From the NCBI RefSeq assembly GCF_030684315.1, contig NC_081392.1:9159113-9223112 (forward strand): 64,000 nucleotides of DNA, written 5' to 3'. This DNA is from Stegostoma tigrinum. Taxonomy: Eukaryota. The notes below the pieces were generated by a model. The model was not told the origin of the DNA. It did no database searches and saw nothing but the letters and a program-made list of their open reading frames with translations. The translations under genes were made by a program, and so were the position numbers. Shown here piece by piece: positions 1 through 64,000 of the stretch; position 1 is the first letter of the stretch, and the number at the start of each line of letters is the position of its first letter.

Positions 1-148
1 TGGGATGCGGTGGGGGAAGGGGAGATTTTGAAACTTGTGAAGTTCACATTGATACCATTAGGCTGCAGGGTTCCCAAGCGGAACATGAGTTGCTGTTCCT
101 GCAACCTTCGGGTGGCATCATTGTGGCACTGCAGGAGGTCCATGATGG
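1..148 (-). mobile_element. Penelope-like element fragment (GIY-YIG C-terminal region), inverted relative to the copy at 150-835
   Basis: Near reverse complement of ~254-402; truncated by the window edge. Confidence 0.75.
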
Positions 149-149
149 C

Positions 150-835
150 CAGAGGACCGCTTTGCAGAACACCTCCGCTCGGTTCGCAACAAACAACTGC
201 ACCTCCCAGTCGCAAACCATTTCCACTCCCCCCTCCCATTCTTTAGATGACATGTCCATCACGGGCCTCCTGCAGTGCCACAATGATTCCACCCGAAGGT
301 TGCAGGAATGGCAACTCATATTCCACTTGGGAACCCTGCAGCCCAATGGTATCAATGTGGACTTCACCAGCTTTAAAATCTCCCCTTCCCCCACCGCATC
401 CCAAAACCAGCCCAGTTCGTCCCCTCCCCCCACTGCACCACACAACCAGCCCAGCTCTTCCTCTCCACCCACTGCATCCCAAAACCAGTCCAACCTGTCC
501 CTGCCTCCCTAACCTGTTCTTCCTCTCACCCATCCCTTCCTCCCACCCCAAGCCGCACCTCCATCTCCTACCTACTGACCTCATCCCACCTCCTTGACCT
601 GTCCGTCCTCCCTGGACTGACCTATCCCCTCCCTACCTCCCCACCTATACTCTCCTCTCCACCTATCTTCTTTTCTCTCCATCTTCGGTCCGCCTCCCCC
701 TCTCTCCCTATTTATTCCAGAACCCTCACCCCATCCCCCTCTCTGATGAAGGGTCTAGGCCCGAAACGTCAGCTTTTGTGCTCCTGAGATGCTGCTGGGC
801 CTGCTGTGTTCATGCAGCCTCACATTTTATTATCT
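150..835 (+). mobile_element. Penelope-like element 3' portion: GIY-YIG endonuclease tail, pyrimidine-rich 3' region, hammerhead motif, TTATCT end
   Basis: Translation HSLDDMSITGLLQCHNDSTRRLQEWQLIFHLGTLQPNGINVDF resembles the C-terminus of PLE GIY-YIG domains. Near-identical copies lie at 39519-40115 and 48567-49000. Confidence 0.75.
741..772 (+). ncRNA. Minimal type I hammerhead ribozyme motif (PLE-associated)
   Basis: ct-CTGATGA-a-GGGTctagGCCC-GAAAC-GTC-ag: core CUGAUGA, stem II, GAAA, very short stem III, GUC cleavage triplet. Confidence 0.7.
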
Positions 836-1339
836 AGGATACAGCAGAGGTAAGTCTCAGAATGAAGTTCCCTCTAGTGTGTGCATCAAACATTCCCAGC
901 TCAGGTGAGGCATGATATTAGAAACCCGGTCCAGTTCCCAGACAAGCTCTTGCATAGCTGATTGAAATATCAATTGCTTGCTTTAGTCAAGATTACTGAA
1001 CAGCTGGAGATCGTCCACAGACTGCTAACCAGACAAGGCAATTTATGCAGGAAAACCCCATGTTTAAGTTTCTCCCCTGCCACTGTTTCATTGAAATCCC
1101 ACTTCAATTAGCAGCAACGCACACCATTGACTTTTCAGGAGTATAAACATCAAGAGTGGTGTGGAAGGAGGCACTAAATAGTGTTGTGTTACTTCAGTCA
1201 GCAGAGACAAACACCAACAGTGTGTAAACCATTGCAATGCAGATGAAAAAACAAACTGGTCTGTGGATAATACCTCACAGAGTAACATTCTGACCCCAAG
1301 GGGTTCACTCACTTCCTAACTAATCCAACTGGCTGGAAA

Positions 1340-4036
1340 CTTACTGCCTGGTCAATACAGGACTGAAGGTGTTGTGTCTGAATGCATGCAGTTTACAAAA
1401 TAAGGTAAATGAGCTTGTGGTTCAGATTGAAATTGGCAGGCACAATGTGGTGGGCATCATGGAGACGTGGCTGCAAGAGGATCCGGACTGGGAGCTACAT
1501 ATCCGAGGATATGCATCCTAGCGAAAAGACAGGCGGGTGGGCAGAGGGAGTGGGGTTTCCTTGTTAGTAAGAAATGAAATTAAATCAATAGCAAGAAATG
1601 AAGTGGGGTCAGATGATGGAGAATCTGTGTGGGTATAGTTGAGGAATCGCAAAGGTAAAAAACAATTTTGGGAGTTGTCAGGATTCGGGGCCCAAGATAC
1701 AACAGGATCTAGAAAAGGCGTGTAAGAAAGGCAAGGGTATAGTGATCCTCGTGGGGAGTTTCAATATGCAAGTGGACGAGGAAAATCAGGTTGGTAGTGG
1801 ATTGCAAGAAAAGGAATTTGTGGCATGTCTACAAAATGGCCTTTTCGAGCAGCCTGTCGTGGAACCCACTGGAGAACAGGCAATTCTGAATTCAGTAGTT
1901 GGCTGGAAGAACACAGCAAGCCAAGTAGCATCTGGAGTCAAAGGAAAAGTCAGTACTGAAGAAGGGTAATACTCAAAATGTTGACTCCTCCCTTCCTCCA
2001 GATGCTGCCTGGTATCAGAGATAATGGGAACTGCAGATGCTGGAGAATCCAAGATAACAAAGTGTGAAGCTGGATGAACACAGCAGGACAAGCAGCATCT
2101 CAGGAGCACAAAAGCTGACGTTTCGGGCCTAGACCCTTCATCAGAGAGGGGGATGGGGAGAGGGTTCTGGAATAAATAGGGAGAGAGGGGGAGGTGGACC
2201 GAAGATGGAGAGAAAAGGTAAGAGAGTTGCAGTGGGAGAGAGATTCCCTGAGGTTGGTCCGGAGGGAGGAGGGTAACTTGTTCAGGTTAGGCATCCCTGG
2301 AAGGCGTGCTGTGTTCTTCAAGCCTCCAGTTGTCTTCCTTGGATTCCACTATCTGTGGTGTTGTCTCTAATTCTGGATTTAAGCGTTGTGCAATGAGGCA
2401 GACTTGGTCAGGGGGGGCTCAACATAAAGGAGGCAATGACCATAACAGGATAAGTTAGAAAACGAGAAGGTGGAATCAGATGTAATGACATTACAGTTGA
2501 ATAAAAGCAACTACAGAGGCATGAGGGAGGAGCTGACCAGAATTGACTGGGAGAGGAGCCTGACAGGAAGGACAATGAAACAGCAATGGCAGGGGTTTCT
2601 GGGAGAAATTCAGGAGACACAGCAAAAATTCATCCCTAGGAAAAGGAAGCATACTAAAGGTAAGATGAGGCAACCATGGCTGACAAGGGATGTCAGGGAC
2701 AGCCTAAAAGCAAAAGAGAAAGCATATGATGTGGTGAAGGGCAGCAGGAAGAACAACAAAAAATAAGGAGGGAGAAGATTAAATATGAGAGTAAGCCAGT
2801 CAGTAATATAAAAGAGTGCAAGGGTTTCTTTAGATACATAGAAGTGCAAAAGAGAGTCAAATGTGGACATTGGGCTGCTGGAGAAGTGGTCATGGGAAAC
2901 AGAAAAATAGCAGAGAAACTGAACAAGTACTTTAGGTCCATCTTCACGGTGGAAGACATGAGTAATATCCCAAAAATTCGAGGCAGACATAGTGGCCGTC
3001 GCCAAGGAGAAAGTGCTAGAAAAACTTAGGTCTGAAGGTGGATATATCACCTGGGCCAGATGGACAACACCCCAGACATATGAAGGAGAAATAATGGAGG
3101 AACTGGTGGTGATCTTTCAGGAAACACTGGAGTCAAGGAGGATCCCAGAGGACTGGAAAAATCACTAATGTAATCCCCTTATTTAGAAAGAGACTAAGGC
3201 AAAAGGTGGGAAATTACAGGCCAATTGTCCTGACTTCGATCATTGCTTAAGATTTTGGAGTTCATGAGATTTCCGAATACTTGGAAGTCCTCAGGAAAAT
3301 AGGGCCAAGTCAGCATGGTTTCATGGAGGGGAGATCTTGCCTTGACAAATCTGTTGGAATTCTTTGAGGAGTTAATAACCAGGTTAGACCAATGAGAACC
3401 AACAGATGTTACCAACGTGGACTTCAAGAAGGCCTTTGACAAAGTGCCACACAGGAAGGCCTATGGTGTTAGAGGCAAGGTACTAGCATGGATACAAGAT
3501 TGGCAGAAAACAGAGTGGGGATTAAAGGGTCCTTCTGTAGTCAGACCACATTTGGAGCAATTTTGGGCTTGGAGCAGGTTCAGGGGAGGGTCACAAGAAC
3601 GATCCCAGAAATGAAAGGCTTAACATATGTGGAATGTTTGAGGATTCTGGGCCTATATTCGGTGGAATTTAGAAGAATGAGGGGGACATCTAATTGAATC
3701 TTGACAGAATACTGAATGGCCTGGGCAGAGTGGACATTGGGAAGATATTCCCACTTGCAGGAGAGACTACCACTAGAGGGTGCAGCCTTTGAGTAAAGGG
3801 AAGACCGTTTAGAATGGAGATAAGGACCAACCTCCCCAGCCTTAAAGTGGTGAATCTATGGAATTCATTTCTACAGAAGGCTGTGGGGTCATTGAGTATA
3901 TTTAAGGCAGAGATAGTCCTTAATTGTCAAGAGGATCAAGGGTTGCGGGTATAAAGCAGGAGAATGGGGTTGAGAAACTTATCCTCTATGATCGAATGGC
4001 AGAACAGACTTTATGTGCGGAATGGTCTAATTGCTG
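1340..4036 (+). mobile_element. Degenerate CR1 LINE ORF2 (APE endonuclease to RT), interrupted by nested short PLE insertions at ~1896-2370
   Basis: Fragments LCLNACSLQNKVNEL..METWLQ, ILVGSFN, NYRP, DFKKAFDKVPH and VRPHLEQ, with stops and frameshifts. Confidence 0.85.
2016..2303 (-). mobile_element. Short Penelope-derived element with hammerhead motif (2115-2144)
   Basis: Begins AGAGATAATGGGAACTGCAGATGCTGG and contains GACGTTTCGGGCCTAGACCCTTCATCAG. Confidence 0.8.
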
Positions 4037-4429
4037 CTCCTATATCTTGTGGTCTTATTAAACTAAAAACTCCATTTGAACTAGGGCTGCAACCAGAGTG
4101 TCTGCTGCTATTAAAAAAAGTGATTAAACCAGCTACAGACCACACTCAATAAATGGACGTGTATAGGCCAGTGCTGCACTTCAGAAGTATAACTGTTTTT
4201 AACAGATTCACAACCCATATGCCATTTCCTCCTCCCACCTTTATCTACTGCTACATCGCTTCAGCTTGATGTGTTGCAGTAATGATTTCGTAGACATGCC
4301 CACCGATCCAGTGGATTTGATTGCGAATGCTTCATAGAACATTACAGCACCCTACGGCCCTCGATGTTGCATCAACCTGTGAAACCAATCTGAAGCCCAT
4401 CTAACCTACACTATTCCATTAATCATCCA

Positions 4430-4900
4430 TATCCGTCACTCTGCTAGTTAACATCATCAGTGCGCCTCCGGTGAAGTGCTAGTGTTCTGTCGCGCATGTT
4501 ATTTGTGTGTCTCAAGTTTGCTGGGGTGGTTGGTATTACTTCCAGTTCTGTTTCTCAGTGGGTTTGTACACAGGGTCTAATTCATTCAATGTGTTTGTTG
4601 ATAGAGTTCCAGTTGGAATACCAGACCTCCAGGAATTCCCTGGCATGTCTCCGTTTGGCTTGTGCAATTATGGATGTGTTGTTCCAGTCAAATTCATGTC
4701 CCTCATTGATCTAGTAATTTCATGGTCATGTCCTCATTAATATTGGTGGTGTCCTGGGTTGCCTGCCTACTTGATTTTTCCAGCAGGATGTTGTTACCTA
4801 GCAAGGTGACAAAACGTTTGCAACCAAACCCACCAACTGGGTGAAGCATGTCTGTAACATCATCCACAACCTGAGCTACAAATCTTCAAAAACTTTGTAG
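4430..4900. mobile_element. Older Penelope-like family fragment pair (inverted)
   Basis: The - strand encodes an EFLEVWYSNWNSINKHIELDPVY-like endonuclease tail. The + strand end (AACCTGAGCTACAAATCTTC) is shared with 7420-7625. Confidence 0.55.
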
Positions 4901-5363
4901 CAGTAATCCTACTGAACTGGTAATCCAGAAGCCTGGTTAAAGCTCTGGGGAGAGGTCCATGGCAGCTATCAACTAACGAATCTGGAATATTCAGTAATGG
5001 GGGTCACCGCTGTTCAGACAGGACACAGTGTACAGCGTACAATGTGAATTTTCATTACTATCTTCCCCAGTGGAATAGTCACCTAACAACACAACCCCAA
5101 CAAGTTAATAAAACAAAGAACAATGGAACTTAACATTGAAGGAGGATAATTGAACCCTGGACTCATGATTATAGAGAGGAGGCTTTAGCAGAGTTATTGT
5201 CATAGTTGTTAGGCCAAATGGTCTTTTGCCACATATTTTATCCATCTCAGTGACAGATCCTTGAGTTGCAAAGGGCTAGTTGACAAGCTCCATGATCCTG
5301 TAATGTTTGAGAGCGTAGTAGTGAGAAATAAACATTCAACTCAGCGGTTATATAAAAAAAAGA

Positions 5364-5369
5364 TTTATT
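5364..5369 (-). terminator. SNRPA: SNRPA polyadenylation signal AATAAA
   Basis: AATAAA ~21 nt downstream of the PIE, the same arrangement as in mammalian U1A mRNA. Confidence 0.75.
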
Positions 5370-5390
5370 TGTGTTATTTCAGTAAAGTTT

Positions 5391-5437
5391 GAAAGCTCCA
5401 GGTGCAATGTCACGGAGACTCTGGGTGAAGAGCTTTC
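5391..5437 (-). promoter_or_regulatory. U1A polyadenylation inhibition element (PIE) in SNRPA 3'UTR
   Basis: GAAAGC-UCUUCAC-CCAG-A-GUC-UCCGU-GAC-AUUGCAC-CUGG-A-GCUUUC: three stems and two 7+1 asymmetric loops, including the canonical AUUGCAC. Confidence 0.9.
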
Positions 5438-5733
5438 TTACACAGTGTGATTAAGCCAAACTGTTGCTTGCCGTAGCCAGTCAGACACGTTCACTCAAAA
5501 ATGTTGCCAATCAGGGCCAGCCAAATCCAAAGTAATACCATTAAGTGGAGAACTAGAATTCATCCTTTTCCTGGAGTCAGGAGAAGGCCATAATTTGCTT
5601 TTTGACATTATTAAAAAAAAGTGAATTATTTTAAGTCGATGGACCCAGGAATAGGGCAAGGGGAGGATCCAACACCTGGATATGAACAGTGATCCAATAG
5701 GCAGGGCAAAGCTGATGAGTCTCCTCACTTAAC

Positions 5734-5742
5734 ACTTACCTG
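5734..5742 (-). promoter_or_regulatory. Perfect U1 snRNA-complementary site (CAGGUAAGU) in SNRPA 3'UTR
   Basis: 9/9 match to the 5' splice-site consensus, ~115 nt after the stop codon. Confidence 0.65.
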
Positions 5743-5855
5743 AAGCATCAGAACTTTAAAAATCCAATACAGGCCAGTTCCCCCACAATTTAGAAAATAA
5801 AACAACAGCTTTTGAAAATAAAGCTGGAATTAACCAGTTCAATCATCCTGACCCC

Positions 5856-6015
5856 TCATTTCTTTGCAAAGGAGATTTTCATTGCATTCGACTGTGTGAT
5901 CTTGAACCCCTGGAGTGCGTCACGTGCTGCCCCAGCCTGGACCTCATTATCAAATTCCACAAAGGCAATGTCATGGCGACCAGGTACCAAGCGGACTTCC
6001 TTAAATCCAGGGAAC
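5856..6015 (-). CDS. SNRPA: U1 snRNP A, last coding exon (RRM2)
   Basis: [52 protein letters not shown]; tttttag acceptor. Confidence 0.97.
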
Positions 6016-7251
6016 CTAAAAAAATGCAGAGAAAGAATGATTAGCACACCAGGCTGTGTGTTGGGTTGGCAGGGTAGGGGAAGAGAAGTGTGGACCCTCC
6101 TTACTATGTTGGGAGGACTGATTGTCACAGCTAGCAACTCTCCAAGGCTCATTTGACAGCATCTTCCAAACCAGTGATCGCTGCCATCTAGAAGGACAAG
6201 GGTAGCAGATACGTGACAATACCATTCCCTCAGAACCGCCCCACCAAACCACACACCATCCTGATTTGAAACTATAATCACTGGCCCTGCACTGTCACTG
6301 GGTCATAATACTGGAAATCCCTCCTAACAGTACTGTGGGGGTATTTCCACCACGTGCACTGCAGCAGTTCAAGGTAACAGCTCATCACCTTCAAGGCAAA
6401 TTGGAGGCAGATAATAGATAGTTGGTAGGTAGGGTTGGTCAGTAACTGCCACATCCCATGAAGTTATTAAGGGTTTTATGCTGTACATGAGACAGAGTGG
6501 TAGCCTCTTTCCTGGGTTCTTCACCTACCATCTCTTGATATAAGGCTACTAAGGTTCATTGTTTAACCTTATTTTTCCAGGTTTGGGCAACATGAAACTG
6601 TTCCGAGAAGCCAGACAGCTTACACTGAGACTCATCATCCTTCCAAACAGAACCAGCGGAGTGGGATAACTCTACAGTTCACTCAGGGAATGAGATCGCA
6701 ACAGAAAGGTCTCTCCACCCAAATCAGAGTGTGGAGAACAAAAGGTTCTGATATAATTTAAAAACTTCATTCATTCATGAGCATTGCCAGCTGGGGGAGT
6801 TTTTACTGCCTGTCATCTGTCACCTGGTGAGCTCTTTCCTTGAACTGCTGCAGCCAGATCCACAATGTTGTGTGTGAGAGAGACAGCATGCGAGAGAGAC
6901 AGAGTCTGGAGGAGGAAAAATTCCAGGATTTCAAAACAGCGACATTGTTGTATGAGAAGTTAGCATGGTGAATGCCTTAGAGGGGAACTTGCAGGTGGTC
7001 GCTATTCCAATATTCCTCTTGCCCTTAAACTTCTAGGTGGAAGTGGTTGAGGGTTTGGAAAGTTACATTTAAGGATCTTTGGTGAATTTCTGCAGTGCAT
7101 CTCGTAAATAGTACACACTGCTGCTACTGACCATCAGTGGTGGATAGAGTGAAGTGGTGCTTTGTCATAGTCATAGTCATACAGCATGGAAACAGGTCCT
7201 TCAGTCCAACAAGTCCACACTAACCATGTCACCAAACTAACCTATTCCCAC

Positions 7252-7625
7252 CTGCCTGCTTTCTATTTATCAGTTTAGGTTTCCTTGGGTTGGTGATGCC
7301 ATTTCCTGTGTTGGTGGTGTCATTTCCTGTTCTTTTTCTCAGAAGGTGGTAGATGGGCTCCAAATCAATGTGTTTGTTGATGGAGTTCCAGTTGGAATGC
7401 TATGCTTCTAGGAAATGTCATCAACAAAGGAAATGACATCACCAACCCAAGGAAACCTAAACACAAATAGAAAGCAGGACATAACACAAGCGCTTCATCG
7501 GAGGCTCACTGATGATGTTACCTAGAATGGTGACAAAACGTCTGAAAACAAACCTTCCAGCTCAGCAAGCAAACTTACATCCAGAACCTCAACCTGAGCT
7601 ACAAATCTTCTCAAAACTCGCTAAC
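7252..7625. mobile_element. Penelope-like fragment, head-to-head inverted pair with decayed hammerhead motif (7507-7544)
   Basis: ~7255-7306 is the reverse complement of ~7429-7478. CTGATGA-T-GTTACC-TAGAAT-GGTGAC-AAAAC-GTC follows. Confidence 0.6.
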
Positions 7626-8162
7626 ACCTGTCTCCTACTGTAAATCTAACTTTGTATCCAATTGGCATGCTCACCCCAAATCCCATGATCTAAATTTACT
7701 AAATATTCTACCATGTGGAACCTAATCAAAGGCTTTACTGAAGTCCAGTTCTGGATATTACAAACCTTCTGGAGTGTTGTTGGAGCTGCACCCATTCAGG
7801 GAAATGGGCAGTATTCCATCACACTACTAACTTGTGCCTTGTAGATGTTTGACAGGCTTTGGGGAATCAGAAGGTAGGATTCTTAGCCTCTGAGCTACAC
7901 TTGTAGCACTGTGTTTACATGGTGAGTCCAGTTGAGTTTCTGATCAATGACAACTCTAAGAATGTTGATAATTGGGGATTCAGTGATGGTAATACCATTG
8001 AATGTCAAGGGGCATCGGTTTGATTGCCTTTCGTGGGAGATGGTTGTTGCCTGGCATTTGTGTGACATTACCGCTGCTTAATCCCACCACCTAGCAGCAT
8101 CTTTACTTAGTATCAACCCCCACTCCAAAATCAGAGTCATGATTCCCATTCCCCCATACTTA

Positions 8163-8306
<144 letters not shown>

Positions 8307-8884
8307 TCACACAGCCACTTCACAAACATCTACCAACCCCTCCTGCCACTCAGTACCAGCAGTATACACATATCCCCTGGTCCCAGAGAGGGGCACCACA
8401 TGCAATTCTCTCTATACCCAATACAGAGTAAGTCATACACTACACATTAAAAGGGATCGAGGGGTATGGAGAGAATGCAACTTTACATGGAGATGCAATT
8501 AGCCATGATCTAACTGAACGGTGGAACACGTTTGAGGGACAAATGGCCAAGCTCCCCTCACCAAGCTCCTAACTGTCATGCTCTAAAAGCAACATCCAAT
8601 TCAGTTCAGCACCTGGCATACATCAGATTGCGAAGAGATACTGGCAGCAACATTAAACCACAGCCCAAGCATTTCACCTAACTCACCAATAACAAACCCC
8701 CTAAAGGTCAGAGGTTCTTGGGCAACAAGGATACCCACGTACGAAGCACTTTTTTCTTCAAGTATTCAAGGAAGCTAGCAAGCTCTCATCCAACTGATAA
8801 CAACTGACTCAGCTGATTACCCTTGGGATGGGTACAACAACAATTCTATCATCATTTCACCTCCCATACCAACTGAAGACTTAC

Positions 8885-9058
8885 CGTCTGAGCAGGTGGT
8901 GGCATCTGTCCAGCCATCATCTGGCCAGGAGGAATGGAACCCGGTGGCATCTGTCCAGGGGCCATTCCAGGTGGTGGCATCATCCCCGGTGGGGGCATGT
9001 AGTGAGGTTGCCCTGGCATTGGCATCATCCGTGGGGCCTGGCTCATCATGGGCATGCC
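8885..9058 (-). CDS. SNRPA: U1 snRNP A coding exon 4 (Pro/Met-rich linker)
   Basis: [36 protein letters not shown]...; gtag/gtaagt. Confidence 0.95.
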
Positions 9059-10194
9059 CTACGACAAACAAACACCAAAATAAAACACACAACGGTTCAG
9101 GAGACAAGTCAATGAATTTTACACAACGGCCAAGAACCAGTCATTTCAGGCCATGCCTATTGCACAGAATTCTCTCAAACAAAAACAAAATAAAGAGTGT
9201 GAAGGAAAGCTTAGCAAATATCTCCTTGCTGTCTTAAGTGGGAAACTAATGTAAACTGTATCCTGTAAGTCCCTAGTTCTAATCTCTTCCACAAGGAGAA
9301 ACAGCCTTTCAGAATCCAACCTGCCAAGTCCCTCAGGGTCTGTGTTTCAATAAGATTGTTAAATCTTGAAAATGCCTTCAAAGCACATCAACACCCACCA
9401 ACAATACAGGAGTCAACGGGCAAGACTGAAAGTAGAGTCAAAGGGGAGTTTTTCAAAGTTTGGGGTCAAAGAGTAAGGACGCCATGGGAATCAGATTTGA
9501 AAGGAAAAGCTTTATTTTTTAAAATGCCACTCTCCTTCATTCTCCCTAGAGCAAATACATATTTCTATTGACAGTTGCTGACGCAGGGGATGGGAGGAAC
9601 CACAATGCCAAAAACGGAAGCAGGGCCAAATGAAAACCTGCCAAATTAATGTTGGGATTAACTTGTGGCTTCTCCTATAGAGATGGGAATACCAACCCCA
9701 AAAAAACTCAACAGCAGAACTAAAGAATAGTCACTAATAAGACAAATTTAATTAATTAATTGTAAAGATTAAGCAAAGACTGTTGTCATGGAAGGACACA
9801 AACGAACCCCAAAAATCTAGTTGAAAGTGTTCCTCACAACCAATTTTCAACATATCAGTTGGCTCAAGTAAATTTCATTTAGAAAGAGTGCATGTACAGA
9901 AAGTGGACAGGACACCAAAAACCAGCTGACCTCAAAGCCCTCAGTTAGTTGGTTGAGCACAACAGTAAACGAAGACACCACATAAATTAAAATCAGTAGG
10001 AAGGAAACTCAGCAGTGTTCATCGCCAGACTTCCTTCTGCTGTACAGCTGACTGAGATAAAGGTCACAGATCTGACCCATCATCTGCTACTTCCCCTTCC
10101 ATTAACAAGGAAATGAAGTAGCATTTCCTCACAGTTCACACACACACACACGTGCAGGTCTTTACATAACCAGTTTAGATCCAGCTACACTTAC

Positions 10195-10362
10195 CGATAC
10201 AGGAGGGGGGACAGCGTTAGCTGTTGGGGGTGCTGAAGCCTTTTTGTTGCCAGAAGGCTCAGGCGCCTTGACCTTCCTCTTCTCCTTCTTCCGGTCACGT
10301 TCCACATAGGTGCCCTTCATCTTCGCAATAATATCAGAATCAGTCTTTGCATATTGAATCCG
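10195..10362 (-). CDS. SNRPA: U1 snRNP A coding exon 3
   Basis: [30 protein letters not shown]...; acag/gtaagt. Confidence 0.97.
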
Positions 10363-10943
10363 CTGTGGGCAATGGGAAACTGTTAAACCACTGAAACTCC
10401 ATGGGTTATATCCACAAGGGTTACCTCACAACAAGTGTAGAAAATAATAGAGTCTGCATTGGCACAAAGAAACTTTTAAGCTGCTTCTCAACCAAAAGAA
10501 AAATCCTTCACACAAAAGACTAAGTTTTTCAGCAGTACAGAATTTGAATACTGCAGAAGATAGAAACCGGATGCTAAAGATTTTCATCTTGAATTCCTCA
10601 GCTTAAATGTCAGGCCGCCAAATTTCACACGTAACACAATTTTGGTAAAGGAATAAAGGACGCAGGGACAAATCAAATCATCATCCTTTTCTCCTGCAAA
10701 ATAACTTGCTGTGATAGTTTGAAATTTAGAATGAAATACATCTGATGAAAAGATGTGCAGGTGTGCAGAAGGAGACCAGCTCTGGCTGGACAATCTTTTA
10801 CTTTGATCAGTAAACTCTCATGGAGCACAAATAAAGCTAGGCTGTTAGGTCTATTTTGTACAGAAAATTCATTATGCTCCACTTAGACACAGCCTAACTG
10901 CAATGGAAAACAGATCAGTTGACAAGCACAAAAGCTAATATCA

Positions 10944-11201
<258 letters not shown>

Positions 11202-12359
11202 TCAGTCACAAGTACAATTGCGACCAGACTTGAACGTGAACTTGAAACCACAATTCAAGTTCATGAATGTCCAGTAAATGCGGTTGATTCATAATGTCAT
11301 ATTGTGCAAAGCCCAGTCAACCTCTTACAAAAACAATACAGAAGATGCAAACAAAGCTTTGCAAGAATGACACCAGAACCATGGTTATAGTTACAAAACA
11401 AAGTTATGCTTCATTTATACAGGGCATTGGAGACACCATATTTGGAGAGTGGGTTTTGTGGGTAAGCAAAGTGGAGTTATCAGATCACCCATGATCTTAT
11501 TGAAAGAATGAACAGACTTTAGGGGTTGAGTGGTTAACTCACACTAAATGATATGTTTGTGTTAGAGATGACTGGCAGACTGGGGCTCTTTTTTCTACAA
11601 AGAGGCTAGAGCCAGGGAGGGGTCATCTTTAGCACTATGGTCTTTAACATTTGGGACATATTCAACAAAATAGACAACTGCCTGATTTGAAGGGACTCAA
11701 CGGCAACTGCTGCAAATCCAGGTACAGTTACAACACAGAGTCATAGAGATGTACAGCATGGCAGCAGATCCTTTGGTCCAACTCGTCCGCGCTGACTAGA
11801 TACCCTAAATTAATCTAGACCCATTTCCCTGTAAACCGTTCTTGTTCACATACCCTTCAGGATGCCTTTTAAATGTATAAATCAAAAGGCATTTTGACAG
11901 GTACATGAATGGGAAAGGTTTAGAGGGATATTGGCCAAAAGGAGTTAGTTGGAACTAGTTCAGTTTGGGAAATTTGGGTCACATGGACGAGTTGGATCAA
12001 AGGGCCTGTTTCCATGCTGTACGACTCTATAACAGTCCTTGCATATGGCTGTTGAACACTCCGAAACAACGGGTCATACATGGTACTTATTAATAATTCC
12101 AATAAAGAAACTGGGAGAAAGTTGTTTTAAGCTATGCTTAGTCAGAACTTCCCACCGCAGGGATAGTTGAGAGAAATTTCCTTTAAGAAACTAAATAAAC
12201 ATGAGGGGATGAGGAGCAGTTTGTTAAAATTCACTCTCAGTACACACTTTGCTAACTGTGCCAGCATTTATTGTCTTAGACCCCACTAATGCTCTCGAAG
12301 TCCCCAACCCAAACATACCCGAATACACTGCTGAACCAGAACTATCCCTGAATACTTGC

Positions 12360-12432
12360 CATCTTTCTTGATCTTCTCATTCAAATTGTTGATGTAGATG
12401 GTGTGGTTTGGACGGGCCTCTTGGGTAGTCAT
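12360..12432 (-). CDS. SNRPA: U1 snRNP A coding exon 1
   Basis: gcc[27 protein letters not shown], ending at a GC donor (G|GCAAGT). Confidence 0.95.
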
Positions 12433-13639
12433 GGCTCTACTCTTGCGCTAACTAAAATTAAAACTGAGGGGGGAAATGAGCACAAGTGAAAGTCAGTCTC
12501 ATAGATGTCACTCTTCAAAAGAAATAAACCTCTCTCTAACTTCATTATGGCAAATCTCAGAGTTGAACTCAACTCAGAAATCATGAGCTCAAAATCAACA
12601 ATGGCAAGCTGTGACATTCAATAAATCTTAAAAGGTTTGATAGTCCAGACCAAGGATGATCAGCAGAATTCAACCTGTTCACTGTAGTTCAGCACCACAC
12701 TCCTTAATTGTTTTAATGGCTGCCTGAACTTCCAAAGCCTCAATGCAGCAGCAACTTCCAGAATTGGAAGTCAATGTCTTGATCAGCAAAACAACACTAA
12801 TCACTGTGGTTGTATACACACTTTGAGAGGAAATGCTGCTCAGCATGCTAGCATTACATGTGGTTACTGTGCAGAACCAAAGCTGACAAAAGGTGGCTGC
12901 CAAACGTATCCATTCTCATCCGCTAACACCGCTCCCAGATTCAAAGGACTGCAGCCCAATGTGTGGCTATAAGTGGTAGAAATGTAAGTCACATCCCTAA
13001 ATTGCTCTAAAGCAACTCAAGCACACCCCATCCTAGATCCCAAAGTTAAGAGTACGTATTGTCCTTCCTTTGCCCGTTACCCAGAGACAGGATTACTAAA
13101 CAACCCCTTCTCTCACATCCTTCATCCAAGCTCACCCGCTCTGAGAAGCAAGACAGCCCCTTCTCTCCCCCACCTCTGAGGGAAAGGTCAGCCTACCCCC
13201 CTCTCCTTCTGAGAGCTCACACAGCCCCCTCTGTGCACGAACATAAAAAACAGGCGGAGGCCATTCGGCCCTTCAAGCCTGCTGCACAATTCTCTACAAC
13301 CACATCTGATCATCAAACTCTACAACCTGACCCTACCTTTCCCTCCCCATGTCCTTTGATCCCTTTAGCCCAAATCACCAAATCCAACTCCTTCTTGAAA
13401 CGTAGTATTTTGGCCTGTTTTCTGTACCACAGAAAACCACAGTAGTAGCAGTCTGCGGGTGGAGGAATTTCTCATCATCTCAGTCTCCTCTGGCATACGC
13501 TGTATCCTTAGACGCCCACCCATCAACTCAACCTCTCTCACATTCCTTTAGCCACTCAGCCCTCCCTTTTGCCTTACCACCCTTCACCCTTTACCCCTGG
13601 CCTACTCTCTCCCTCTCAGCCAACCCTCCGCCCTCTCTT

Positions 13640-14340
13640 TACCTCCATCGGCCCTGAACCGGAAGCTACCGCCCGTCGGCGGAAGCTTTAACCCGTGGTT
13701 CCGCCGCAGGCTGCTCCGTACGAACCTGGTGAGACCGCGGCTCTAAAGAACCGACCGTGCGACGCGATGCGAGCTCCCGCACACAGAGACGATCAGGCTA
13801 ACTGCGGGCGGCCGCCGGCTCTAAACGCTGGGGGATGGCAGCGGATGGTCGCGGGCCCTAACCGCCAGCACCGCGCGCCACGACGGAAGTCCAACCCCCT
13901 CACCCCGCGGCCAGCTCCCATTGGCCGGCCCTGGTGCGGGGCCGCTCACCGATTTGTCCGCGGTCCCGTCAATCAGACGAAGGCGGGAGGGTCGGTGTCC
14001 CCGCGGGACCCGGATGGTTTCCCCAGCTAATAAAATGTGAGGCTGGATGAACACAGCAGGCCAAGCAGCATCTCAGGAGCACAAAAGCTGACGTTTCGGG
14101 CTCCGGCGGGGAGTGAGAAAGGACAGAAACAGAAACAGAGATCGAGAAGGAGCGGCTAAGAGGGCGGGAGAGGGGAATCAGTGACTCGCTAACGGTCTGG
14201 GTCCATTCAACAGCACAGACCCGATCTGAGAGAACTGATTGGACTAGACCGGTGTCAATCAAATTGGCCATTCCACCGTGGCCAATCGCGGGATGTAGAG
14301 TGGGATTCAGGGACGGAATGTTCTAGAACGTGTTCAGTAA
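13640..14340. promoter_or_regulatory. CpG-island bidirectional promoter for SNRPA and ACTMAP
   Basis: High CpG density, ETS-like CGGAAG motifs (~13660, 13680, 13883) and CCAAT boxes. Candidate non-coding first-exon donors at 13642 (-) and 13729 (+). Confidence 0.8.
14028..14101 (-). mobile_element. Truncated short PLE copy inserted in the CpG island
   Basis: TAATAAAATGTGAGGCTGGATGAACACAGC...GCTGACGTTTCGGGC matches the family consensus. Confidence 0.8.
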
Positions 14341-15473
14341 TTCCCGACCCTCCGCTTTCCTAAGTACCCCACACACACTTGCATCCATCCTATCCCCCAA
14401 TTACTTTATTCCCCTATCCGACACTCCCCAACACCAAACACCTCAAATAACCCCAACCCACCTCAATCCCCTCCCTCTCCCCAAAAACCATTCCACCCCA
14501 TCACCAATCGCCCTCCAACCTCCCCAGCGATCCAACTCCAATCTCACCCCAAAAGCCACCTTACCAACTATTCCCATCCCTCAGTTACATCCCAAACTAC
14601 TCCAACCATTCCACCCCTCCCCAAACTGCACAGTCCAATCCCACAATAAAAATCACACCTCACCCCAAAGTGCCCCGTTACTCTCCACAATACCCGAATC
14701 ACTCCACTCTACCTAACTATACAACCCCAATCATCCCACCCTGCCTCCAACACCTCAAAATACCCCTGCCTCACCCCTTCACAACTACTCCATCCCTCAA
14801 ATGATTTCATTTTCCCTGACCATCCCTAATCGACCCCTTCCCTAACTACTGTTTCTCCATCCAGCCATCCCATTCCCTAATTACTTCATCCCCAAATTAC
14901 CCCATGTCCCATACCAGTTCTACCTCAACTGACCCAGCTTCCAACCACTGTTCGCCCACTCTTCTGTGTTGATTTCTTTTCTGCAAATCCAGTCCTTGTT
15001 ACAACTAGCACTATTCCCTGCTATCTAACCCTTTATAAATCTGTGCTGGCTCTATGCTCAGAAATTTTGAATTTGTGGATTCAGGCAATTTATTGACAGC
15101 AGATAGTAACGGGTCTGTGATTTCCTGATGGACCTCACATCATTTTTCTTAAATTGTTGAATGTCATGCAGTTATTCCATGCCCCCCTTCTCCCTCAACA
15201 TGGAGTCTTCATTACTCCCACTGAGACTACTTTCCCAAATCCTCCACCACTCACCCCATCTCCTGCCCCTAACTCCCCCATTAAATATAAAAGACAAATA
15301 TTTTCTGGAACAATAAGTGATAAATGATAATGATTTTTTTTCCTCCAAGGCAAATATTACAACAGTATCTCTGACCCTTGGTGTACTAGTTACTGAGGCA
15401 ACTTACTCGTAAAAATTGTTGTGGGATGCTCCAATTTATCAAGTCAAAGCCAAACGTTAAATAGTGGGCTGCC

Positions 15474-15712
15474 ATGTCCCACCTCCATCATGTTGAAATG
15501 GCACAAGGAGAGCAAAATCTCATCAGTGACACATCTGATGGTACAGACTATTTGTCAGTCCCTCCTCCTCCTCCCCCCCTCCCTCCACCCTTTCTGTCCC
15601 CTCCTTCTGAACCATCACAAAATAAATTATACCAGATTTTTGCTCAAGACCGATTACCAGTAACTGGAGACTGGGAGGAGGTGAAGTTGCTGGTCCAGAG
15701 CAGGCCTAACAG
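15474..15712 (+). CDS. ACTMAP: Actin maturation protease (C19orf54) coding exon 1, polyproline N-terminus
   Basis: MSHLHH..VPPPPPPLPPPF..PVTGDWEEVKLLVQSRPN; probable acceptor at 15349, donor AG|GTATAT. The start could also be the ATG at 15498. Confidence 0.85.
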
Positions 15713-15837
15713 GTATATAAAACTAAAAATTATGAGCCATGTTTGTCACAGTTGTTTAAATAAGAGCAAGATTCTGGAGATGCTGGAAACCTGAAACACA
15801 AGAAGTGCTGGAGAAACCTAGCAGTTCTGGCAGCATA

Positions 15838-16325
15838 TGGGTGGCATAGTGGCCTCACAGCGACAGGGACCTGGATTCGATTCTAGCATTGGGTGACTGT
15901 CTGGAGTTTGCATATTCTTCCCCATGTCTGCATGGGTTTCCAGTTTCCTCCCACTGGCCAAAGACATGCAGTTTAGATGGATTGGCCATGCTAAATTGCC
16001 CATAGTGTCCAGACATGGATTAGCTATGGGAAATGGAGGGATAGGCGAGGTCTGGGTGGGATACTCTTTAAATGGTTTTTAAGGTCTTAGCGAAAATTTG
16101 TAGCTCGGGTTGTGGATGCAGTTGTTCATTAGCGCACTGAGCTGGTTGTTCTGTGGTGTGCAGACATTCTGTTACCCTTCTAGGCAACATCATCAATGTG
16201 ATTTCTAATTGAAGCAATGGTGTTCTGCTTCCTTCCGCATGTTAATGAACAACTGCATCTTTGGAGGGTTGATGTGGCTTCAGTTGGCCGAATGGCCTGC
16301 ATCCATATTGTAGGGATTCTGTAAT
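15838..16325 (+). mobile_element. HE1-like V-SINE interrupted by a PLE fragment (~16075-16260)
   Basis: tRNA-like head, V-domain (GATTGGCCATGCTAAATTGCCC) and a CR1-type tail. Confidence 0.65.
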
Positions 16326-17354
16326 CTGTAGAGAGACACAATTAACATTTCAAGTGTAGTACAACTTCCTAAAAACATCTCTGAGAAGTCAAACACAGTC
16401 GAATAACTCTGCGGTCAAAACTCAGGAAAGAGATCTAGGATTGTCGGTACAGCTATGTGTTGGAGTTTGGTCTTCAGGTACGTCCTAGGGGCTGAGAGAC
16501 CTTGGAAAAAGCCACGTGCCATTAATATTTCAATACAGTTGTGAGCAAGGTTATGGAAACCCACAAGTAACACTTTGTACAACTGACAAATGTTAGAGCT
16601 CAGGAAAAATAAATCAAGGGCGGTACTAACTTGATAAAGCTAGCTGTCCACGAAAAAAGATGCATTTGCACCTGTGACGATGCTAGAGTGTGGTTTCCAG
16701 AATCCAGAGGAGTGTCACTCCTGGAACAGGTGGTGAGCTACCAGAAACTGAGCAATCATTGAGGCAATGCATGATGGAGTAGTTTTTGATGTACTTTAAA
16801 GGCCAGTTCTTCAACAGTGAAGTCTTAAAATGAGACTTAGTAACCCACAATGTCACTGACATCCTGAGAGCGGGGAGGGGTGGGTAGGTAGTTGCTGAGT
16901 AATCCATGGGATCTGACTCAATCACTTTTGATGTTTACATTTACACTTTTGTCTGAGTAAGTTTTATTTGTAATAAACTAGGTATTAATTGTTAACTTAA
17001 GAAACTGGCTGAATTATTTCTAGCACTAAGTCAGATACAATGTAAAGCCTATTGAATTGGCCATATCACCACACAGTTTAAAATTCATTATGACCAGTGG
17101 AGGAGTGGGACTAAAGGGAAATTGATGCCCCGCTCCAATCTTGGTTGTAACACTCTGTATACTGTGCGAAGTTAATGGCTTGGCCAAGTTACTGCCCTCT
17201 TATAGACTAAGCAATGCATCCTTTATGTGTTATTATAGGTTAACAGTGCATCCTCATGTACTATTGCAGTTTAATATCAGAGCCCAAGTGTGCTATCAAG
17301 TGATAGATTCTTTTCCAATGGCTGAACATTTTTCTGATTTTCTCATATTTCCAG

Positions 17355-17423
17355 CTTCAACAAAGATTTGCAATGGCTCCTTATTAATAAATATGTACCC
17401 TCGCTGATCCAGGATGGTCCACA
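17355..17423 (+). CDS. ACTMAP: ACTMAP coding exon 2
   Basis: FNKDLQWLLINKYVPSLIQDGPQ (cf. human PSLIQEGPQ); ccag/gtaagt. Confidence 0.93.
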
Positions 17424-17472
17424 GTAAGTATCTAATTCTGGTTTCTCTACATTGGTGCATACTGGCAGAAAT

Positions 17473-17820
17473 GGGGGCACAGAGGCTCAGCGGTTAGCAC
17501 TGCTGCCACACAGTGCCTGGGACACAGGTTCAATTCTATCCTAAGGCAACTGGAACTTGCACATCCTCCCCGTGTCTACATGGTTTCCCGCCAGGTACTC
17601 CACTTTCCTTCCACAGTCCCGAGATGTGCAGGTTAGGTGGATTGGCCATGCTAAATTTCCCATTGTGTTCAGGGATGTGCAGGCTAGGTGGGTTAACAAC
17701 AGGAAATGCAGGATTACAGAGATAGGGTAGAGGGAATGGGCCTGGGTGGAATGCTCTTCAGAGGGTCTATGTGGACTTGTTGGGCTGAATAGCCTGTTTC
17801 CACACTGTAGGGATTCTATG
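17473..17820 (+). mobile_element. HE1-like V-SINE
   Basis: A/B-box-like head (GGCTCAGCGGTTAGCACTGCTGCC...GGTTCAATTC), V-domain and GTAGGGATTCTATG tail. Confidence 0.75.
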
Positions 17821-18152
17821 AAATAGAAAATGTTGGCAATGTCTGGCATCACCTCTGGTGGAACAGATTTAATGTTTCTGTTCCATGACCTTTCATCAGA
17901 ACACGGGTAGTTTTTCTGTTTTTCTCTCACCTATAAATGCTGCCTTCCATAATCTGCCAAGTGTGGGTGCTTTTTCCCTGTGTCCTAGCCAATATTCAAC
18001 CTTCAACTAATTCCCAAAGCAGATTGACTGCCATTCATCTCATGCCTGCATGTGAGATTGCATTGTGTGCTGTGCTGTGGACCTTTCTTCTGCCTATAAA
18101 CTGCAATTGCTTTCTCAGTCACCACTGCTCCTTGTATTTTATTGTGATTCAG

Positions 18153-18277
18153 GTGTGGACTGGTGGCTCTATGGATGGCCGGACATTTGCTGAACATGTG
18201 TGAGGTGCAGGGTCTGCAGGAGATAGTGGACTGTGCGAAGGCCAGAGGGTATACTGTTCAGGGAGAGATGTTTTCAG
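18153..18277 (+). CDS. ACTMAP: ACTMAP coding exon 3 (catalytic Cys)
   Basis: CGLVALWMAGHLL...ARGYTVQGEMFS. Confidence 0.95.
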
Positions 18278-18827
18278 GTATCTTATAATGTATCTCCAGT
18301 GAGAAATCTCCAGACTTTGCTCCTCCTGTTGGTCTGTGTTCTCTTCCCTTCTCTGCTGTCTGTTTCAGTCTTCTCACTTTCAGGGTCAGTTGCGACTCAA
18401 TGGATACTCTTGCTTAAGTCAGAAGAATGTGGGTTCAGGTTCTATTCCAGAGTTTTTAAGCACAAGATTGGTGCAGTACAAAGGGAGTGCTACACTGTCA
18501 GAGATGCCATCTTTCCTTGGACCCTTCAGGACAACGACCTGACTACTGTCTCTGGCAGATGTAAAAGATTCCAAGGCACTAATTATGCAAAAAGACCAGG
18601 AGTGCTACTCATTATCCTGGACAATGCTCGCTCCTCAACCATTATCACTGAAACAAACTATCATGTATTGAAGCTTGTGGGCCTTGTTGTATTCAAATTA
18701 GCGACCATATTTCCTATATTACAACATGCACTATATTTCAAAAATATTTAATTGTCTGTAAATTGTTTTGCAAGGTTATGCAATAAATAAATACCTGTGA
18801 GATTTATTTTTGTCTATCCGATTCCAG

Positions 18828-18957
18828 GTGCAAACATGGTGAAACTGGCCGAGGAAGTTTTCCAATGTCATGCTGAACTCCTCAATAATGGCTTAATGGG
18901 AACTAACAAAGCCAGAATAATGCAGCATCTCTTTGCTGGTTATCCTGTATTAGTACC
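18828..18957 (+). CDS. ACTMAP: ACTMAP coding exon 4
   Basis: ANMVKLAEEVFQCHAELLNNGLMGTNKARIMQHLFAGYPVLVP, followed by the U12 donor GTATCCTT. Confidence 0.93.
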
Positions 18958-19752
18958 GTATCCTTATATTGACATTCGACAAAGCCACTTCCTGTACAGG
19001 ATCAGGCTGCAAATCAGTCGCCTTTGGTTAGATATACGTGCAGGGTTACAAGACCATCCAGGATAGAGGAACCTGCTTCTGGTCCGAGCGTCCATCTCTA
19101 AGGAAGCTAAGGAGCTGAAAATAGTTATAGGCACTGGTTGTTCTCCTATATCCCACCCTATAGCAATTTTACATGTGTTACGCATGTTTGCTGTTTGTGA
19201 CCTTAGCCTTTCCTATTGCCTCCAGCTGTGCACTTTCTTAGACTGGACAGTGAATGTGAGCTGGGGCTCTGTATGATTTACCTTTTCTCTGATACAGGGA
19301 TCACTAGATAGTGGTCAGGAGCTGGAACTCTGGTTGATATTTCCTCAGTCTCTTACCCAGGGCTGATTTAATGGTGATCAGAGGTAGGGATCTTTGTTGA
19401 TTCTCCGCTTTATTAGTTTAGAGTTCATTGGGCAGGGATCAATAAAAGGAACCCTGATTTATATTTCCTCTCTATCACTCAAAGCTATTTGTAATCATAA
19501 GCAATGTTTGAGCTAGAACAGAACAGATTGGGAATGGATCTTAGGATCATCCTGATCTGTATGATTCTATCCCATACATGCAGGCTCCCCAAATGCTTTA
19601 CTAGGAAAGCTCAAATGCACTAAAGTCAGACAGGCCATAAAAAGTTAAATTATTGATCTGTGCTGAGTTACCTGAGGCAGCAGTTGATATGCCGTAGTTG
19701 GCCTCAGCAAGCTTGGGACAATTAATTGGGGAAAATCCTTAACTAAAAGAAG
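18958..19752 (+). other. ACTMAP: U12-type (minor spliceosome) GT-AG intron
   Basis: 5' GTATCCTTAT; branch point TCCTTAAC at 19736-19743, with the AG ending 9 nt later and no polypyrimidine tract. Confidence 0.92.
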
Positions 19753-19823
19753 GTATGATGAAGACTTCAATCATGAGCCCTGTCTGCGCAAAGGGCATAA
19801 AGCTCACTGGGCAGTAATTTCAG
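19753..19823 (+). CDS. ACTMAP: ACTMAP coding exon 5
   Basis: YDEDFNHEPCLRKGHKAHWAVIS. Confidence 0.96.
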
Positions 19824-20436
19824 GTGAGAGCTGAACACTAAGTGAAATTTTAACTAAACATCAGCTGAAATAGAAGATTCACATATCGAACTGTGAGGAA
19901 TGTACCAAGACACTTAATATCTTTAGCAGTTTTCCTGGAAATTTAAGCAATGTTTTGAAAATAAAATAACTTTGTTTAGGGGCATCATGGACCACAAGTT
20001 GGCATTTATTGCCCATCCATAATTACTCTGTCATAATCATGTATTAATTGTAAGCAGATGTTAGGCTTGTTTAGAGTTTCACCTGTGTACAGGCTTGAGT
20101 TAGGAGATGTTTGCTTGTGATGCTTCAACCTAGAAGTAAACATTAAGACAGAGTAAAGATTGATGAATGATAATCCTGATGTCAAACTGGCTTTTTGGGA
20201 TAGAACACTCTGGACAACTAATTCAATACAGCTAAGCAGTTAAGATACTAGAATGGGAGTTACCCAGCAGCCAGACTGATAAAGACAGCAGGTATGGAAG
20301 GAATTAGTGAACCAAATTCGGATTTTAATTCCCTTTTTTCTTGTTTTCCAAATTTAATTCAAATTCTCAAGCTGCTGTGGTGAGATTTGAACTCATTCTC
20401 TTGTCTAAGCTGTGTAACAAAGCCACTATTTTACCA

Positions 20437-20643
20437 GAGATAGTAGGAACTGCAGAATCTGAGATAACAAGGTGTAGAGCTGGATGAACACAGCAGGCCA
20501 AGCAGCATCAGAGGAGCAGGAAAGCTGATGTTTCGGGCCTAGACCTTTCTTCGAAGAAGGCTATAGGCCTAAAACGACAGCTTTCCTGCTCCTCTGCTGC
20601 TGCTTGCCCTGCTGTGTTCATCCAGCTCTACACCTTGTTATCT
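20437..20643. mobile_element. Palindromic (head-to-head) short PLE insertion
   Basis: Inverted arms; TSD CACTA(T/C)TTTACCA at 20424-20436 and 20644-20656. Confidence 0.85.
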
Positions 20644-20948
20644 CACTACTTTACCATGTCCTGTTGCAAGATTTTTTACAGGCCTATCGCATTTAAAACA
20701 ATGATCACCTTGCTGTGTAGAGGTGATCTGTATAGGCCTCAAGATAAATCAATTTAATTAGTGTTTAATGGGTTTAATGGATTGCTAGATGGTTGAAATT
20801 GGTTGTGTCTAGCTCAAGAGGTGTCAAAATATGGTTTTGGGACTTCTTGACCATGATGGGAAGACACAAAATTTTTATGTGAGTAGTTTGATTTCCAATG
20901 CTTAGTGCCTATTTAGTAGCTTACATATTGCTTGTGATTATTGTGTAG

Positions 20949-21292
20949 GAGCATTGCTGGGACTGAAGTACAAACCTTTAAAAGACTTCTCTGAGGAAGA
21001 TTCTGCTATTCCTGGGCTGTTTTATCAACGAGTGAATGTGCCTGGAGCTCATTACCCTGAGGATACCGTTGCTGAGATTTACTTGGTGGCCAAGCAGGGA
21101 AAGAGTCTGAAGTATCAGTTGTGGCCATTCGACCAAGTGCATAACAGTAATGTGCAGCTAAGAGAGTTTAGCCCAAAGCGAGAGTGTGATGGGACTGTCT
21201 ATGTTATCCCTGATGGTGGTGTGGAGTCAGGACTATGTGGAGTGGTGATTCTCCTACAACCATTGCCCCAGGATCAAAACCAAAGCTTGTGA
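20949..21292 (+). CDS. ACTMAP: ACTMAP last coding exon
   Basis: ALLGL..IPGLFY..IYLVAKQGKSLKYQLWPFDQVHNSNVQLREFSPKRECDGTVYVIPDGGVESGLCG..*. Confidence 0.96.
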
Positions 21293-21967
21293 AAGAACTT
21301 TTAATTTAAACAGTATCTTTCAGGGTACCTCAAGATGCTTATTCATAAAGCAGAATATCTTGCAATAATTGTAACATAAGAACTGTGAAAACCACTTTAT
21401 TTGCACTTTGCAGGAGTGTGCAAACAAAATGCTCAGTTTTGCATTAGAGTATCAGCCAGCCTTGATCATGCAAGTGGACCTGGCTAATCACTGCTGATTT
21501 AACTGGCTACATTGCAGAAGAGTTAGACATTTAATATTTAACACATACTTGGTAGAAAATGCAACAGAGTGTTGGATACAAAGGAGATTGTGCCAATTAT
21601 TTGATGTCAAACTATGCAGGTGCAGCATGATATTGGTGCCTTTGGACCAGCTGAAAGCCAATTATGCAAATAAAATGTAATAAGGCAACAAGGTTTCAAT
21701 GGTTTACCCTGCAATTCCTCAGCTACACGGTTCAAGCGCTTACGGCAAGTTTCACTTGTCCTGTCTCAGACCAGAGTATGAATATGAATCCCCCTCAAGA
21801 TTCTGGCCAGGATGTGTTCTACAGATATTATCTAATCACTCTATTCAGAGATGTTACAACACTGCTAGAAATATCGACACTACCATTGCATCCATAAATT
21901 CTGTGGGGGCTGATACTCCTCACCTTGTCAATTGAAAGCAATTGCCTAAGGTGTCTGGCACAATTAT

Positions 21968-22171
21968 TACCAAAATCAAGACTGAATCAGGGACCTTTAG
22001 ATCTTCAGTCATAGCTATTTTCTAATCAATTTGTTCAGAAATGTTATTACACACCTCTGGAGCAGGTGGAACTTTACCGAGGCCTCCCAGTCTAGGAGTA
22101 GGGACACTATCACGGCATGACAAGAGGGCCTAGCTTTTCGTCAAATGCTCTCCCAAATAAGCTATTTCAGG
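21968..22171 (-). pseudogene. tRNA-Phe(GAA) pseudogene split by a ~130 bp SINE insertion
   Basis: The - strand reads GAAATAGCTTATTTGGGAGAGCATTT...[insert 22011-22139]...GACTGAAGATCTAAAGGTCCCTGATTCAGTC, matching vertebrate tRNA-Phe. Confidence 0.75.
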
Positions 22172-23130
22172 ATCACATTAGAGATAACAATGCATATCAG
22201 CTAGTGGTCTGAGTAATACTTGGCATTTTTCAAGTTTCTGCAGAAATGGTACCTCTGGACCAGAAAGCCTGGATTCAAGTCCCACCTGCTCGAGACGTGT
22301 TAAGACATGTCTGAACAAGTTAGTTTAAAAAAATCTTTACGGATGTAGTTTTGACTTCTGTCATGTTATCAATACCCTTAACAGTTGGAAAATGTAGATG
22401 TGTAGACTTAAGGATGGAGTGTGACTGTAAGTTCCCCCTTGGTCAGAGTCTTATGACATGCAGTATTTAAGAATACAAGTGAAGAAAGGCCAGTTGGGTC
22501 TTGGCCACTTTAGAAATGTACCTATGTCTGTGTTAGCTCATGGTAGAGATAGAAGTGACAAAATGAAGAACTGAAACTTAGTCACTCACGCTTAGGTCAG
22601 GAATCCATTGTAAATAATAAACTGAGAACAGACTGAGAATCATTCAATCTTGACATCTCGAAGAAGTCGGACATTTACCTACGAGCCTGTTTTGGTATTC
22701 ACTGCAGGAGAGATTTCCAAACTTCGATCAAACTGTGTGTTGAGCCGTTTCCTAATTTCACACCAGAAGAAAAATGTGTTTTCCATACTCAAAATTATAT
22801 GGTCACGATTTCAAATATGCTGCCTGATAAGGTGGGCATAGATTTAATTGTTTGAGTTTGAGAAATTTGGAGCAACTAGTGGTTTTTGGTTCAAGCCCTG
22901 TGCTGGTGATGGTCCGTAATCTGGCCCTGAATAGGTGAAATGTTTTTGGATCAGCACAAGAACAACTTTTCAGTTGCTGCGTAGTGGAGACAGGAAGCTA
23001 CTGTAGGTCCCTTGAAATCATCTTGTAGAACGCTAGGATACAACAGATCCCCAGTCAACGCTAGCAGATATTTTCCCCTTTTCAGTAGAGGCAAAAAAAA
23101 GACATGCACAAGATATTATATTTTCAATAT

Positions 23131-23136
23131 TTTATT
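23131..23136 (-). terminator. YIF1B: Probable YIF1B polyadenylation signal
   Basis: AATAAA in an AT-rich context ~620 nt after the stop. Confidence 0.5.
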
Positions 23137-23756
23137 TACCTTGCATTTATAAATATATATTTAAAAAATTCCCATGCAGACAGTATAAAGTCCACACATC
23201 AGCAATGTCCAGTTTGTGCTTCCGATCAGACTAGTTATCTGGGACAGACAGAACAACAATGGACTGGTGTTTACAGATTATACAGGCAGCCCAGCAGGAA
23301 ACAACTCTATATCTGCACAGGGAGAAGCCATGACCCAACACCCCCAACACTTAAGGGAGATGAACCCGTCCTGCGTGTCTCTCCTTCGCACTTGGGGAAA
23401 TAGTTATGCCCTGCCCCCACCTCGTTTGGGTTGATGGGCACATCTCTACTGCCACCCTCTCACTTGCAGGGACAGTTTTACAACCCTATCGTTTGAGGAG
23501 TTGGATTCTACTCCATGTCACCATGGGAGATGGCCAACTCAGGCCCAAATCCTTTAGGGCAATAAATCTGTCCTCCACTCACTCCCAACAGACCCACCCC
23601 AATTCCTCCCCCCCCCACCACAAATCTCTGAGAAATAGATTCCCCCACTGGTGTTCTCCCCTCAGGCCAGCAATGGGGGGGCGGGGACGGAAGATGAAAC
23701 AAACCCCCACGTCCTAAACCTTAATTTTCAGGTATCACAGAGTTTGTCAGATTTCC

Positions 23757-23912
23757 CTATCTGACCAAGTGAAATGTGAGCCAGTACATGAATACAGGCT
23801 GCACTGCGGCAATCGCCATAGTCAGGTACATGCGTAACTGATTCCTTGCACCTCGCACCAGAACTCCTTCAGCTGCAGCTTCAGACAGAATCTTCAGCCT
23901 CAATGTTCGAAT
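23757..23912 (-). CDS. YIF1B: YIF1B last coding exon
   Basis: [51 protein letters not shown]. Confidence 0.96.
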
Positions 23913-24961
23913 CTGAAAAACATGTATTTGAAAGTCAGAGGCCTACAGGATGCTAAGTGCACTGTCCAGTGATTCTATATTGCCTGGATCAGGAAGGTCA
24001 GTGCCAAGGTGGTTGATCACTGCCATGGTGGCAGTAGTTACAAGTTAGCCTCAGTGCCCTGGGTTAGGGAGTGTTGTCAGATAAGGTGAGAATCTGTTGA
24101 ATGGACCGTCACAGTCCAATATCCTGATTACTTGCACGCCAAAAATTGGTCCAATGGCAGTAGCCACCCACAAAAGGGATAGCAGGCATCACTGGAATTG
24201 CATCCTGGGAGAGTGTCAGCTTTCTGGAAAAGTAACCCCAAAAGAGTCAGTACCTTCAGGCAGGTTATGGTTAAAAAAGGTTTTTTTTAAAAAGGATTAG
24301 TAATAGGAAAACAATTTTAAAATCGGGGTCACCTTTTTAAGACAGAGATGGGGGGGATTTCTTTTCTCTTAGACAGTTAAGCAACTTCGGAGCAGACTAG
24401 TTCAGACGGAAGTTTGGGGGCGGGGGGGTTAGGATGGTCACTGAATATTTTTAACATGGAGACAGGTAGAGAGATTCATTTTAGGCAACAGATACAAGGT
24501 TACCAGAGGGTAGATAGGAATGTGGAATTTGAAATAGAAACAAATCTGCAATGTTCTTTTCAAGTGACAAAACAAACTGTTAGTGGTGACTGGCCTACTT
24601 CTCCTTTGATTTGTTTGTTCCTAATTTTTTCATGTAGGCATCACTGACAAGGCCCAACAATAACTTCTCCTGAATTTAGCAGCTTGCTAGGTCAATTGAG
24701 GTCAACCACAACGCTATGCATCTGGAGTCACACGCAGCCAGGTAAGGATAGTAGATATCCTCCCCCAAAAAAATCAGCTCTAAAACTAGCTTTGAAAAAA
24801 AATTACAGCTTTATTAATCAAATTCCACTAAAGAGTGAGATTTGAAATGTTGTCCCCAGAGTCTCAGGATTACTAGTCCAGTGCCGTTAACACCATCATG
24901 ACTCAATGCAAATGTTAGTTATAAAATGAACAGGGAAATTAAGTCAAATAACAAAACCCAC

Positions 24962-25055
24962 CATGAATACCACAATTGATATGCAGCACCAGCCCAGAGC
25001 AATGTAATAGCCTGTTCTTCCAAAAATCAGCCCAACCACAACTCCAGTGATCATC
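24962..25055 (-). CDS. YIF1B: YIF1B exon 7
   Basis: [31 protein letters not shown]. Confidence 0.95.
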
Positions 25056-25264
25056 CTGTGGGGGGGAAAAAAAAAATCACATTTTACTAATGACTGCAGA
25101 CCCACCTAACTGTGATGACATTGGAGCCCTCAAATCCACTCAACTCCATCAGTATCACCCTATGACCTTTGTACGGTATGATCTGCCTGTACGGCACACA
25201 AAACTTTTCACTGTACCTAGGTACATGTGACAGTAAATCAAATCCAAAAATAAATCACACTCAC

Positions 25265-25420
25265 CCGACATACTTGTACCCAGAAAAGGCAATGAGATCG
25301 ATAGTGGTTAGGTCGGTGTTCACTGTGACCAGGTACAGGCTGAGCAGGATAGCAAGCACCTCAATGATCAGCCAGATTAATGCTGAGCTGGCCAGCATCC
25401 CCAACACCTCTGGAGAGAAC
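25265..25420 (-). CDS. YIF1B: YIF1B exon 6
   Basis: [52 protein letters not shown]. Confidence 0.96.
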
Positions 25421-26721
25421 CTGCAGGAAGGGAAGTTAGTGAATGCTGGGTGTAAGCAAGCATCTACCTGGAAACCATAGCAGGATATTTTTAACCCAGG
25501 ATCACTACCACAGTATTTTGTTTAAAAGGAAGGCAAATGGGGACAATTTTTCACTATGGTTTCCATGGCTATTTTTTGCGTCCTCTCTGCGCAATGGAGA
25601 AAGGCACCCTGTATCTGACACCGACAACGTAGGCAATGTATTCTTGGTCAGTCCCAGTCACTCTGAAATGGAATTACCTCCCAACAGATTCCTGTCTCCA
25701 GTAAAAGTATTAAACTGGAACATGCTTGTCCTAGGCTCTGGAGTGGCAGATTGTTTGCAGGTTGGAGGACGAATGTAAATGAATAAGCACAATAAAGAAT
25801 GACAAATAGAGGAAGTGCTTGAAGCTTGAAACAAAAAAAGTGTTCCTCAGCTGTGACTCAAGTGGGTAACACCTCTCATGACCAAGTCAAGCAACTGTGG
25901 GCTGGAGTCCTCTCCAGTGACAACAACACAAATAAATGACTTCTAACTTTTGGGTCTTGCAAATACACTATTTTAAATATTTATTCCAATCTTCCTAGTT
26001 GGGTTTTAAAAGAATTACAGCTCTGTATTCACTGACAGCAGGAACTCAGGGCAAACTTTTGATTGAAGAATCAGATATCATGGAAGAGTCAAAATATGCT
26101 CCCCAGTCACAGGTCTCCTCTCTCAGGATCAATCTCCTATTGGAGGAGATGTAAAGGGCAGGAGGAAGGGAATGAGTGTCTGAGGGGGCTGGAGTAGCAA
26201 GGATGACGAGTCTCAATGGAAGGAGATTAGAAATGATCAGCAAAATTATTATAATACTTGAGAGAGAGACAGATAGAATGAGAGAGGTAGAAAGGAAGAT
26301 CCCACAAGTACCAACAATAATGTGTCCTTCTTCTGTTGTTTGAGATTGAGAACAGCAAGCGTGTGAAGAGAAGCTTCTCAGAGTCTCAATCCATTACCAG
26401 TTGCTTTTGGGGTGGTGGTGGTGGGGACAGGGGGGGGGGGGTAGCATCTACTGCTTTCTTTCTCTCTGACCCCAAAGCCAGCTAAGACAGAGCCCTGGGA
26501 AATTCCTCACTTTTCCCCTGCTGACAGCTCCACTGAGACTGGATCCTGACCGTTAATTGTTGGCCTTCTGCTGCCAATGCCACCTACAACGTGGGGCCTA
26601 TGGCAGTACAAGAAAGCAACTCACTACCATCTTCGAGGGCAACTAGGGGCGGGCCAGCCAGAACACCTGCATCCCATGAGTGAATACTAAAAGCAAGCCT
26701 CAAAAGCAGGGGGTGTGTGCA

Positions 26722-26753
<32 letters not shown>

Positions 26754-27388
26754 GGGTGGGGTCTGGGGGCAGGTGCTCCTCAAACCCACTCACTCTCCGA
26801 TAACATCTCTTTTAAACATTTGCCTTATTCAACATGCATAGTCTCGTGACAGGTCACCAGAGTCGAAAAATTTTCCAGCTTCATGCAGCCATCTTGGAAA
26901 ATGTCAGATCTAGAAGTGGGATATCCAAAGAAGAATTGTGCTGAACTCTGAAACATTAACTCTGTTTCTCCATCCACAGATCTTGTCATTCCTGCTGAGT
27001 TTTGCCAGTGCTTTCGTTTCTTAATCCAACTATCATGGTGGCGTCATTGCTGCTCTGCAGTTATACTGGATGAGTGGGCACATAAGCACTATTACTTAGT
27101 ATGGAGCACACACAAACAGGACTTCTGAACTTATCTTCCAAAACATTCCCTCAGGCAGCCTATGGTTCATGAACATCTTTGCTGGGCTATGAACCACAAG
27201 CCTTTAAATACTGACGTGATACATGCAAACTGCAGCAGAGTAGGCTGTGCCTATTCGCACAACGGTGCTGGCCAGGTCAGTCATGCTGACATTCTTAAAA
27301 GGCCCTGGCAAAAATCTGAATATCCAGGAATGGTCTGAGCCAGGCCACCATTTTTTAAAGTTGTCAAAATCAGCTCAGTAAAAATCTT

Positions 27389-27538
27389 AGATAATGAAAT
27401 GTGAGGTTGGATGAACACAGCAGGCCCAGCAGCATCTCAGGAGCACAAGCTCCTGAGGTGCTGCTGGGCCTGCTGTGTTCATCCAGCCTCACATTTTATT
27501 ATCTTGGATTCTCCAGCATCTGCAGTTCCCATTATCTC
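27389..27538. mobile_element. Palindromic short PLE insertion
   Basis: Inverted arms; exact 13 bp TSD CAGTAAAAATCTT at 27376-27388 and 27539-27551. Confidence 0.88.
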
Positions 27539-27762
27539 CAGTAAAAATCTTGCCCTTTTCGCTTCCCCCACACCCATTTTAGGGCCAATGTCCTGTCCTT
27601 GAACCACAAGATTAAAAAAAATTAAACACCAATTATGTTGAATCCCAAAGGCCAATCTACTGAAACATACTCAATAATCCTCTTCATTTGAATGGAAAGC
27701 AGGTGAGGAGCTAAGCACTGAGTGATCATGAGAGTATTGCAACTAAAGAAAAGAATTCTCAC

Positions 27763-27820
27763 CTGTTTTGAGTTCCAAGAGCAAACCCAGCTACCAATAA
27801 ATATGTGATAAATGCCATTG
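27763..27820 (-). CDS. YIF1B: YIF1B exon 5
   Basis: AMAFITYLLVAGFALGTQNR. Confidence 0.95.
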
Positions 27821-28654
27821 CTGGAAAGAGAGAGAAACCGCTATAAAACAGAAGGTGCAGACAGACAGCATAGCAGTCCACTACAGAATTAATGTTATTA
27901 CTGCAAGTTCAATGTTTTTTTCAATTTAGTAATCACGTGCAACCAGCCTAGTAAAGCCTAGCTTTATATTTCAGATTTGTTAATTGAATGTAGTTCAAAT
28001 GTAAATGTCACCAGCTGACATGTTTGGATTTGAACCCATTTGCCCTAGAGCATTAGTCTGGGCTTTCGATTACAGGTCCAATAACACTAGCATTACGCCA
28101 CCTCCATTTGAAATGTACTGTCACACGCACTACTGAACTGCCCCAATTAAAAATAAAAGAACCCACTTTGAATTTCTGGTTTGTGGCAGGTTAGTGGATT
28201 TCATACGTATCTGATAATGGAAATGTTAAAATTCAGTGCAAGTTGAATGAAGCACTCAAGGCTCCTAGTTACCCTCTACTGTCCTTGCTGGCAACCACAC
28301 GAGGGGTTAGGTAGGAATGGAATTGAGATCAATTGCAATACTATACATAGTTAACTAATGCAGGCATACTGCCAGACATTAAAATATCGGAAGGTGTCCA
28401 GCCCACAAGGACCTGTAACTCCAAAGCTTGTTTATAAATTGACCTGAACTGGAAATCTCCCAAAATCTACAGGTCAAAGCAAAAGCAGTTTCACACTATT
28501 CTCTGGTTTACTGGTCGAAGAGTGATAAACGTCTCCAAGTGATTCACAATGCACACTCACCAAACAACATGGGTAAAATCAACTGCGATAGGTTTGTGCA
28601 TCACCAAGACAGTTAATACTACAGACAACACTGATATCATAGAGGTAATCCTAC

Positions 28655-28733
28655 CTGGAATATATAAATCAGGAGCATTCACTTCAACGCGAGGAGCAAC
28701 GGGACTGTCCTGCTGGTATCGTACTTCCCAATT
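28655..28733 (-). CDS. YIF1B: YIF1B exon 4
   Basis: [26 protein letters not shown]. Confidence 0.96.
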
Positions 28734-30057
28734 CTGTCAACACACAGCTTAATTATCAGTCATTTAGATAGTACTCATTGCATAACCAATGTAGGCTAAA
28801 CAAGAAAATCCTCCTTTATGTCACTTCAGGAAGAGATAAGTCGATCTCCAGTCTGATTGCATTGCTCCAAGATCATTATTTTTAATGTGTCCGTATTTAG
28901 AACATTCTGGACAATACACCTTCAGAAGGATATATTGGTTTTGGAGGGAGTGCTGTGTAGATTTCCTAGAATGATATTTGAACTCCAAGGAGTAAATTAT
29001 GAGGACAGATCACAAAAGCCAGAGTTGATTTCCTCAGAATTTAGCAAGTTAAGAGTATTTTAGATACTAAGGGGAACAAATGGAGTATATTTGGAGAAAC
29101 TATTTCTCTAGAAAAGACTAGATCTTTCAGAAGCAAGACTTGGAAACTTTCCGTGCTGTATATCTCCATGACTTCTAAATTTGGACAATACTGTTTGGAA
29201 CTCTCCTCTGCAAACAGCAATGAATGATAAATCAATCATTGATTTTAAAACTAAGATTGATAGATTTTCATTATCCAAAGGTGTTAATGGATAAGGGGCA
29301 ACGGTAGGTATATGGAGGTAGGTTGCAGGTCAACCATTTCAGAATAGTGGAGCAGGTTTGAGGGACTGAATTGTCTCCTTAAGCTCCTATATAATTTAGT
29401 CATTCTCTGTCCCTGCAAATTTCTGTTTGGAAACTGACACCTCTCTAATTTTCTTCTGTCCTCTTTCTAAGCCTGTGACTCCAGTCACCCACTGCGTGGC
29501 CAGTTTTTGCTGCTTCTGACTAACTTAGGGTAGTATAAAGAACACCACCAAAAATACTCCCTCAACACAAATGAGGGCCATATCCGAGAATATTCCTAGT
29601 GCATCACCCTGGTGATACTGAGGACCATCTCCTGTGGTACAGTTGTCAAACTGAAATTCTCTCTCTTTTGAACGTCCATGCCTGTGTTTCAGCTACATCA
29701 CTGTGGATCCCTTACTACCCAGGCTATTGAGTACCAATCTGAAACAAGATGCAGTGCTGGTGGCTACTTTGGGTTTCCTGCTGCTACGTGTAAACACTAC
29801 CAGTTATTGCAGCAACTGGGTGCTTGCCACTGTAAACCTCATTTGACAAAGCAATTCTGCAAGATGAAGGAACATGGTTGGAGGGGTTTGAAGGACACAT
29901 AGAAGAACACCTCTTCAGAGACGAGGTTAGATTGAACTATAGGTCTGTGTTTACCAACTGCCCAGACTCTCTCACAAATCACTGACAGATTAATCCAGAG
30001 TCGCAAGTCATGCACCACCCACTCAAGAATCACCAGTGAAAGGCCACCTTCTCTTAC

Positions 30058-30162
30058 CTGATGCATATAGGGAAAGATGAGGAGTCCCAGCTTCTTTCCA
30101 ACATAAATGGTGTCCACAGCAAAATAATATTTTAATTTGCTCACTGGAATAAAGCGATCAAT
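30058..30162 (-). CDS. YIF1B: YIF1B exon 3
   Basis: [35 protein letters not shown]. Confidence 0.97.
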
Positions 30163-32118
30163 CTGCAGGAATCAGTGAAAAAGATTCATTTACTATGCTC
30201 TACATAGTCATCAGAACCGTAGACGGGTTTATTAGCAAAATTTAGAACTAAAGGAGCCAACGCTATTAAAATATTTTAATCAAACTGCACAGTACTAATG
30301 CTGAGGAATAAAACACATTGCCTCTTTAAAATGATAACTCAACCAAGACCCTTGGCCCTGGTGATTTCTGGGTCCAGACAAAGATCAGAGGGAATGAGGC
30401 TCCAGAATCACAGGCAATCAGACGTAAACCTCTACTGTTGGACACCAGATAGTTGTGTCCTCTTGCAGGCCAACAGCTCAATGTCCCAGTGAGGCATGGC
30501 ATGGTGTGCTGTGGCGTGGCGTATGCCAAGTAGCTCATGTTAGAGTCTCTCGTGGGTACAACCTTCCTCTGTTAGACAGTTGCTGTTTTTCAGTTCACTG
30601 TATCTGGGCTGATTCCGCAGAGGAATACTAAAACTAATGAATACAGGGATTAGAGCTGTAATCTCATTGAGCTACATTCTAGGCACTACGGTGTGGATGA
30701 CAAGTGTGTTTCTACTGACACAGGAAGTTACTATAGTGTTTTATCACTGTCTCACTGTAGGACCATATCTGATAGGTTCCACCCTGGATCCTTCATTCAC
30801 CACTACTAGCGTTTAATCTCATCCATCTATTTTCAAGTAGGTTTATCAATAAAAGCAGCTGTCTGGTTGTGAAAGCTTAAGAAAGGATTTTCTGCCGTTC
30901 TTAAAACGATTGGGGCCAATCCTGAAGCATTTTGAAACAAATCTACAAACTTACTATCTCAAGATGAGGACATGACTCCCTATAAACTGACTATCTACCT
31001 TTCAATACATAGTGTCAATGACTGGCCTGTTAACAAATAAATCCTTAGCCCCTTCAGTTGATAGAATGGTAAATTTTACACCAGTACAGATCACTTTTGA
31101 TTTCAAGTCTGATCCTCAATCGTAACTCATTTATTTTAACCTTCTATGGAAATAGGGTTAATCCAGAAACAGCTTGCTCTCCATTTAAACTGCAGCAGAA
31201 ATGGTTCCTTTTCATTTTCTCTGCCCCCTTCCTCAGGTTCAGCAGATTTTCTTTCAAAGTTGGCAGTCAACACAGAACTGGAATTCAAAGACATCCATCC
31301 ACTCACAGCATCAACAGAACTTACTAGATAGAAGGGGAACTGTGTTCTCTGTGTAAACTTTAACTCATCCAAAACACTTGTGTACATCCCAACTTATACT
31401 GCTCCATTACCCTGTGCCTGCTGAGCTGCTCGTCTTGAAATAACTCAAAATCCCCATTCTAGCCTGCAAATCTTCCACGGTTTCATCCATTCCTGCAATA
31501 CCCTCTGCCACACAATCTTCAGGAACTTATTAGGCCATAATTCTGGATTTTTGCATATCCCCGATTTTCATTCATTGCTTGACTACTGGTGGCTGTGTAT
31601 GCAGCTGCCTTGGTCCGGAGCTCTGGAATTCCCTTCTTAAACCTGGCTGTTTCTCTATTCCTTTATTCAGATTCAAGATACTGCTTAATACCTAACTCTA
31701 ATTAAGCATAAACAAAAAACAGAAATTGCTGGAAAAGCTCAGCAGGTCAAGTAGCATCTGTGGAGATAAATCAGGTCAAGTGACCCTTCAAGTGACAGAA
31801 CATAAATCTTTAATTAAGCATTTGGTAACTATAATATCTGATATAGCTTGATATCAAATCTGGTTTGACAGCTGTGAAATAGGCTGGGATATTTTACTAG
31901 CTGTGTTTGCAATATTATGAATAGAAGGCATGACCAAATTAAGGAACAACAAACTGGGGATAGATAAACCCAGGCACAAGTATTGGGTCTGTTCTTGAGG
32001 TCAGTTATCAGCACAGACCACTTAATGTTTACATGTACTTGGCATGTTCAGTAAAGAGGCAGACCCCTGTGTTGTGTGGAGAATATTTCATTCTGACTTG
32101 CCGACCTGCAATGCTTAC

Positions 32119-32345
32119 ATTTTGACCGACAATGTTCTTCCCTTGACTTGCCAAACTGCTGCCATATGCCATCGCCAAGTTAGACACCATGGGGTCGCTG
32201 AGGATGCCCTGCCTTGAGAGGCCAAAGCCTGTGCCAGTGTGCTCATATCCTGGTCCCGGAACGTCCATATTCCCACTGGTATCTTCAAAGAGGCGACTGG
32301 GGTCTCCCACAGCATGCATCTGCCCCCTCGTTCTCATTTTGGCAG
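32119..32345 (-). CDS. YIF1B: YIF1B exon 2
   Basis: AKMRTRGQMHAVGDPSRLFEDTSG...LSDPMVSNLAMAYGSSLASQGKNIVGQN. Confidence 0.94.
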
Positions 32346-32649
32346 CTGGAATTCAGAGCAACCGATTAAGTTGATCATGTTGTAAGCAGGCAGTACATTT
32401 TAATACTCAGATCAGAATTCAATTTCTCACCAGCATCTTGAGCTTGATCAAATGATCACAGGATTTTCTCACTCCCTCCCCTTAATTTGCCTCAAGGAGG
32501 TGATGGCGAGACCCTTCTTGAAACACTGCAGTCCACGTGGTGTAGCTACACTGAAAGCTGATAACAAGGGAGTTGCAGGACTTTAACTCAGCAACAGTGA
32601 AGGAATGTCAATTGTATTTTGCATAAGGGGCTACATTTACATTCTCATG

Positions 32650-32960
32650 AATTTCTTTATTAGGTGTACACTCACATTTTAGCATTATCTTTTATATTTG
32701 TGTTGATGTAGGAGGTATTTTGGTTCAAGCAAAAGTAGAATTAGAAAATTTGTCCACATCAATAATTATCAATCCTATTAAACTTAAAGCCACAATAGAC
32801 AAGGAAAACATTAATTTCCTCGATACCACAGTATTCAAATTTGCACAAAACAACAAAGTATTAGTTTTATTCCAAATAATAAACTCCTACTTCTATACAT
32901 AAAAACAAAACCCTAAAGAGACCTTCTGCAGATCAGTGAGGTCATGGCAAATATGTTTTC
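32650..32960 (+). mobile_element. Ancient AT-rich Penelope-like RT fragment
   Basis: IKLKATIDKENINFLDTTVFK resembles the PLE RT C-terminal 'I.FLD' motif. Confidence 0.45.
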
Positions 32961-33214
32961 ATTACATATTCACAAATCTCTCAAATATTTGAAAACAGGC
33001 AGTTACTACGCTTTTATATTACACTTGAAATCACAACTGCAGATTTAAATTCAATAATTGGTGATGTTAGATTTCACAACATCCACCACAATCAGCTTCG
33101 TTGTCTAGCTCCTGACTTTATAGTCTCAAGATAGGGATATCATATTCATTTGGAAGCAATTCATCACTTTGGTGGATTCAGGTTTTCTTAGCTCCTAGAT
33201 AACTGACTGCTACA

Positions 33215-34720
33215 CAAACGAGAAGCAGGAGTAGGCCATTCAGCCCCATGAGCCTGCTTGAGCATTTAGTAAGATCACAGCTGATCTAGTTTTAACCTTA
33301 GATCCATAGTCCTGCCTATCCTGATAAACAATAGCTAGTAGGTTACCAATAATATACCCACTTCAGCCTGACAAATATTCAAAGGCTCTGCTTTCACCAC
33401 CTTTTCAGGGAGAAAGTCAAGGCTCTCAATCCTCAGGAAAAGAAATTTGTTTCAGCTCTATTTTAAATGGGTCACCACTTATGTTTGACCAGTAACCCAT
33501 AGTTATAGATTCTCCCATAAGATGAACATCCTCTCCACATTTATCCTGTCAAGTCCCACTGGATCGTATACATTTCAATTAAGTTTTCTCTTATTCTACT
33601 AAACTCCAGTGGGTACAAGCCTGGCCTGACCAACGTTTCCAGTGACAAATGGCCCATTCCAAGGTAATAGTCTCATAAAGCTTCTCTGAACTGTTTCCAA
33701 TGCACTGTATACTCTCTTAAATAAGGTGAGCATTACTATAAACAGTACTCCATACATATTACCAGGACCCTATAGGGAGCATAGACTCCCTACTTCTGAA
33801 TTCAATTCCCCTATATTTCATAATTACTAACCTTTTTGCAATTCACACAGTCGGATATCCAGATTGCTTGGCATCTTAACCTCCGCAATCTCTCACCATT
33901 TAGACAACATATTTACTTATAATCCTTCCTACCAGAATGGACAATGTCACATTTTCCTCTGCTAAAACCATTTATCAGATCATTGTCCACTCACTTAACC
34001 AATCTATATTATTCTGTAGACTTCCCTTTATAAAACTTATATTCTTACCTGTATTTGCATTATCAGCAAGTTTGGCAATTATACCTTTCAATCCATCATC
34101 TAAATTTATATAACATGTAAACAGTTGATGTCTCAGCATTGATCCCTGTGGCACACTACGCATTAAATCTTACAAACCTGAGAAAGACCTATTTATTCCT
34201 ACCCTCTGCTTCCTGTAGTCTAAACTCTCGAATAGGTTACAACCTACACTGTGAGTTTAATCTTCCACAATAGCCTTTGAAGTGGCACCTTATCAAATGC
34301 CTTCTGGAAATCTAAGTACAATACCAGTAATGGTTTCCCTTTATCTGGAGTATGTAAGACTTCCTCACGTGATTCTGGCAGATTGGTTAAACACGATTTT
34401 TCTTTCATAAAACCATATTGAATCAGTCCGATGACATCAAATGTATCTAAATGCCCTGCCATAACCTTTACTACCACCTTCGCCATGACAGATGCTAAGC
34501 TAAGTGGCCTGTAGATTCCTGCTTTCTGACTCCCCTTTTGAAAAAAAGCATTACATTTACTATTTACCAATCTAACAGATGTCTTCACTGGCTTATCCTC
34601 TAACCTCCGCCCAACTTAGAGAGTTTTGCAAAATTAAAAACAACACATCAACTATTTCACTAGCTACTTCTTTAAAGACCTTGGGTTGAAGTCCAACAGG
34701 AACAGGTCACTTATCAGCAC
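33215..34720 (-). mobile_element. Degenerate CR1 LINE (RT region)
   Basis: YRPLSLASV, YGFMKEKSCLTNL, YLDFQKAFDKVP, SVPQGSML and AKLADNA. Confidence 0.85.
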
Positions 34721-35196
34721 GCAGCTCCAACAAGTTATTTTGATTGCAAATTCCCTCCCTTCCATTTCATTTATGGCAGCATTTGTTACCCATCTCCAAC
34801 TGCCCTTGAACCAAGTGGTTTGCTGGGCCATTTCAGAAGGCAGTTTGGAAACAACCATGTTGTTGTGGGTCTGGAGTCACATTTCAATCAAACCAGGTGA
34901 CTAATTTTCTTCCCTAAATGACAATGAACCAGATGAGTTTTTAATCACAGATAACAAGGTGTGGAGCTGGATGAACACAACAGGCCAAGCAGCATCTCAG
35001 GAGCACAAAAGCTGACGTTTCAGGTCTAGACCCTTCACCACTGTTGGTTATATAGTAGCCTTTAACTCTGTCCTTCCTTTTAATTCTGAATTTGTTGTTG
35101 AATTCAAATTTCACGATCTTCCATCTTAGGAATTAAACTCATTCAGCAAAAACATGAGCCTGGTGTTCTAGATTAGTAGCCCAATGACATTGCTAC

Positions 35197-35261
35197 TGAG
35201 AGGAAAAAGCTAGCCAGAATGTTTTTTTATAAAAATATTTCTGGCTGGCTTTTTCCTCTCA
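35197..35261. repeat. 65 bp inverted repeat (23 bp arms, 1 mismatch)
   Basis: TGAGAGGAAAAAGCTAGCCAGAA ... TTCTGGCTGGCTTTTTCCTCTCA. Confidence 0.85.
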
Positions 35262-35619
35262 CTAATTTTTCTATCGTTATTAATTGCTTTGTCAGTTTTT
35301 GGCAATCCTTGCAACTAGTCCAGTTCAGATTCTGATTAGTGTTATCTGATTCCATTTTCTCCACCAATCTGAGGATCCAGCACATCCAACTTCACCATGA
35401 GTCTTTGAAAACTTGCACAAAAAGTTATCCTATTCTTCAACACTTCAAACCATGCACCAAGGGGAGCCCCTGTAGCCTGGTCCAGGAAAGGATATCTGTG
35501 ATATCCCAAGGCTGAGCAGGATGGGTTGTCTCTGAGATCACGCACTCCCCACCTCTCAAATTACCCACTTCACCCCCCCCCCACCATCTCCACTCTCCTC
35601 ACCCCCACTGGTTGTGGGG

Positions 35620-35970
35620 GAAGTCTCTGGGATCACCCACACCCACCTTGGTGGGGGGTCTCTGGGATCACCCACCCCCCCCTTGGTGGGGGGGGGGTGG
35701 TCTCTGGGATCACCCACCCCCCCCTTGGTGGGGGGGGGGGTGGTCTCTGGGATCACCCACCCCCCCCTTGGTGGGGGGGGGTGGTCTCTGGGATCACCCA
35801 CTCCCCCCTTGGTGGGGGGGGGGTGGTCTCTGGGATCACCCACTCCCCCCTTGGTGGGGGGGGGTGGTCTCTGGGATCACCCACTCCCCCCTTGGTGGGG
35901 GGGGGCGTGTTGTCTCTGGGATCACCCACTCCCCCCTTGGTGGGGGGGTGGTCTCTGGGATCACCCATTT
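35620..35970. repeat. ~38-42 bp G/C-run minisatellite (about 9 units) in YIF1B intron 1
   Basis: Repeated GTCTCTGGGATCACCCAC(C/T)CnTTGGTGnTG. Confidence 0.9.
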
Positions 35971-36127
35971 CCCTTCTCAATCGGGGGGGGGGAGGGGGGT
36001 GGGGGAAGCAGCATTGACTGCGTCCCTTTCCGAATGCCAATTTTCTACAAATAGAGTAAAAAAAATTTCTTTGCCGTCGAGTGAATAACCGATTTATAGA
36101 GAAACTGAAGCCACGTACGTAACTTAC

Positions 36128-36152
36128 GCTGTCTAAACCCGTTGTACTCCAT
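36128..36152 (-). CDS. YIF1B: YIF1B coding exon 1 (alternative donor extends it to 36119)
   Basis: gcgATGG MEYNGFRQ, then C|GTAAGT; phase 1 matches exon 2. Confidence 0.85.
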
Positions 36153-36400
36153 CGCCTTACGGACGCGCCACTCCCTCGCGATTCGACCCCAACCGCCAGG
36201 GGTTGGGGGAGCGGCAACTGCCGCGCCTGCGCACTCCGGCTTGGCCGCCGGCCGCCACATCCACCAATCAACGGCCGCGCTAGTCCACGTGATTACGCCC
36301 GCGTGGTCGCCTGACGACTTGCCCCGCCGGCATTTGGTGCGCAGGCGTAATGAACGGCGCGTCACCTGCTGCCAGGAAATGGTATTACCGCGCAAAATGA
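36153..36400 (-). promoter_or_regulatory. YIF1B CpG-island promoter/5'UTR
   Basis: CpG-rich; NRF1-like GCGCCTGCGCA (36223-36233) and TGCGCAGGCG (36338-36347), CCAAT (36264) and CCACGTGA (36285-36292). Confidence 0.75.
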
Positions 36401-36679
36401 GGCCCTTCAGCCCATCTCTCCCTGCACCAGCCATCGACCACAGAGGGTCAATGTTACAGCACAGAAGGAGAATCTTCATCGAATCTGTGCCTTTCAGCAA
36501 GCGCACAGAGGCATGAAGTATTACAGAGGGGCAGGGACCTTCAGTCCATCATGCTCACGCTGGTTATCAAGCAAACACAGAGACATAGTGTTACAGCACA
36601 GAAAGAGTCCACTTGGCCCATCATGACTGTGCTAGTCATTAAACACACAGTCATAGAATGTTACAGCATGACTGATTTT

Positions 36680-37030
36680 TTGAATGGTTGTCACGTATTG
36701 AAGTACAGTGAAAAGCATTGTTTACGAGCAGTAAAGGCAGATCACAGTTAGAAAGGATGTTCAGATCAAAAAGACTTAGAGAGAGGCATACAGGTCACAT
36801 TGCACAGGGTGTGCACTAGGTGAGATCAATGTTAGCAAGATCAGCATTATTTAAGGCTAGAGAGTCCATTCATCCATCTAATAATGGCCAGGAAGAAGCT
36901 ATTCCTGTACCTGCTGGTGCGTGTGTTCAGGCTTCTGTATCTTCTGCCTGATTGAAGAGTTTGCAGGAGATCATTCCCAGGGCGCAATGGGTCATTGATG
37001 ATGTTGGCAGCCTTTCCATTGCAGTGAGCC
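36680..37030 (-). mobile_element. Rex1/Babar-like LINE 3' fragment
   Basis: LQSGRRYRSLNTRTSRYRNSFFLAIIRWMNG is typical of the ORF C-terminus; a related copy lies at ~45250-45945 (+). Confidence 0.65.
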
Positions 37031-37870
37031 ATGGAAAGGGACTATTGGAACCATTGTGGCTGTACCAGCCATTAGCACTTAGAGTCATGTGGAATGGAAA
37101 AACATCTTTCAGGCCTTCAGTAGGTGGATTATAGGGGAATGGGTCTGGGTGGGATGCTGTGAAAGTTGATGTGGACTTGTTGGGCCAAAGGGTCTGTTTC
37201 CACACTATAGGGATTCTATAATTTCTAACAACTTCCTCTGGCAGCTCCTTCCGTAGACGCACTACCCTCTACGTGAAAAAGTCACACTTTCAGTCCCTTT
37301 AAAATCTTGCCCCTCTCACCTTAAACCAATGCCCTCTAGTTTCGGACTCCCCTACCCTGGGGAGAAACATCTTCACTATTCACCCTATCCGTGTCCTTCA
37401 TGATTTTATAAACATCTACAAGGTCATCCCTCAGCCTCCGATGCTCCAGGAAAAATAGCCGCAGCCTATTCAGCCCCTCTGTATAGCTCAAACCCTCCAA
37501 CCCTCTCAAATTTCACAACATCCTTCCTCTAGCAGGGACGCTCGACAATTCTTGCCTCTCCAAGAGTAGATCAATTCTGTCCCCTCAGAATATTTTCCAT
37601 ACATTTCCCTACCTCTGATGTTAGACTCACTGGCCTGTAGTTTCCTAATTTATCCCTACAACTCCTCTTGAATAATGGTACCACTTAGTTGACTTTTCCA
37701 TTCAAAATTATCCTTAGAGCATCTGTAACCTCTTCTTTGCTTTTGATAGCAGCTATCTCCTCTAGGTCTGGGGTTTTATCTAGTTTTAAGCTGCTAAAAC
37801 TGGTAAGACCACTTCCCACTCAATGCTAATTTGTCCAAGCACATCACAAACTTGCTTTGAATTATATACC

Positions 37871-38118
37871 AGAGATAAGGGGAACTGCAGATGCTGGAGA
37901 ATCCGAGATAACAAAGTGTGGGGCTGGATGAACACAGCAGGACAAGCAGCATCTCAGGAGCACAAAAGCTGACGTTTCAGGCCTAGACCCTTCATCAGAG
38001 AGGGTCTAGGCCCGAAACGTCAGCTTTTGTGCTCCTAAGATGCTGCTTGTCCTGCTGTGTTCATCCAGCCCCACACTTTGTTATCTTGGATTCTCCAGCA
38101 TCTGCAGTTCCCATTATC
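37871..38118. mobile_element. Palindromic short PLE insertion with junction at the hammerhead motif
   Basis: Near-perfect ~120 bp inverted arms joined at CCCTTCATCAGAGAGGGTCTAGG; no clear TSD. Confidence 0.85.
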
Positions 38119-38164
38119 GCTGACTGGAGTAACCTGCTAGGTTTAAGAGTCGCATGCTGAGGGT

Positions 38165-39350
38165 CTAACCAAAGTAATAAGCAATCCAAAACTGTACAAA
38201 CTAATTAAAGTAGAGAGATCATAACAATTTATCAAGCCGATGGTGCCAAAACAGAACGGTAAGGATGGTTTTACAGATATAGAACAGTGTGGTGGGGTCA
38301 CATGCATTACCACATGGACGCAAGATCACAGTTGAGGCCATGTTTATGGGTACAGAGCTTGATTATCAGCCTCTGCTCGGTGACTCTGCATTGTTGTGTA
38401 TCTCCAAGACTGCCTCAGAGAATGTTTACCCGAAGATCCAAGCCCGAATGTCCTTGACCTCTGAAGTGTTCCCCCGGTGGGAGGGAACATTCCAGTCTGA
38501 CGATTGTTGCGCGATGTCCATTCGTCCGTTGTCATAGCATCTGCATGGCCTCACCAATACACCATGCCTCAGGGCATCCTTGCCTGCAGCGTATGAGAGA
38601 GACAACATTGGCTGAGTCACATGAGTCGCGCGGTGGGTGATGTTCCCATGTGTGATGGTCATGTCCATTGTCGAAGATCTGTCATGTCTCGCTGAGCTTG
38701 CCATGGCAGGGTTATGTAGTGTTGTGGTCGATGTTGTTCTGAAGGCTGTGAATGACGGTCTGTTTAAGGTTTGGCGGTTGTTTGAATGCGGGAAGTGGAG
38801 TTGTAGAGAAGATCTTGGCGAGATGCTCATTATCATTGATGACATGTTGCAGGCTGCAAAGAACATGGTGTAGATTTTCTGCTCCAGGGAAGTACTGGAC
38901 GACAAAGGGGACTCTATTGGTCGTACACCGTGTCTGTCTTCTGAGGAGGTCATTGCAGTTTCTCGCTGTGGCAAGTCAGAACTGGTGATCGATGAGTTGA
39001 GCATCGCACCCCTTCCTTATGAGGGTGTCCTTCAAAATCTTTAAGTGCCCGTTATGTTCCTCCTCATCCGAGCAGATCCTGTGTATGTGTAGGGCTTGTC
39101 CATTGGGGTTGGCTTCTTTAATATGTTTAGGATGGAAGTTAGGGAACAGCAGCATCATGAGGTTATCCATGGACATGTGGTCGAGTGAGGTACTGAGGTA
39201 TCTGTCCCTGATGGAGATGCGTGTGTCCAAAATTAGATTGATTCTGAAGAGTAATTCACGGTAAATCTGATGGTGGGATGAAACTTGTTGATATCACTAT
39301 ATAGTTGTTTCAGTGATTCCTCACTATGAGTCCAATTGAAGAAATTAATG
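38165..39350 (-). mobile_element. Penelope-like retroelement fragment (RT thumb plus GIY-YIG endonuclease), degenerate
   Basis: FPNFHPKHIKEANPNGQALHIHRICSDEEE, and a CDSANVVSLIRC..C..WCIGE..NGHR..EHF-type GIY-YIG region. Confidence 0.8.
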
Positions 39351-39518
39351 GAAGGGACTTATTATTCAGTAATCCACTCACACCATTTGTATGGTCTTTT
39401 TGTCCCTCTGCCCTTGATCTCTTTCTGCCAGTAAATTCCGTGGTCTGTTTGCTTCTCTCTCATTTCACCGGATAAAGGGGTTATAACCTGAAAGCTTGTG
39501 ATTTCAAATAAACCCGTT

Positions 39519-40115
39519 GGCAACTGCACCTCCCAGTCGCGAACCATTTCCATTCCCCCTCCCATTCTTTAGATGACATGTCCATCCTGGGCCTCCTGCA
39601 GGGCCACAATGAGGCCACCCGAAGTTTGCAGGAACAGCAACTCATATTCCGCTTGGGAATCCTGCAGCCCAATGGTATCAATGTGGACTTCACCAGCTTC
39701 AAAATCTCCCCTTCCCCCACCACATCCCTAAACCAGCCCAGTTCATCCCCTCCCCTCACTGCACCACACAACCAGCCCAGCCTGTCTCTGCCTCCCTAAC
39801 CTGTTCTTCCTCTCACCTATCCCTTCCTCCCACCTCAAGCTGCACCTCCATCTCCTACCTATTAACCTCATCCCACCTCCTTGACCTGTCCGTCTTCCCT
39901 GGACTGACCTATCCCCTCCCTACCTCCCCACCTATACTCCCCTCTCCACCTATCTTCTCCTCTAACCATCTTCGATCTGCCTCCCCCTCTCTCCCTATTT
40001 ATTCCAGAACCCTCTCCCCATCCCCCTTTTTCTGATGAAGAGTCTAGGCCCGAAATGTCAGCTTTTGTGCTTCTGAGATGCTGCTGTGTTTATCCAGCCC
40101 CACACCTTGTTATCT
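39519..40115 (+). mobile_element. Penelope-like 3' portion (same family as 150-835)
   Basis: MSILGLLQGHNEATRSLQEQQLIFRLGILQPNGINVDF, with a hammerhead-like motif at ~40033-40061. Confidence 0.8.
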
Positions 40116-40619
40116 CAGAACGTAACCTGCAGTTGAGTGACTTCTGATTTAATTAAAAATACTTTTGCATTTTCCTTTATTTTATTTTATTTTACCTGCC
40201 ATTATTCTTCAACTCCTGTCTTCATTTCTCTTTTAAGTAATGCCTGCACTTCTTGTAGTTTTAGGTTTCTGCTGTCTTGAGCTCTAAGCTTCCTTTATTT
40301 TCCTCCTCCCATCCTGTAAATCCTTTGACATCCAGGGTTCTCTAGACTTGTTGGCCCCACCGTTTATCTTTAAGGGAACGTGTTAGCCTGCACACTCACT
40401 GTTGTCTTTTTGAAAGTCTCCCCCTGTTTCAATGCAGATTTTCTGATAAGTGGCTGCTCCCAGATCCTGTTCTGTCCTATTAAAATTAGCCTGACCCCAC
40501 CTCAGATCCTTTACAAGGTCATAGGAATTCTACAGCATGGAAGCAGGCTATTTGGCCCATCAAGTCCACATCGACCCTCTGGGGAGTTCCCCCCCCCCAA
40601 CCTTTATTCATTTACAGGA

Positions 40620-40970
40620 TGAGAATATCGTTGGCCAGGCAGCATTTATTGTCCATTTTTAATTGCCCAGAGGGCAGTTATGAGTCAACCACATTGCTGT
40701 GGGTCTGGAGTCACATGTAGGTTAGACCAGGTCAGGATGGCAGTTTCCTTCCCTAAAGGACATTAGTGAATCAGATGGGTTTTTCCTAACGATCAACACA
40801 AGGTCATCATTACACTGTTAATTCCAGATATTTTATTGAATTCACATTCCACCATCTGCCTTCGTGGGACTCGAACCTGGTCCCCAGAACGTTTGGGGTG
40901 GTGGAGCGGGGTGGGGGGGTCGGTGTTGCTGGATTAACAGTAGTGATAATACCACTAGGCCATTGCCTCG
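40620..40970 (-). mobile_element. tRNA-derived SINE (SacSINE1-like, by recollection)
   Basis: Head GAGGCAATGGCCTAGTGGTATTATC..GGTTCGAGTCCC; related copies at ~34770-35196 and 49883-50110/52244-52360. Confidence 0.55.
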
Positions 40971-41019
40971 CTTCCCCTCCCCTCTCCCATAGCTAAACCC
41001 TCTAGCCATATTTCTGCTG

Positions 41020-41195
41020 TGTGTGGGCAACTTAGCACGGCCAAGCCACCCTAACCTGCACATCTTTGGACAGTGGGAGGAAACCCACGCAGACACAGGG
41101 AGAATGTGCAAACTCCACACAGACAGTCGCTCGAGGCTGGAATCGAACCAGGGTCTATCATGCTGTGAGGCAGCAGTGCTAAGCACTGAGCCACC
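41020..41195 (-). mobile_element. HE1-like V-SINE fragment
   Basis: GGTGGCTCAGTGCTTAGCACTGCTGCCTCACAGC...GGTTCGATTCC head. Further copies at ~41664-41940, 42560-42730 and 59175-59475. Confidence 0.7.
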
Positions 41196-43406
41196 CTCAC
41201 CCTTCACTTCCAGGCAAAGTTTGTCCTTTTCCATCACTAATTTAAATCCTGTTGAGTTATGCTCACTATTACCGAAATGCTCCTCCACTCAATCTTAGTT
41301 CCCTAAAATTACACTGTCCCCTGTCTTCTAGGACTTTTGATGTGCTGGAGTAAAAAGATCTCCTGAATAACTTTTTTTTCTAAGTTCAGAGCCTTTAAGT
41401 CTTTCATAGTTTGTCTATCCTAGTTAACATTGGACAAGTTAAAATTCCCTCTTATTTCCCTGTTGTTTTACAGAAACAAAACTTGCATATGTATCAGAAA
41501 ATTTCCATCACTCCCTTATTGTTTAAGGTGCTTATTTTAAATCAAGACTTTGTTATCTGCTGGAATAGGGCCACTGAATTCCCACAGAAAACTCAAAATG
41601 CTGACAGAGCTAGAATAGAAGAAACCCTTCCTGTCTACTGTGGAGGACCACACAATCTGTTGGGCTCGGTGGTTTGTGCTATTGCCTCACCGTGCCAGGG
41701 ACCTAGGTTCAATACTCAGCCTTTTGGTGTGGGTTTCCTCCAGGTGCTCCCTTTTCCTCCCACAATCCAAAGATGTGCAGGTTACGGGGGATTGGCGATT
41801 GCTAAATTGCCCCCATAGTGTCCAGGGATGTGCAGGCTGGGTGGGTTCACCATGGGAAATGCAGGAATAGTGCATGGGGAGAGTCAGTGTGGACTTGATG
41901 GGACAAATGGTGCCTTAGCACACCACAGGGATTCCATGATACATCAACCAATAAATCAGGACTTGGGATAACCTTGCAAAGACACAGATCTGCAGATTAT
42001 TAAGAGTATAGACTCCACGCAGCACGCTTGGCTACTTCTTGTTTTTAATTCTGTCCATCTGGCCTTATTTGAGAAGCTTCTAAACGGTTTTCCTCCTTAT
42101 TACCAATGATCAGTATTGCAACATGGCCACCTTTTGTTTTAATGCCATTCTGTCTTACCACAGGCAGAGAATGCCAATGGTTCATATCCTTCTGAACCAA
42201 GAGGTTTCTCCTCCTTTCAGTCCTAAAAGGCAACAACACAAAAACCACCGCAGCACAAAACCTTTACTTCTCCTTTTACCCTTGCTCATTTCATGATGAG
42301 GTCATGTTTTCTGATCCTAGAATCTTCTAGAATCTAAGGCATTCTACACGAACAAAACCCACGGCATCAACCATTTCTGCGGCTCAGGGTATTAAACCTT
42401 CAAGCACAAGTCGGCAGGTCCAGGGGATTCGTCACCACCCCATTCTGCTATTTTATCCAGTGCCATTTCTTAATTTTTAATGATTTGTTTCAGCTCCTCG
42501 CTCTTATTTAGCCCATCAGGTCCCCATTTTTTCCCAGAATTTTTGCCAGCTTAGGCAGATCGGCCGTGCTAAATTGCCCAAGGAGGTGCGGGTTGGGTGG
42601 ATTGGCCATGGGAAATGCTGGGTTACAGGAATAGGGTGAGGGTGAGTCTGGGTGGGATGCTCTTCAGAGGGTCAGTGTGGCCTAGATGGGCCGAATGTCC
42701 TGCTTCCACACTGTAGGGATTTGATGATGAAGAAAATGTGAGTTTAACGTCCCCTCACCTTATTCTCCATTATGTTTTCACCTGGATCTGTCGGAAATGA
42801 CCAACATTTTGTTACCTCTCTTGCTTGTCTGCTCCCGTATTGCCTTTCCTCTTCAAGTTCTCCTTTGCTGTATTCTGAGATCTTTCCAACTGTCAGGGTT
42901 TACTGTTCTTTGTGGCTACATTATTAGAGCTGTCTTCAAACTAATACTATTTCACAGATCTGCTCGCAGAAGCCTCGTACAAAAACATCAGGTCAAATGG
43001 CTGTCAGTAACCATCTGAGATTGATAAATCACAGTTGACTACTTTTGTCTATTGAAAACCAACTACAAATTTTAAAATGCTAAATAGCATACATTCTTAT
43101 GTAGTTCCCAATTTACTTTAGCCAACTTGTTACTTGTTGATAGAAGTCTCCTGTTCTGCACTTCACTGGATCACTGTCAAAGTTAGTATAAAACCCAAAG
43201 TTGGGAAGCCAGGTTCCAGGTATGTGTATAATGTCTCTGAGTGGGTTGATTAGAAAATATTGAAAATCCCACCATATTATGGTCACTCTTCCCCAGAGGC
43301 ACCTTTACTGCAAAGCTAATGCACCTTTTAACATTAGAGAAGGGACAGAATCTTCCCCTTTATTCCATATTTCATGCTCTATCTCTGAAACCAATTTGCA
43401 ATCTTT

Positions 43407-43606
43407 AAAATGAAAACGGAAATCACTGAAAAACCTTAGCAGGTCCGGCAGCATCTGTGGAGAGAAATCAGAGTCAATGTTTCGAGATTGAGTGGCTTTT
43501 CCTCGGAGCTCTGGACCCCAAACATTAACTCTGATTTCTCTCCATGGAATTTCTCTCCACAGTTGCTGCCAGGCAGGCTGAGCTTTTCCAGCCATTTTAA
43601 ATTTTG
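43407..43606. mobile_element. Palindromic insertion of a second short PLE-type family
   Basis: Inverted arms (GGCAGCATCTGTGGAGAGAAATCAGAGT vs ACTCTGATTTCTCTCC..TGCTGCC); TSD TTTGCAA(T/C)CTTT at 43395-43406 and 43607-43618. Confidence 0.65.
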
Positions 43607-43914
43607 TTTGCAACCTTTGATGTTGATTACTTAACCAAGAAAACATCTGCCACTATCCAAAATGGCTACCCTCCCAAATTCTTCCCCCATGGTTTGTAGA
43701 TGCTGGGACATTTTGATTCTGAGCCTGGGATCCGCACCCGGCATGCTTGAGGCTGTCATTAATAATGTCATTCACAGGCTGATCGAGACAAGGTCATCTT
43801 GTCTGCTTTGGAACATGCTATGAAACAGTTTGCAGTTCCAGAATTCCCAAGGTCTGTTTTCAAACTCTCGTTGTGTTCATGCGCAGAGACAATGGTGCAG
43901 CCTCCTGCCCTCTT

Positions 43915-44605
43915 CATAAAGTCATACAGCATGGAAATAGACTCTTTAATCCAACCGCTCCATACCAAACATAATCCCACCTGCCTGCTCCTGGCCCATA
44001 TCCCTCCAAACCTTTCCTATTCATGTACTTATCCAAAAGTCTTTTAAATGTTGTAATTGTGCCCACATCCACCACTTCCTCTGGACATTCATCTCACACA
44101 TGAACCACCCTCTAGGTACAGAATTTGCCCCCAATGTCTTTTTTTAAATCTCTCTCCTCTCACCTTAAAAATGTTCCCCCTAGTCTTGAAATCTCGCGTC
44201 CTAAGGGAAAGACACCTACCGTTAACCCTATCTATATACTTCAATTTTACAAATCTCTACAAGGTCACCTCTCAAACTCCTACACTCCAGTGAAAAAAGT
44301 CCCAGCCTATCCAGCCTTTTCTTTGTAACTCAAACCTTCCATACCCAGCAATATCCTGGAAAATCTCTTCTGAGCCCTCTCCAGCTTGATAATATCCTCC
44401 TGGGCGTCCAGAACTGGACACAGTGCTCCAGAAGAGGCCTCACCGACGTCCTGTACAACCTCAACATAATGTCCAAACTCTTATAGTCAAAGGACTGTGC
44501 AACGAAGGCAAGCATGCTAAATGTTATTTTAACCGCCCTGTCTATATCTGACACAAACTTCAAAGAATTATGTACCCGAACCCCTAATTCCCTCTGCTTC
44601 ACAAG
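43915..44605 (-). mobile_element. CR1 LINE 3' fragment
   Basis: RELGVRVHNSLKF..LRLYRTSVRPLLEHCVQFWTP and a CR1 3' tail. Confidence 0.85.
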
Positions 44606-46385
44606 TATTTACCATTAGGCTAGAATACTGCAAAATGAGTGGAAATACCTTGGCCTTTTGGGTCATTTGAACCAATCTAACACAGTGACAGTCAGGCAGC
44701 GAATGAATCTCACAGCACAAGAGGCCATTCAGTCCATCATGCCTGTACCATTGCCTTTTGTTCTCCCTACAATATTGAATCTTTCAAACGTGGGTCATGA
44801 ATGGAACAAAGTGTAGATCAGATGACTCCAAAGTTGGGTTCATATTATCATTAAAAGCATCTATTCCCTTCTCTGCAACATCACCTCTTTCAGCTCAAAC
44901 TCTCATCTATTCCATCTGGACTCTACCATACAAATCTACTCCAGGTTCCTTTAGAAACTTAAGAGTCAACCAAAACTCTACTGCCCTCATCTGAACTTGC
45001 AGATTTCAATCTCCAACGCCCCTATGCTTGCTGGCCTACATTGTTTGCAGTCACGTAACAATCACTTTTAAAACTCTCATCCCATATCAGACAGCATCTC
45101 TCTTTGGCTGCTCGCTAATGGCTGGTAGTGCTAGTAATAGCCAAACAGCCCACGCTTGCCACACGCTAAATTTGCTTCATGAGTCCAACATTAGATTCTA
45201 TTCTACAATTGGACATGTGCGAAAATTCTCATCTTCATTTTCAAGAGAGCACAACAACCCCGCTACTTCCTCAGGAGGCCAAGGAAATTCAGCATGTCGA
45301 CAAGGACCCTCACCAATTGTTATCAACACACCAAAGAAAACATTTTATCTGGACGCATCATGGCTTAGTCCATCAACTGCTCTGCCCAGGACTGTAAGAA
45401 ATTACAGACAGTTGTGAACACAGCCCGGACCATCACACAAACCAACCTCCCATCCACTTCTCCTTGCCTCGGGAAGGCAGCCAACATCATCTAAGACTCC
45501 TCCCATCCCGGTTATAATCTCTTCCAACCTCTTCTGTCAGGCAGAAGATACACGTGCCAACAGATTCAAGAACAGCTTCTTCCCTACTGTTATTAGACTT
45601 CTGAATGGGCCTCTCAAATAGAATGCTGATCTCAGTTTTTTGGGCCTTCCCTGCAGCTGTAACATTGTACTCATTGCTCTGTTCTATTACCCTAATGTAC
45701 TTTGTATGGTATGATCTGCCTGGTCTGCATGCAAAACAAAACTTTTCACTGTCACTGTCACAAAGTTCTGAGGAAAGGTCACCGGACCCAAAACGTTAAC
45801 TCTGTATTTTCTTTCACAGATGTTGTCAGACCTGATCTTTTCCAGCAAATTCTGTTTTGATTCCTGATTTATATCATCCGCAGTTCCTTTGATTTTTAAA
45901 ATTTTTCACTGTACCTGGGTACTTGACAATAATAAATCAAATTTAAAAAAAAAACCTTCGTATCCTTGACCCTCCCTATCTCTGAAACCACCTTGGAACC
46001 CTCCAGGCTATCAATTCAGCGGCAAAGGCCGTAAGCCCCAGAATTCCCTCCCGAATCCTCTCCATCAATTTTCTTCTTCCCCTAAGACATCTCAAAAACC
46101 TCCTCTTTCAGTGAATTTTTGCTCACCTGCCTTACCACTGCCTGACAAGGGCACAGTGACAGATGTTTCTGTATAACACATGGTCTTACTAAGTGAAAGG
46201 TGCTACTTAAATGCAGGCTGTGTTTGTTTTTAAAAACTCTGTAGATTTTAGGAGGAGCAAGGACTTAAAGTAGTAAACAGTCCCCCTATGTTTTACTGCT
46301 AGGAAGGTTGGAGGGGTTTCAATTTTAAAGTAAAACCAGGGAACAGTGATTACAACTTCAGAAACATGCATTTATAATCCAAACC

Positions 46386-46391
46386 TTTATT
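46386..46391 (-). terminator. GEMIN7: Probable GEMIN7 polyadenylation signal
   Basis: AATAAA ~230 nt after the stop. Confidence 0.55.
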
Positions 46392-46621
46392 GCATTTTGA
46401 GTACAGTTTGTTTTTAAATGAAAGATCAGTTTGTTTGAGTGACCAACACCAGTGAACTGTGTACCACACCTCAGTCTGTCAGTAATCTTCACCCAGAGAA
46501 AAAAGCGCAAATCCTTATATTTCTTCATTCGGTTTTGTTGGTGTGGCTCAGACTTGACTTGGAATGAACCAGAGCAATGAAAGGGATTCAAATCTCTGTG
46601 CTCATGAACAGTGAGGTCAGA

Positions 46622-46993
46622 TTAAAGGTTAAACGCATAGGCAATGATGTCTGGGCATCTCAACAGTGCTTCCTTCTGAATGCCCAATGGCGTCTGCAAG
46701 TGAGAGACCTGGAAGTTCAGGATGTCGATGTCTGAAGCCGCGAACATGGCAGTGACGGAGACCCTCTCGTACATAGTGAAGTCCACAGTCTTCCCCGCCA
46801 TCACCATCAGGCTGCGCAGGAAGCGCTCCCGAAGGGTAGACCGCGACTGCTGCTCCTCCTTGAGACAACCGTTGTTTGAGGCTTGGATGGAGGACGGGGC
46901 CAAGGCGTGATACCGTGGTGATGTCGGATCGAAGCCTCTGCTATGCCCGTTGGGACCCCTGGGCAGTCGTACAACTGACACTGGCGTAGCCAT
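46622..46993 (-). CDS. GEMIN7: Gem-associated protein 7 (SMN complex), single coding exon, 123 aa
   Basis: MATPVSVVRLPRGPNGHSRGFDP..EEQQSRSTLRERFLRSL..FQVSHLQTPLGIQKEALLRCPDIIAYAF. An acceptor lies just before the ATG, so the longer ORF call is intron read-through. Confidence 0.95.
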   Translation of the reverse strand: MATPVSVVRLPRGPNGHSRGFDPTSPRYHALAPSSIQASNNGCLKEEQQSRSTLRERFLRSLMVMAGKTVDFTMYERVSVTAMFAASDIDILNFQVSHLQTPLGIQKEALLRCPDIIAYAFNL

Positions 46994-48004
46994 CTGAAGG
47001 AACTGTGTGGGAATAAATACAGAATGCATGGGAATCAGAGGGTCAGCAGGGACTGCAATCATCATTAAAGTCAGCACAAACAGACCGAGACGAGCCTTCT
47101 GTTCAAAGCTGAACATGCCAACATTCATGCGTCCCTGGTAATTCCCCACTCACAGCCTCCCTTGTCCTGGAATTCCCCACAAGGGTCACTGCATTGATGG
47201 GTATCTGAGCACACCAGGTGACACAGCCAGACTGAATATGGGATCTTACTTTTCTCTTTAGTTCACTGCTAAGTTTCACTCCATTCATCCTGACCAAGGT
47301 GATGGCTTCATCCATCACCCACCACTCCCCCCACCCCCACCCCACCAGTACAAACTCCCACAGACCCCTGCGAGTGATTCCCCACCCCATCATTCAGACA
47401 GCCCATAGCATCTCCCCTTTCCCCAAAGATTCGCAGGAGACACCTCTCCACCTATCATCCTACTCCTCAAAGCTCTTCCTCTCAGAGCTGCCTCTCTCCC
47501 ACCCTCCGCTCTATTCATTCCTGTGCCCCTCCCTTCACCCTCTCATCCCTCCTTCATTCCCTCTTTCTGTTTCTTCTGTTCTTTCCTGCTCCCCAACTCC
47601 AACTCTCCACACACCCCACCTCCTCTTGTCTCCCATTTGTTCCTCGTCACTCAGTCAACCTCTCTCTCCCCTTTCTCATCCTCACCAGTCCTTGCCTTCC
47701 CACCCTCCCCTCCACCACCATCCATCCTGTCTGCTCCACCTCTTCTCTCTCTCCCTTCATCTTGCCCCTTCCCACTCCCTCTTGCCTTGTCAACTGCCTC
47801 TCTCCCCTCAAATCCTGTTCTCCCACACCTCCCCCTTTAACTCCACACTCCTACGTTCCCCTCCACCTCTCCTTCTGTCCCCCTTCATCTTTCCTTTCTT
47901 CCATCCCTCTTTCTTTCCTTCCTTCCTTCCCAACCTCCTCCTTATCTCACCTCTCTGACTCTCTACTCCCTCCATTTTTTTTAATAACAAGTTCCCTGCC
48001 TCTG

Positions 48005-48240
48005 AATCGCTGCCGGAAAACCCAGGGGCCAGACCCGAGCCTGGAATCACTGCAACATTCCGCCTGCATGGGGGAAGCCGGGGGACACTATTCCAGGTGA
48101 CACGAAATCCCTGCTCCTCGCGGGACGTCCCTGAACATTTGTTCCGGCCCCGTGCTGCGCCCCCCTGTGGCCGCCGCGGGGGACTGTCGCTGCGGCGCCT
48201 CCATCGGCAGCAGCGGCACGTGACCTGGCTTCTTCAGCCA
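48005..48240 (-). promoter_or_regulatory. CpG island, probable GEMIN7 promoter/first exon
   Basis: CpG-rich patch ~1 kb upstream of the CDS with CCGGAA and CACGTGAC motifs. Confidence 0.6.
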
Positions 48241-48258
48241 ATGATCCAGGGACCAGAG

Positions 48259-48403
48259 ACGGCCAAGTGTGGAGCTGGATGAACACAGCAGGTCAAGCAG
48301 CATCTCAGGAGCAGAAGAGCTGATGCTGCTGGGCCTGTTGTGTTCATCCAGCCTCACACTGTGTTACCTCGGATTCTCCAGCATCGGCAGTTCCCACTAT
48401 CTC
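48259..48403. mobile_element. Palindromic short PLE insertion
   Basis: Inverted arms; direct repeat TGATCCAGGGACCAGAG at 48242-48258 and 48404-48420. Confidence 0.85.
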
Positions 48404-48566
48404 TGATCCAGGGACCAGAGCAGGTTATCGTATCAGCTCCCGGCACATGGCTATCACTGGCTGGGCCGCCATTAATGGCCTGTCCCTATTTGCCCCTTGA
48501 GGAGGTGGTGGTGAGGTGCCCCTTGTGAACTGCTGCCATCCATGCCCTGTTATGGGAAGGACATTA

Positions 48567-49000
48567 TGCAACTCATATCCCACCTGGGAACCCTGCAGCC
48601 CAATGGTATCAATGTGGACTTCACCAGCTTCAAAATCTCCCCTTGCCCCACTGCATCCCAAAACCAGCCCAGCTCGTCCCCGCCTCCCTAACCTGTTCTT
48701 CCTCTCACCTATCCCCTCCTCTCACCTATCCCCTCCTCCCACCTCAAGCCACACCTCCATTTCCCACCTACCAACCTCATCCCGTCTCCTTGACCTGGCC
48801 GTCCTCCCTGGACTGACCTATCCCTTCCCCACCTCCCCACCTATACTCGCCTCTCCAACTATCTTCTCCTCTATCCATCTTCGGTCCACCTCCCCCTCTC
48901 CCCATCCCCCTTTTCTGATGAAGGCCCGAAACATCAGCTTTTGTGCTCCTGAGATACTGCTTGGCCTGCTGTGTTCATCCAGCCTCACACTTTGTTATCA
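48567..49000 (+). mobile_element. Penelope-like 3' portion with internally deleted hammerhead
   Basis: Same family as 150-835; CTGATGAAGGCCCGAAACATC. Confidence 0.75.
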
Positions 49001-50110
49001 TGAAATTGGAGCATGCTCGGAAAACTTTTACCTGGATGTTGCCAGGAATGGAGGGTTTGAGTTATAAGGATGGGCTGGCATGTTTATCACTGAAGTGTGG
49101 GACGTTGAGGGTGACCTTATAGAGGTTACTAAAAATCATGAGGGGTGTGGATACAGAGGTCTTTCCCCAGGGTAGAGGAGTTTAAAACTCAGGGACATGT
49201 TTTTAAGGTGAGAGCAGAAAGGTTTAACAGGGACCTGAGGGGCAACTTTTTCATAGAGAGGGTGGTTGACGGATGGAATGAACTGCCAGAGGAAGTGGTA
49301 CATGGCGGTACAGTTCAACATTTAACAGACATTTGAACAGGTACATGAGTGGGAAAGGTTTATAGGGATACCGGCCAAATGAAGGCATGCGGGATGTGTT
49401 TTAGTTTAGGAAACTTGGTCACCATGGATGAGTTAGACTGAGGGGTCTGTTTCCATGCTGTATGATGGTGTGACCACATCTGCTGCAGGTGGACCCACAA
49501 TTTCATTCCAGGCTTCTGACCCAGCGACACTGAAGGAACGGCGACGTATTTCCAAGGTGGGATGGTGAGTGGCTTGGCAGGAACATGCTGGGGCTGGTGT
49601 TCCCATTTATCTGCTGCCCTTGTCCTTCGAGATGGTTGAAGTCACAGGTTTGGAAGTCGCCGTGGAAGCAGCCTTGGTGAATTGCCGAAGTTCCCCTTGT
49701 AGATAGTATACGCTGCTACTGCTGCTGTGTGTCAGTGGTGGAGGGAGTGGATGTGGTACCAGTCAAGTGGACTGCTTTGTCACGGATCATATTGAATTTC
49801 CTGAATGTTGTTGCAGGTGCATTTAACCAGGCATTTGGGGAATATTCCATCACATTCCTTACTTGTACTTTGTAGATGGGGAGAGGCAATGCCCTAGTGG
49901 TGTTATTGCTGGACTGTTAATCCAGGCATGCAGATAATGTTCTGGGGACCCGCGTTCACATCCTGCCATGGCAGATGGTGGAACTTGAATTCAATAAAAG
50001 TATCTGGAATTAAGAATCAAATGATGAACATGATTCCATGATCGATTGTTGGGAAAAACCTATCTGGTTCACGAATGTCCTTTAGGGAAGGAAACTGCCA
50101 TCCTTACCTG

Positions 50111-52243
50111 GTTAGATTATGCAAGATTTAGGGAGCATAGGATGGGGAAGGAAACTGCAGGGGATGGGCACATTAGAAATGTGGAGCTTATTCAAGGAAA
50201 ATCTCCTGTGTGTCCTAGATAGGTATGTACCTGTCAGGCAGGGAGGAAGCTGTAGAGTGCGTGAGCCATGGTTTACGAAGCAAGTGGAATCTCTGGTCAA
50301 GAGGAAGAAGAAGGCTTATGTTAGGATGAGATGTGAAGGCTCAGTTAGGGCGCTTGAGGGCTATGAGGTAGCCAGGACAGACCTAAAGAGAGAGGTCAGA
50401 AGAGCCAGGAGACATGAGAAGTTGTTGGCGGATAGGATCAGGGTAAACCCTAAGGCTTTCAATTGGTATTTAAGGAATAAAAGAATGACGCAAGTAAGAT
50501 TAGGCCCAATCAAGGATAGTAGTGGTAAGTTGTGTGTGGAGTCAGATGAGATAGGGGAAGCGCTAAATGAATATTTTTCAACAGTATTCACTCTAGAAAA
50601 CGACAATGTTGTCGAGGAGAATACTGAGATACAGGCTACTAGACTAGTTGGGATTGAGGTTCACAAGGAAGAGGTATTAGAAATCCTACAGAGGGTGAAG
50701 ATAGATAAGTCCCCTGAGCCGGATGGGATTTATCCTCGGATCCTCTGGGAAGCCAGGGAGGAGATTGCCAAGCCTTTGACATTGATCTTTAACTCTTCAT
50801 TGTCTACAGGAATAGTGCCAGACAACTGGAGGATAGCAAATGTGGTTCCCCTGTTCAAGAAGGGGAGTAGAGACAACCCTGGTAATTATAGACCAGTGAG
50901 CCTTACCTCAGTTGTTGGTAAAGTGTTGGAAGAGGTTATAAGGGATAGGATTTATAATCATCTAGAAAATAATAAATTGATTAGTAATAGTCAGCACGGT
51001 TTTGTGAAGAGAAGGTCGTGCCTCACAAACCTTATTGAGTTCTTTGAGAAGGTGACCAAACAGGTAGATGAGAGTAAACCGGTTGATGTGGTGTATATGG
51101 ATTTCAGCAAGGCGTTCGATAAGGTTCCCCACAGTAGGCTTTTGTAGAAAATGTGGAGGAATGGAATTGTGGGAGATATAGCAGTTTGGATCGGAAATTG
51201 GCTTGTTGAAAGAAGACAGAGGGTAGTGGTTGATGGGAAATGTTCATCCTGGAGACCAGTTACTAGTGGTGTACCGCAAGGGTCGGTGTTGGGTCCACTG
51301 CTGTTTGTAATTTTTATAAATGACCTGGATGGGGGCGTAGAAGGATGGGTTAGTAAATTTGCAGATGACACTAAGGTTGGTGGAGTTGTGGATACTGACG
51401 AAGGATGCTGTCGGTTGCAGAGAGACATAGATAAGCTGCAGAGCTGGGCTGAGAGGTGGCAAATGGAGTTTAATGCAGACAAGTGTGAGGTGATACACTT
51501 TGGTAGAAGTAACCAGAAGGCAAAGTACAGGGCTAATGGTAAGATTCTTAGTAGTGTAGGTGAGCAGAGACATCTCGGTGTCCATGTACACAGATCCTTG
51601 AAAGTTGCCACCCAGGTTGACAGGGCTGTTAAGAAGGCACACAGTGTTTTAGCTTTTATTAATAGAGGAATCGAGTTCCGGAACCAAGAGGTTATGGTGA
51701 AGCTGTACAAAACTCTGGTGCGGCCGCACTTGGAGTATTGTGTACAGTTCTGGTCACCGCATTATAAGAAGGATGTGGAAGCTTTGGAAAGGGTGCAGAG
51801 GAGATTTACTAGGATGTTGCCTGGTATGGAGGGAAGATCTTACGAGGAAAGGCTGAGGAACTTGAGGCTGTTTTCATTAGAGAGAAGAAGGTTGAGAGGT
51901 GACTTAATTGAAACATATAAAATAATCAGATAGGGTGGATAGGGAGAACCTTTTTCCTAGGATGGTGACAGCAAGCACGAGGGGGCATAGCTTGAAATTG
52001 AGGGGTGAAAGACATAGGACAGATGTCAGAGGTAGTTTCTTTACTCAGAGGGTAGTAAGGGAATGGAACGCTTTGCCTGCAACAGTAGTAGATTCGCCAA
52101 CTTTAAGTACATTTAAGTCGTCATTGGATAAGCATATGGACGTACATGGAATAGTGTAGGTTAGATGGGCTTGAGATCGGTATGAAGGCTGGCACAACAT
52201 CGAGGGCCGAAGGGCCTGTACTGTGCTGTAATGTTCTATGTTC
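50111..52243 (+). mobile_element. Young 5'-truncated CR1 LINE (ORF2 RT), inserted into a SINE
   Basis: ORFs 50119-51147 and 51151-51933 are separated by one TAG. Motifs NYRPVSLTS, QHGF, DFSKAFDKVPH, GVPQGSVLGP and FADDTK; GTTCTATGTTCT tail. Confidence 0.95.
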
Positions 52244-52789
52244 TGGCCTATTTGTTACTCCAGACCTACAGCAAAGTGGTTGTCTCTTAACTTACCCTGT
52301 GAGCAATGAGGGATGGACAATAAATGCTGTCTAGCCAGTGACGCCCTCATCTCATTAATGAATGAAAGAAAAGATGATGGGCAAGCAATTAGAGAGACAC
52401 GACATGAGTTACCTGTTGCAGATTTCCTAGCTTCTGATCTGCTTGTGTACCCACAGTATTTATAGAGCTGATTCAGTTCAGTTTCTGGTCAGTGGTCTGT
52501 CTCTCAATCTTTCTCTATTTTTCTTTTCTTCTCTCTTTATATGTTTAAAAACCATATCTTCTTATGTTCCTTATTTTAAATGTGGACTGAAATGGGAAAA
52601 TGGATTCCTTCAAAAGGAAGAGATATTTGAAGGAATATTGCACATTTTAAAGACAACTTAACCGACACTCAGTTTAGCTGCTGTTTACACAACGGATATT
52701 TCAATCAGTGAATAAAATCTTGCGGCAGAGGAGTTGGAGCCGGGGGCCGTGGACAAATGGAGATTTGGCTAGCAATAAGTAGCCAAGTG

Positions 52790-52916
52790 GCTGACTCTCA
52801 CTGGGATACAGTTCCTGAAGGGGCTGAGTCTCTCTGGGATACAGTTCCTGAAGGGGCTGACTCTCGCTGGGATACAGTTCCTGAAGGGGCTGACTCTCTC
52901 TGGGATACAGCTCCTG
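52790..52916. repeat. 33 bp tandem repeat (~3.8 units)
   Basis: GCTGACTCTCACTGGGATACAGTTCCTGAAGGG repeated; the same unit occurs at 62991-63037. Confidence 0.9.
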
Positions 52917-53576
52917 TATGTGCTCTCTTACTGGGGCACAGTTTTATCTCACAAATTCAACCACAGAATGTTTACAACCCCGAAGGTGGCCATTTGGCCC
53001 ATCCTATCTGTGCTGGCTGTCCAAAACAGCAATCCCCTTGGTGCCATTCCCCTACACTTTCCCCAGAACGTCACACACTCTTCCTTTTCAGACGATCTAA
53101 TTTCATATTGTAAGTGTTGTATTGGAACTGCCTGCACTAAATCTCTGAGCTGAGTTCCAGATGACAAGCATTCTCTCACTGTGCGTGCAGTTGGCTTGTG
53201 GTGCAGCTTAATGCCAACAACGTGGGGTCAATTCCTGCACCAGCTGAGACTACCATGGTGCCATTCGGCCCGTATCCCTCTAAACTGTTCCTATGCATGC
53301 ACCTGTCCATATGTTTTTTAAATGTTGCACTGTTCCCACCTCTACCGCTTCCTCTGGCAGCTTGCTTCAGATATTTCCCACCCTTTGCGTGAAAAAGTTG
53401 TCTGGCGCGTCCCTTTTATATCTTTCCTCTCTCACCGTAAAGCTGTGCTGTCTGGATTTGGACTCCTCCACTCTGGGGAAAAGACTTTGCCATCTCCCCC
53501 TGTCTATGAATTAGTCTCCTTCTCAATCTCTCCCCTCGCCTGAGATATGGTGGCCCTCAGGTTAAACCTCTACCAG

Positions 53577-53803
53577 GATAATAAAATGTGAGGCTGGATG
53601 AACACAGCAGGCCAAGCAGCATCTCAGGAGCACAAAAGCTGACGTTTCGGGCCTAGACCCTTCATCAGACCCTTCTCTGATGAAGGGTCTAGGCCCGAAA
53701 CGTCAGCTTTTGTGCTCCTGAGATGCTGCTTGGCCTGCTGTGTTCATCCAGCCTCACATTTTATTATCTTGGAATCTCCAGCATCTGCAGTTCCCATTAT
53801 CTC
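53577..53803. mobile_element. Palindromic short PLE insertion with intact hammerhead motifs on both strands
   Basis: HHR on - at 53639-53668 and on + at 53677-53706; exact 14 bp TSD TAAACCTCTACCAG at 53563-53576 and 53804-53817. Confidence 0.92.
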
Positions 53804-54054
53804 TAAACCTCTACCAGTTGCCTTTCTCTTTCTGAATCTCTCCACCAACGAAAACTCTTTCTCCATCTGCACTCAGTTTGAATATCCTTTATTATCGCAT
53901 GCATTCAGTATTAACTACAGTGAAAAGTGTGTGTCATCGCTTGTATATAAGCACCATTCACAGAATAAAATAAGCAAAAACATAACTTAAAGAGCGTCCA
54001 ACTTTACCTTCTCTGCTGCTACAGCATACCACGGCCAGGGTCCCTCACCGGACT

Positions 54055-54515
54055 GCACCAGCCCACACCACGCTGCAGGAAGAATGATCCGGCTCCGGGT
54101 TTTCCAGCCCACACCACGCAGGAAGAATGGTCCCGCTCCGGGTTTTCCAGCTCACACCACGCAGGGAGAGGTGTCCCGCTCCGGGTTTTCCGGTCCACGC
54201 CATGTTGCAGAAAGAGAGGTGTCCCATTCCAGGTTTTCTAGCCCACGCCACGCAGGGAGAGGTGTCCCACTCCGGGTTTTCCAGCTCACACCACGCAGGG
54301 AGAGGTATCCGGCTCCGGGTTTTCCAGCCCACACCACGCTGCAGAGACAGTCTTCCCGCTCCAGATTTTCCAGCCCACATCATGCTGCAGAGACAGGTAT
54401 TCCACCCCGGGTTTTCCAGCCCACACCACGCAGGGAGAGGTATCCGGCTCCGGGTTTTCCAGCCCGCGCCACCTTGCAGAGACAGGGATTCCACTCCGGG
54501 TTTTCCAGCCCACAC
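54055..54515. repeat. GC-rich ~43-48 bp minisatellite (~10 units)
   Basis: Repeated CCAGCCCACACCACGCAGGGAGAGGT.TCC.GCTCCGGGTTTT. Confidence 0.88.
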
Positions 54516-54734
54516 CATACCGCTTGTCAGTGTCCGATCCCTGTGGAAGTGTGAATCCGGCTCCAGGTTTTACAAGCTGACCCAGAATCTCATGATGTTT
54601 TTTACACCTTAATCAAATCTCCTCTCAGCGCACTCTTCAAGGAAATCAGCCCCAACTAATCTAATCGTATCACTGAAGCTCTTCATCGCTGCTACCATTC
54701 TTGTCAACTCTGCAACCTCTTTCTTTCTCAGTGC

Positions 54735-55453
54735 ATTGAGTACAGGAGTTGGGAGGGTCATGTTGCGGCTGTACAGGACATTGGTTCAGAGATAATGGGA
54801 ACTGCAGATGCTGGAGAATCCAAGATAATAAAATGTGAGGCTGGATGAACACAGCAGGCCAAGCAGCATCTCAGGAGCACAAAAGCTGACGTTTCGGGCC
54901 TAGACCCTTCATCACAGAGCCACGTTTTGGAATGCTGTGTTCGGTTCTGGTCTCCCTGCTATAGGAACAACATTGCGAAACTTGAAAGGGTTCAGAAACT
55001 CTTACCAGGGTTGGAGGATTTGAGCTCCAGGAAGAGGCTGTATAGGCTGGGGCTGTTTTCCCCTGGAGCGTCGGTGGCTTCGGGCTGACCTTATAGAGGC
55101 TTATAAAATCATGGGGGGCATGGATAGCCAGGGTCTATTCCCCAGGGTAGGGGAATCCAAAGCCACAAAGTGTAAGTTTAAGGTGAGAGGGGAAAGATTC
55201 AAAAGGGACCTGAGGGATAACCTTTTCACGCAGAGGATGGTGCATGCATGGAATGAGCTGCCAGAGGAAGTGGTGGAGGCTGCTACAGTTACGACATTTA
55301 AAAGGCATCTGGATGGGTATATGTGTACGAAGGGTTTAGAGGGATATGGGCCAAATGCTGGCAAATGGGACTGGATTAATTTAGGATATCTGGTGGCGTG
55401 GATGAGTCGGACCAAGGGGTCTGTTTCCATGATATACACCTCCATGACTCTGT
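54735..55453 (+). mobile_element. CR1 3' fragment containing a short PLE insertion (54788-54914)
   Basis: GLFPRVGESK..FTQRMVHAWNELPEEVVEA and a CR1 tail. Confidence 0.8.
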
Positions 55454-56079
55454 GATTCACTAATGCCTTCACATCCTTCCCAAAGTGGTGTTTTGCCTGT
55501 ATAGCACTCTTTTAAACTTCACTGAAGCTCCAGTTGTTGCATTTGAGCCTTGAAGGCAAGTGTCCACGGGCTTTTTGACAGTGTGGTGCATCACACACTC
55601 TCCCAAACTGCTCCTTACCTAAAATCTCATTGCAAATCCTCACAATTATCCTGAACTCAAACTCAGGAACTTGAGAAACTGCTCTGTGGAACACACATAG
55701 CTATAGACTGAGTACCTCACTGGTCAGAATATTTACTCACTGGTTAGCTGGCCAGAGATCATTAATGTCCCTGTTGTGTTTAATAGAATGGACTGGGAGC
55801 TGTACAGTTGATTGGATCTGGCCCCTGTACATCCTGCCATTGTGACACGTTCCAGCTGATGTCACCCATGGGCCATTCATCAAGACCCTATCCCTCCCGG
55901 TGTCAGTGCTCTCACACTTTGGAGAGAACAGTGAGATGTTAGAATGAGCGACCCAGGGGGACACTCCCCCAATGTACTTTGGCTGAGTGAACACTAGGTA
56001 GAACGACCCCAAGAGTCTAATCGAAGAGCCAGAGGAGGGGATGAGTCGGGCACTGATCTGTCGAAGGAAACGAGAAGTC

Positions 56080-56122
56080 ATGGAGTCCCTGAACCTCATT
56101 GCTCTCCTTTTTCTATCAGGAG
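56080..56122 (+). CDS. Secreted phospholipase A2, signal-peptide exon
   Basis: gtcATGG MESLNLIALLFLSG with phase-1 donor G|GTCAGT, joining in frame to 58864. Confidence 0.75.
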
Positions 56123-56476
56123 GTCAGTGATGAGCAGTCAGTGTTTGGAGATCAATTTATGTTGATTGATTGGGAGGGGTGGTGGTGGAGGTTGAGTTTT
56201 GCAAAAAGGGATTTGAGTGAAAACTCTTTTCTACAGCAAAGTGATTGTAATATGGAACACACTGCCCAATAGAGACAGATTCAACCATGGTTTCAAGAGG
56301 AAATTGGATGAGCACCCCATCAAGGGAAAAATGAGGGAGTTGGACTAACTACATTTCTTTTACAGACAGGCAGTTTGAACCTGATGGAACAAATAGTCTC
56401 CATCCACATTGTATGATTCAATAATTATAACTAATCCCCACTGCCATTGAGAAAGTGGTATGGAGTTATTTACTTC

Positions 56477-56745
56477 AGAGATAATAGGAACTGCAGATGC
56501 TGGAGAATCCAAGATAACAAAGTGTGAAGCTGGATGAACACAACAGGCCAAGCAGCATCTCAGGAGCACAAAAGCTGACGTTTCGGGCCTAGACCCGTCA
56601 TCGGAGAGGGGGATGGGGAGAGGGTTCTGGAATAAATAGGAAGAGAGGGGGAGGTGGACTGAAGATGGATAGAGGAGAAGATAGGTGAGAGGGGTGTATC
56701 AGTGGGGAGGTAGGGAGGGGATAGGTCAGTTCGGGGAGGACAGTT
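56477..56745 (-). mobile_element. Short PLE with hammerhead-like motif
   Basis: Family consensus AGAGATAATAGGAACTGCAG...GACGTTTCGGGCCTAGACCC. Confidence 0.8.
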
Positions 56746-57244
56746 AGACCATTTCAGAGGGCAGTTACAAGTCAACTACATCATTGTGGGTCACAGGTCA
56801 TATGTAGGCCAGACCATGTAAGGATGGCAGATTTCCCATCAGTGAATAGGTAGGTTTTAAACAGCAGTTGACAATGGTTACTATGAGGTTGGCTTTTCAG
56901 TTTTAGATCTTACTGAATTCACATTTCACTGTAGTAGGATTTGAACTCATGGGCACCAGAACATCAGCTTGGGGCTCTGGATTACTCGTTCGGCAACATT
57001 ACCATGACACCACCAGCTCCCCTGTCTTTTTAGCTCCAATTAAGTGACTTTTCAGCTGCCATTTCTTGGTGGGGAGGGGGGGACGCAGTAAAGAGTGAAC
57101 CACACTGTGGAGACACATATACACCAGACTGGGTAAGGACAGCAGAGCTTCCTGCTTAAAGGATGTAAGGAACGCAGATGGCTCTTTAAAATAGCACACT
57201 TATCATGATAGTGACGCTAACGTTCTAGTCCCGATTTTAGTACA

Positions 57245-58475
57245 GGCTTTGTGCATGGAAAATTATGCCTCACAAACTTAATAGAGTGTTTTTAGAGGAA
57301 GTACCCAAAAAGATTGAAGTGGGCAGAACATTGGTTGTTATCTATGTGGGACTTTTGTAGAGGGCTTTGAAAAGGTTCCACATGGTGGACTGATTAGTAA
57401 AGTTAGATCACATGGGATTCAGGGAGAGCTTGTCAATTAGATGCAAAACTGGCTTGATGGTAGGAGACAGAAAGTGGTGTCGGAGGGTTGTTTGTCAGAC
57501 TGGAGGCCTGTAAACCAGTGGTGTGCCACCAGGATTGGGTCCACAATTTTTTGTCATTTATATAAATGATTTGGATGAGAATTTGATTAGTAAGTTTGCA
57601 AATGACGCCAAAATTGGTTGCATAGTCAACAGTGAAGAAGGTTGGCGAAGATTACAAGGGGATCGTGATCAATTGGGCCAAGGGGCTGTGGATTGGCAGG
57701 TGAAGTTTAATTTGAATAATTGTGAGGTGTTGTATTTAAGTAAAACAAACAAGGGCAGCATTTACACAGTTAATGGAGGGCCCTGGGTAGTGTTGTCGAA
57801 CAGGGAGATCTAGGGTTTCAGGTACATAGTGCTTTGAAAATAGTGTCACAGGTAGACAGGGTGGTTAGGAAGGCGTTTAGCACGCTTACCTTCATTGCTG
57901 ACACCTTTGAGTGTAGGAGTTGGTCATGTTGAGGTTGTCCTGGATGGTGGTGAGGCCACTTTTGGAATATTGTGCACAGTTCTTGTCGCACTGCTATACG
58001 AAGGATATTATTACATTGGAGACGGTTCAGAGAAGATTTACCAGGATGCTGCTGGGAATGGAGGGCTTGGGTTATTGGGATAGACTGGAACTTTATTCAC
58101 TGCAGCCTAAGATATTGAGGCTACTTCCTTGAAAGAGGTTTATAAAATCATGAGGGACATGGATAGGGGGAATAGCAAAAGTCTTTTCCCCAGGGTGGGG
58201 GATTTCAAAACTTAGAGGGGCATAGGTTTAAGGAGAGAGGAGAATCATTTAAAAGGGACATGAGGGGAAACTTTTTCACACAGAGGGTGGTGTGTGTGAG
58301 AAATGAGCTGCCAATGGAAGATGCAGGTACAGTTACAACATTTAAAAGACATTTGGACAGGTACACAAATAGGAAAGGTTTAGAGGGATATGGGCCAAAT
58401 GCAGGCAAATGGGATTAGTTCAGTTTGGGAAAATTGGTTGACATGGATGAGTTGGACCAAAATGGTCTGGTTCCA
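57245..58475 (+). mobile_element. Degenerate CR1 LINE 3' half
   Basis: LGPQFFVIYINDLDENLISKFANDAKIG; VRPLLEYCAQF. Confidence 0.85.
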
Positions 58476-58609
58476 ATAATCAATTGTCTTGATATCATTA
58501 GTAATGTAATTAACTAAAATTAATGTCCCTCAATTAACCCTCCTCACTTTGACAAGATAGTTCAGTGGGTATGTTTCCAGTAAAAAAATGCAGAGGCTAG
58601 TGATTTAAG

Positions 58610-58789
58610 AGATAGCAGGAACTGCAGATGTTGGAGAATCTGAGATAACACGGTGTAGAGCTGGATGAACACAGCAGGCCAAGCAGCATCTTAGGAGCAG
58701 GAAAGCTGACGTTTGGGGCCGAGACCCTTTTCTGAAGAAACATCAGCTTGGCCTGCTGTGTTCATCCAGCTCTTACACCTTGTTATGTA
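58610..58789. mobile_element. Palindromic short PLE insertion
   Basis: Inverted arms; TSD TAGTGATTTAAG at 58598-58609 and 58790-58801. Confidence 0.85.
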
Positions 58790-58863
58790 TAGTGATTTAA
58801 GGACATGTTTTCATTTAATTCACTCATTCATTTAACCTTACGCTAATTCTTGTTGTTTTGCAG

Positions 58864-59032
58864 CGATGTTATTTCCCACTCAAGGCTTTAAGATCGAAGG
58901 CAGGAATATGAACAATTTTGCAACTGTTGTGAACTGTGCCAATGAGAGTGTGAATAACCTGGCTATCTACAACTATGGTTGCTTCTGTGGGATTGGAGGA
59001 ACTGGCAACCAACCTGTTGATGCCATTGACAG
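58864..59032 (+). CDS. Secreted phospholipase A2 exon 2 (propeptide, N-terminal helix, Ca2+-binding loop)
   Basis: AMLFPTQGFKIEGRNMNNFATVVNCANESVNNLAIYNYGCFCGIGGTGNQPVDAIDR; ttgcag/gtagt. Confidence 0.92.
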
Positions 59033-60756
59033 GTAGTGGGAAGCAATGCCATGCATCATGTTGGACTTCATTTCAGAGGGAATAGAGTATGAAAATAGAG
59101 ACGTCGTGCTCAGATATACACTACATTGACCACACCACAGCTGGAATACTGTGAATAGGTTTGGTCCAATTATTGAATTGTAAAATCACTACAGAGTGAA
59201 AGCAAACCATTCAGCCCATCAAGTTCACACCAACCCTCCGAAGAGCATCCCATCCAGACCCACAGCCCCACTCCTCTATAATCCTGCAATTCCCATGGCT
59301 AACCCACCCAGCCTGCACATCCCTAGGTACGATGGGTATAGCCAATCCACTGTAACCTGCACATCTTTGGACTGTGGAAGGAAACCCATGCATACACAGC
59401 GAGAATGTGCAAACTCCGCACAGACAGTCACCTGAGGCCGGAATCAAACCTGTGAGGCAGCCGTGATAACCACTGATCCAAAGGCAGATAATGTAGCACT
59501 GGAGACGGTCCAGAGAAGGTTCACCAGATTGAATGGTAGACAGGTTGAGTAAGTTTGGCTTGTGCTTATTGGAGTTTACAAGAATGGATTTAGAAAGAAC
59601 CTTACTGAAATATACAAGATTTTCAGGAGACTTGGCAGAGTAAATATGAATCAGTTGTATCCCCTTGTAGGAGAGTCTAAGACCAGAGGACATCATCTCT
59701 GAATAATGGGGTGCCCATTTAAAACAGAGATGCTGAGGAATTTCTTCTCTCAGAGGATGGTGAATCTGTGGAATTCTTTACTGCAGAGGGCTGTTGAGAC
59801 TGGGTGGTAAGTGTGTTCAAGATTGTGATAGATTTGTAATTAATAAGGGAGTCAATGGTTGTGGGGAAAGGTGTGAAATTTGAGTTGAGGTTAAGGCTGA
59901 TGAGTTGTGGGCTGGTTGAATGACAGAGCACATCCAATGGACCAAATCCAGGACTACATTTGGTCCAATGCCTTATGGTCTTGAAAGAAACACTTTCTGT
60001 TCAGCACAATAGTGTGCATTTGGGCAGCACCTTTTGTATGCTAACTCACCGCCAGGCTCTTTAGGAGAAATGTTGTAAATCAGATTTTGACACTCATTCC
60101 CATAAGGCAGTGGATGGCCTAAAGTTTGGTAGGAGTGGTAAGTTCGAAGGAAGGAGAGCTTCGGGATAGAATTCCAGAGCTTGGGGCTTGGGCAAATTAA
60201 AACATGGGCTCTAATGGAGTGATTAAAACTGGGAATTCTCAAGAGGCCGAAATTAGAGCAGTGCTGATATCTCAGAGGGTCTGGGTTTGGAGGGGTTTCC
60301 AGACATAGGGAAGCAGTGCAGTTTGAAAATAAAGACGAGAACATTAAAATACTTGCTTTGCATTTCTGAGAGCCCAGTAGGTCAGCAAGGACAGGCATGA
60401 TAGGACGTTGGGATGCAACTATGGACAGGAGTGGAAGAATTTTGGATGCCAGTTAGGACCGTTGCAGTCATTCCTTTCCATGACTCATTTCCTCTAACGT
60501 GTACAAGCAGCATTAGATATATAAGGCAAGGGATTTTGCGAATTATAATTCAGACTATACAGAGCTCAGTACCAGAGACAAGTCAGCAGGATCCTTAAGT
60601 TAACAAATAAGAAAGTAGATATTGCAAAAAAAAACAAAAATGCAAACATTATTGATAAAATGTATAAATATCAACTGATTGTGATAATTTATGTACGCAA
60701 ACTCAAAGACACACAACTTCCTCCAAGCCTGGAAAAAGAATAGTAATTTAAAAGCA

Positions 60757-61037
60757 GAGATAATGGGAACTGCAGATGCTGGAGAATCCGAGATAACAAA
60801 GTGTGAAGCTGGATGAACACAGCAGGCCAAGCGACATCTTAGGAGCACAAAAGCTGACGTTTTGGGCCTAGACCCTTCATCAGAAAAGGGGATGGGGACA
60901 GGGTTCTGAAATAAATAGGGAGAGAGGGGGAGGCAGATCGAAGGTGGATAGAGGAGAAGATAGTTGGAGAGGGGACAGGCAAGTTAAAGGGGCGGGATGG
61001 AGCCTGTAGAGTATAGGTGGGGAGGTAGGAAGGGGCA
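60757..61037 (-). mobile_element. Short PLE copy
   Basis: Family consensus with GACGTTTTGGGCCTAGACCCTTCATCAG. Confidence 0.8.
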
Positions 61038-61459
61038 GGTAACTTTGAAGAGAAGGAATTTTTGAGGGTTTTCCAAAAGGCTGCAGCTCAGGTCACTTTC
61101 TGCACAAGCTGTTGGAGTTGGGGTTTGTTCCTGGATCTGTTGTGGCTGTTTGAAATTTTTTTTCTGAAGATAGCAGTGTACATTCAGACTTCTCCTTTGA
61201 GAATCCTGCATGGTGACGACATCTTCCAGTGGATTTTCAAAAGACAAAGTTTGATGGGGTGAGGGTGCTTCAGAGACAGAGTGCAAAGTTTGGCACTCTC
61301 TGGCAAGTGCTGTTTCTTCCACCCATAGATTGAGTCATGCAGCCTATCTCTAAAAGTGTTGTAGATTGACTTGCATGTGTGTGTGTATGCATGCGTCCAT
61401 TTGTATGTGTGAGAGCATCTGTAGGTATGTATCTGTAGTTGCATTGCGACATTCTCCAT

Positions 61460-61903
61460 CGTATGTGTGTGTGTGTGTGTGTGTTTGCAAGTGCATTAAT
61501 GTGTGTGTGCATTAATGTGTGTGCATGTGCATTAATGTGTGTGTACATGTGCATTAATGTGTGTGTGCATGTGCATTAATGTGTGTGTACATGTGCATTA
61601 ATGTGTGTGTGCATGTGCATTAATGTGTGTGCTTGTCGATTAATGTGTGTGTGCATGTGCATTAATGTGTGTGTGTACATGTGCATTAATGTGTGTGTGC
61701 ATGTGCATTAATGTGTGTGTGCATGTGCATTAATGTGTGTGTACATGTGCATTAATGTGTGTGTGCATGTGCATTAATGTGTGTGCTTGTCGATTAATGT
61801 GTGTGTGCATGTGCATTAATGTGTGTGTGTACATGTGCATTAATGTGTGTGTGCATGTGCATTAATGTGTGTGTGCATGTGCATTAATGTGTGTGTACAT
61901 GTG
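61460..61903. repeat. (TG)n-derived ~20-24 bp minisatellite
   Basis: Repeated GCATTAAT(GT)nGCATGT / (GT)nACATGT. Confidence 0.92.
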
Positions 61904-62576
61904 GGTGTGGTAGTCCCTCAGATTGGCAGTGATTCCATTGCAAGACCCTGTGACAATGGGAGGCTGTTGCATTGCAGCAGGGACTCAGTCGTGGCTGACG
62001 GGGAAACACACCAGCTCTTAGTCCCACCTACAAACAGATCTACTGATTGTGATACACCTTCTACCCTCAAACCAGAGGAGAGACTTGAAGCCCCTTACAA
62101 GACCCCCTCCTCAGAAAGGATTTGTTCTGAGAAAAGGGATGCCAATGCTAACTAGTTGCATTGCGACATTCTCCATCGTATCATCTCACACCTCAAAAAG
62201 TTTTCTTCCCCATTAGTCCCACAGTTGATCAGCAGTCCACAAACCCGATACACCTTTCCTTACTAATGGCAAACCACCAACTTCGTTGTGTGGCTGTTCC
62301 TCAGCTGACAAGCAACCCCTTCACCCTTGGCCCCTTCCAATCCAAACTCCACGTCTAATAACCAAAAGTGCTCAAATGAAGTTTTAAAAAAATGACTTCG
62401 CTACCACTCTCCGTTTGCCAGGAGATCCTGATGGACTCCAGGTCAATTCTGCAGCGTTGGAAATCCTCTGGAAGGCTATGTTGGTTATTATCAAACGGAC
62501 TCTCATTATTACTTTCAGTTGCTTATGGGGCTCTTGCTTCTGTGAAATAACATGTCCTGTTTATACACCCTCACAG

Positions 62577-62683
62577 ATGCTGCTATTTACATGATCAATG
62601 TTACGGTCAAGCCATTATCATGGGCTGCTCCATTTGGACTACACTCTATATTTCACGCTGCTATGATGCTGTGCCCACATGCG
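62577..62683 (+). CDS. Secreted phospholipase A2 exon 3 (catalytic His-Asp); final exon lies beyond the window
   Basis: CCYLHDQCYGQAIIMGCSIWTTLYISRCYDAVPTC; cacag/gtaagt, 107 bp. Confidence 0.93.
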
Positions 62684-64000
62684 GTAAGTAGAACAACGAA
62701 CCCAACCAGATTTGCTCTGAGGAAGATCCCCCGCCTCCCTGTCCCCTCGCTTCCCCTCCACACAAGAGTGTCCACCAGCAATGCTGAGTTTGCATAAATG
62801 ATAGGCTGACCCTAGCTCTTGGAGAGAAGGACCTGGTGAAGAGGAAACAGAAAAAAGGCAAAAATAGGCCATTTTCTGGCTGGTGGAGATGTTACAAACA
62901 TATGCCACAGGAATTAGTTCTGCAACATTGAGCTATATATGTAATTTGCATGAGGGGACTGAAAGTGTGGCCGCAAAATTGCAAAAAGATGTTGACTCTC
63001 ACTGGGATACAGTTCCTGAAGGGGCTGACTCTCACTGCGGGAAAACACACTATGATAAAGTTAAATCTAATACAAAGGTTATATTAAAACCACACCAGTG
63101 CAATGGCACAGCTATGGTTATGATTTATTGATAAGGGTGAATAAATTGTGAAGATCCCAACTCTGCCTTCTTCAATCTTAAAAATTTAGAAAGGAGCCGA
63201 ACAGGCTTTTGGTCTATAGCGGTCACTGCAGACAGAGTCCAGTCTTTACTTTGTTCACAATCCCACGATGCAGCACTTTGTCAAGTAAAGCTGAGGATAG
63301 TCTCATGATATGAAAGTATTAACTTCTACATTAGTTAGAATTAAGCAGAATAACAACACTAGATTAATTGATAAATATGTTGATCTTATCAAAACTTTAT
63401 CAATCATGAAACTTTAATTTCCTGACTAATCCTACATCTGGCCTTGCCAGTGATGACTACATCCCTCAAATAAATGATGAACAGGTGATTATACAATTTC
63501 TTCACCTGAAGCCTTTACCTGAATCTGCCTGCGCCATACTTTCAGACAGCATATTCCAAATCCTCACCGCACATTGTGTGAAAAAAACTTCACTCTGTCT
63601 CCTTTACTTCTTTTGCTGGTCACCATCCTCTCTGGATGTCTCATCGGCTGTCCGTACAATCAGTATTTAAGTCTATTTTGCCTCAATGTTTTGTGATTTT
63701 GAACTAGTCAATCAAATCTGAATGTTCTCAGATGAGAACAGTTCCAGCTTTTCCTGTCTCTTCAGAGAGCTGTAGTCTTTCATCCCTGGAAACACTTTCA
63801 TAAATCTTTTGTGCACCCTCTCTGTCACCTTTACTTTTGAAACATTATTGAACGGAATGAGCATCGTTGGCAGGGCTGGTGACGCTACCATTCGTTACCT
63901 TCACCCTCCTGAAGTGCGGTGTCTGGATCTGGGCACGATTAGAATTGGGTATTCCACTTGGGATGTTCTTCGGAGGGTCGGTGTGCACTTAATGGGCTGA

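Follow-up and report, generated by a model that had tools for sequence, protein, structure and literature searches.

A minimal hammerhead motif in the pLTRs of a high-copy Penelope-like retroelement of Stegostoma tigrinum

The hammerhead motif and its carrier element

Minimal hammerheads (min-HHRs) have been described in the pLTRs of metazoan Penelope-like retroelements (PLEs), and the Neptune PLEs of fishes are named in the same study (Cervera and De la Pena 2014, PMC4209133). In the Anolis carolinensis element Poseidon (PAc; Frangieh et al. 2024, PMC11167929), cleavage is reported to be assisted by protein, hammerhead mutations had no effect on insertion in vitro and no RNA reads were found to end at the cut site. 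An internal promoter has been reported in the pLTR of D. virilis (PMC2377424). According to Craig et al. 2021 (PMC8557442), a CX2-5CxxC linker is common to Neptune and Nematis elements, and Naiad PLEs spread without hammerheads. A literature search returned no study of PLE hammerheads in sharks; the supplements of PMC4209133 and of a 2026 preprint (10.64898/2026.07.22.740005) may list shark motifs.

The motif analysed here belongs to this published kind of minimal PLE hammerhead. An earlier note had recognised it at nine places in the window (the whole 64-kb stretch of DNA that was analysed), and a search for the 30-mer with at most 3 mismatches recovered nine copies, at 743(+), 2115(-), 37969(-), 40032(+), 53639(-), 53677(+), 54886(-), 56575(-) and 60854(-); none of 100 shuffled windows gave any match at this threshold. 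The anatomy described in that note, consisting of CUGAUGA, one extra A, GAAA, a palindromic ACGU and a 2-bp stem I, holds as well. In the minimal type I hammerhead at 741..772 on the forward strand, the core (743-749) and the extra A precede a stem II of 4 bp that is capped by a CUAG loop (751-762), followed by GAAA and the palindromic ACGU, which has no loop 3. C741 and U742 pair with A771 and G772 to form stem I, and the predicted cut lies between positions 770 and 771.

The exact 30-mer is present in four of the nine copies, and the sole change in 37969(-), C11.1>U, gives a G.U pair in stem II. The full core of minimal type I hammerheads (CUGANGA...GAAA...UH) is retained in five copies; the motif also features an extra nucleotide between 9 and 10.1, the pair G10.1-C11.1 and a palindromic 15.2-16.2, and lacks helix III. 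Catalytic residues are gone in 54886 (C3>G) and 60854 (G12>A), and the status of the core is doubtful in 40032 (G10.2>A and C15.2>U) and 56575 (U4>C, and A>C at the extra nucleotide).

The repeat carrying the motif is represented in the window by 20 copies of at least 60 nt. A 5'-truncated copy of the putative Neptune-type PLE at 155..839(+), which matches the ORF of locus L063 at 90-100% in tblastn comparisons, comprises a remnant of the GIY-YIG C-terminus (155-443), a pyrimidine-rich 3' region, the hammerhead and a short-form tail. The inverted arm of the same insertion, an endonuclease fragment detected as an inverted repeat and by tblastn, lies at 1..151(-) and runs off the window edge. 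Reverse-strand copies include a truncated one with a long tail at 2017..2240 (exact motif at 2115-2144), a short one at 54786..54919, the motif of which has lost C3, and truncated ones at 56474..56741 (motif with U4>C) and 60756..60975 (motif without G12, antisense between two phospholipase A2-like exons). The truncated copy at 39521..40115(+) retains an endonuclease remnant and a motif with two changes (40032-40061). The insert at 37870..38123 is an inverted pair featuring a core-intact motif at 37969-37998(-) and a plus arm without the core. At 53573..53804, the exact motifs at 53639(-) and 53677(+) belong to a single inverted-pair insertion, in which a short and a long arm are flanked by a 14-bp target-site duplication. 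A non-LTR retrozyme, in which short units that each contain a hammerhead form a tandem array, was considered and rejected, as the copies in the window are dispersed or inverted.

Other repeats were also noted. A second hammerhead family (7501-7550(+); 6-bp stem II, A2.1-U1.1) is represented by a copy lacking G12, located antisense in an SNRPA intron, and another PLE family, only distantly related (24% protein identity), maps at 38313-39233(-). Minisatellites at 35590-35990, 52785-52950, 54075-54520 and 61400-61955 have units of ~42, 33, 43 and 22 bp, respectively. Locus L011 offers a natural cis-dimer candidate: its two exact motifs (G000:C1:2722793 and 2722852) form a direct tandem with a spacing of 59 bp.

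The association with PLEs suggested in the earlier note was confirmed, as the motif is found in both pLTRs of an ORF-bearing RT and GIY-YIG element (L012 and L056-L075). L012 contains a whole unit, in which motifs 3,528 bp apart flank the RT-endonuclease ORF; the element unit is ~3.6 kb long. Stop-free frames of 1,082-1,121 codons were found in 9 of 20 loci selected by best 5'-region match. Since eight intact copies are 98.5-99.8% identical to each other (28 pairs), the family is young. The ORF protein, 1,073 aa long from the first ATG, features a YIDD motif, a CX4CX2C linker between RT and EN that conforms to the CX2-5CxxC pattern of the Neptune clade, and, at its C-terminus, a GIY-YIG domain, the match of which to PF01541 (E=7.5e-4) is under the curated cut-off. 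Homologues of the protein carry PF00078, and the best named one is a protein of the bamboo shark Chiloscyllium punctatum (77% identity), a match indicative of a shark. The single ORF combining RT and C-terminal GIY-YIG, the partial tandem or inverted copies and the tail of 30-40 bp are those of EN+ Penelope-like elements. Both partial tandems and inverted truncated copies were found, L066 being a full head-to-tail tandem, and in 14 of the 20 ORF-bearing loci the upstream pLTR continues beyond the motif on its 5' side by more than 100 nt. The linker motif and the host ranges of Neptune and Nematis suggest that the element is probably of the Neptune type.

A 27-codon upstream ORF located 3' of the cut site (L063:2882-3050) terminates at a TGA that shares its reading frame with the long ORF. 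Among 29 copies (L026-L055), all 29 conserve this TGA and 28 conserve the frame. A branch-point and acceptor-like stretch directly precedes the ATG of the long ORF. Re-initiation, read-through or a 5' intron are candidate explanations for the conserved TGA and the acceptor-like stretch.

The high copy number claimed from the window extends to the 3.2-Gb genome, which contains 90,316 exact motifs (45,079 and 45,237 on the two strands), against none in the reversed-sequence control. When all families are considered, 192,856 core-intact motifs are found genome-wide, compared with 1,576 in the reversed control.

Covariation and predicted folding

Covariation was analysed in 206 core motifs collected from 1.4 Mb without a pairing filter; the reversed control yielded 5 motifs. 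In stem I, the pair 2.1-1.1 is UA in 167 motifs, AU in 11 and CG in 6, and the pair 2.2-1.2 is CG in 86, UA in 53 and UG in 36. Neither count was attained in 1,000 shuffles. Four of the five positions of stem II are likewise beyond the shuffles, the pair 10.1-11.1 being weaker (9/1,000), and the extra nucleotide is A in 182 of the 206 motifs. In a set of 22 representatives, 89% of cells are paired versus 16-42% in slid structures, and 7 of 10 pairs changed on both sides, though the set was hand-picked, stem II rows were pre-filtered for pairing and counts are not independent of descent. The earlier note had held that a stem II that does not covary across subfamilies would speak against a hammerhead; because both stems I and II covary across families, as judged from shuffles and the slid-structure control, this objection fails. 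Stem I is unsupported beyond 2 bp in the main family (2.3-1.3 is paired at 0.31 versus 0.28 in shuffled data). No hammerhead occurs among the 30 hits (E<=1) of an Rfam search of the window, and the canonical Rfam features, a model match and a stable helix III, are absent. Identification of the motif as a PLE-associated minimal type I hammerhead is supported at the sequence level.

For a lone motif, the predicted fold is an inactive hairpin in which the core is trapped (-11.4 versus -3.6 kcal/mol). The hairpin has an ensemble frequency of 0.84, and its 3' arm ends at +30 (core C3 being +1). The catalytic dimer is predicted to be far weaker than inactive duplexes (-5.5 versus -38 kcal/mol). Stem II and the CUAG loop (751-762) form a near-perfect palindrome, through which two RNAs are predicted to pair as an inactive duplex. 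Self-cleavage after GUC would be plausible. Since the lone motif is predicted to fold in an inactive form and most insertions were copied from continuous RNA (see below), cleavage is likely conditional and minor. Most genomic copies are likely inert. The predicted inactive fold fits the low in vitro activity reported in PMC4209133 and the protein-assisted cleavage reported in PMC11167929.

Host genes and intronic copies

In the window, SNRPA exons (5372-12463, -) were identified by using relatives' contigs, which covered 4.5-24.5 kb. Gene models at 24.5-64 kb are based on Pfam exon hits only, and the 36-58 kb interval is incompletely annotated; they include ACTMAP (+), YIF1-family exons (-), GEMIN7 (-) and two phospholipase A2-like exons with weak family hits (58836-62688, +). 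A CIPC-family gene (L022:3877-5007) is located ~15 kb to the left of the window. A hit resembling the U1A polyadenylation inhibition element (44.5 bits, gathering 50) is found at 5370-5440(-), at the SNRPA transcript's 3' end, and suggests that SNRPA autoregulation may be conserved in sharks.

It had been proposed in the earlier note that sense-oriented intronic copies might cut host pre-mRNAs. The copies at 743 and 2115 are located past the SNRPA 3' end. The one at 60854, which lies in antisense orientation between two exons, lacks G12, and the sole likely intronic sense copy, at 34949-35040, has a broken core. No intact sense copy was placed in introns of the genes identified in the window, the 36-58 kb interval of which is incompletely annotated. 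A wider analysis covered 1.4 Mb flanked by CUB or laminin G exon hits of the same strand in seven long genes, which are presumably CSMD, neurexin and cubilin genes. Sense and antisense copies are evenly represented among exact (18 versus 21, p=0.75), intact (38 versus 37), non-intact (111 versus 124, Fisher p=0.69) and solo intact copies (6 versus 7), as they are among the LINEs used as orientation control (34 versus 34). A CR1/L2-type LINE fragment, the RT of which is split by one stop, is found in the window at 50116-51933(+) and served as the orientation control. Copy density is 27.9 per Mb in the genes versus 28.2 genome-wide, and 62 of the 75 intact copies have an opposite-strand copy able to pair with them within 4.5 kb. 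In the seven genes (1.4 Mb), neither orientation bias nor depletion was observed, which leaves the proposal unsupported; the sample is small, the genes are probably tissue-restricted and the frequent inverted pairs dilute the test, and a weak effect is possible. Efficient cutting of host pre-mRNA is not indicated. The absence of intronic bias suggests that a vertebrate tolerates many motifs because the lone copy is inactive.

Insertion ends, competing explanations and known systems

The 3' ends of 158 copies are bimodal, clustering at ~+90 to +97 and at +125 to +138, and the two ends (about +93 and +128) are ~35 nt apart. The 59 inverted pairs that we analysed comprise 41 found in the gene sample and the window and 18 at loci chosen because of their +29 starts. 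The two arms differ in length, one being short and the other long, in 55 of the 59 pairs, and target duplications of at least 12 bp (mode 14) are present in 37. Bimodal 3' ends and paired arms agree with the two RT start sites and the two-strand nicking described in PMC11167929, and the combination of a short and a long arm agrees with a tail present at one end only (PMC8557442). For 168 copies at least 88% identical, the 5' start falls at -10 to +12 in 75, at +28 to +30 in 5 and upstream of -40 in 46. Because 5' starts are mostly found outside the cut, most templates were continuous across the cut site, and many of them likely began at the first bases of the motif. From DNA ends only, we infer that transcription may start at the 5' edge of the motif.

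Genome-wide, the match stops at +29, the first base past GUC, in 3,494 copies, compared with 872 at +28 and 699 at +30. The spike is partly confounded by a 4-bp palindrome. Among 100 listed +29 rows, 60 show the AA prefix belonging to a symmetric junction at the AGCT palindrome; once palindromic-junction rows are removed, ~1,400 copies are left at +29, and the excess over 872 and 699 is no more than ~1.6-2 fold. Of 30 +29 loci that were read, at least 2 are small indels and not true 5' ends. Symmetric inverted junctions, analysed as a microhomology control, involve AGCT (+29) in 791 loci, ACGT (+24) in 80 and GGCC (+56) in 26. GGCC (+16) and CTAG (+13), counts of which are lowered somewhat by CpG decay, account for 14 and 11 loci, respectively, in the first 172 Mb, compared with 50 AGCT loci in 155 Mb. 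The simplest reading is a discrete cDNA end at +29. Pausing of the RT at the hairpin ending at +30 could be an alternative source of ends near +29, and in vivo cleavage has about even odds of being their cause. We hold it slightly less probable than its opposite that the genome records germ-line cutting by a PLE hammerhead, with a few percent of the insertions ending exactly at the cut and providing, along with the pile at the motif start and the one-short/one-long arm rule, a base-resolution map of RNA start, cut site and asymmetric twin priming. A literature search that covered most papers by their listings gave no report of insertion ends at a hammerhead cut site.

On balance, the motif is probably the minimal hammerhead in the pLTR of a young, very high-copy Neptune-type element and likely cuts the RNA of this element after GUC, though no more than occasionally and only when assisted, most copies deriving from uncut RNA and being likely inert. 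Transcription would start at the 5' edge of the motif. The RT-endonuclease would nick both target strands, with cDNA primed at two internal sites, and copying of the 5' pLTR to the RNA end would generate stubs of 100-135 bp. In a few percent of the RNAs, the hammerhead would remove the first ~30 nt, and the cDNA would run off at +29. The active fold would be a dimer formed through ACGU:ACGU and/or assembled on the element protein.

There is a smaller, yet appreciable, chance that the motif is retained for a non-cutting role, such as transcription start, protein binding or RT stop, with the +29 spike resulting from RT pausing at the hairpin and AGCT microhomology. The main 5' ends map at the motif start (75 of 168) rather than at the cut (5 of 168), the inactive hairpin ending at +30 dominates the predicted ensemble, mutants of the PAc hammerhead did not change insertion in vitro (PMC11167929), and Naiad PLEs spread without any hammerhead (PMC8557442). 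Such a role is, however, at odds with retention of the catalytic core across families with differing stems, with the fewer symmetric junctions yielded by four other 4-bp palindromes (two of which are all G-C) and with a spike only one base wide (+29 versus +28 and +30). Somewhat less probable still is the model, proposed in PMC4209133, whereby a tandem transcript is cut by each of its two hammerheads, ligation turns the unit into a circle, and RT proceeds round the circle to generate partial tandems in which the rejoined site looks uncut. The upstream pLTRs that continue past the motif in the 5' direction by more than 100 nt in 14 of 20 loci and the head-to-tail tandem L066 favour a circle, because RNA starting at the motif cannot template them. 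Read-through from tandem source loci, however, accounts for the same structures, and a circle, which has no 5' end, leaves the pile at -10 to +12 unexplained.

The remaining explanations carry far less weight. It is very improbable that host pre-mRNAs are cut by sense intronic copies at a rate that matters: tens of thousands of intact motifs must be intronic and trans-dimers are conceivable, but in the 1.4 Mb of the seven genes orientation counts are even, density is at the genome average and most intact copies (62/75) lie near an opposite-strand partner. We give almost no credence to a chance match to a hammerhead inside an abundant repeat. The lack of Rfam hammerhead hits and the very short stems would fit such a match, whereas the conserved core, the extra nucleotide, the palindromic ACGU and the compensatory changes across several families do not; the position in the pLTR is the published one, and the covariation counts already contradict chance. 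With ~90,000 identical motifs and intact ORFs in the family, insertion ends can document where RNAs ended. Should the +29 spike reflect real cleavage, it would provide indirect in vivo evidence for a weak ribozyme, and the many 99%-identical intact copies make the element directly testable.

The motif shares with the min-HHRs of PMC4209133 the type I topology, the absence of helix III, the palindromic 15.2-16.2, the single nucleotide 9/10.1 and the pair G10.1-C11.1, as well as the presence in both pLTRs, the prevalence of dispersed single copies and the existence of several families with compensatory changes. Stems II and I are 4 and 2 bp long, in contrast to 7-8 and 4-5 bp in Schistosoma; helix I of D. 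virilis is likewise 2 bp (PMC4209133). The 90,316 identical copies compare with ~9,000 motifs in Xenopus, the largest number noted from that paper, which were counted by a different search method (PMC4209133). In PAc, as here, two RT start sites 3' of the hammerhead define the tail, both target strands are nicked and extended, and uncut RNA is the main template (PMC11167929). PAc belongs, however, to a different clade, and its ORF begins in stem II (PMC11167929), whereas the first ATG of the long ORF is here ~165 nt past the core, behind the short upstream ORF. Moreover, arms nearly always use different start sites here, whereas no strand difference was found for PAc in vitro (PMC11167929). 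The GIY-YIG C-terminus, the CX2-5CxxC linker, the partial tandems, the inverted truncated copy and the tail of 30-40 bp, often present at one end only, are all common to the Neptune and Nematis EN+ PLEs of Craig et al. (PMC8557442). Non-LTR retrozymes also feature type I hammerheads derived from PLE pLTRs, and one chondrichthyan was sampled in their study (Li et al. 2026, 10.64898/2026.07.22.740005). Retrozymes form tandem arrays and are under-represented in introns (10.64898/2026.07.22.740005); in contrast, the stubs described here are dispersed, are often arranged in inverted pairs and are undepleted in the sampled introns.

What the first reader, a model, noticed from the sequence alone, without database searches (positions are those of the whole stretch)
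53563..53817. Hammerhead-bearing Penelope-derived element that inserts as tail-out palindromes with a single TSD
Seen: at least five insertions consist of two 3'-end fragments of the same short element joined head-to-head. Both outer ends finish at or near the element's TTATCT terminus, and the whole palindrome is bracketed by one direct repeat. The cases are 53577-53803 (14 bp), 27389-27538 (13 bp), 20437-20643 (13 bp, 1 mismatch), 58610-58789 (12 bp) and 48259-48403 (up to 17 bp); 37871-38118 has the same shape without a visible TSD. Four of the six junctions fall at or beside the hammerhead motif, whose stem II is nearly self-complementary. Known: PLEs often leave inverted 5'-truncated copies and carry minimal hammerheads. 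Inference: each palindrome is one integration event in which both cut target strands primed reverse transcription from an RNA 3' end, producing MITE-looking hairpins by a retro mechanism. The cDNAs may join through the ribozyme region.
Basis: partly seen in the sequence, partly recalled or inferred. Interest (0 to 1): 0.85.

Follow-up and report, generated by a model that had tools for sequence, protein, structure and literature searches.

The report
Twin-primed Penelope palindromes record ribozyme cuts
These hairpin-shaped insertions are very common copies of a Penelope-like retrotransposon; they likely form when both strands of one DNA cut copy the same RNA, and many copies stop exactly at the element's predicted ribozyme cut site, which would show that the ribozyme cuts in living cells.

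Summary
In 1.364 Mb, 70 of 74 adjacent pairs are tail-out. The two outer ends are not the same terminus. In 79 of 87 young pairs, one arm ends at a first site and the other 34 nt further on, with the PLE 'tail'; 75 of these 79 carry one TSD, mode 14 bp. Target flanks are two-fold symmetric. Arms share rare variants (24 of 117, null 0.5%) and often stop at the same random point, so both likely copy one RNA.

Junctions do not depend on stem II. Most lie at a wall just 5' of the hammerhead core, a predicted capped start site. A second class lies exactly at the predicted ribozyme cut: 66 of 93 tandem joins resume there, and 709 palindromes are centred there.

The architecture is published (inverted pLTR, one tail, TSD). 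I did not find the one-tail rule, the one-RNA evidence or the ribozyme-cut record in ten literature searches.

The parts
53563..53576 (+). Left copy of the 14-bp target-site duplication
   Evidence: an empty paralogue of the host repeat has it once
53577..53669 (-). Left arm, tail-less: outer end at start site S1 (about +93; C of CTGATGA = +1), inner end at 0
53670..53803 (+). Right arm, about -6 to +127, carrying the tail (about 53770-53803) and ending at start site S2
53677..53704 (+). Minimal hammerhead core (CUGAUGA, bulged A, stem II GGGU/GCCC, GAAAC-GUC); predicted cut after 53704
   Evidence: matches the min-HHR description in PMC4209133; no hammerhead family hit in Rfam
53641..53668 (-). 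Hammerhead core of the left arm
53804..53817 (+). Right copy of the TSD
27389..27538 (.). Palindrome: tail-less left arm, tailed right arm, inner ends +34/+38, 13-bp TSD
20437..20643 (.). Palindrome of the older subfamily: tailed left arm, tail-less right arm, inner ends about +3/-2, 13-bp TSD
58610..58789 (.). Palindrome of the older subfamily: tailed left arm to -1, 9-nt linker, tail-less right arm from +52, 12-bp TSD
48259..48403 (.). Palindrome: tail-less left arm, tailed right arm, TSD up to 17 bp
37871..38118 (.). Two-tailed palindrome, AGGG microhomology junction, no TSD (the exception class)
1..839 (.). Right part of a 1.26-kb palindrome: junction at about 152 inside the GIY-YIG coding region, tail-less right arm; right TSD copy at 835-849
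709..715 (+). TATTTAT TATA-like box, 34 nt before the hammerhead core; predicted start site at about 739-740
   Evidence: same spacing in 3 of 4 window copies found, 36 nt in the fourth; promoter role inferred
54789..54918 (-). Solo tailed copy beginning at -3 and preceded by a G

Best explanation
Each palindrome is one insertion of a Penelope-like retrotransposon, likely made when a two-subunit enzyme cuts both target strands about 14 bp apart and both ends prime reverse transcription on the same RNA, at two start sites 34 nt apart. SHOWN here: tail-out geometry, one tail per palindrome, a single TSD, symmetric target flanks, shared variants and co-terminating arms, two sharp inner end-points, and microhomology or short inserts at the centre. 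INFERRED: (1) a dimer nicks both strands, leaving ~14-nt 3' overhangs; (2) one end primes at S1 and the other at S2, so the 'tail' is the offset between the two priming sites; (3) both cDNAs run towards the same RNA 5' end; (4) that end is the capped start site (-3) when priming occurs at the pLTR copy near the RNA 5' end (short palindromes), the ribozyme-cut end (+29) in a smaller class, or a break or stall when priming occurs at the 3' pLTR (long palindromes); (5) host end-joining fuses the two cDNA 3' ends and fills in the second strands. At +29 the cDNA ends read AGCT, which is self-complementary, and the reverse transcriptase sometimes jumps from that end back to S2, giving tandem arrays.
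For: Orientation: 70 tail-out, 1 tail-in, 3 tandem. One tail: 59 of 64 classifiable unselected pairs and 79 of 84 young pairs, p 3e-18. TSD of 11 bp or more in 75 of 79, mode 14, control 0.6%. Empty paralogues match the called TSD length within 2 bp in 9 of 15 testable loci, including this one. Symmetric target: purine 3 nt left of the TSD in 46 of 53, pyrimidine 2 and 3 nt right of it in 45 and 43 of 53. One template: concordance at polymorphic sites 739 of 796 against an 81% age-matched null; 24 of 117 rare variants shared against 0.5%. Long pairs with long and short with short (12/6/52, p 1e-8); 9 of 31 long pairs end within 25 nt, null 1.7. One locus shares a private SNP and a private rearranged join in both arms. 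Wall: 56 young arms start between -6 and +2 and none between -41 and -11; a non-element G precedes -3, -2 or -1 in 11 of the first 50 of 9,533 centres and at 5 loci among 33 tandem joins. Cut site: 66 of 93 tandem joins, 48 of 75 loci, resume at +29; tail ends vary unit by unit within arrays. Centre microhomology of 2 nt or more in 28 of 61, chance 15%. In vitro, an Anolis PLE cuts and extends both strands, starts at two internal sites bounding the tail, and is predicted to be a dimer (PMC11167929).
Against: No biochemistry and no RNA data for this element; start site, cap, dimer and cleavage are all inferred from DNA. Shared variants and co-termination are also predicted by cDNA fold-back, and shared variants by later arm-to-arm conversion. 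22 of 31 long pairs differ by more than 25 nt at the inner end. S1 ends in pairs lie about 1 nt further out than in unpaired arms (median +93 vs +92, p 0.008). 122 of 262 arms were unpaired, and only 23 of 106 solos without an inverted stub have a TSD. Two-tailed palindromes without a TSD are unexplained. Six of 15 paralogue tests did not match a called TSD or were uninformative. The young set is partly selected: 50 loci were fetched by a tail-bearing pattern, which excludes two tail-less arms.
Confidence: 0.72

Rival explanations
1. Fold-back or self-priming: one priming event makes a cDNA (or uses an antisense RNA, as proposed in PMC3846280) that folds on itself and is copied back to make the second arm, which then joins the other target end.
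For: It predicts head-to-head geometry, shared variants, co-terminating arms, central microhomology and one TSD. Perfect AGCT-centred hairpins are what a snap-back at a self-complementary end would give.
Against: A copy cannot be longer than its template, yet the tail-less arm reaches more than 20 nt further 5' in 18 of 79 pairs (up to 951 nt), as often as the tailed arm does (18 of 79). One locus has a tail-less arm reaching -811 beside tailed units that start at -128. A copy of a tail-less cDNA cannot gain a tail. S1 also ends solos that have TSDs (13 cases), so it is a priming site in its own right.
Confidence: 0.15
2. Both strands prime, but on two separate RNA molecules, one per subunit, drawn from the same source locus.
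For: Fits the geometry, TSD, target symmetry, subfamily concordance and the long-short pairs (8 of 87). A minimal hammerhead is thought to act as a dimer of two RNAs (PMC4209133), which could pair RNAs with the same 5' end.
Against: It does not explain why two-tailed and two-tail-less pairs are nearly absent (5 of 84). It does not explain why long arms stop within 25 nt of each other at locus-specific positions in 9 of 31 pairs.
Confidence: 0.1
3. Palindromes are units copied whole (MITE-like, or reverse-transcribed from palindromic master RNAs), or two sequential insertions.
For: 709 loci share one exact junction; a few other junctions recur up to 5 times in 50. One locus looks like a re-copied earlier palindrome junction.
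Against: 30 junction types in 50 loci and about 1,200 joints in one DNA run. Arms range from under 60 nt to over 2 kb, and the ends are asymmetric. The shared-junction class spans several subfamilies with differing outer ends, and +29 is also a free end in non-palindromic tandem joins. Empty sites carry no arm; there is a single TSD around both arms.
Confidence: 0.03

Closest known systems
EN+ Penelope-like elements with an inverted pLTR (Adineta Pen2a, D. virilis Penelope, Naiad/Chlamys; PMC3846280, PMC2377424, PMC8557442)
   Same: An inverted 5'-truncated copy next to a direct copy, head-to-head; a 30-40 bp tail often on one end only; the whole unit inside one TSD (9-10 bp in Adineta).
   Different: Here it is quantified as a near-strict rule (one tail, ~14-bp TSD, symmetric target), and most cases are 150-250 bp hairpins. 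PMC3846280 explains the palindromes by self-priming on an antisense template, which these data disfavour.
Anolis Poseidon (PAc) in vitro system (PMC11167929)
   Same: Both strands cut and extended, two internal start sites bounding the tail, predicted dimer, hammerhead about 100 nt upstream of the start sites.
   Different: In the parts I read, that paper does not link the two start sites to inverted insertions. It found no RNA-seq reads ending at the hammerhead cut and found cleavage unnecessary in vitro. Here genomic copies end at the predicted cut. This element looks Neptune-like rather than Poseidon-like.
L1 twin priming (Ostertag and Kazazian 2001; recalled, not read)
   Same: The second target strand primes a second cDNA; the two are joined by microhomology inside one TSD.
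   Different: L1's two cDNAs cover different parts of the RNA, giving an inversion. Here both cover the same part from two fixed sites, giving a palindrome, and this is the main paired outcome.
Non-LTR retrozymes (bioRxiv 10.64898/2026.07.22.740005; PMC4209133)
   Same: Short tandem units derived from PLE pLTRs.
   Different: The +29 arrays lack the ribozyme core and have a different join in each unit, so they reflect template jumping rather than copying of a ligated circle.
MITEs
   Same: Short, abundant, hairpin-shaped, flanked by a TSD.
   Different: Unequal ends, variable centres and lengths, and a reverse-transcriptase parent.

Membership tests
EN+ Penelope-like element | ORF with RT followed by a C-terminal GIY-YIG endonuclease | tested here: met
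   Natural broken copy L002: RVT_1 E 0.035 and GIY-YIG E 0.0012, both below Pfam cut-offs; YIDD and LYIGET motifs seen in this and sister copies
EN+ Penelope-like element | pLTR (partial-tandem) organisation | tested here: met
   The pLTR continues through the tail into the 5' UTR and ORF in L135, L141, L144, L149
EN+ Penelope-like element | Optional 30-40 nt tail | tested here: met
   3' ends are bimodal at +90-96 and +125-139
EN+ Penelope-like element | Minimal hammerhead motif in the pLTR | tested here: met
   Core boxes, bulged base before stem II, palindromic ACGU helix III (PMC4209133). Stem I is only about 2 bp by eye; Rfam does not detect the motif
EN+ Penelope-like element | Hammerhead self-cleavage activity | not testable with these tools
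   Indirect only: copies end at the predicted cut
Neptune clade | Cys-rich linker between RT and EN | tested here: met
   CNRRKCYTC seen between the domains; feature as described in PMC8557442
Neptune clade | RT phylogeny groups with Neptune | not tested
   No tree was built
MITE | Equal terminal inverted repeats and a fixed unit copied whole | tested here: not met
   79 of 87 young pairs have unequal ends; 30 junction types in 50 loci
L1-type twin-priming product | Single TSD with a central microhomology join | tested here: met
L1-type twin-priming product | Arms cover non-overlapping parts of the RNA | tested here: not met
   Both arms cover the same 3' segment
Non-LTR retrozyme | A hammerhead in every tandem unit, with identical joins | tested here: inconclusive
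   Not met by the +29 arrays; met in form by a 329-nt array

The most novel reading that the evidence does not exclude
Double-ended twin priming on one RNA is the default integration route of endonuclease-bearing PLEs. The tail and the ~14-bp TSD measure the spacing of two active sites in one dimer, and hundreds of insertions ending at GUC|AGC are a germline record that the minimal hammerhead cleaves in vivo and that its 3' product is retrotransposed.
Probability: 0.55. Interest if true: 0.85.

Novelty: new variant of a known kind. Interest (0 to 1): 0.7.

Why it matters
How PLEs make their inverted structures and one-sided tail is described as unresolved (PMC8557442, PMC11167929), and an in vivo role for their minimal hammerheads lacked evidence (PMC4209133; no reads at the cut in PMC11167929). 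This genome gives counts that tie tail, TSD, target symmetry and both RNA 5' ends into one model. That model can be tested directly in the existing in vitro system. It also means that on the order of 10^5 MITE-looking hairpins in this genome are retro products (70 per 1.364 Mb scaled to 3.2 Gb gives about 160,000, a rough figure from 11 hand-picked blocks).

Tried and rejected
Rfam found no hammerhead family; its hits on the palindromes are hairpin artefacts below gathering score. A DNA search of the genome with the short arm returned nothing because common words are skipped. Orthologous empty sites: contigs of four runs laid on 52950-54050 showed no piece bridging the insertion, so this is inconclusive; no RNA holder was listed. 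Stem II as the joining point: rejected, 1 of 87. The hammerhead cut as the cause of the main wall: rejected, since the wall is about 30 nt upstream of it. The AGCT junction as mere microhomology preference: rejected, because ACGT 5 nt away is the centre in 1 of 50 against 26 of 50, and GGCC in 9 of the first 50 of 112 loci against 709; the patterns differ, so the ratio is rough. A bias for the tail-less arm to reach further (26 vs 10 in short pairs) did not hold in the young set (37 vs 29, p 0.39). The 5' region does not fold better than shuffles (z 0.48). Earlier-findings look-ups returned nothing. Pyatkov 2004 was not held.

Full report
Coordinates inside the element are given relative to the C of CTGATGA (+1; window 53677 in the right arm). 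The window is G000:C51:9159113-9223112 in a 3.2-Gb genome. I did not identify the organism.

Observation. The six palindromes and five TSDs are present as described. A seventh, of 1.26 kb, straddles the window start and has a 15-bp TSD.

Identity. Longer copies extend into an ORF with RT motifs, a Cys-rich linker and a GIY-YIG domain. Pfam scores on one broken copy are weak (E 0.035 and 0.0012, below cut-off). In near-full-length copies the 3' segment is followed directly by a 5' UTR and the ORF (L135, L141, L144, L149), the pLTR arrangement of PLEs. The motif fits the minimal hammerhead of PMC4209133. Exact 50-61-mers of single subfamilies occur 3,110, 19,197 and 12,374 times, so the burst is large and recent.

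Unselected survey. In 11 hand-picked blocks (1,364,000 bp) there were 262 3'-end hits. Adjacent pairs were 70 tail-out, 1 tail-in and 3 tandem, so 140 of 262 arms are in tail-out pairs. Of 70 pairs, 59 had exactly one tail, 4 two, 1 none and 6 an unclear end; 46 had a TSD of 12 bp or more, against 4 of 600 shuffled pairs at 10 bp or more. One of the four two-tailed calls was re-called one-tailed with a 15-bp TSD. Lengths pair up: 12 long-long, 6 mixed, 52 short-short (p 1e-8). Of 121 solos examined, 15 had a short inverted stub; 23 of the other 106 had a TSD of 11 bp or more (control 1%).

Young set. Adding pattern-selected loci, and keeping pairs with both arms at least 92% identical to a natural reference and both ends held, gave 87 pairs: 79 one-tailed, 3 two-tailed, 2 tail-less and 3 unclear. 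TSDs were found in 75 of 79 one-tailed and 0 of 3 two-tailed pairs (Fisher p 4e-4), mode 14 bp. Fifty of the fetched loci were chosen by a tail-bearing pattern, so the unselected count above is the fairer test of the rule. Copies of host repeats lacking the insertion overlapped by the called TSD length within 2 bp in 9 of 15 testable loci, including 53563; the other 6 did not match a called TSD or were uninformative. In 53 exact sites the flanks were mirror-symmetric, purines 2-3 nt left and pyrimidines 2-3 nt right of the TSD (40, 46, 45 and 43 of 53). That is what two equivalent nuclease sites would leave, and it resembles the ATT preference in PMC11167929.

One template. The arms of a pair agree at 739 of 796 polymorphic positions (age-matched null 81%, maximum 87.5%) and share 24 of 117 rare variants (null 0.5%). 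Nine of 31 long pairs end within 25 nt of each other at locus-specific positions (null 1.7, maximum 7 in 20,000 shuffles; rho 0.60), while 22 do not. One locus carries a private SNP and a private -86/+244 join in both arms inside one TSD. Fold-back also predicts these, but the tail-less arm outreaches the tailed arm by more than 20 nt in 18 of 79 pairs, up to 951 nt, exactly as often as the reverse. S1 is also the end of solos with TSDs. Central joins show 2 nt or more of microhomology in 28 of 61 insert-free cases (chance 15%); 26 of 87 carry inserts, some apparently templated from nearby sequence.

Where the junctions lie. Of 176 young short arms, 56 begin between -6 and +2 and none between -41 and -11. 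A TATTTAT box lies 34 nt before +1, about 30 nt upstream of pyrimidine-rich or CCATTTC initiator-like sequence; the TATA, Inr and TCT consensus and the cap-derived G signature are recalled, not from a call. A G foreign to the element precedes -3, -2 or -1 in 11 of the first 50 of 9,533 exact centres and at 5 loci among 33 tandem joins. Two near-full-length copies begin at +7 (L134, L139). I infer a capped start at about -3. D. virilis Penelope instead has a TATA-less internal promoter (PMC2377424). Those 50 centres comprise 30 junction types, the commonest seen 5 times (hand count).

The ribozyme class. Of all 93 genomic tail-to-unit joins caught by one pattern, 66 resume at +29, the base after the predicted GUC cut (55 unambiguous, 11 with 1-3 nt overlap; 48 of 75 loci). 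Fourteen others use a TCT microhomology near +11 to +14, and 13 are scattered (hand count). In two arrays, six and five units begin at +29 while the tail side differs from unit to unit, and the outermost unit ends at S1 inside a TSD. This points to repeated run-off and re-priming rather than a ligated circle. Palindromes centred on the AGCT at +29 to +32 number 709 exact matches and are 26 of the first 50 of 1,615 centres in that region, against 1 for ACGT and about 20 estimated for a downstream GGCC. Eighteen examined by eye span several subfamilies: 16 one-tailed, 1 two-tailed without a TSD and 1 with an end not held; the script called a TSD in 12, and about 3 more are visible by eye. They are therefore not one master unit, though a contribution from re-copied palindromic RNA is not excluded.

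Related genomes. Contigs from a second organism show the same kind of joints, and one run of this organism shows about 1,200 joints. No orthologous empty site was visible.

Literature. PMC3846280 (parts 1-4 of 5, whole main text) describes the inverted pLTR, tail and 9-10 bp TSD, and proposes antisense self-priming. PMC8557442 (passages) notes the tail often at one end only. PMC11167929 (parts 1-2 of 4; supplements searched by five terms without hits, figures not seen) gives the biochemistry. PMC4209133 (parts 1-2 of 4) defines the minimal hammerhead. I also saw bioRxiv 10.64898/2026.07.22.740005 (part 1 and passages; supplements not seen), PMC2377424 and PMC12910113 (passages). Ten searches found no paper applying twin priming to PLEs or reporting genomic ends at the hammerhead cut. 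[quoted passage not shown]

Verdict. The feature is real and belongs to a known family with a known architecture. The quantitative rules support one-RNA twin priming (0.72), and the copies ending at +29 are the most surprising result.

Noticed in passing
L279, L280: Arrays of ~100-nt units starting at the predicted hammerhead cut, with a different tail end and added A's in each unit; the outermost unit ends at S1.
   Followed up: yes
L260:2135-4550; L258:2002-4318: Tandem 329-nt and 362-nt pLTR units, each with a hammerhead, inside palindromic insertions with a TSD; retrozyme-like.
   Followed up: partly
window 37871-38118; L002:2228-5149; L167; L269: Two-tailed insertions lack a TSD in every case seen; mechanism unexplained.
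   Followed up: partly
L240:1497-1807: Both arms carry the same chimeric join to an antisense ORF piece, suggesting that an earlier palindrome was transcribed and copied again.
   Followed up: partly
window 50116-51933: Non-LTR (CR1/L2-like by recall) reverse-transcriptase ORF fragments.
   Followed up: no
window 35653-35967, 54058-54518, 61478-61903: Minisatellites with 41, 43 and 22 nt units.
   Followed up: no
window 5370-5440: Sub-threshold Rfam U1A_PIE-like match on the minus strand (44.5 bits against a cut-off of 50).
   Followed up: no
window 7273-7462, 35194-35264, 43458-43544: Other inverted repeats that did not match this element.
   Followed up: no
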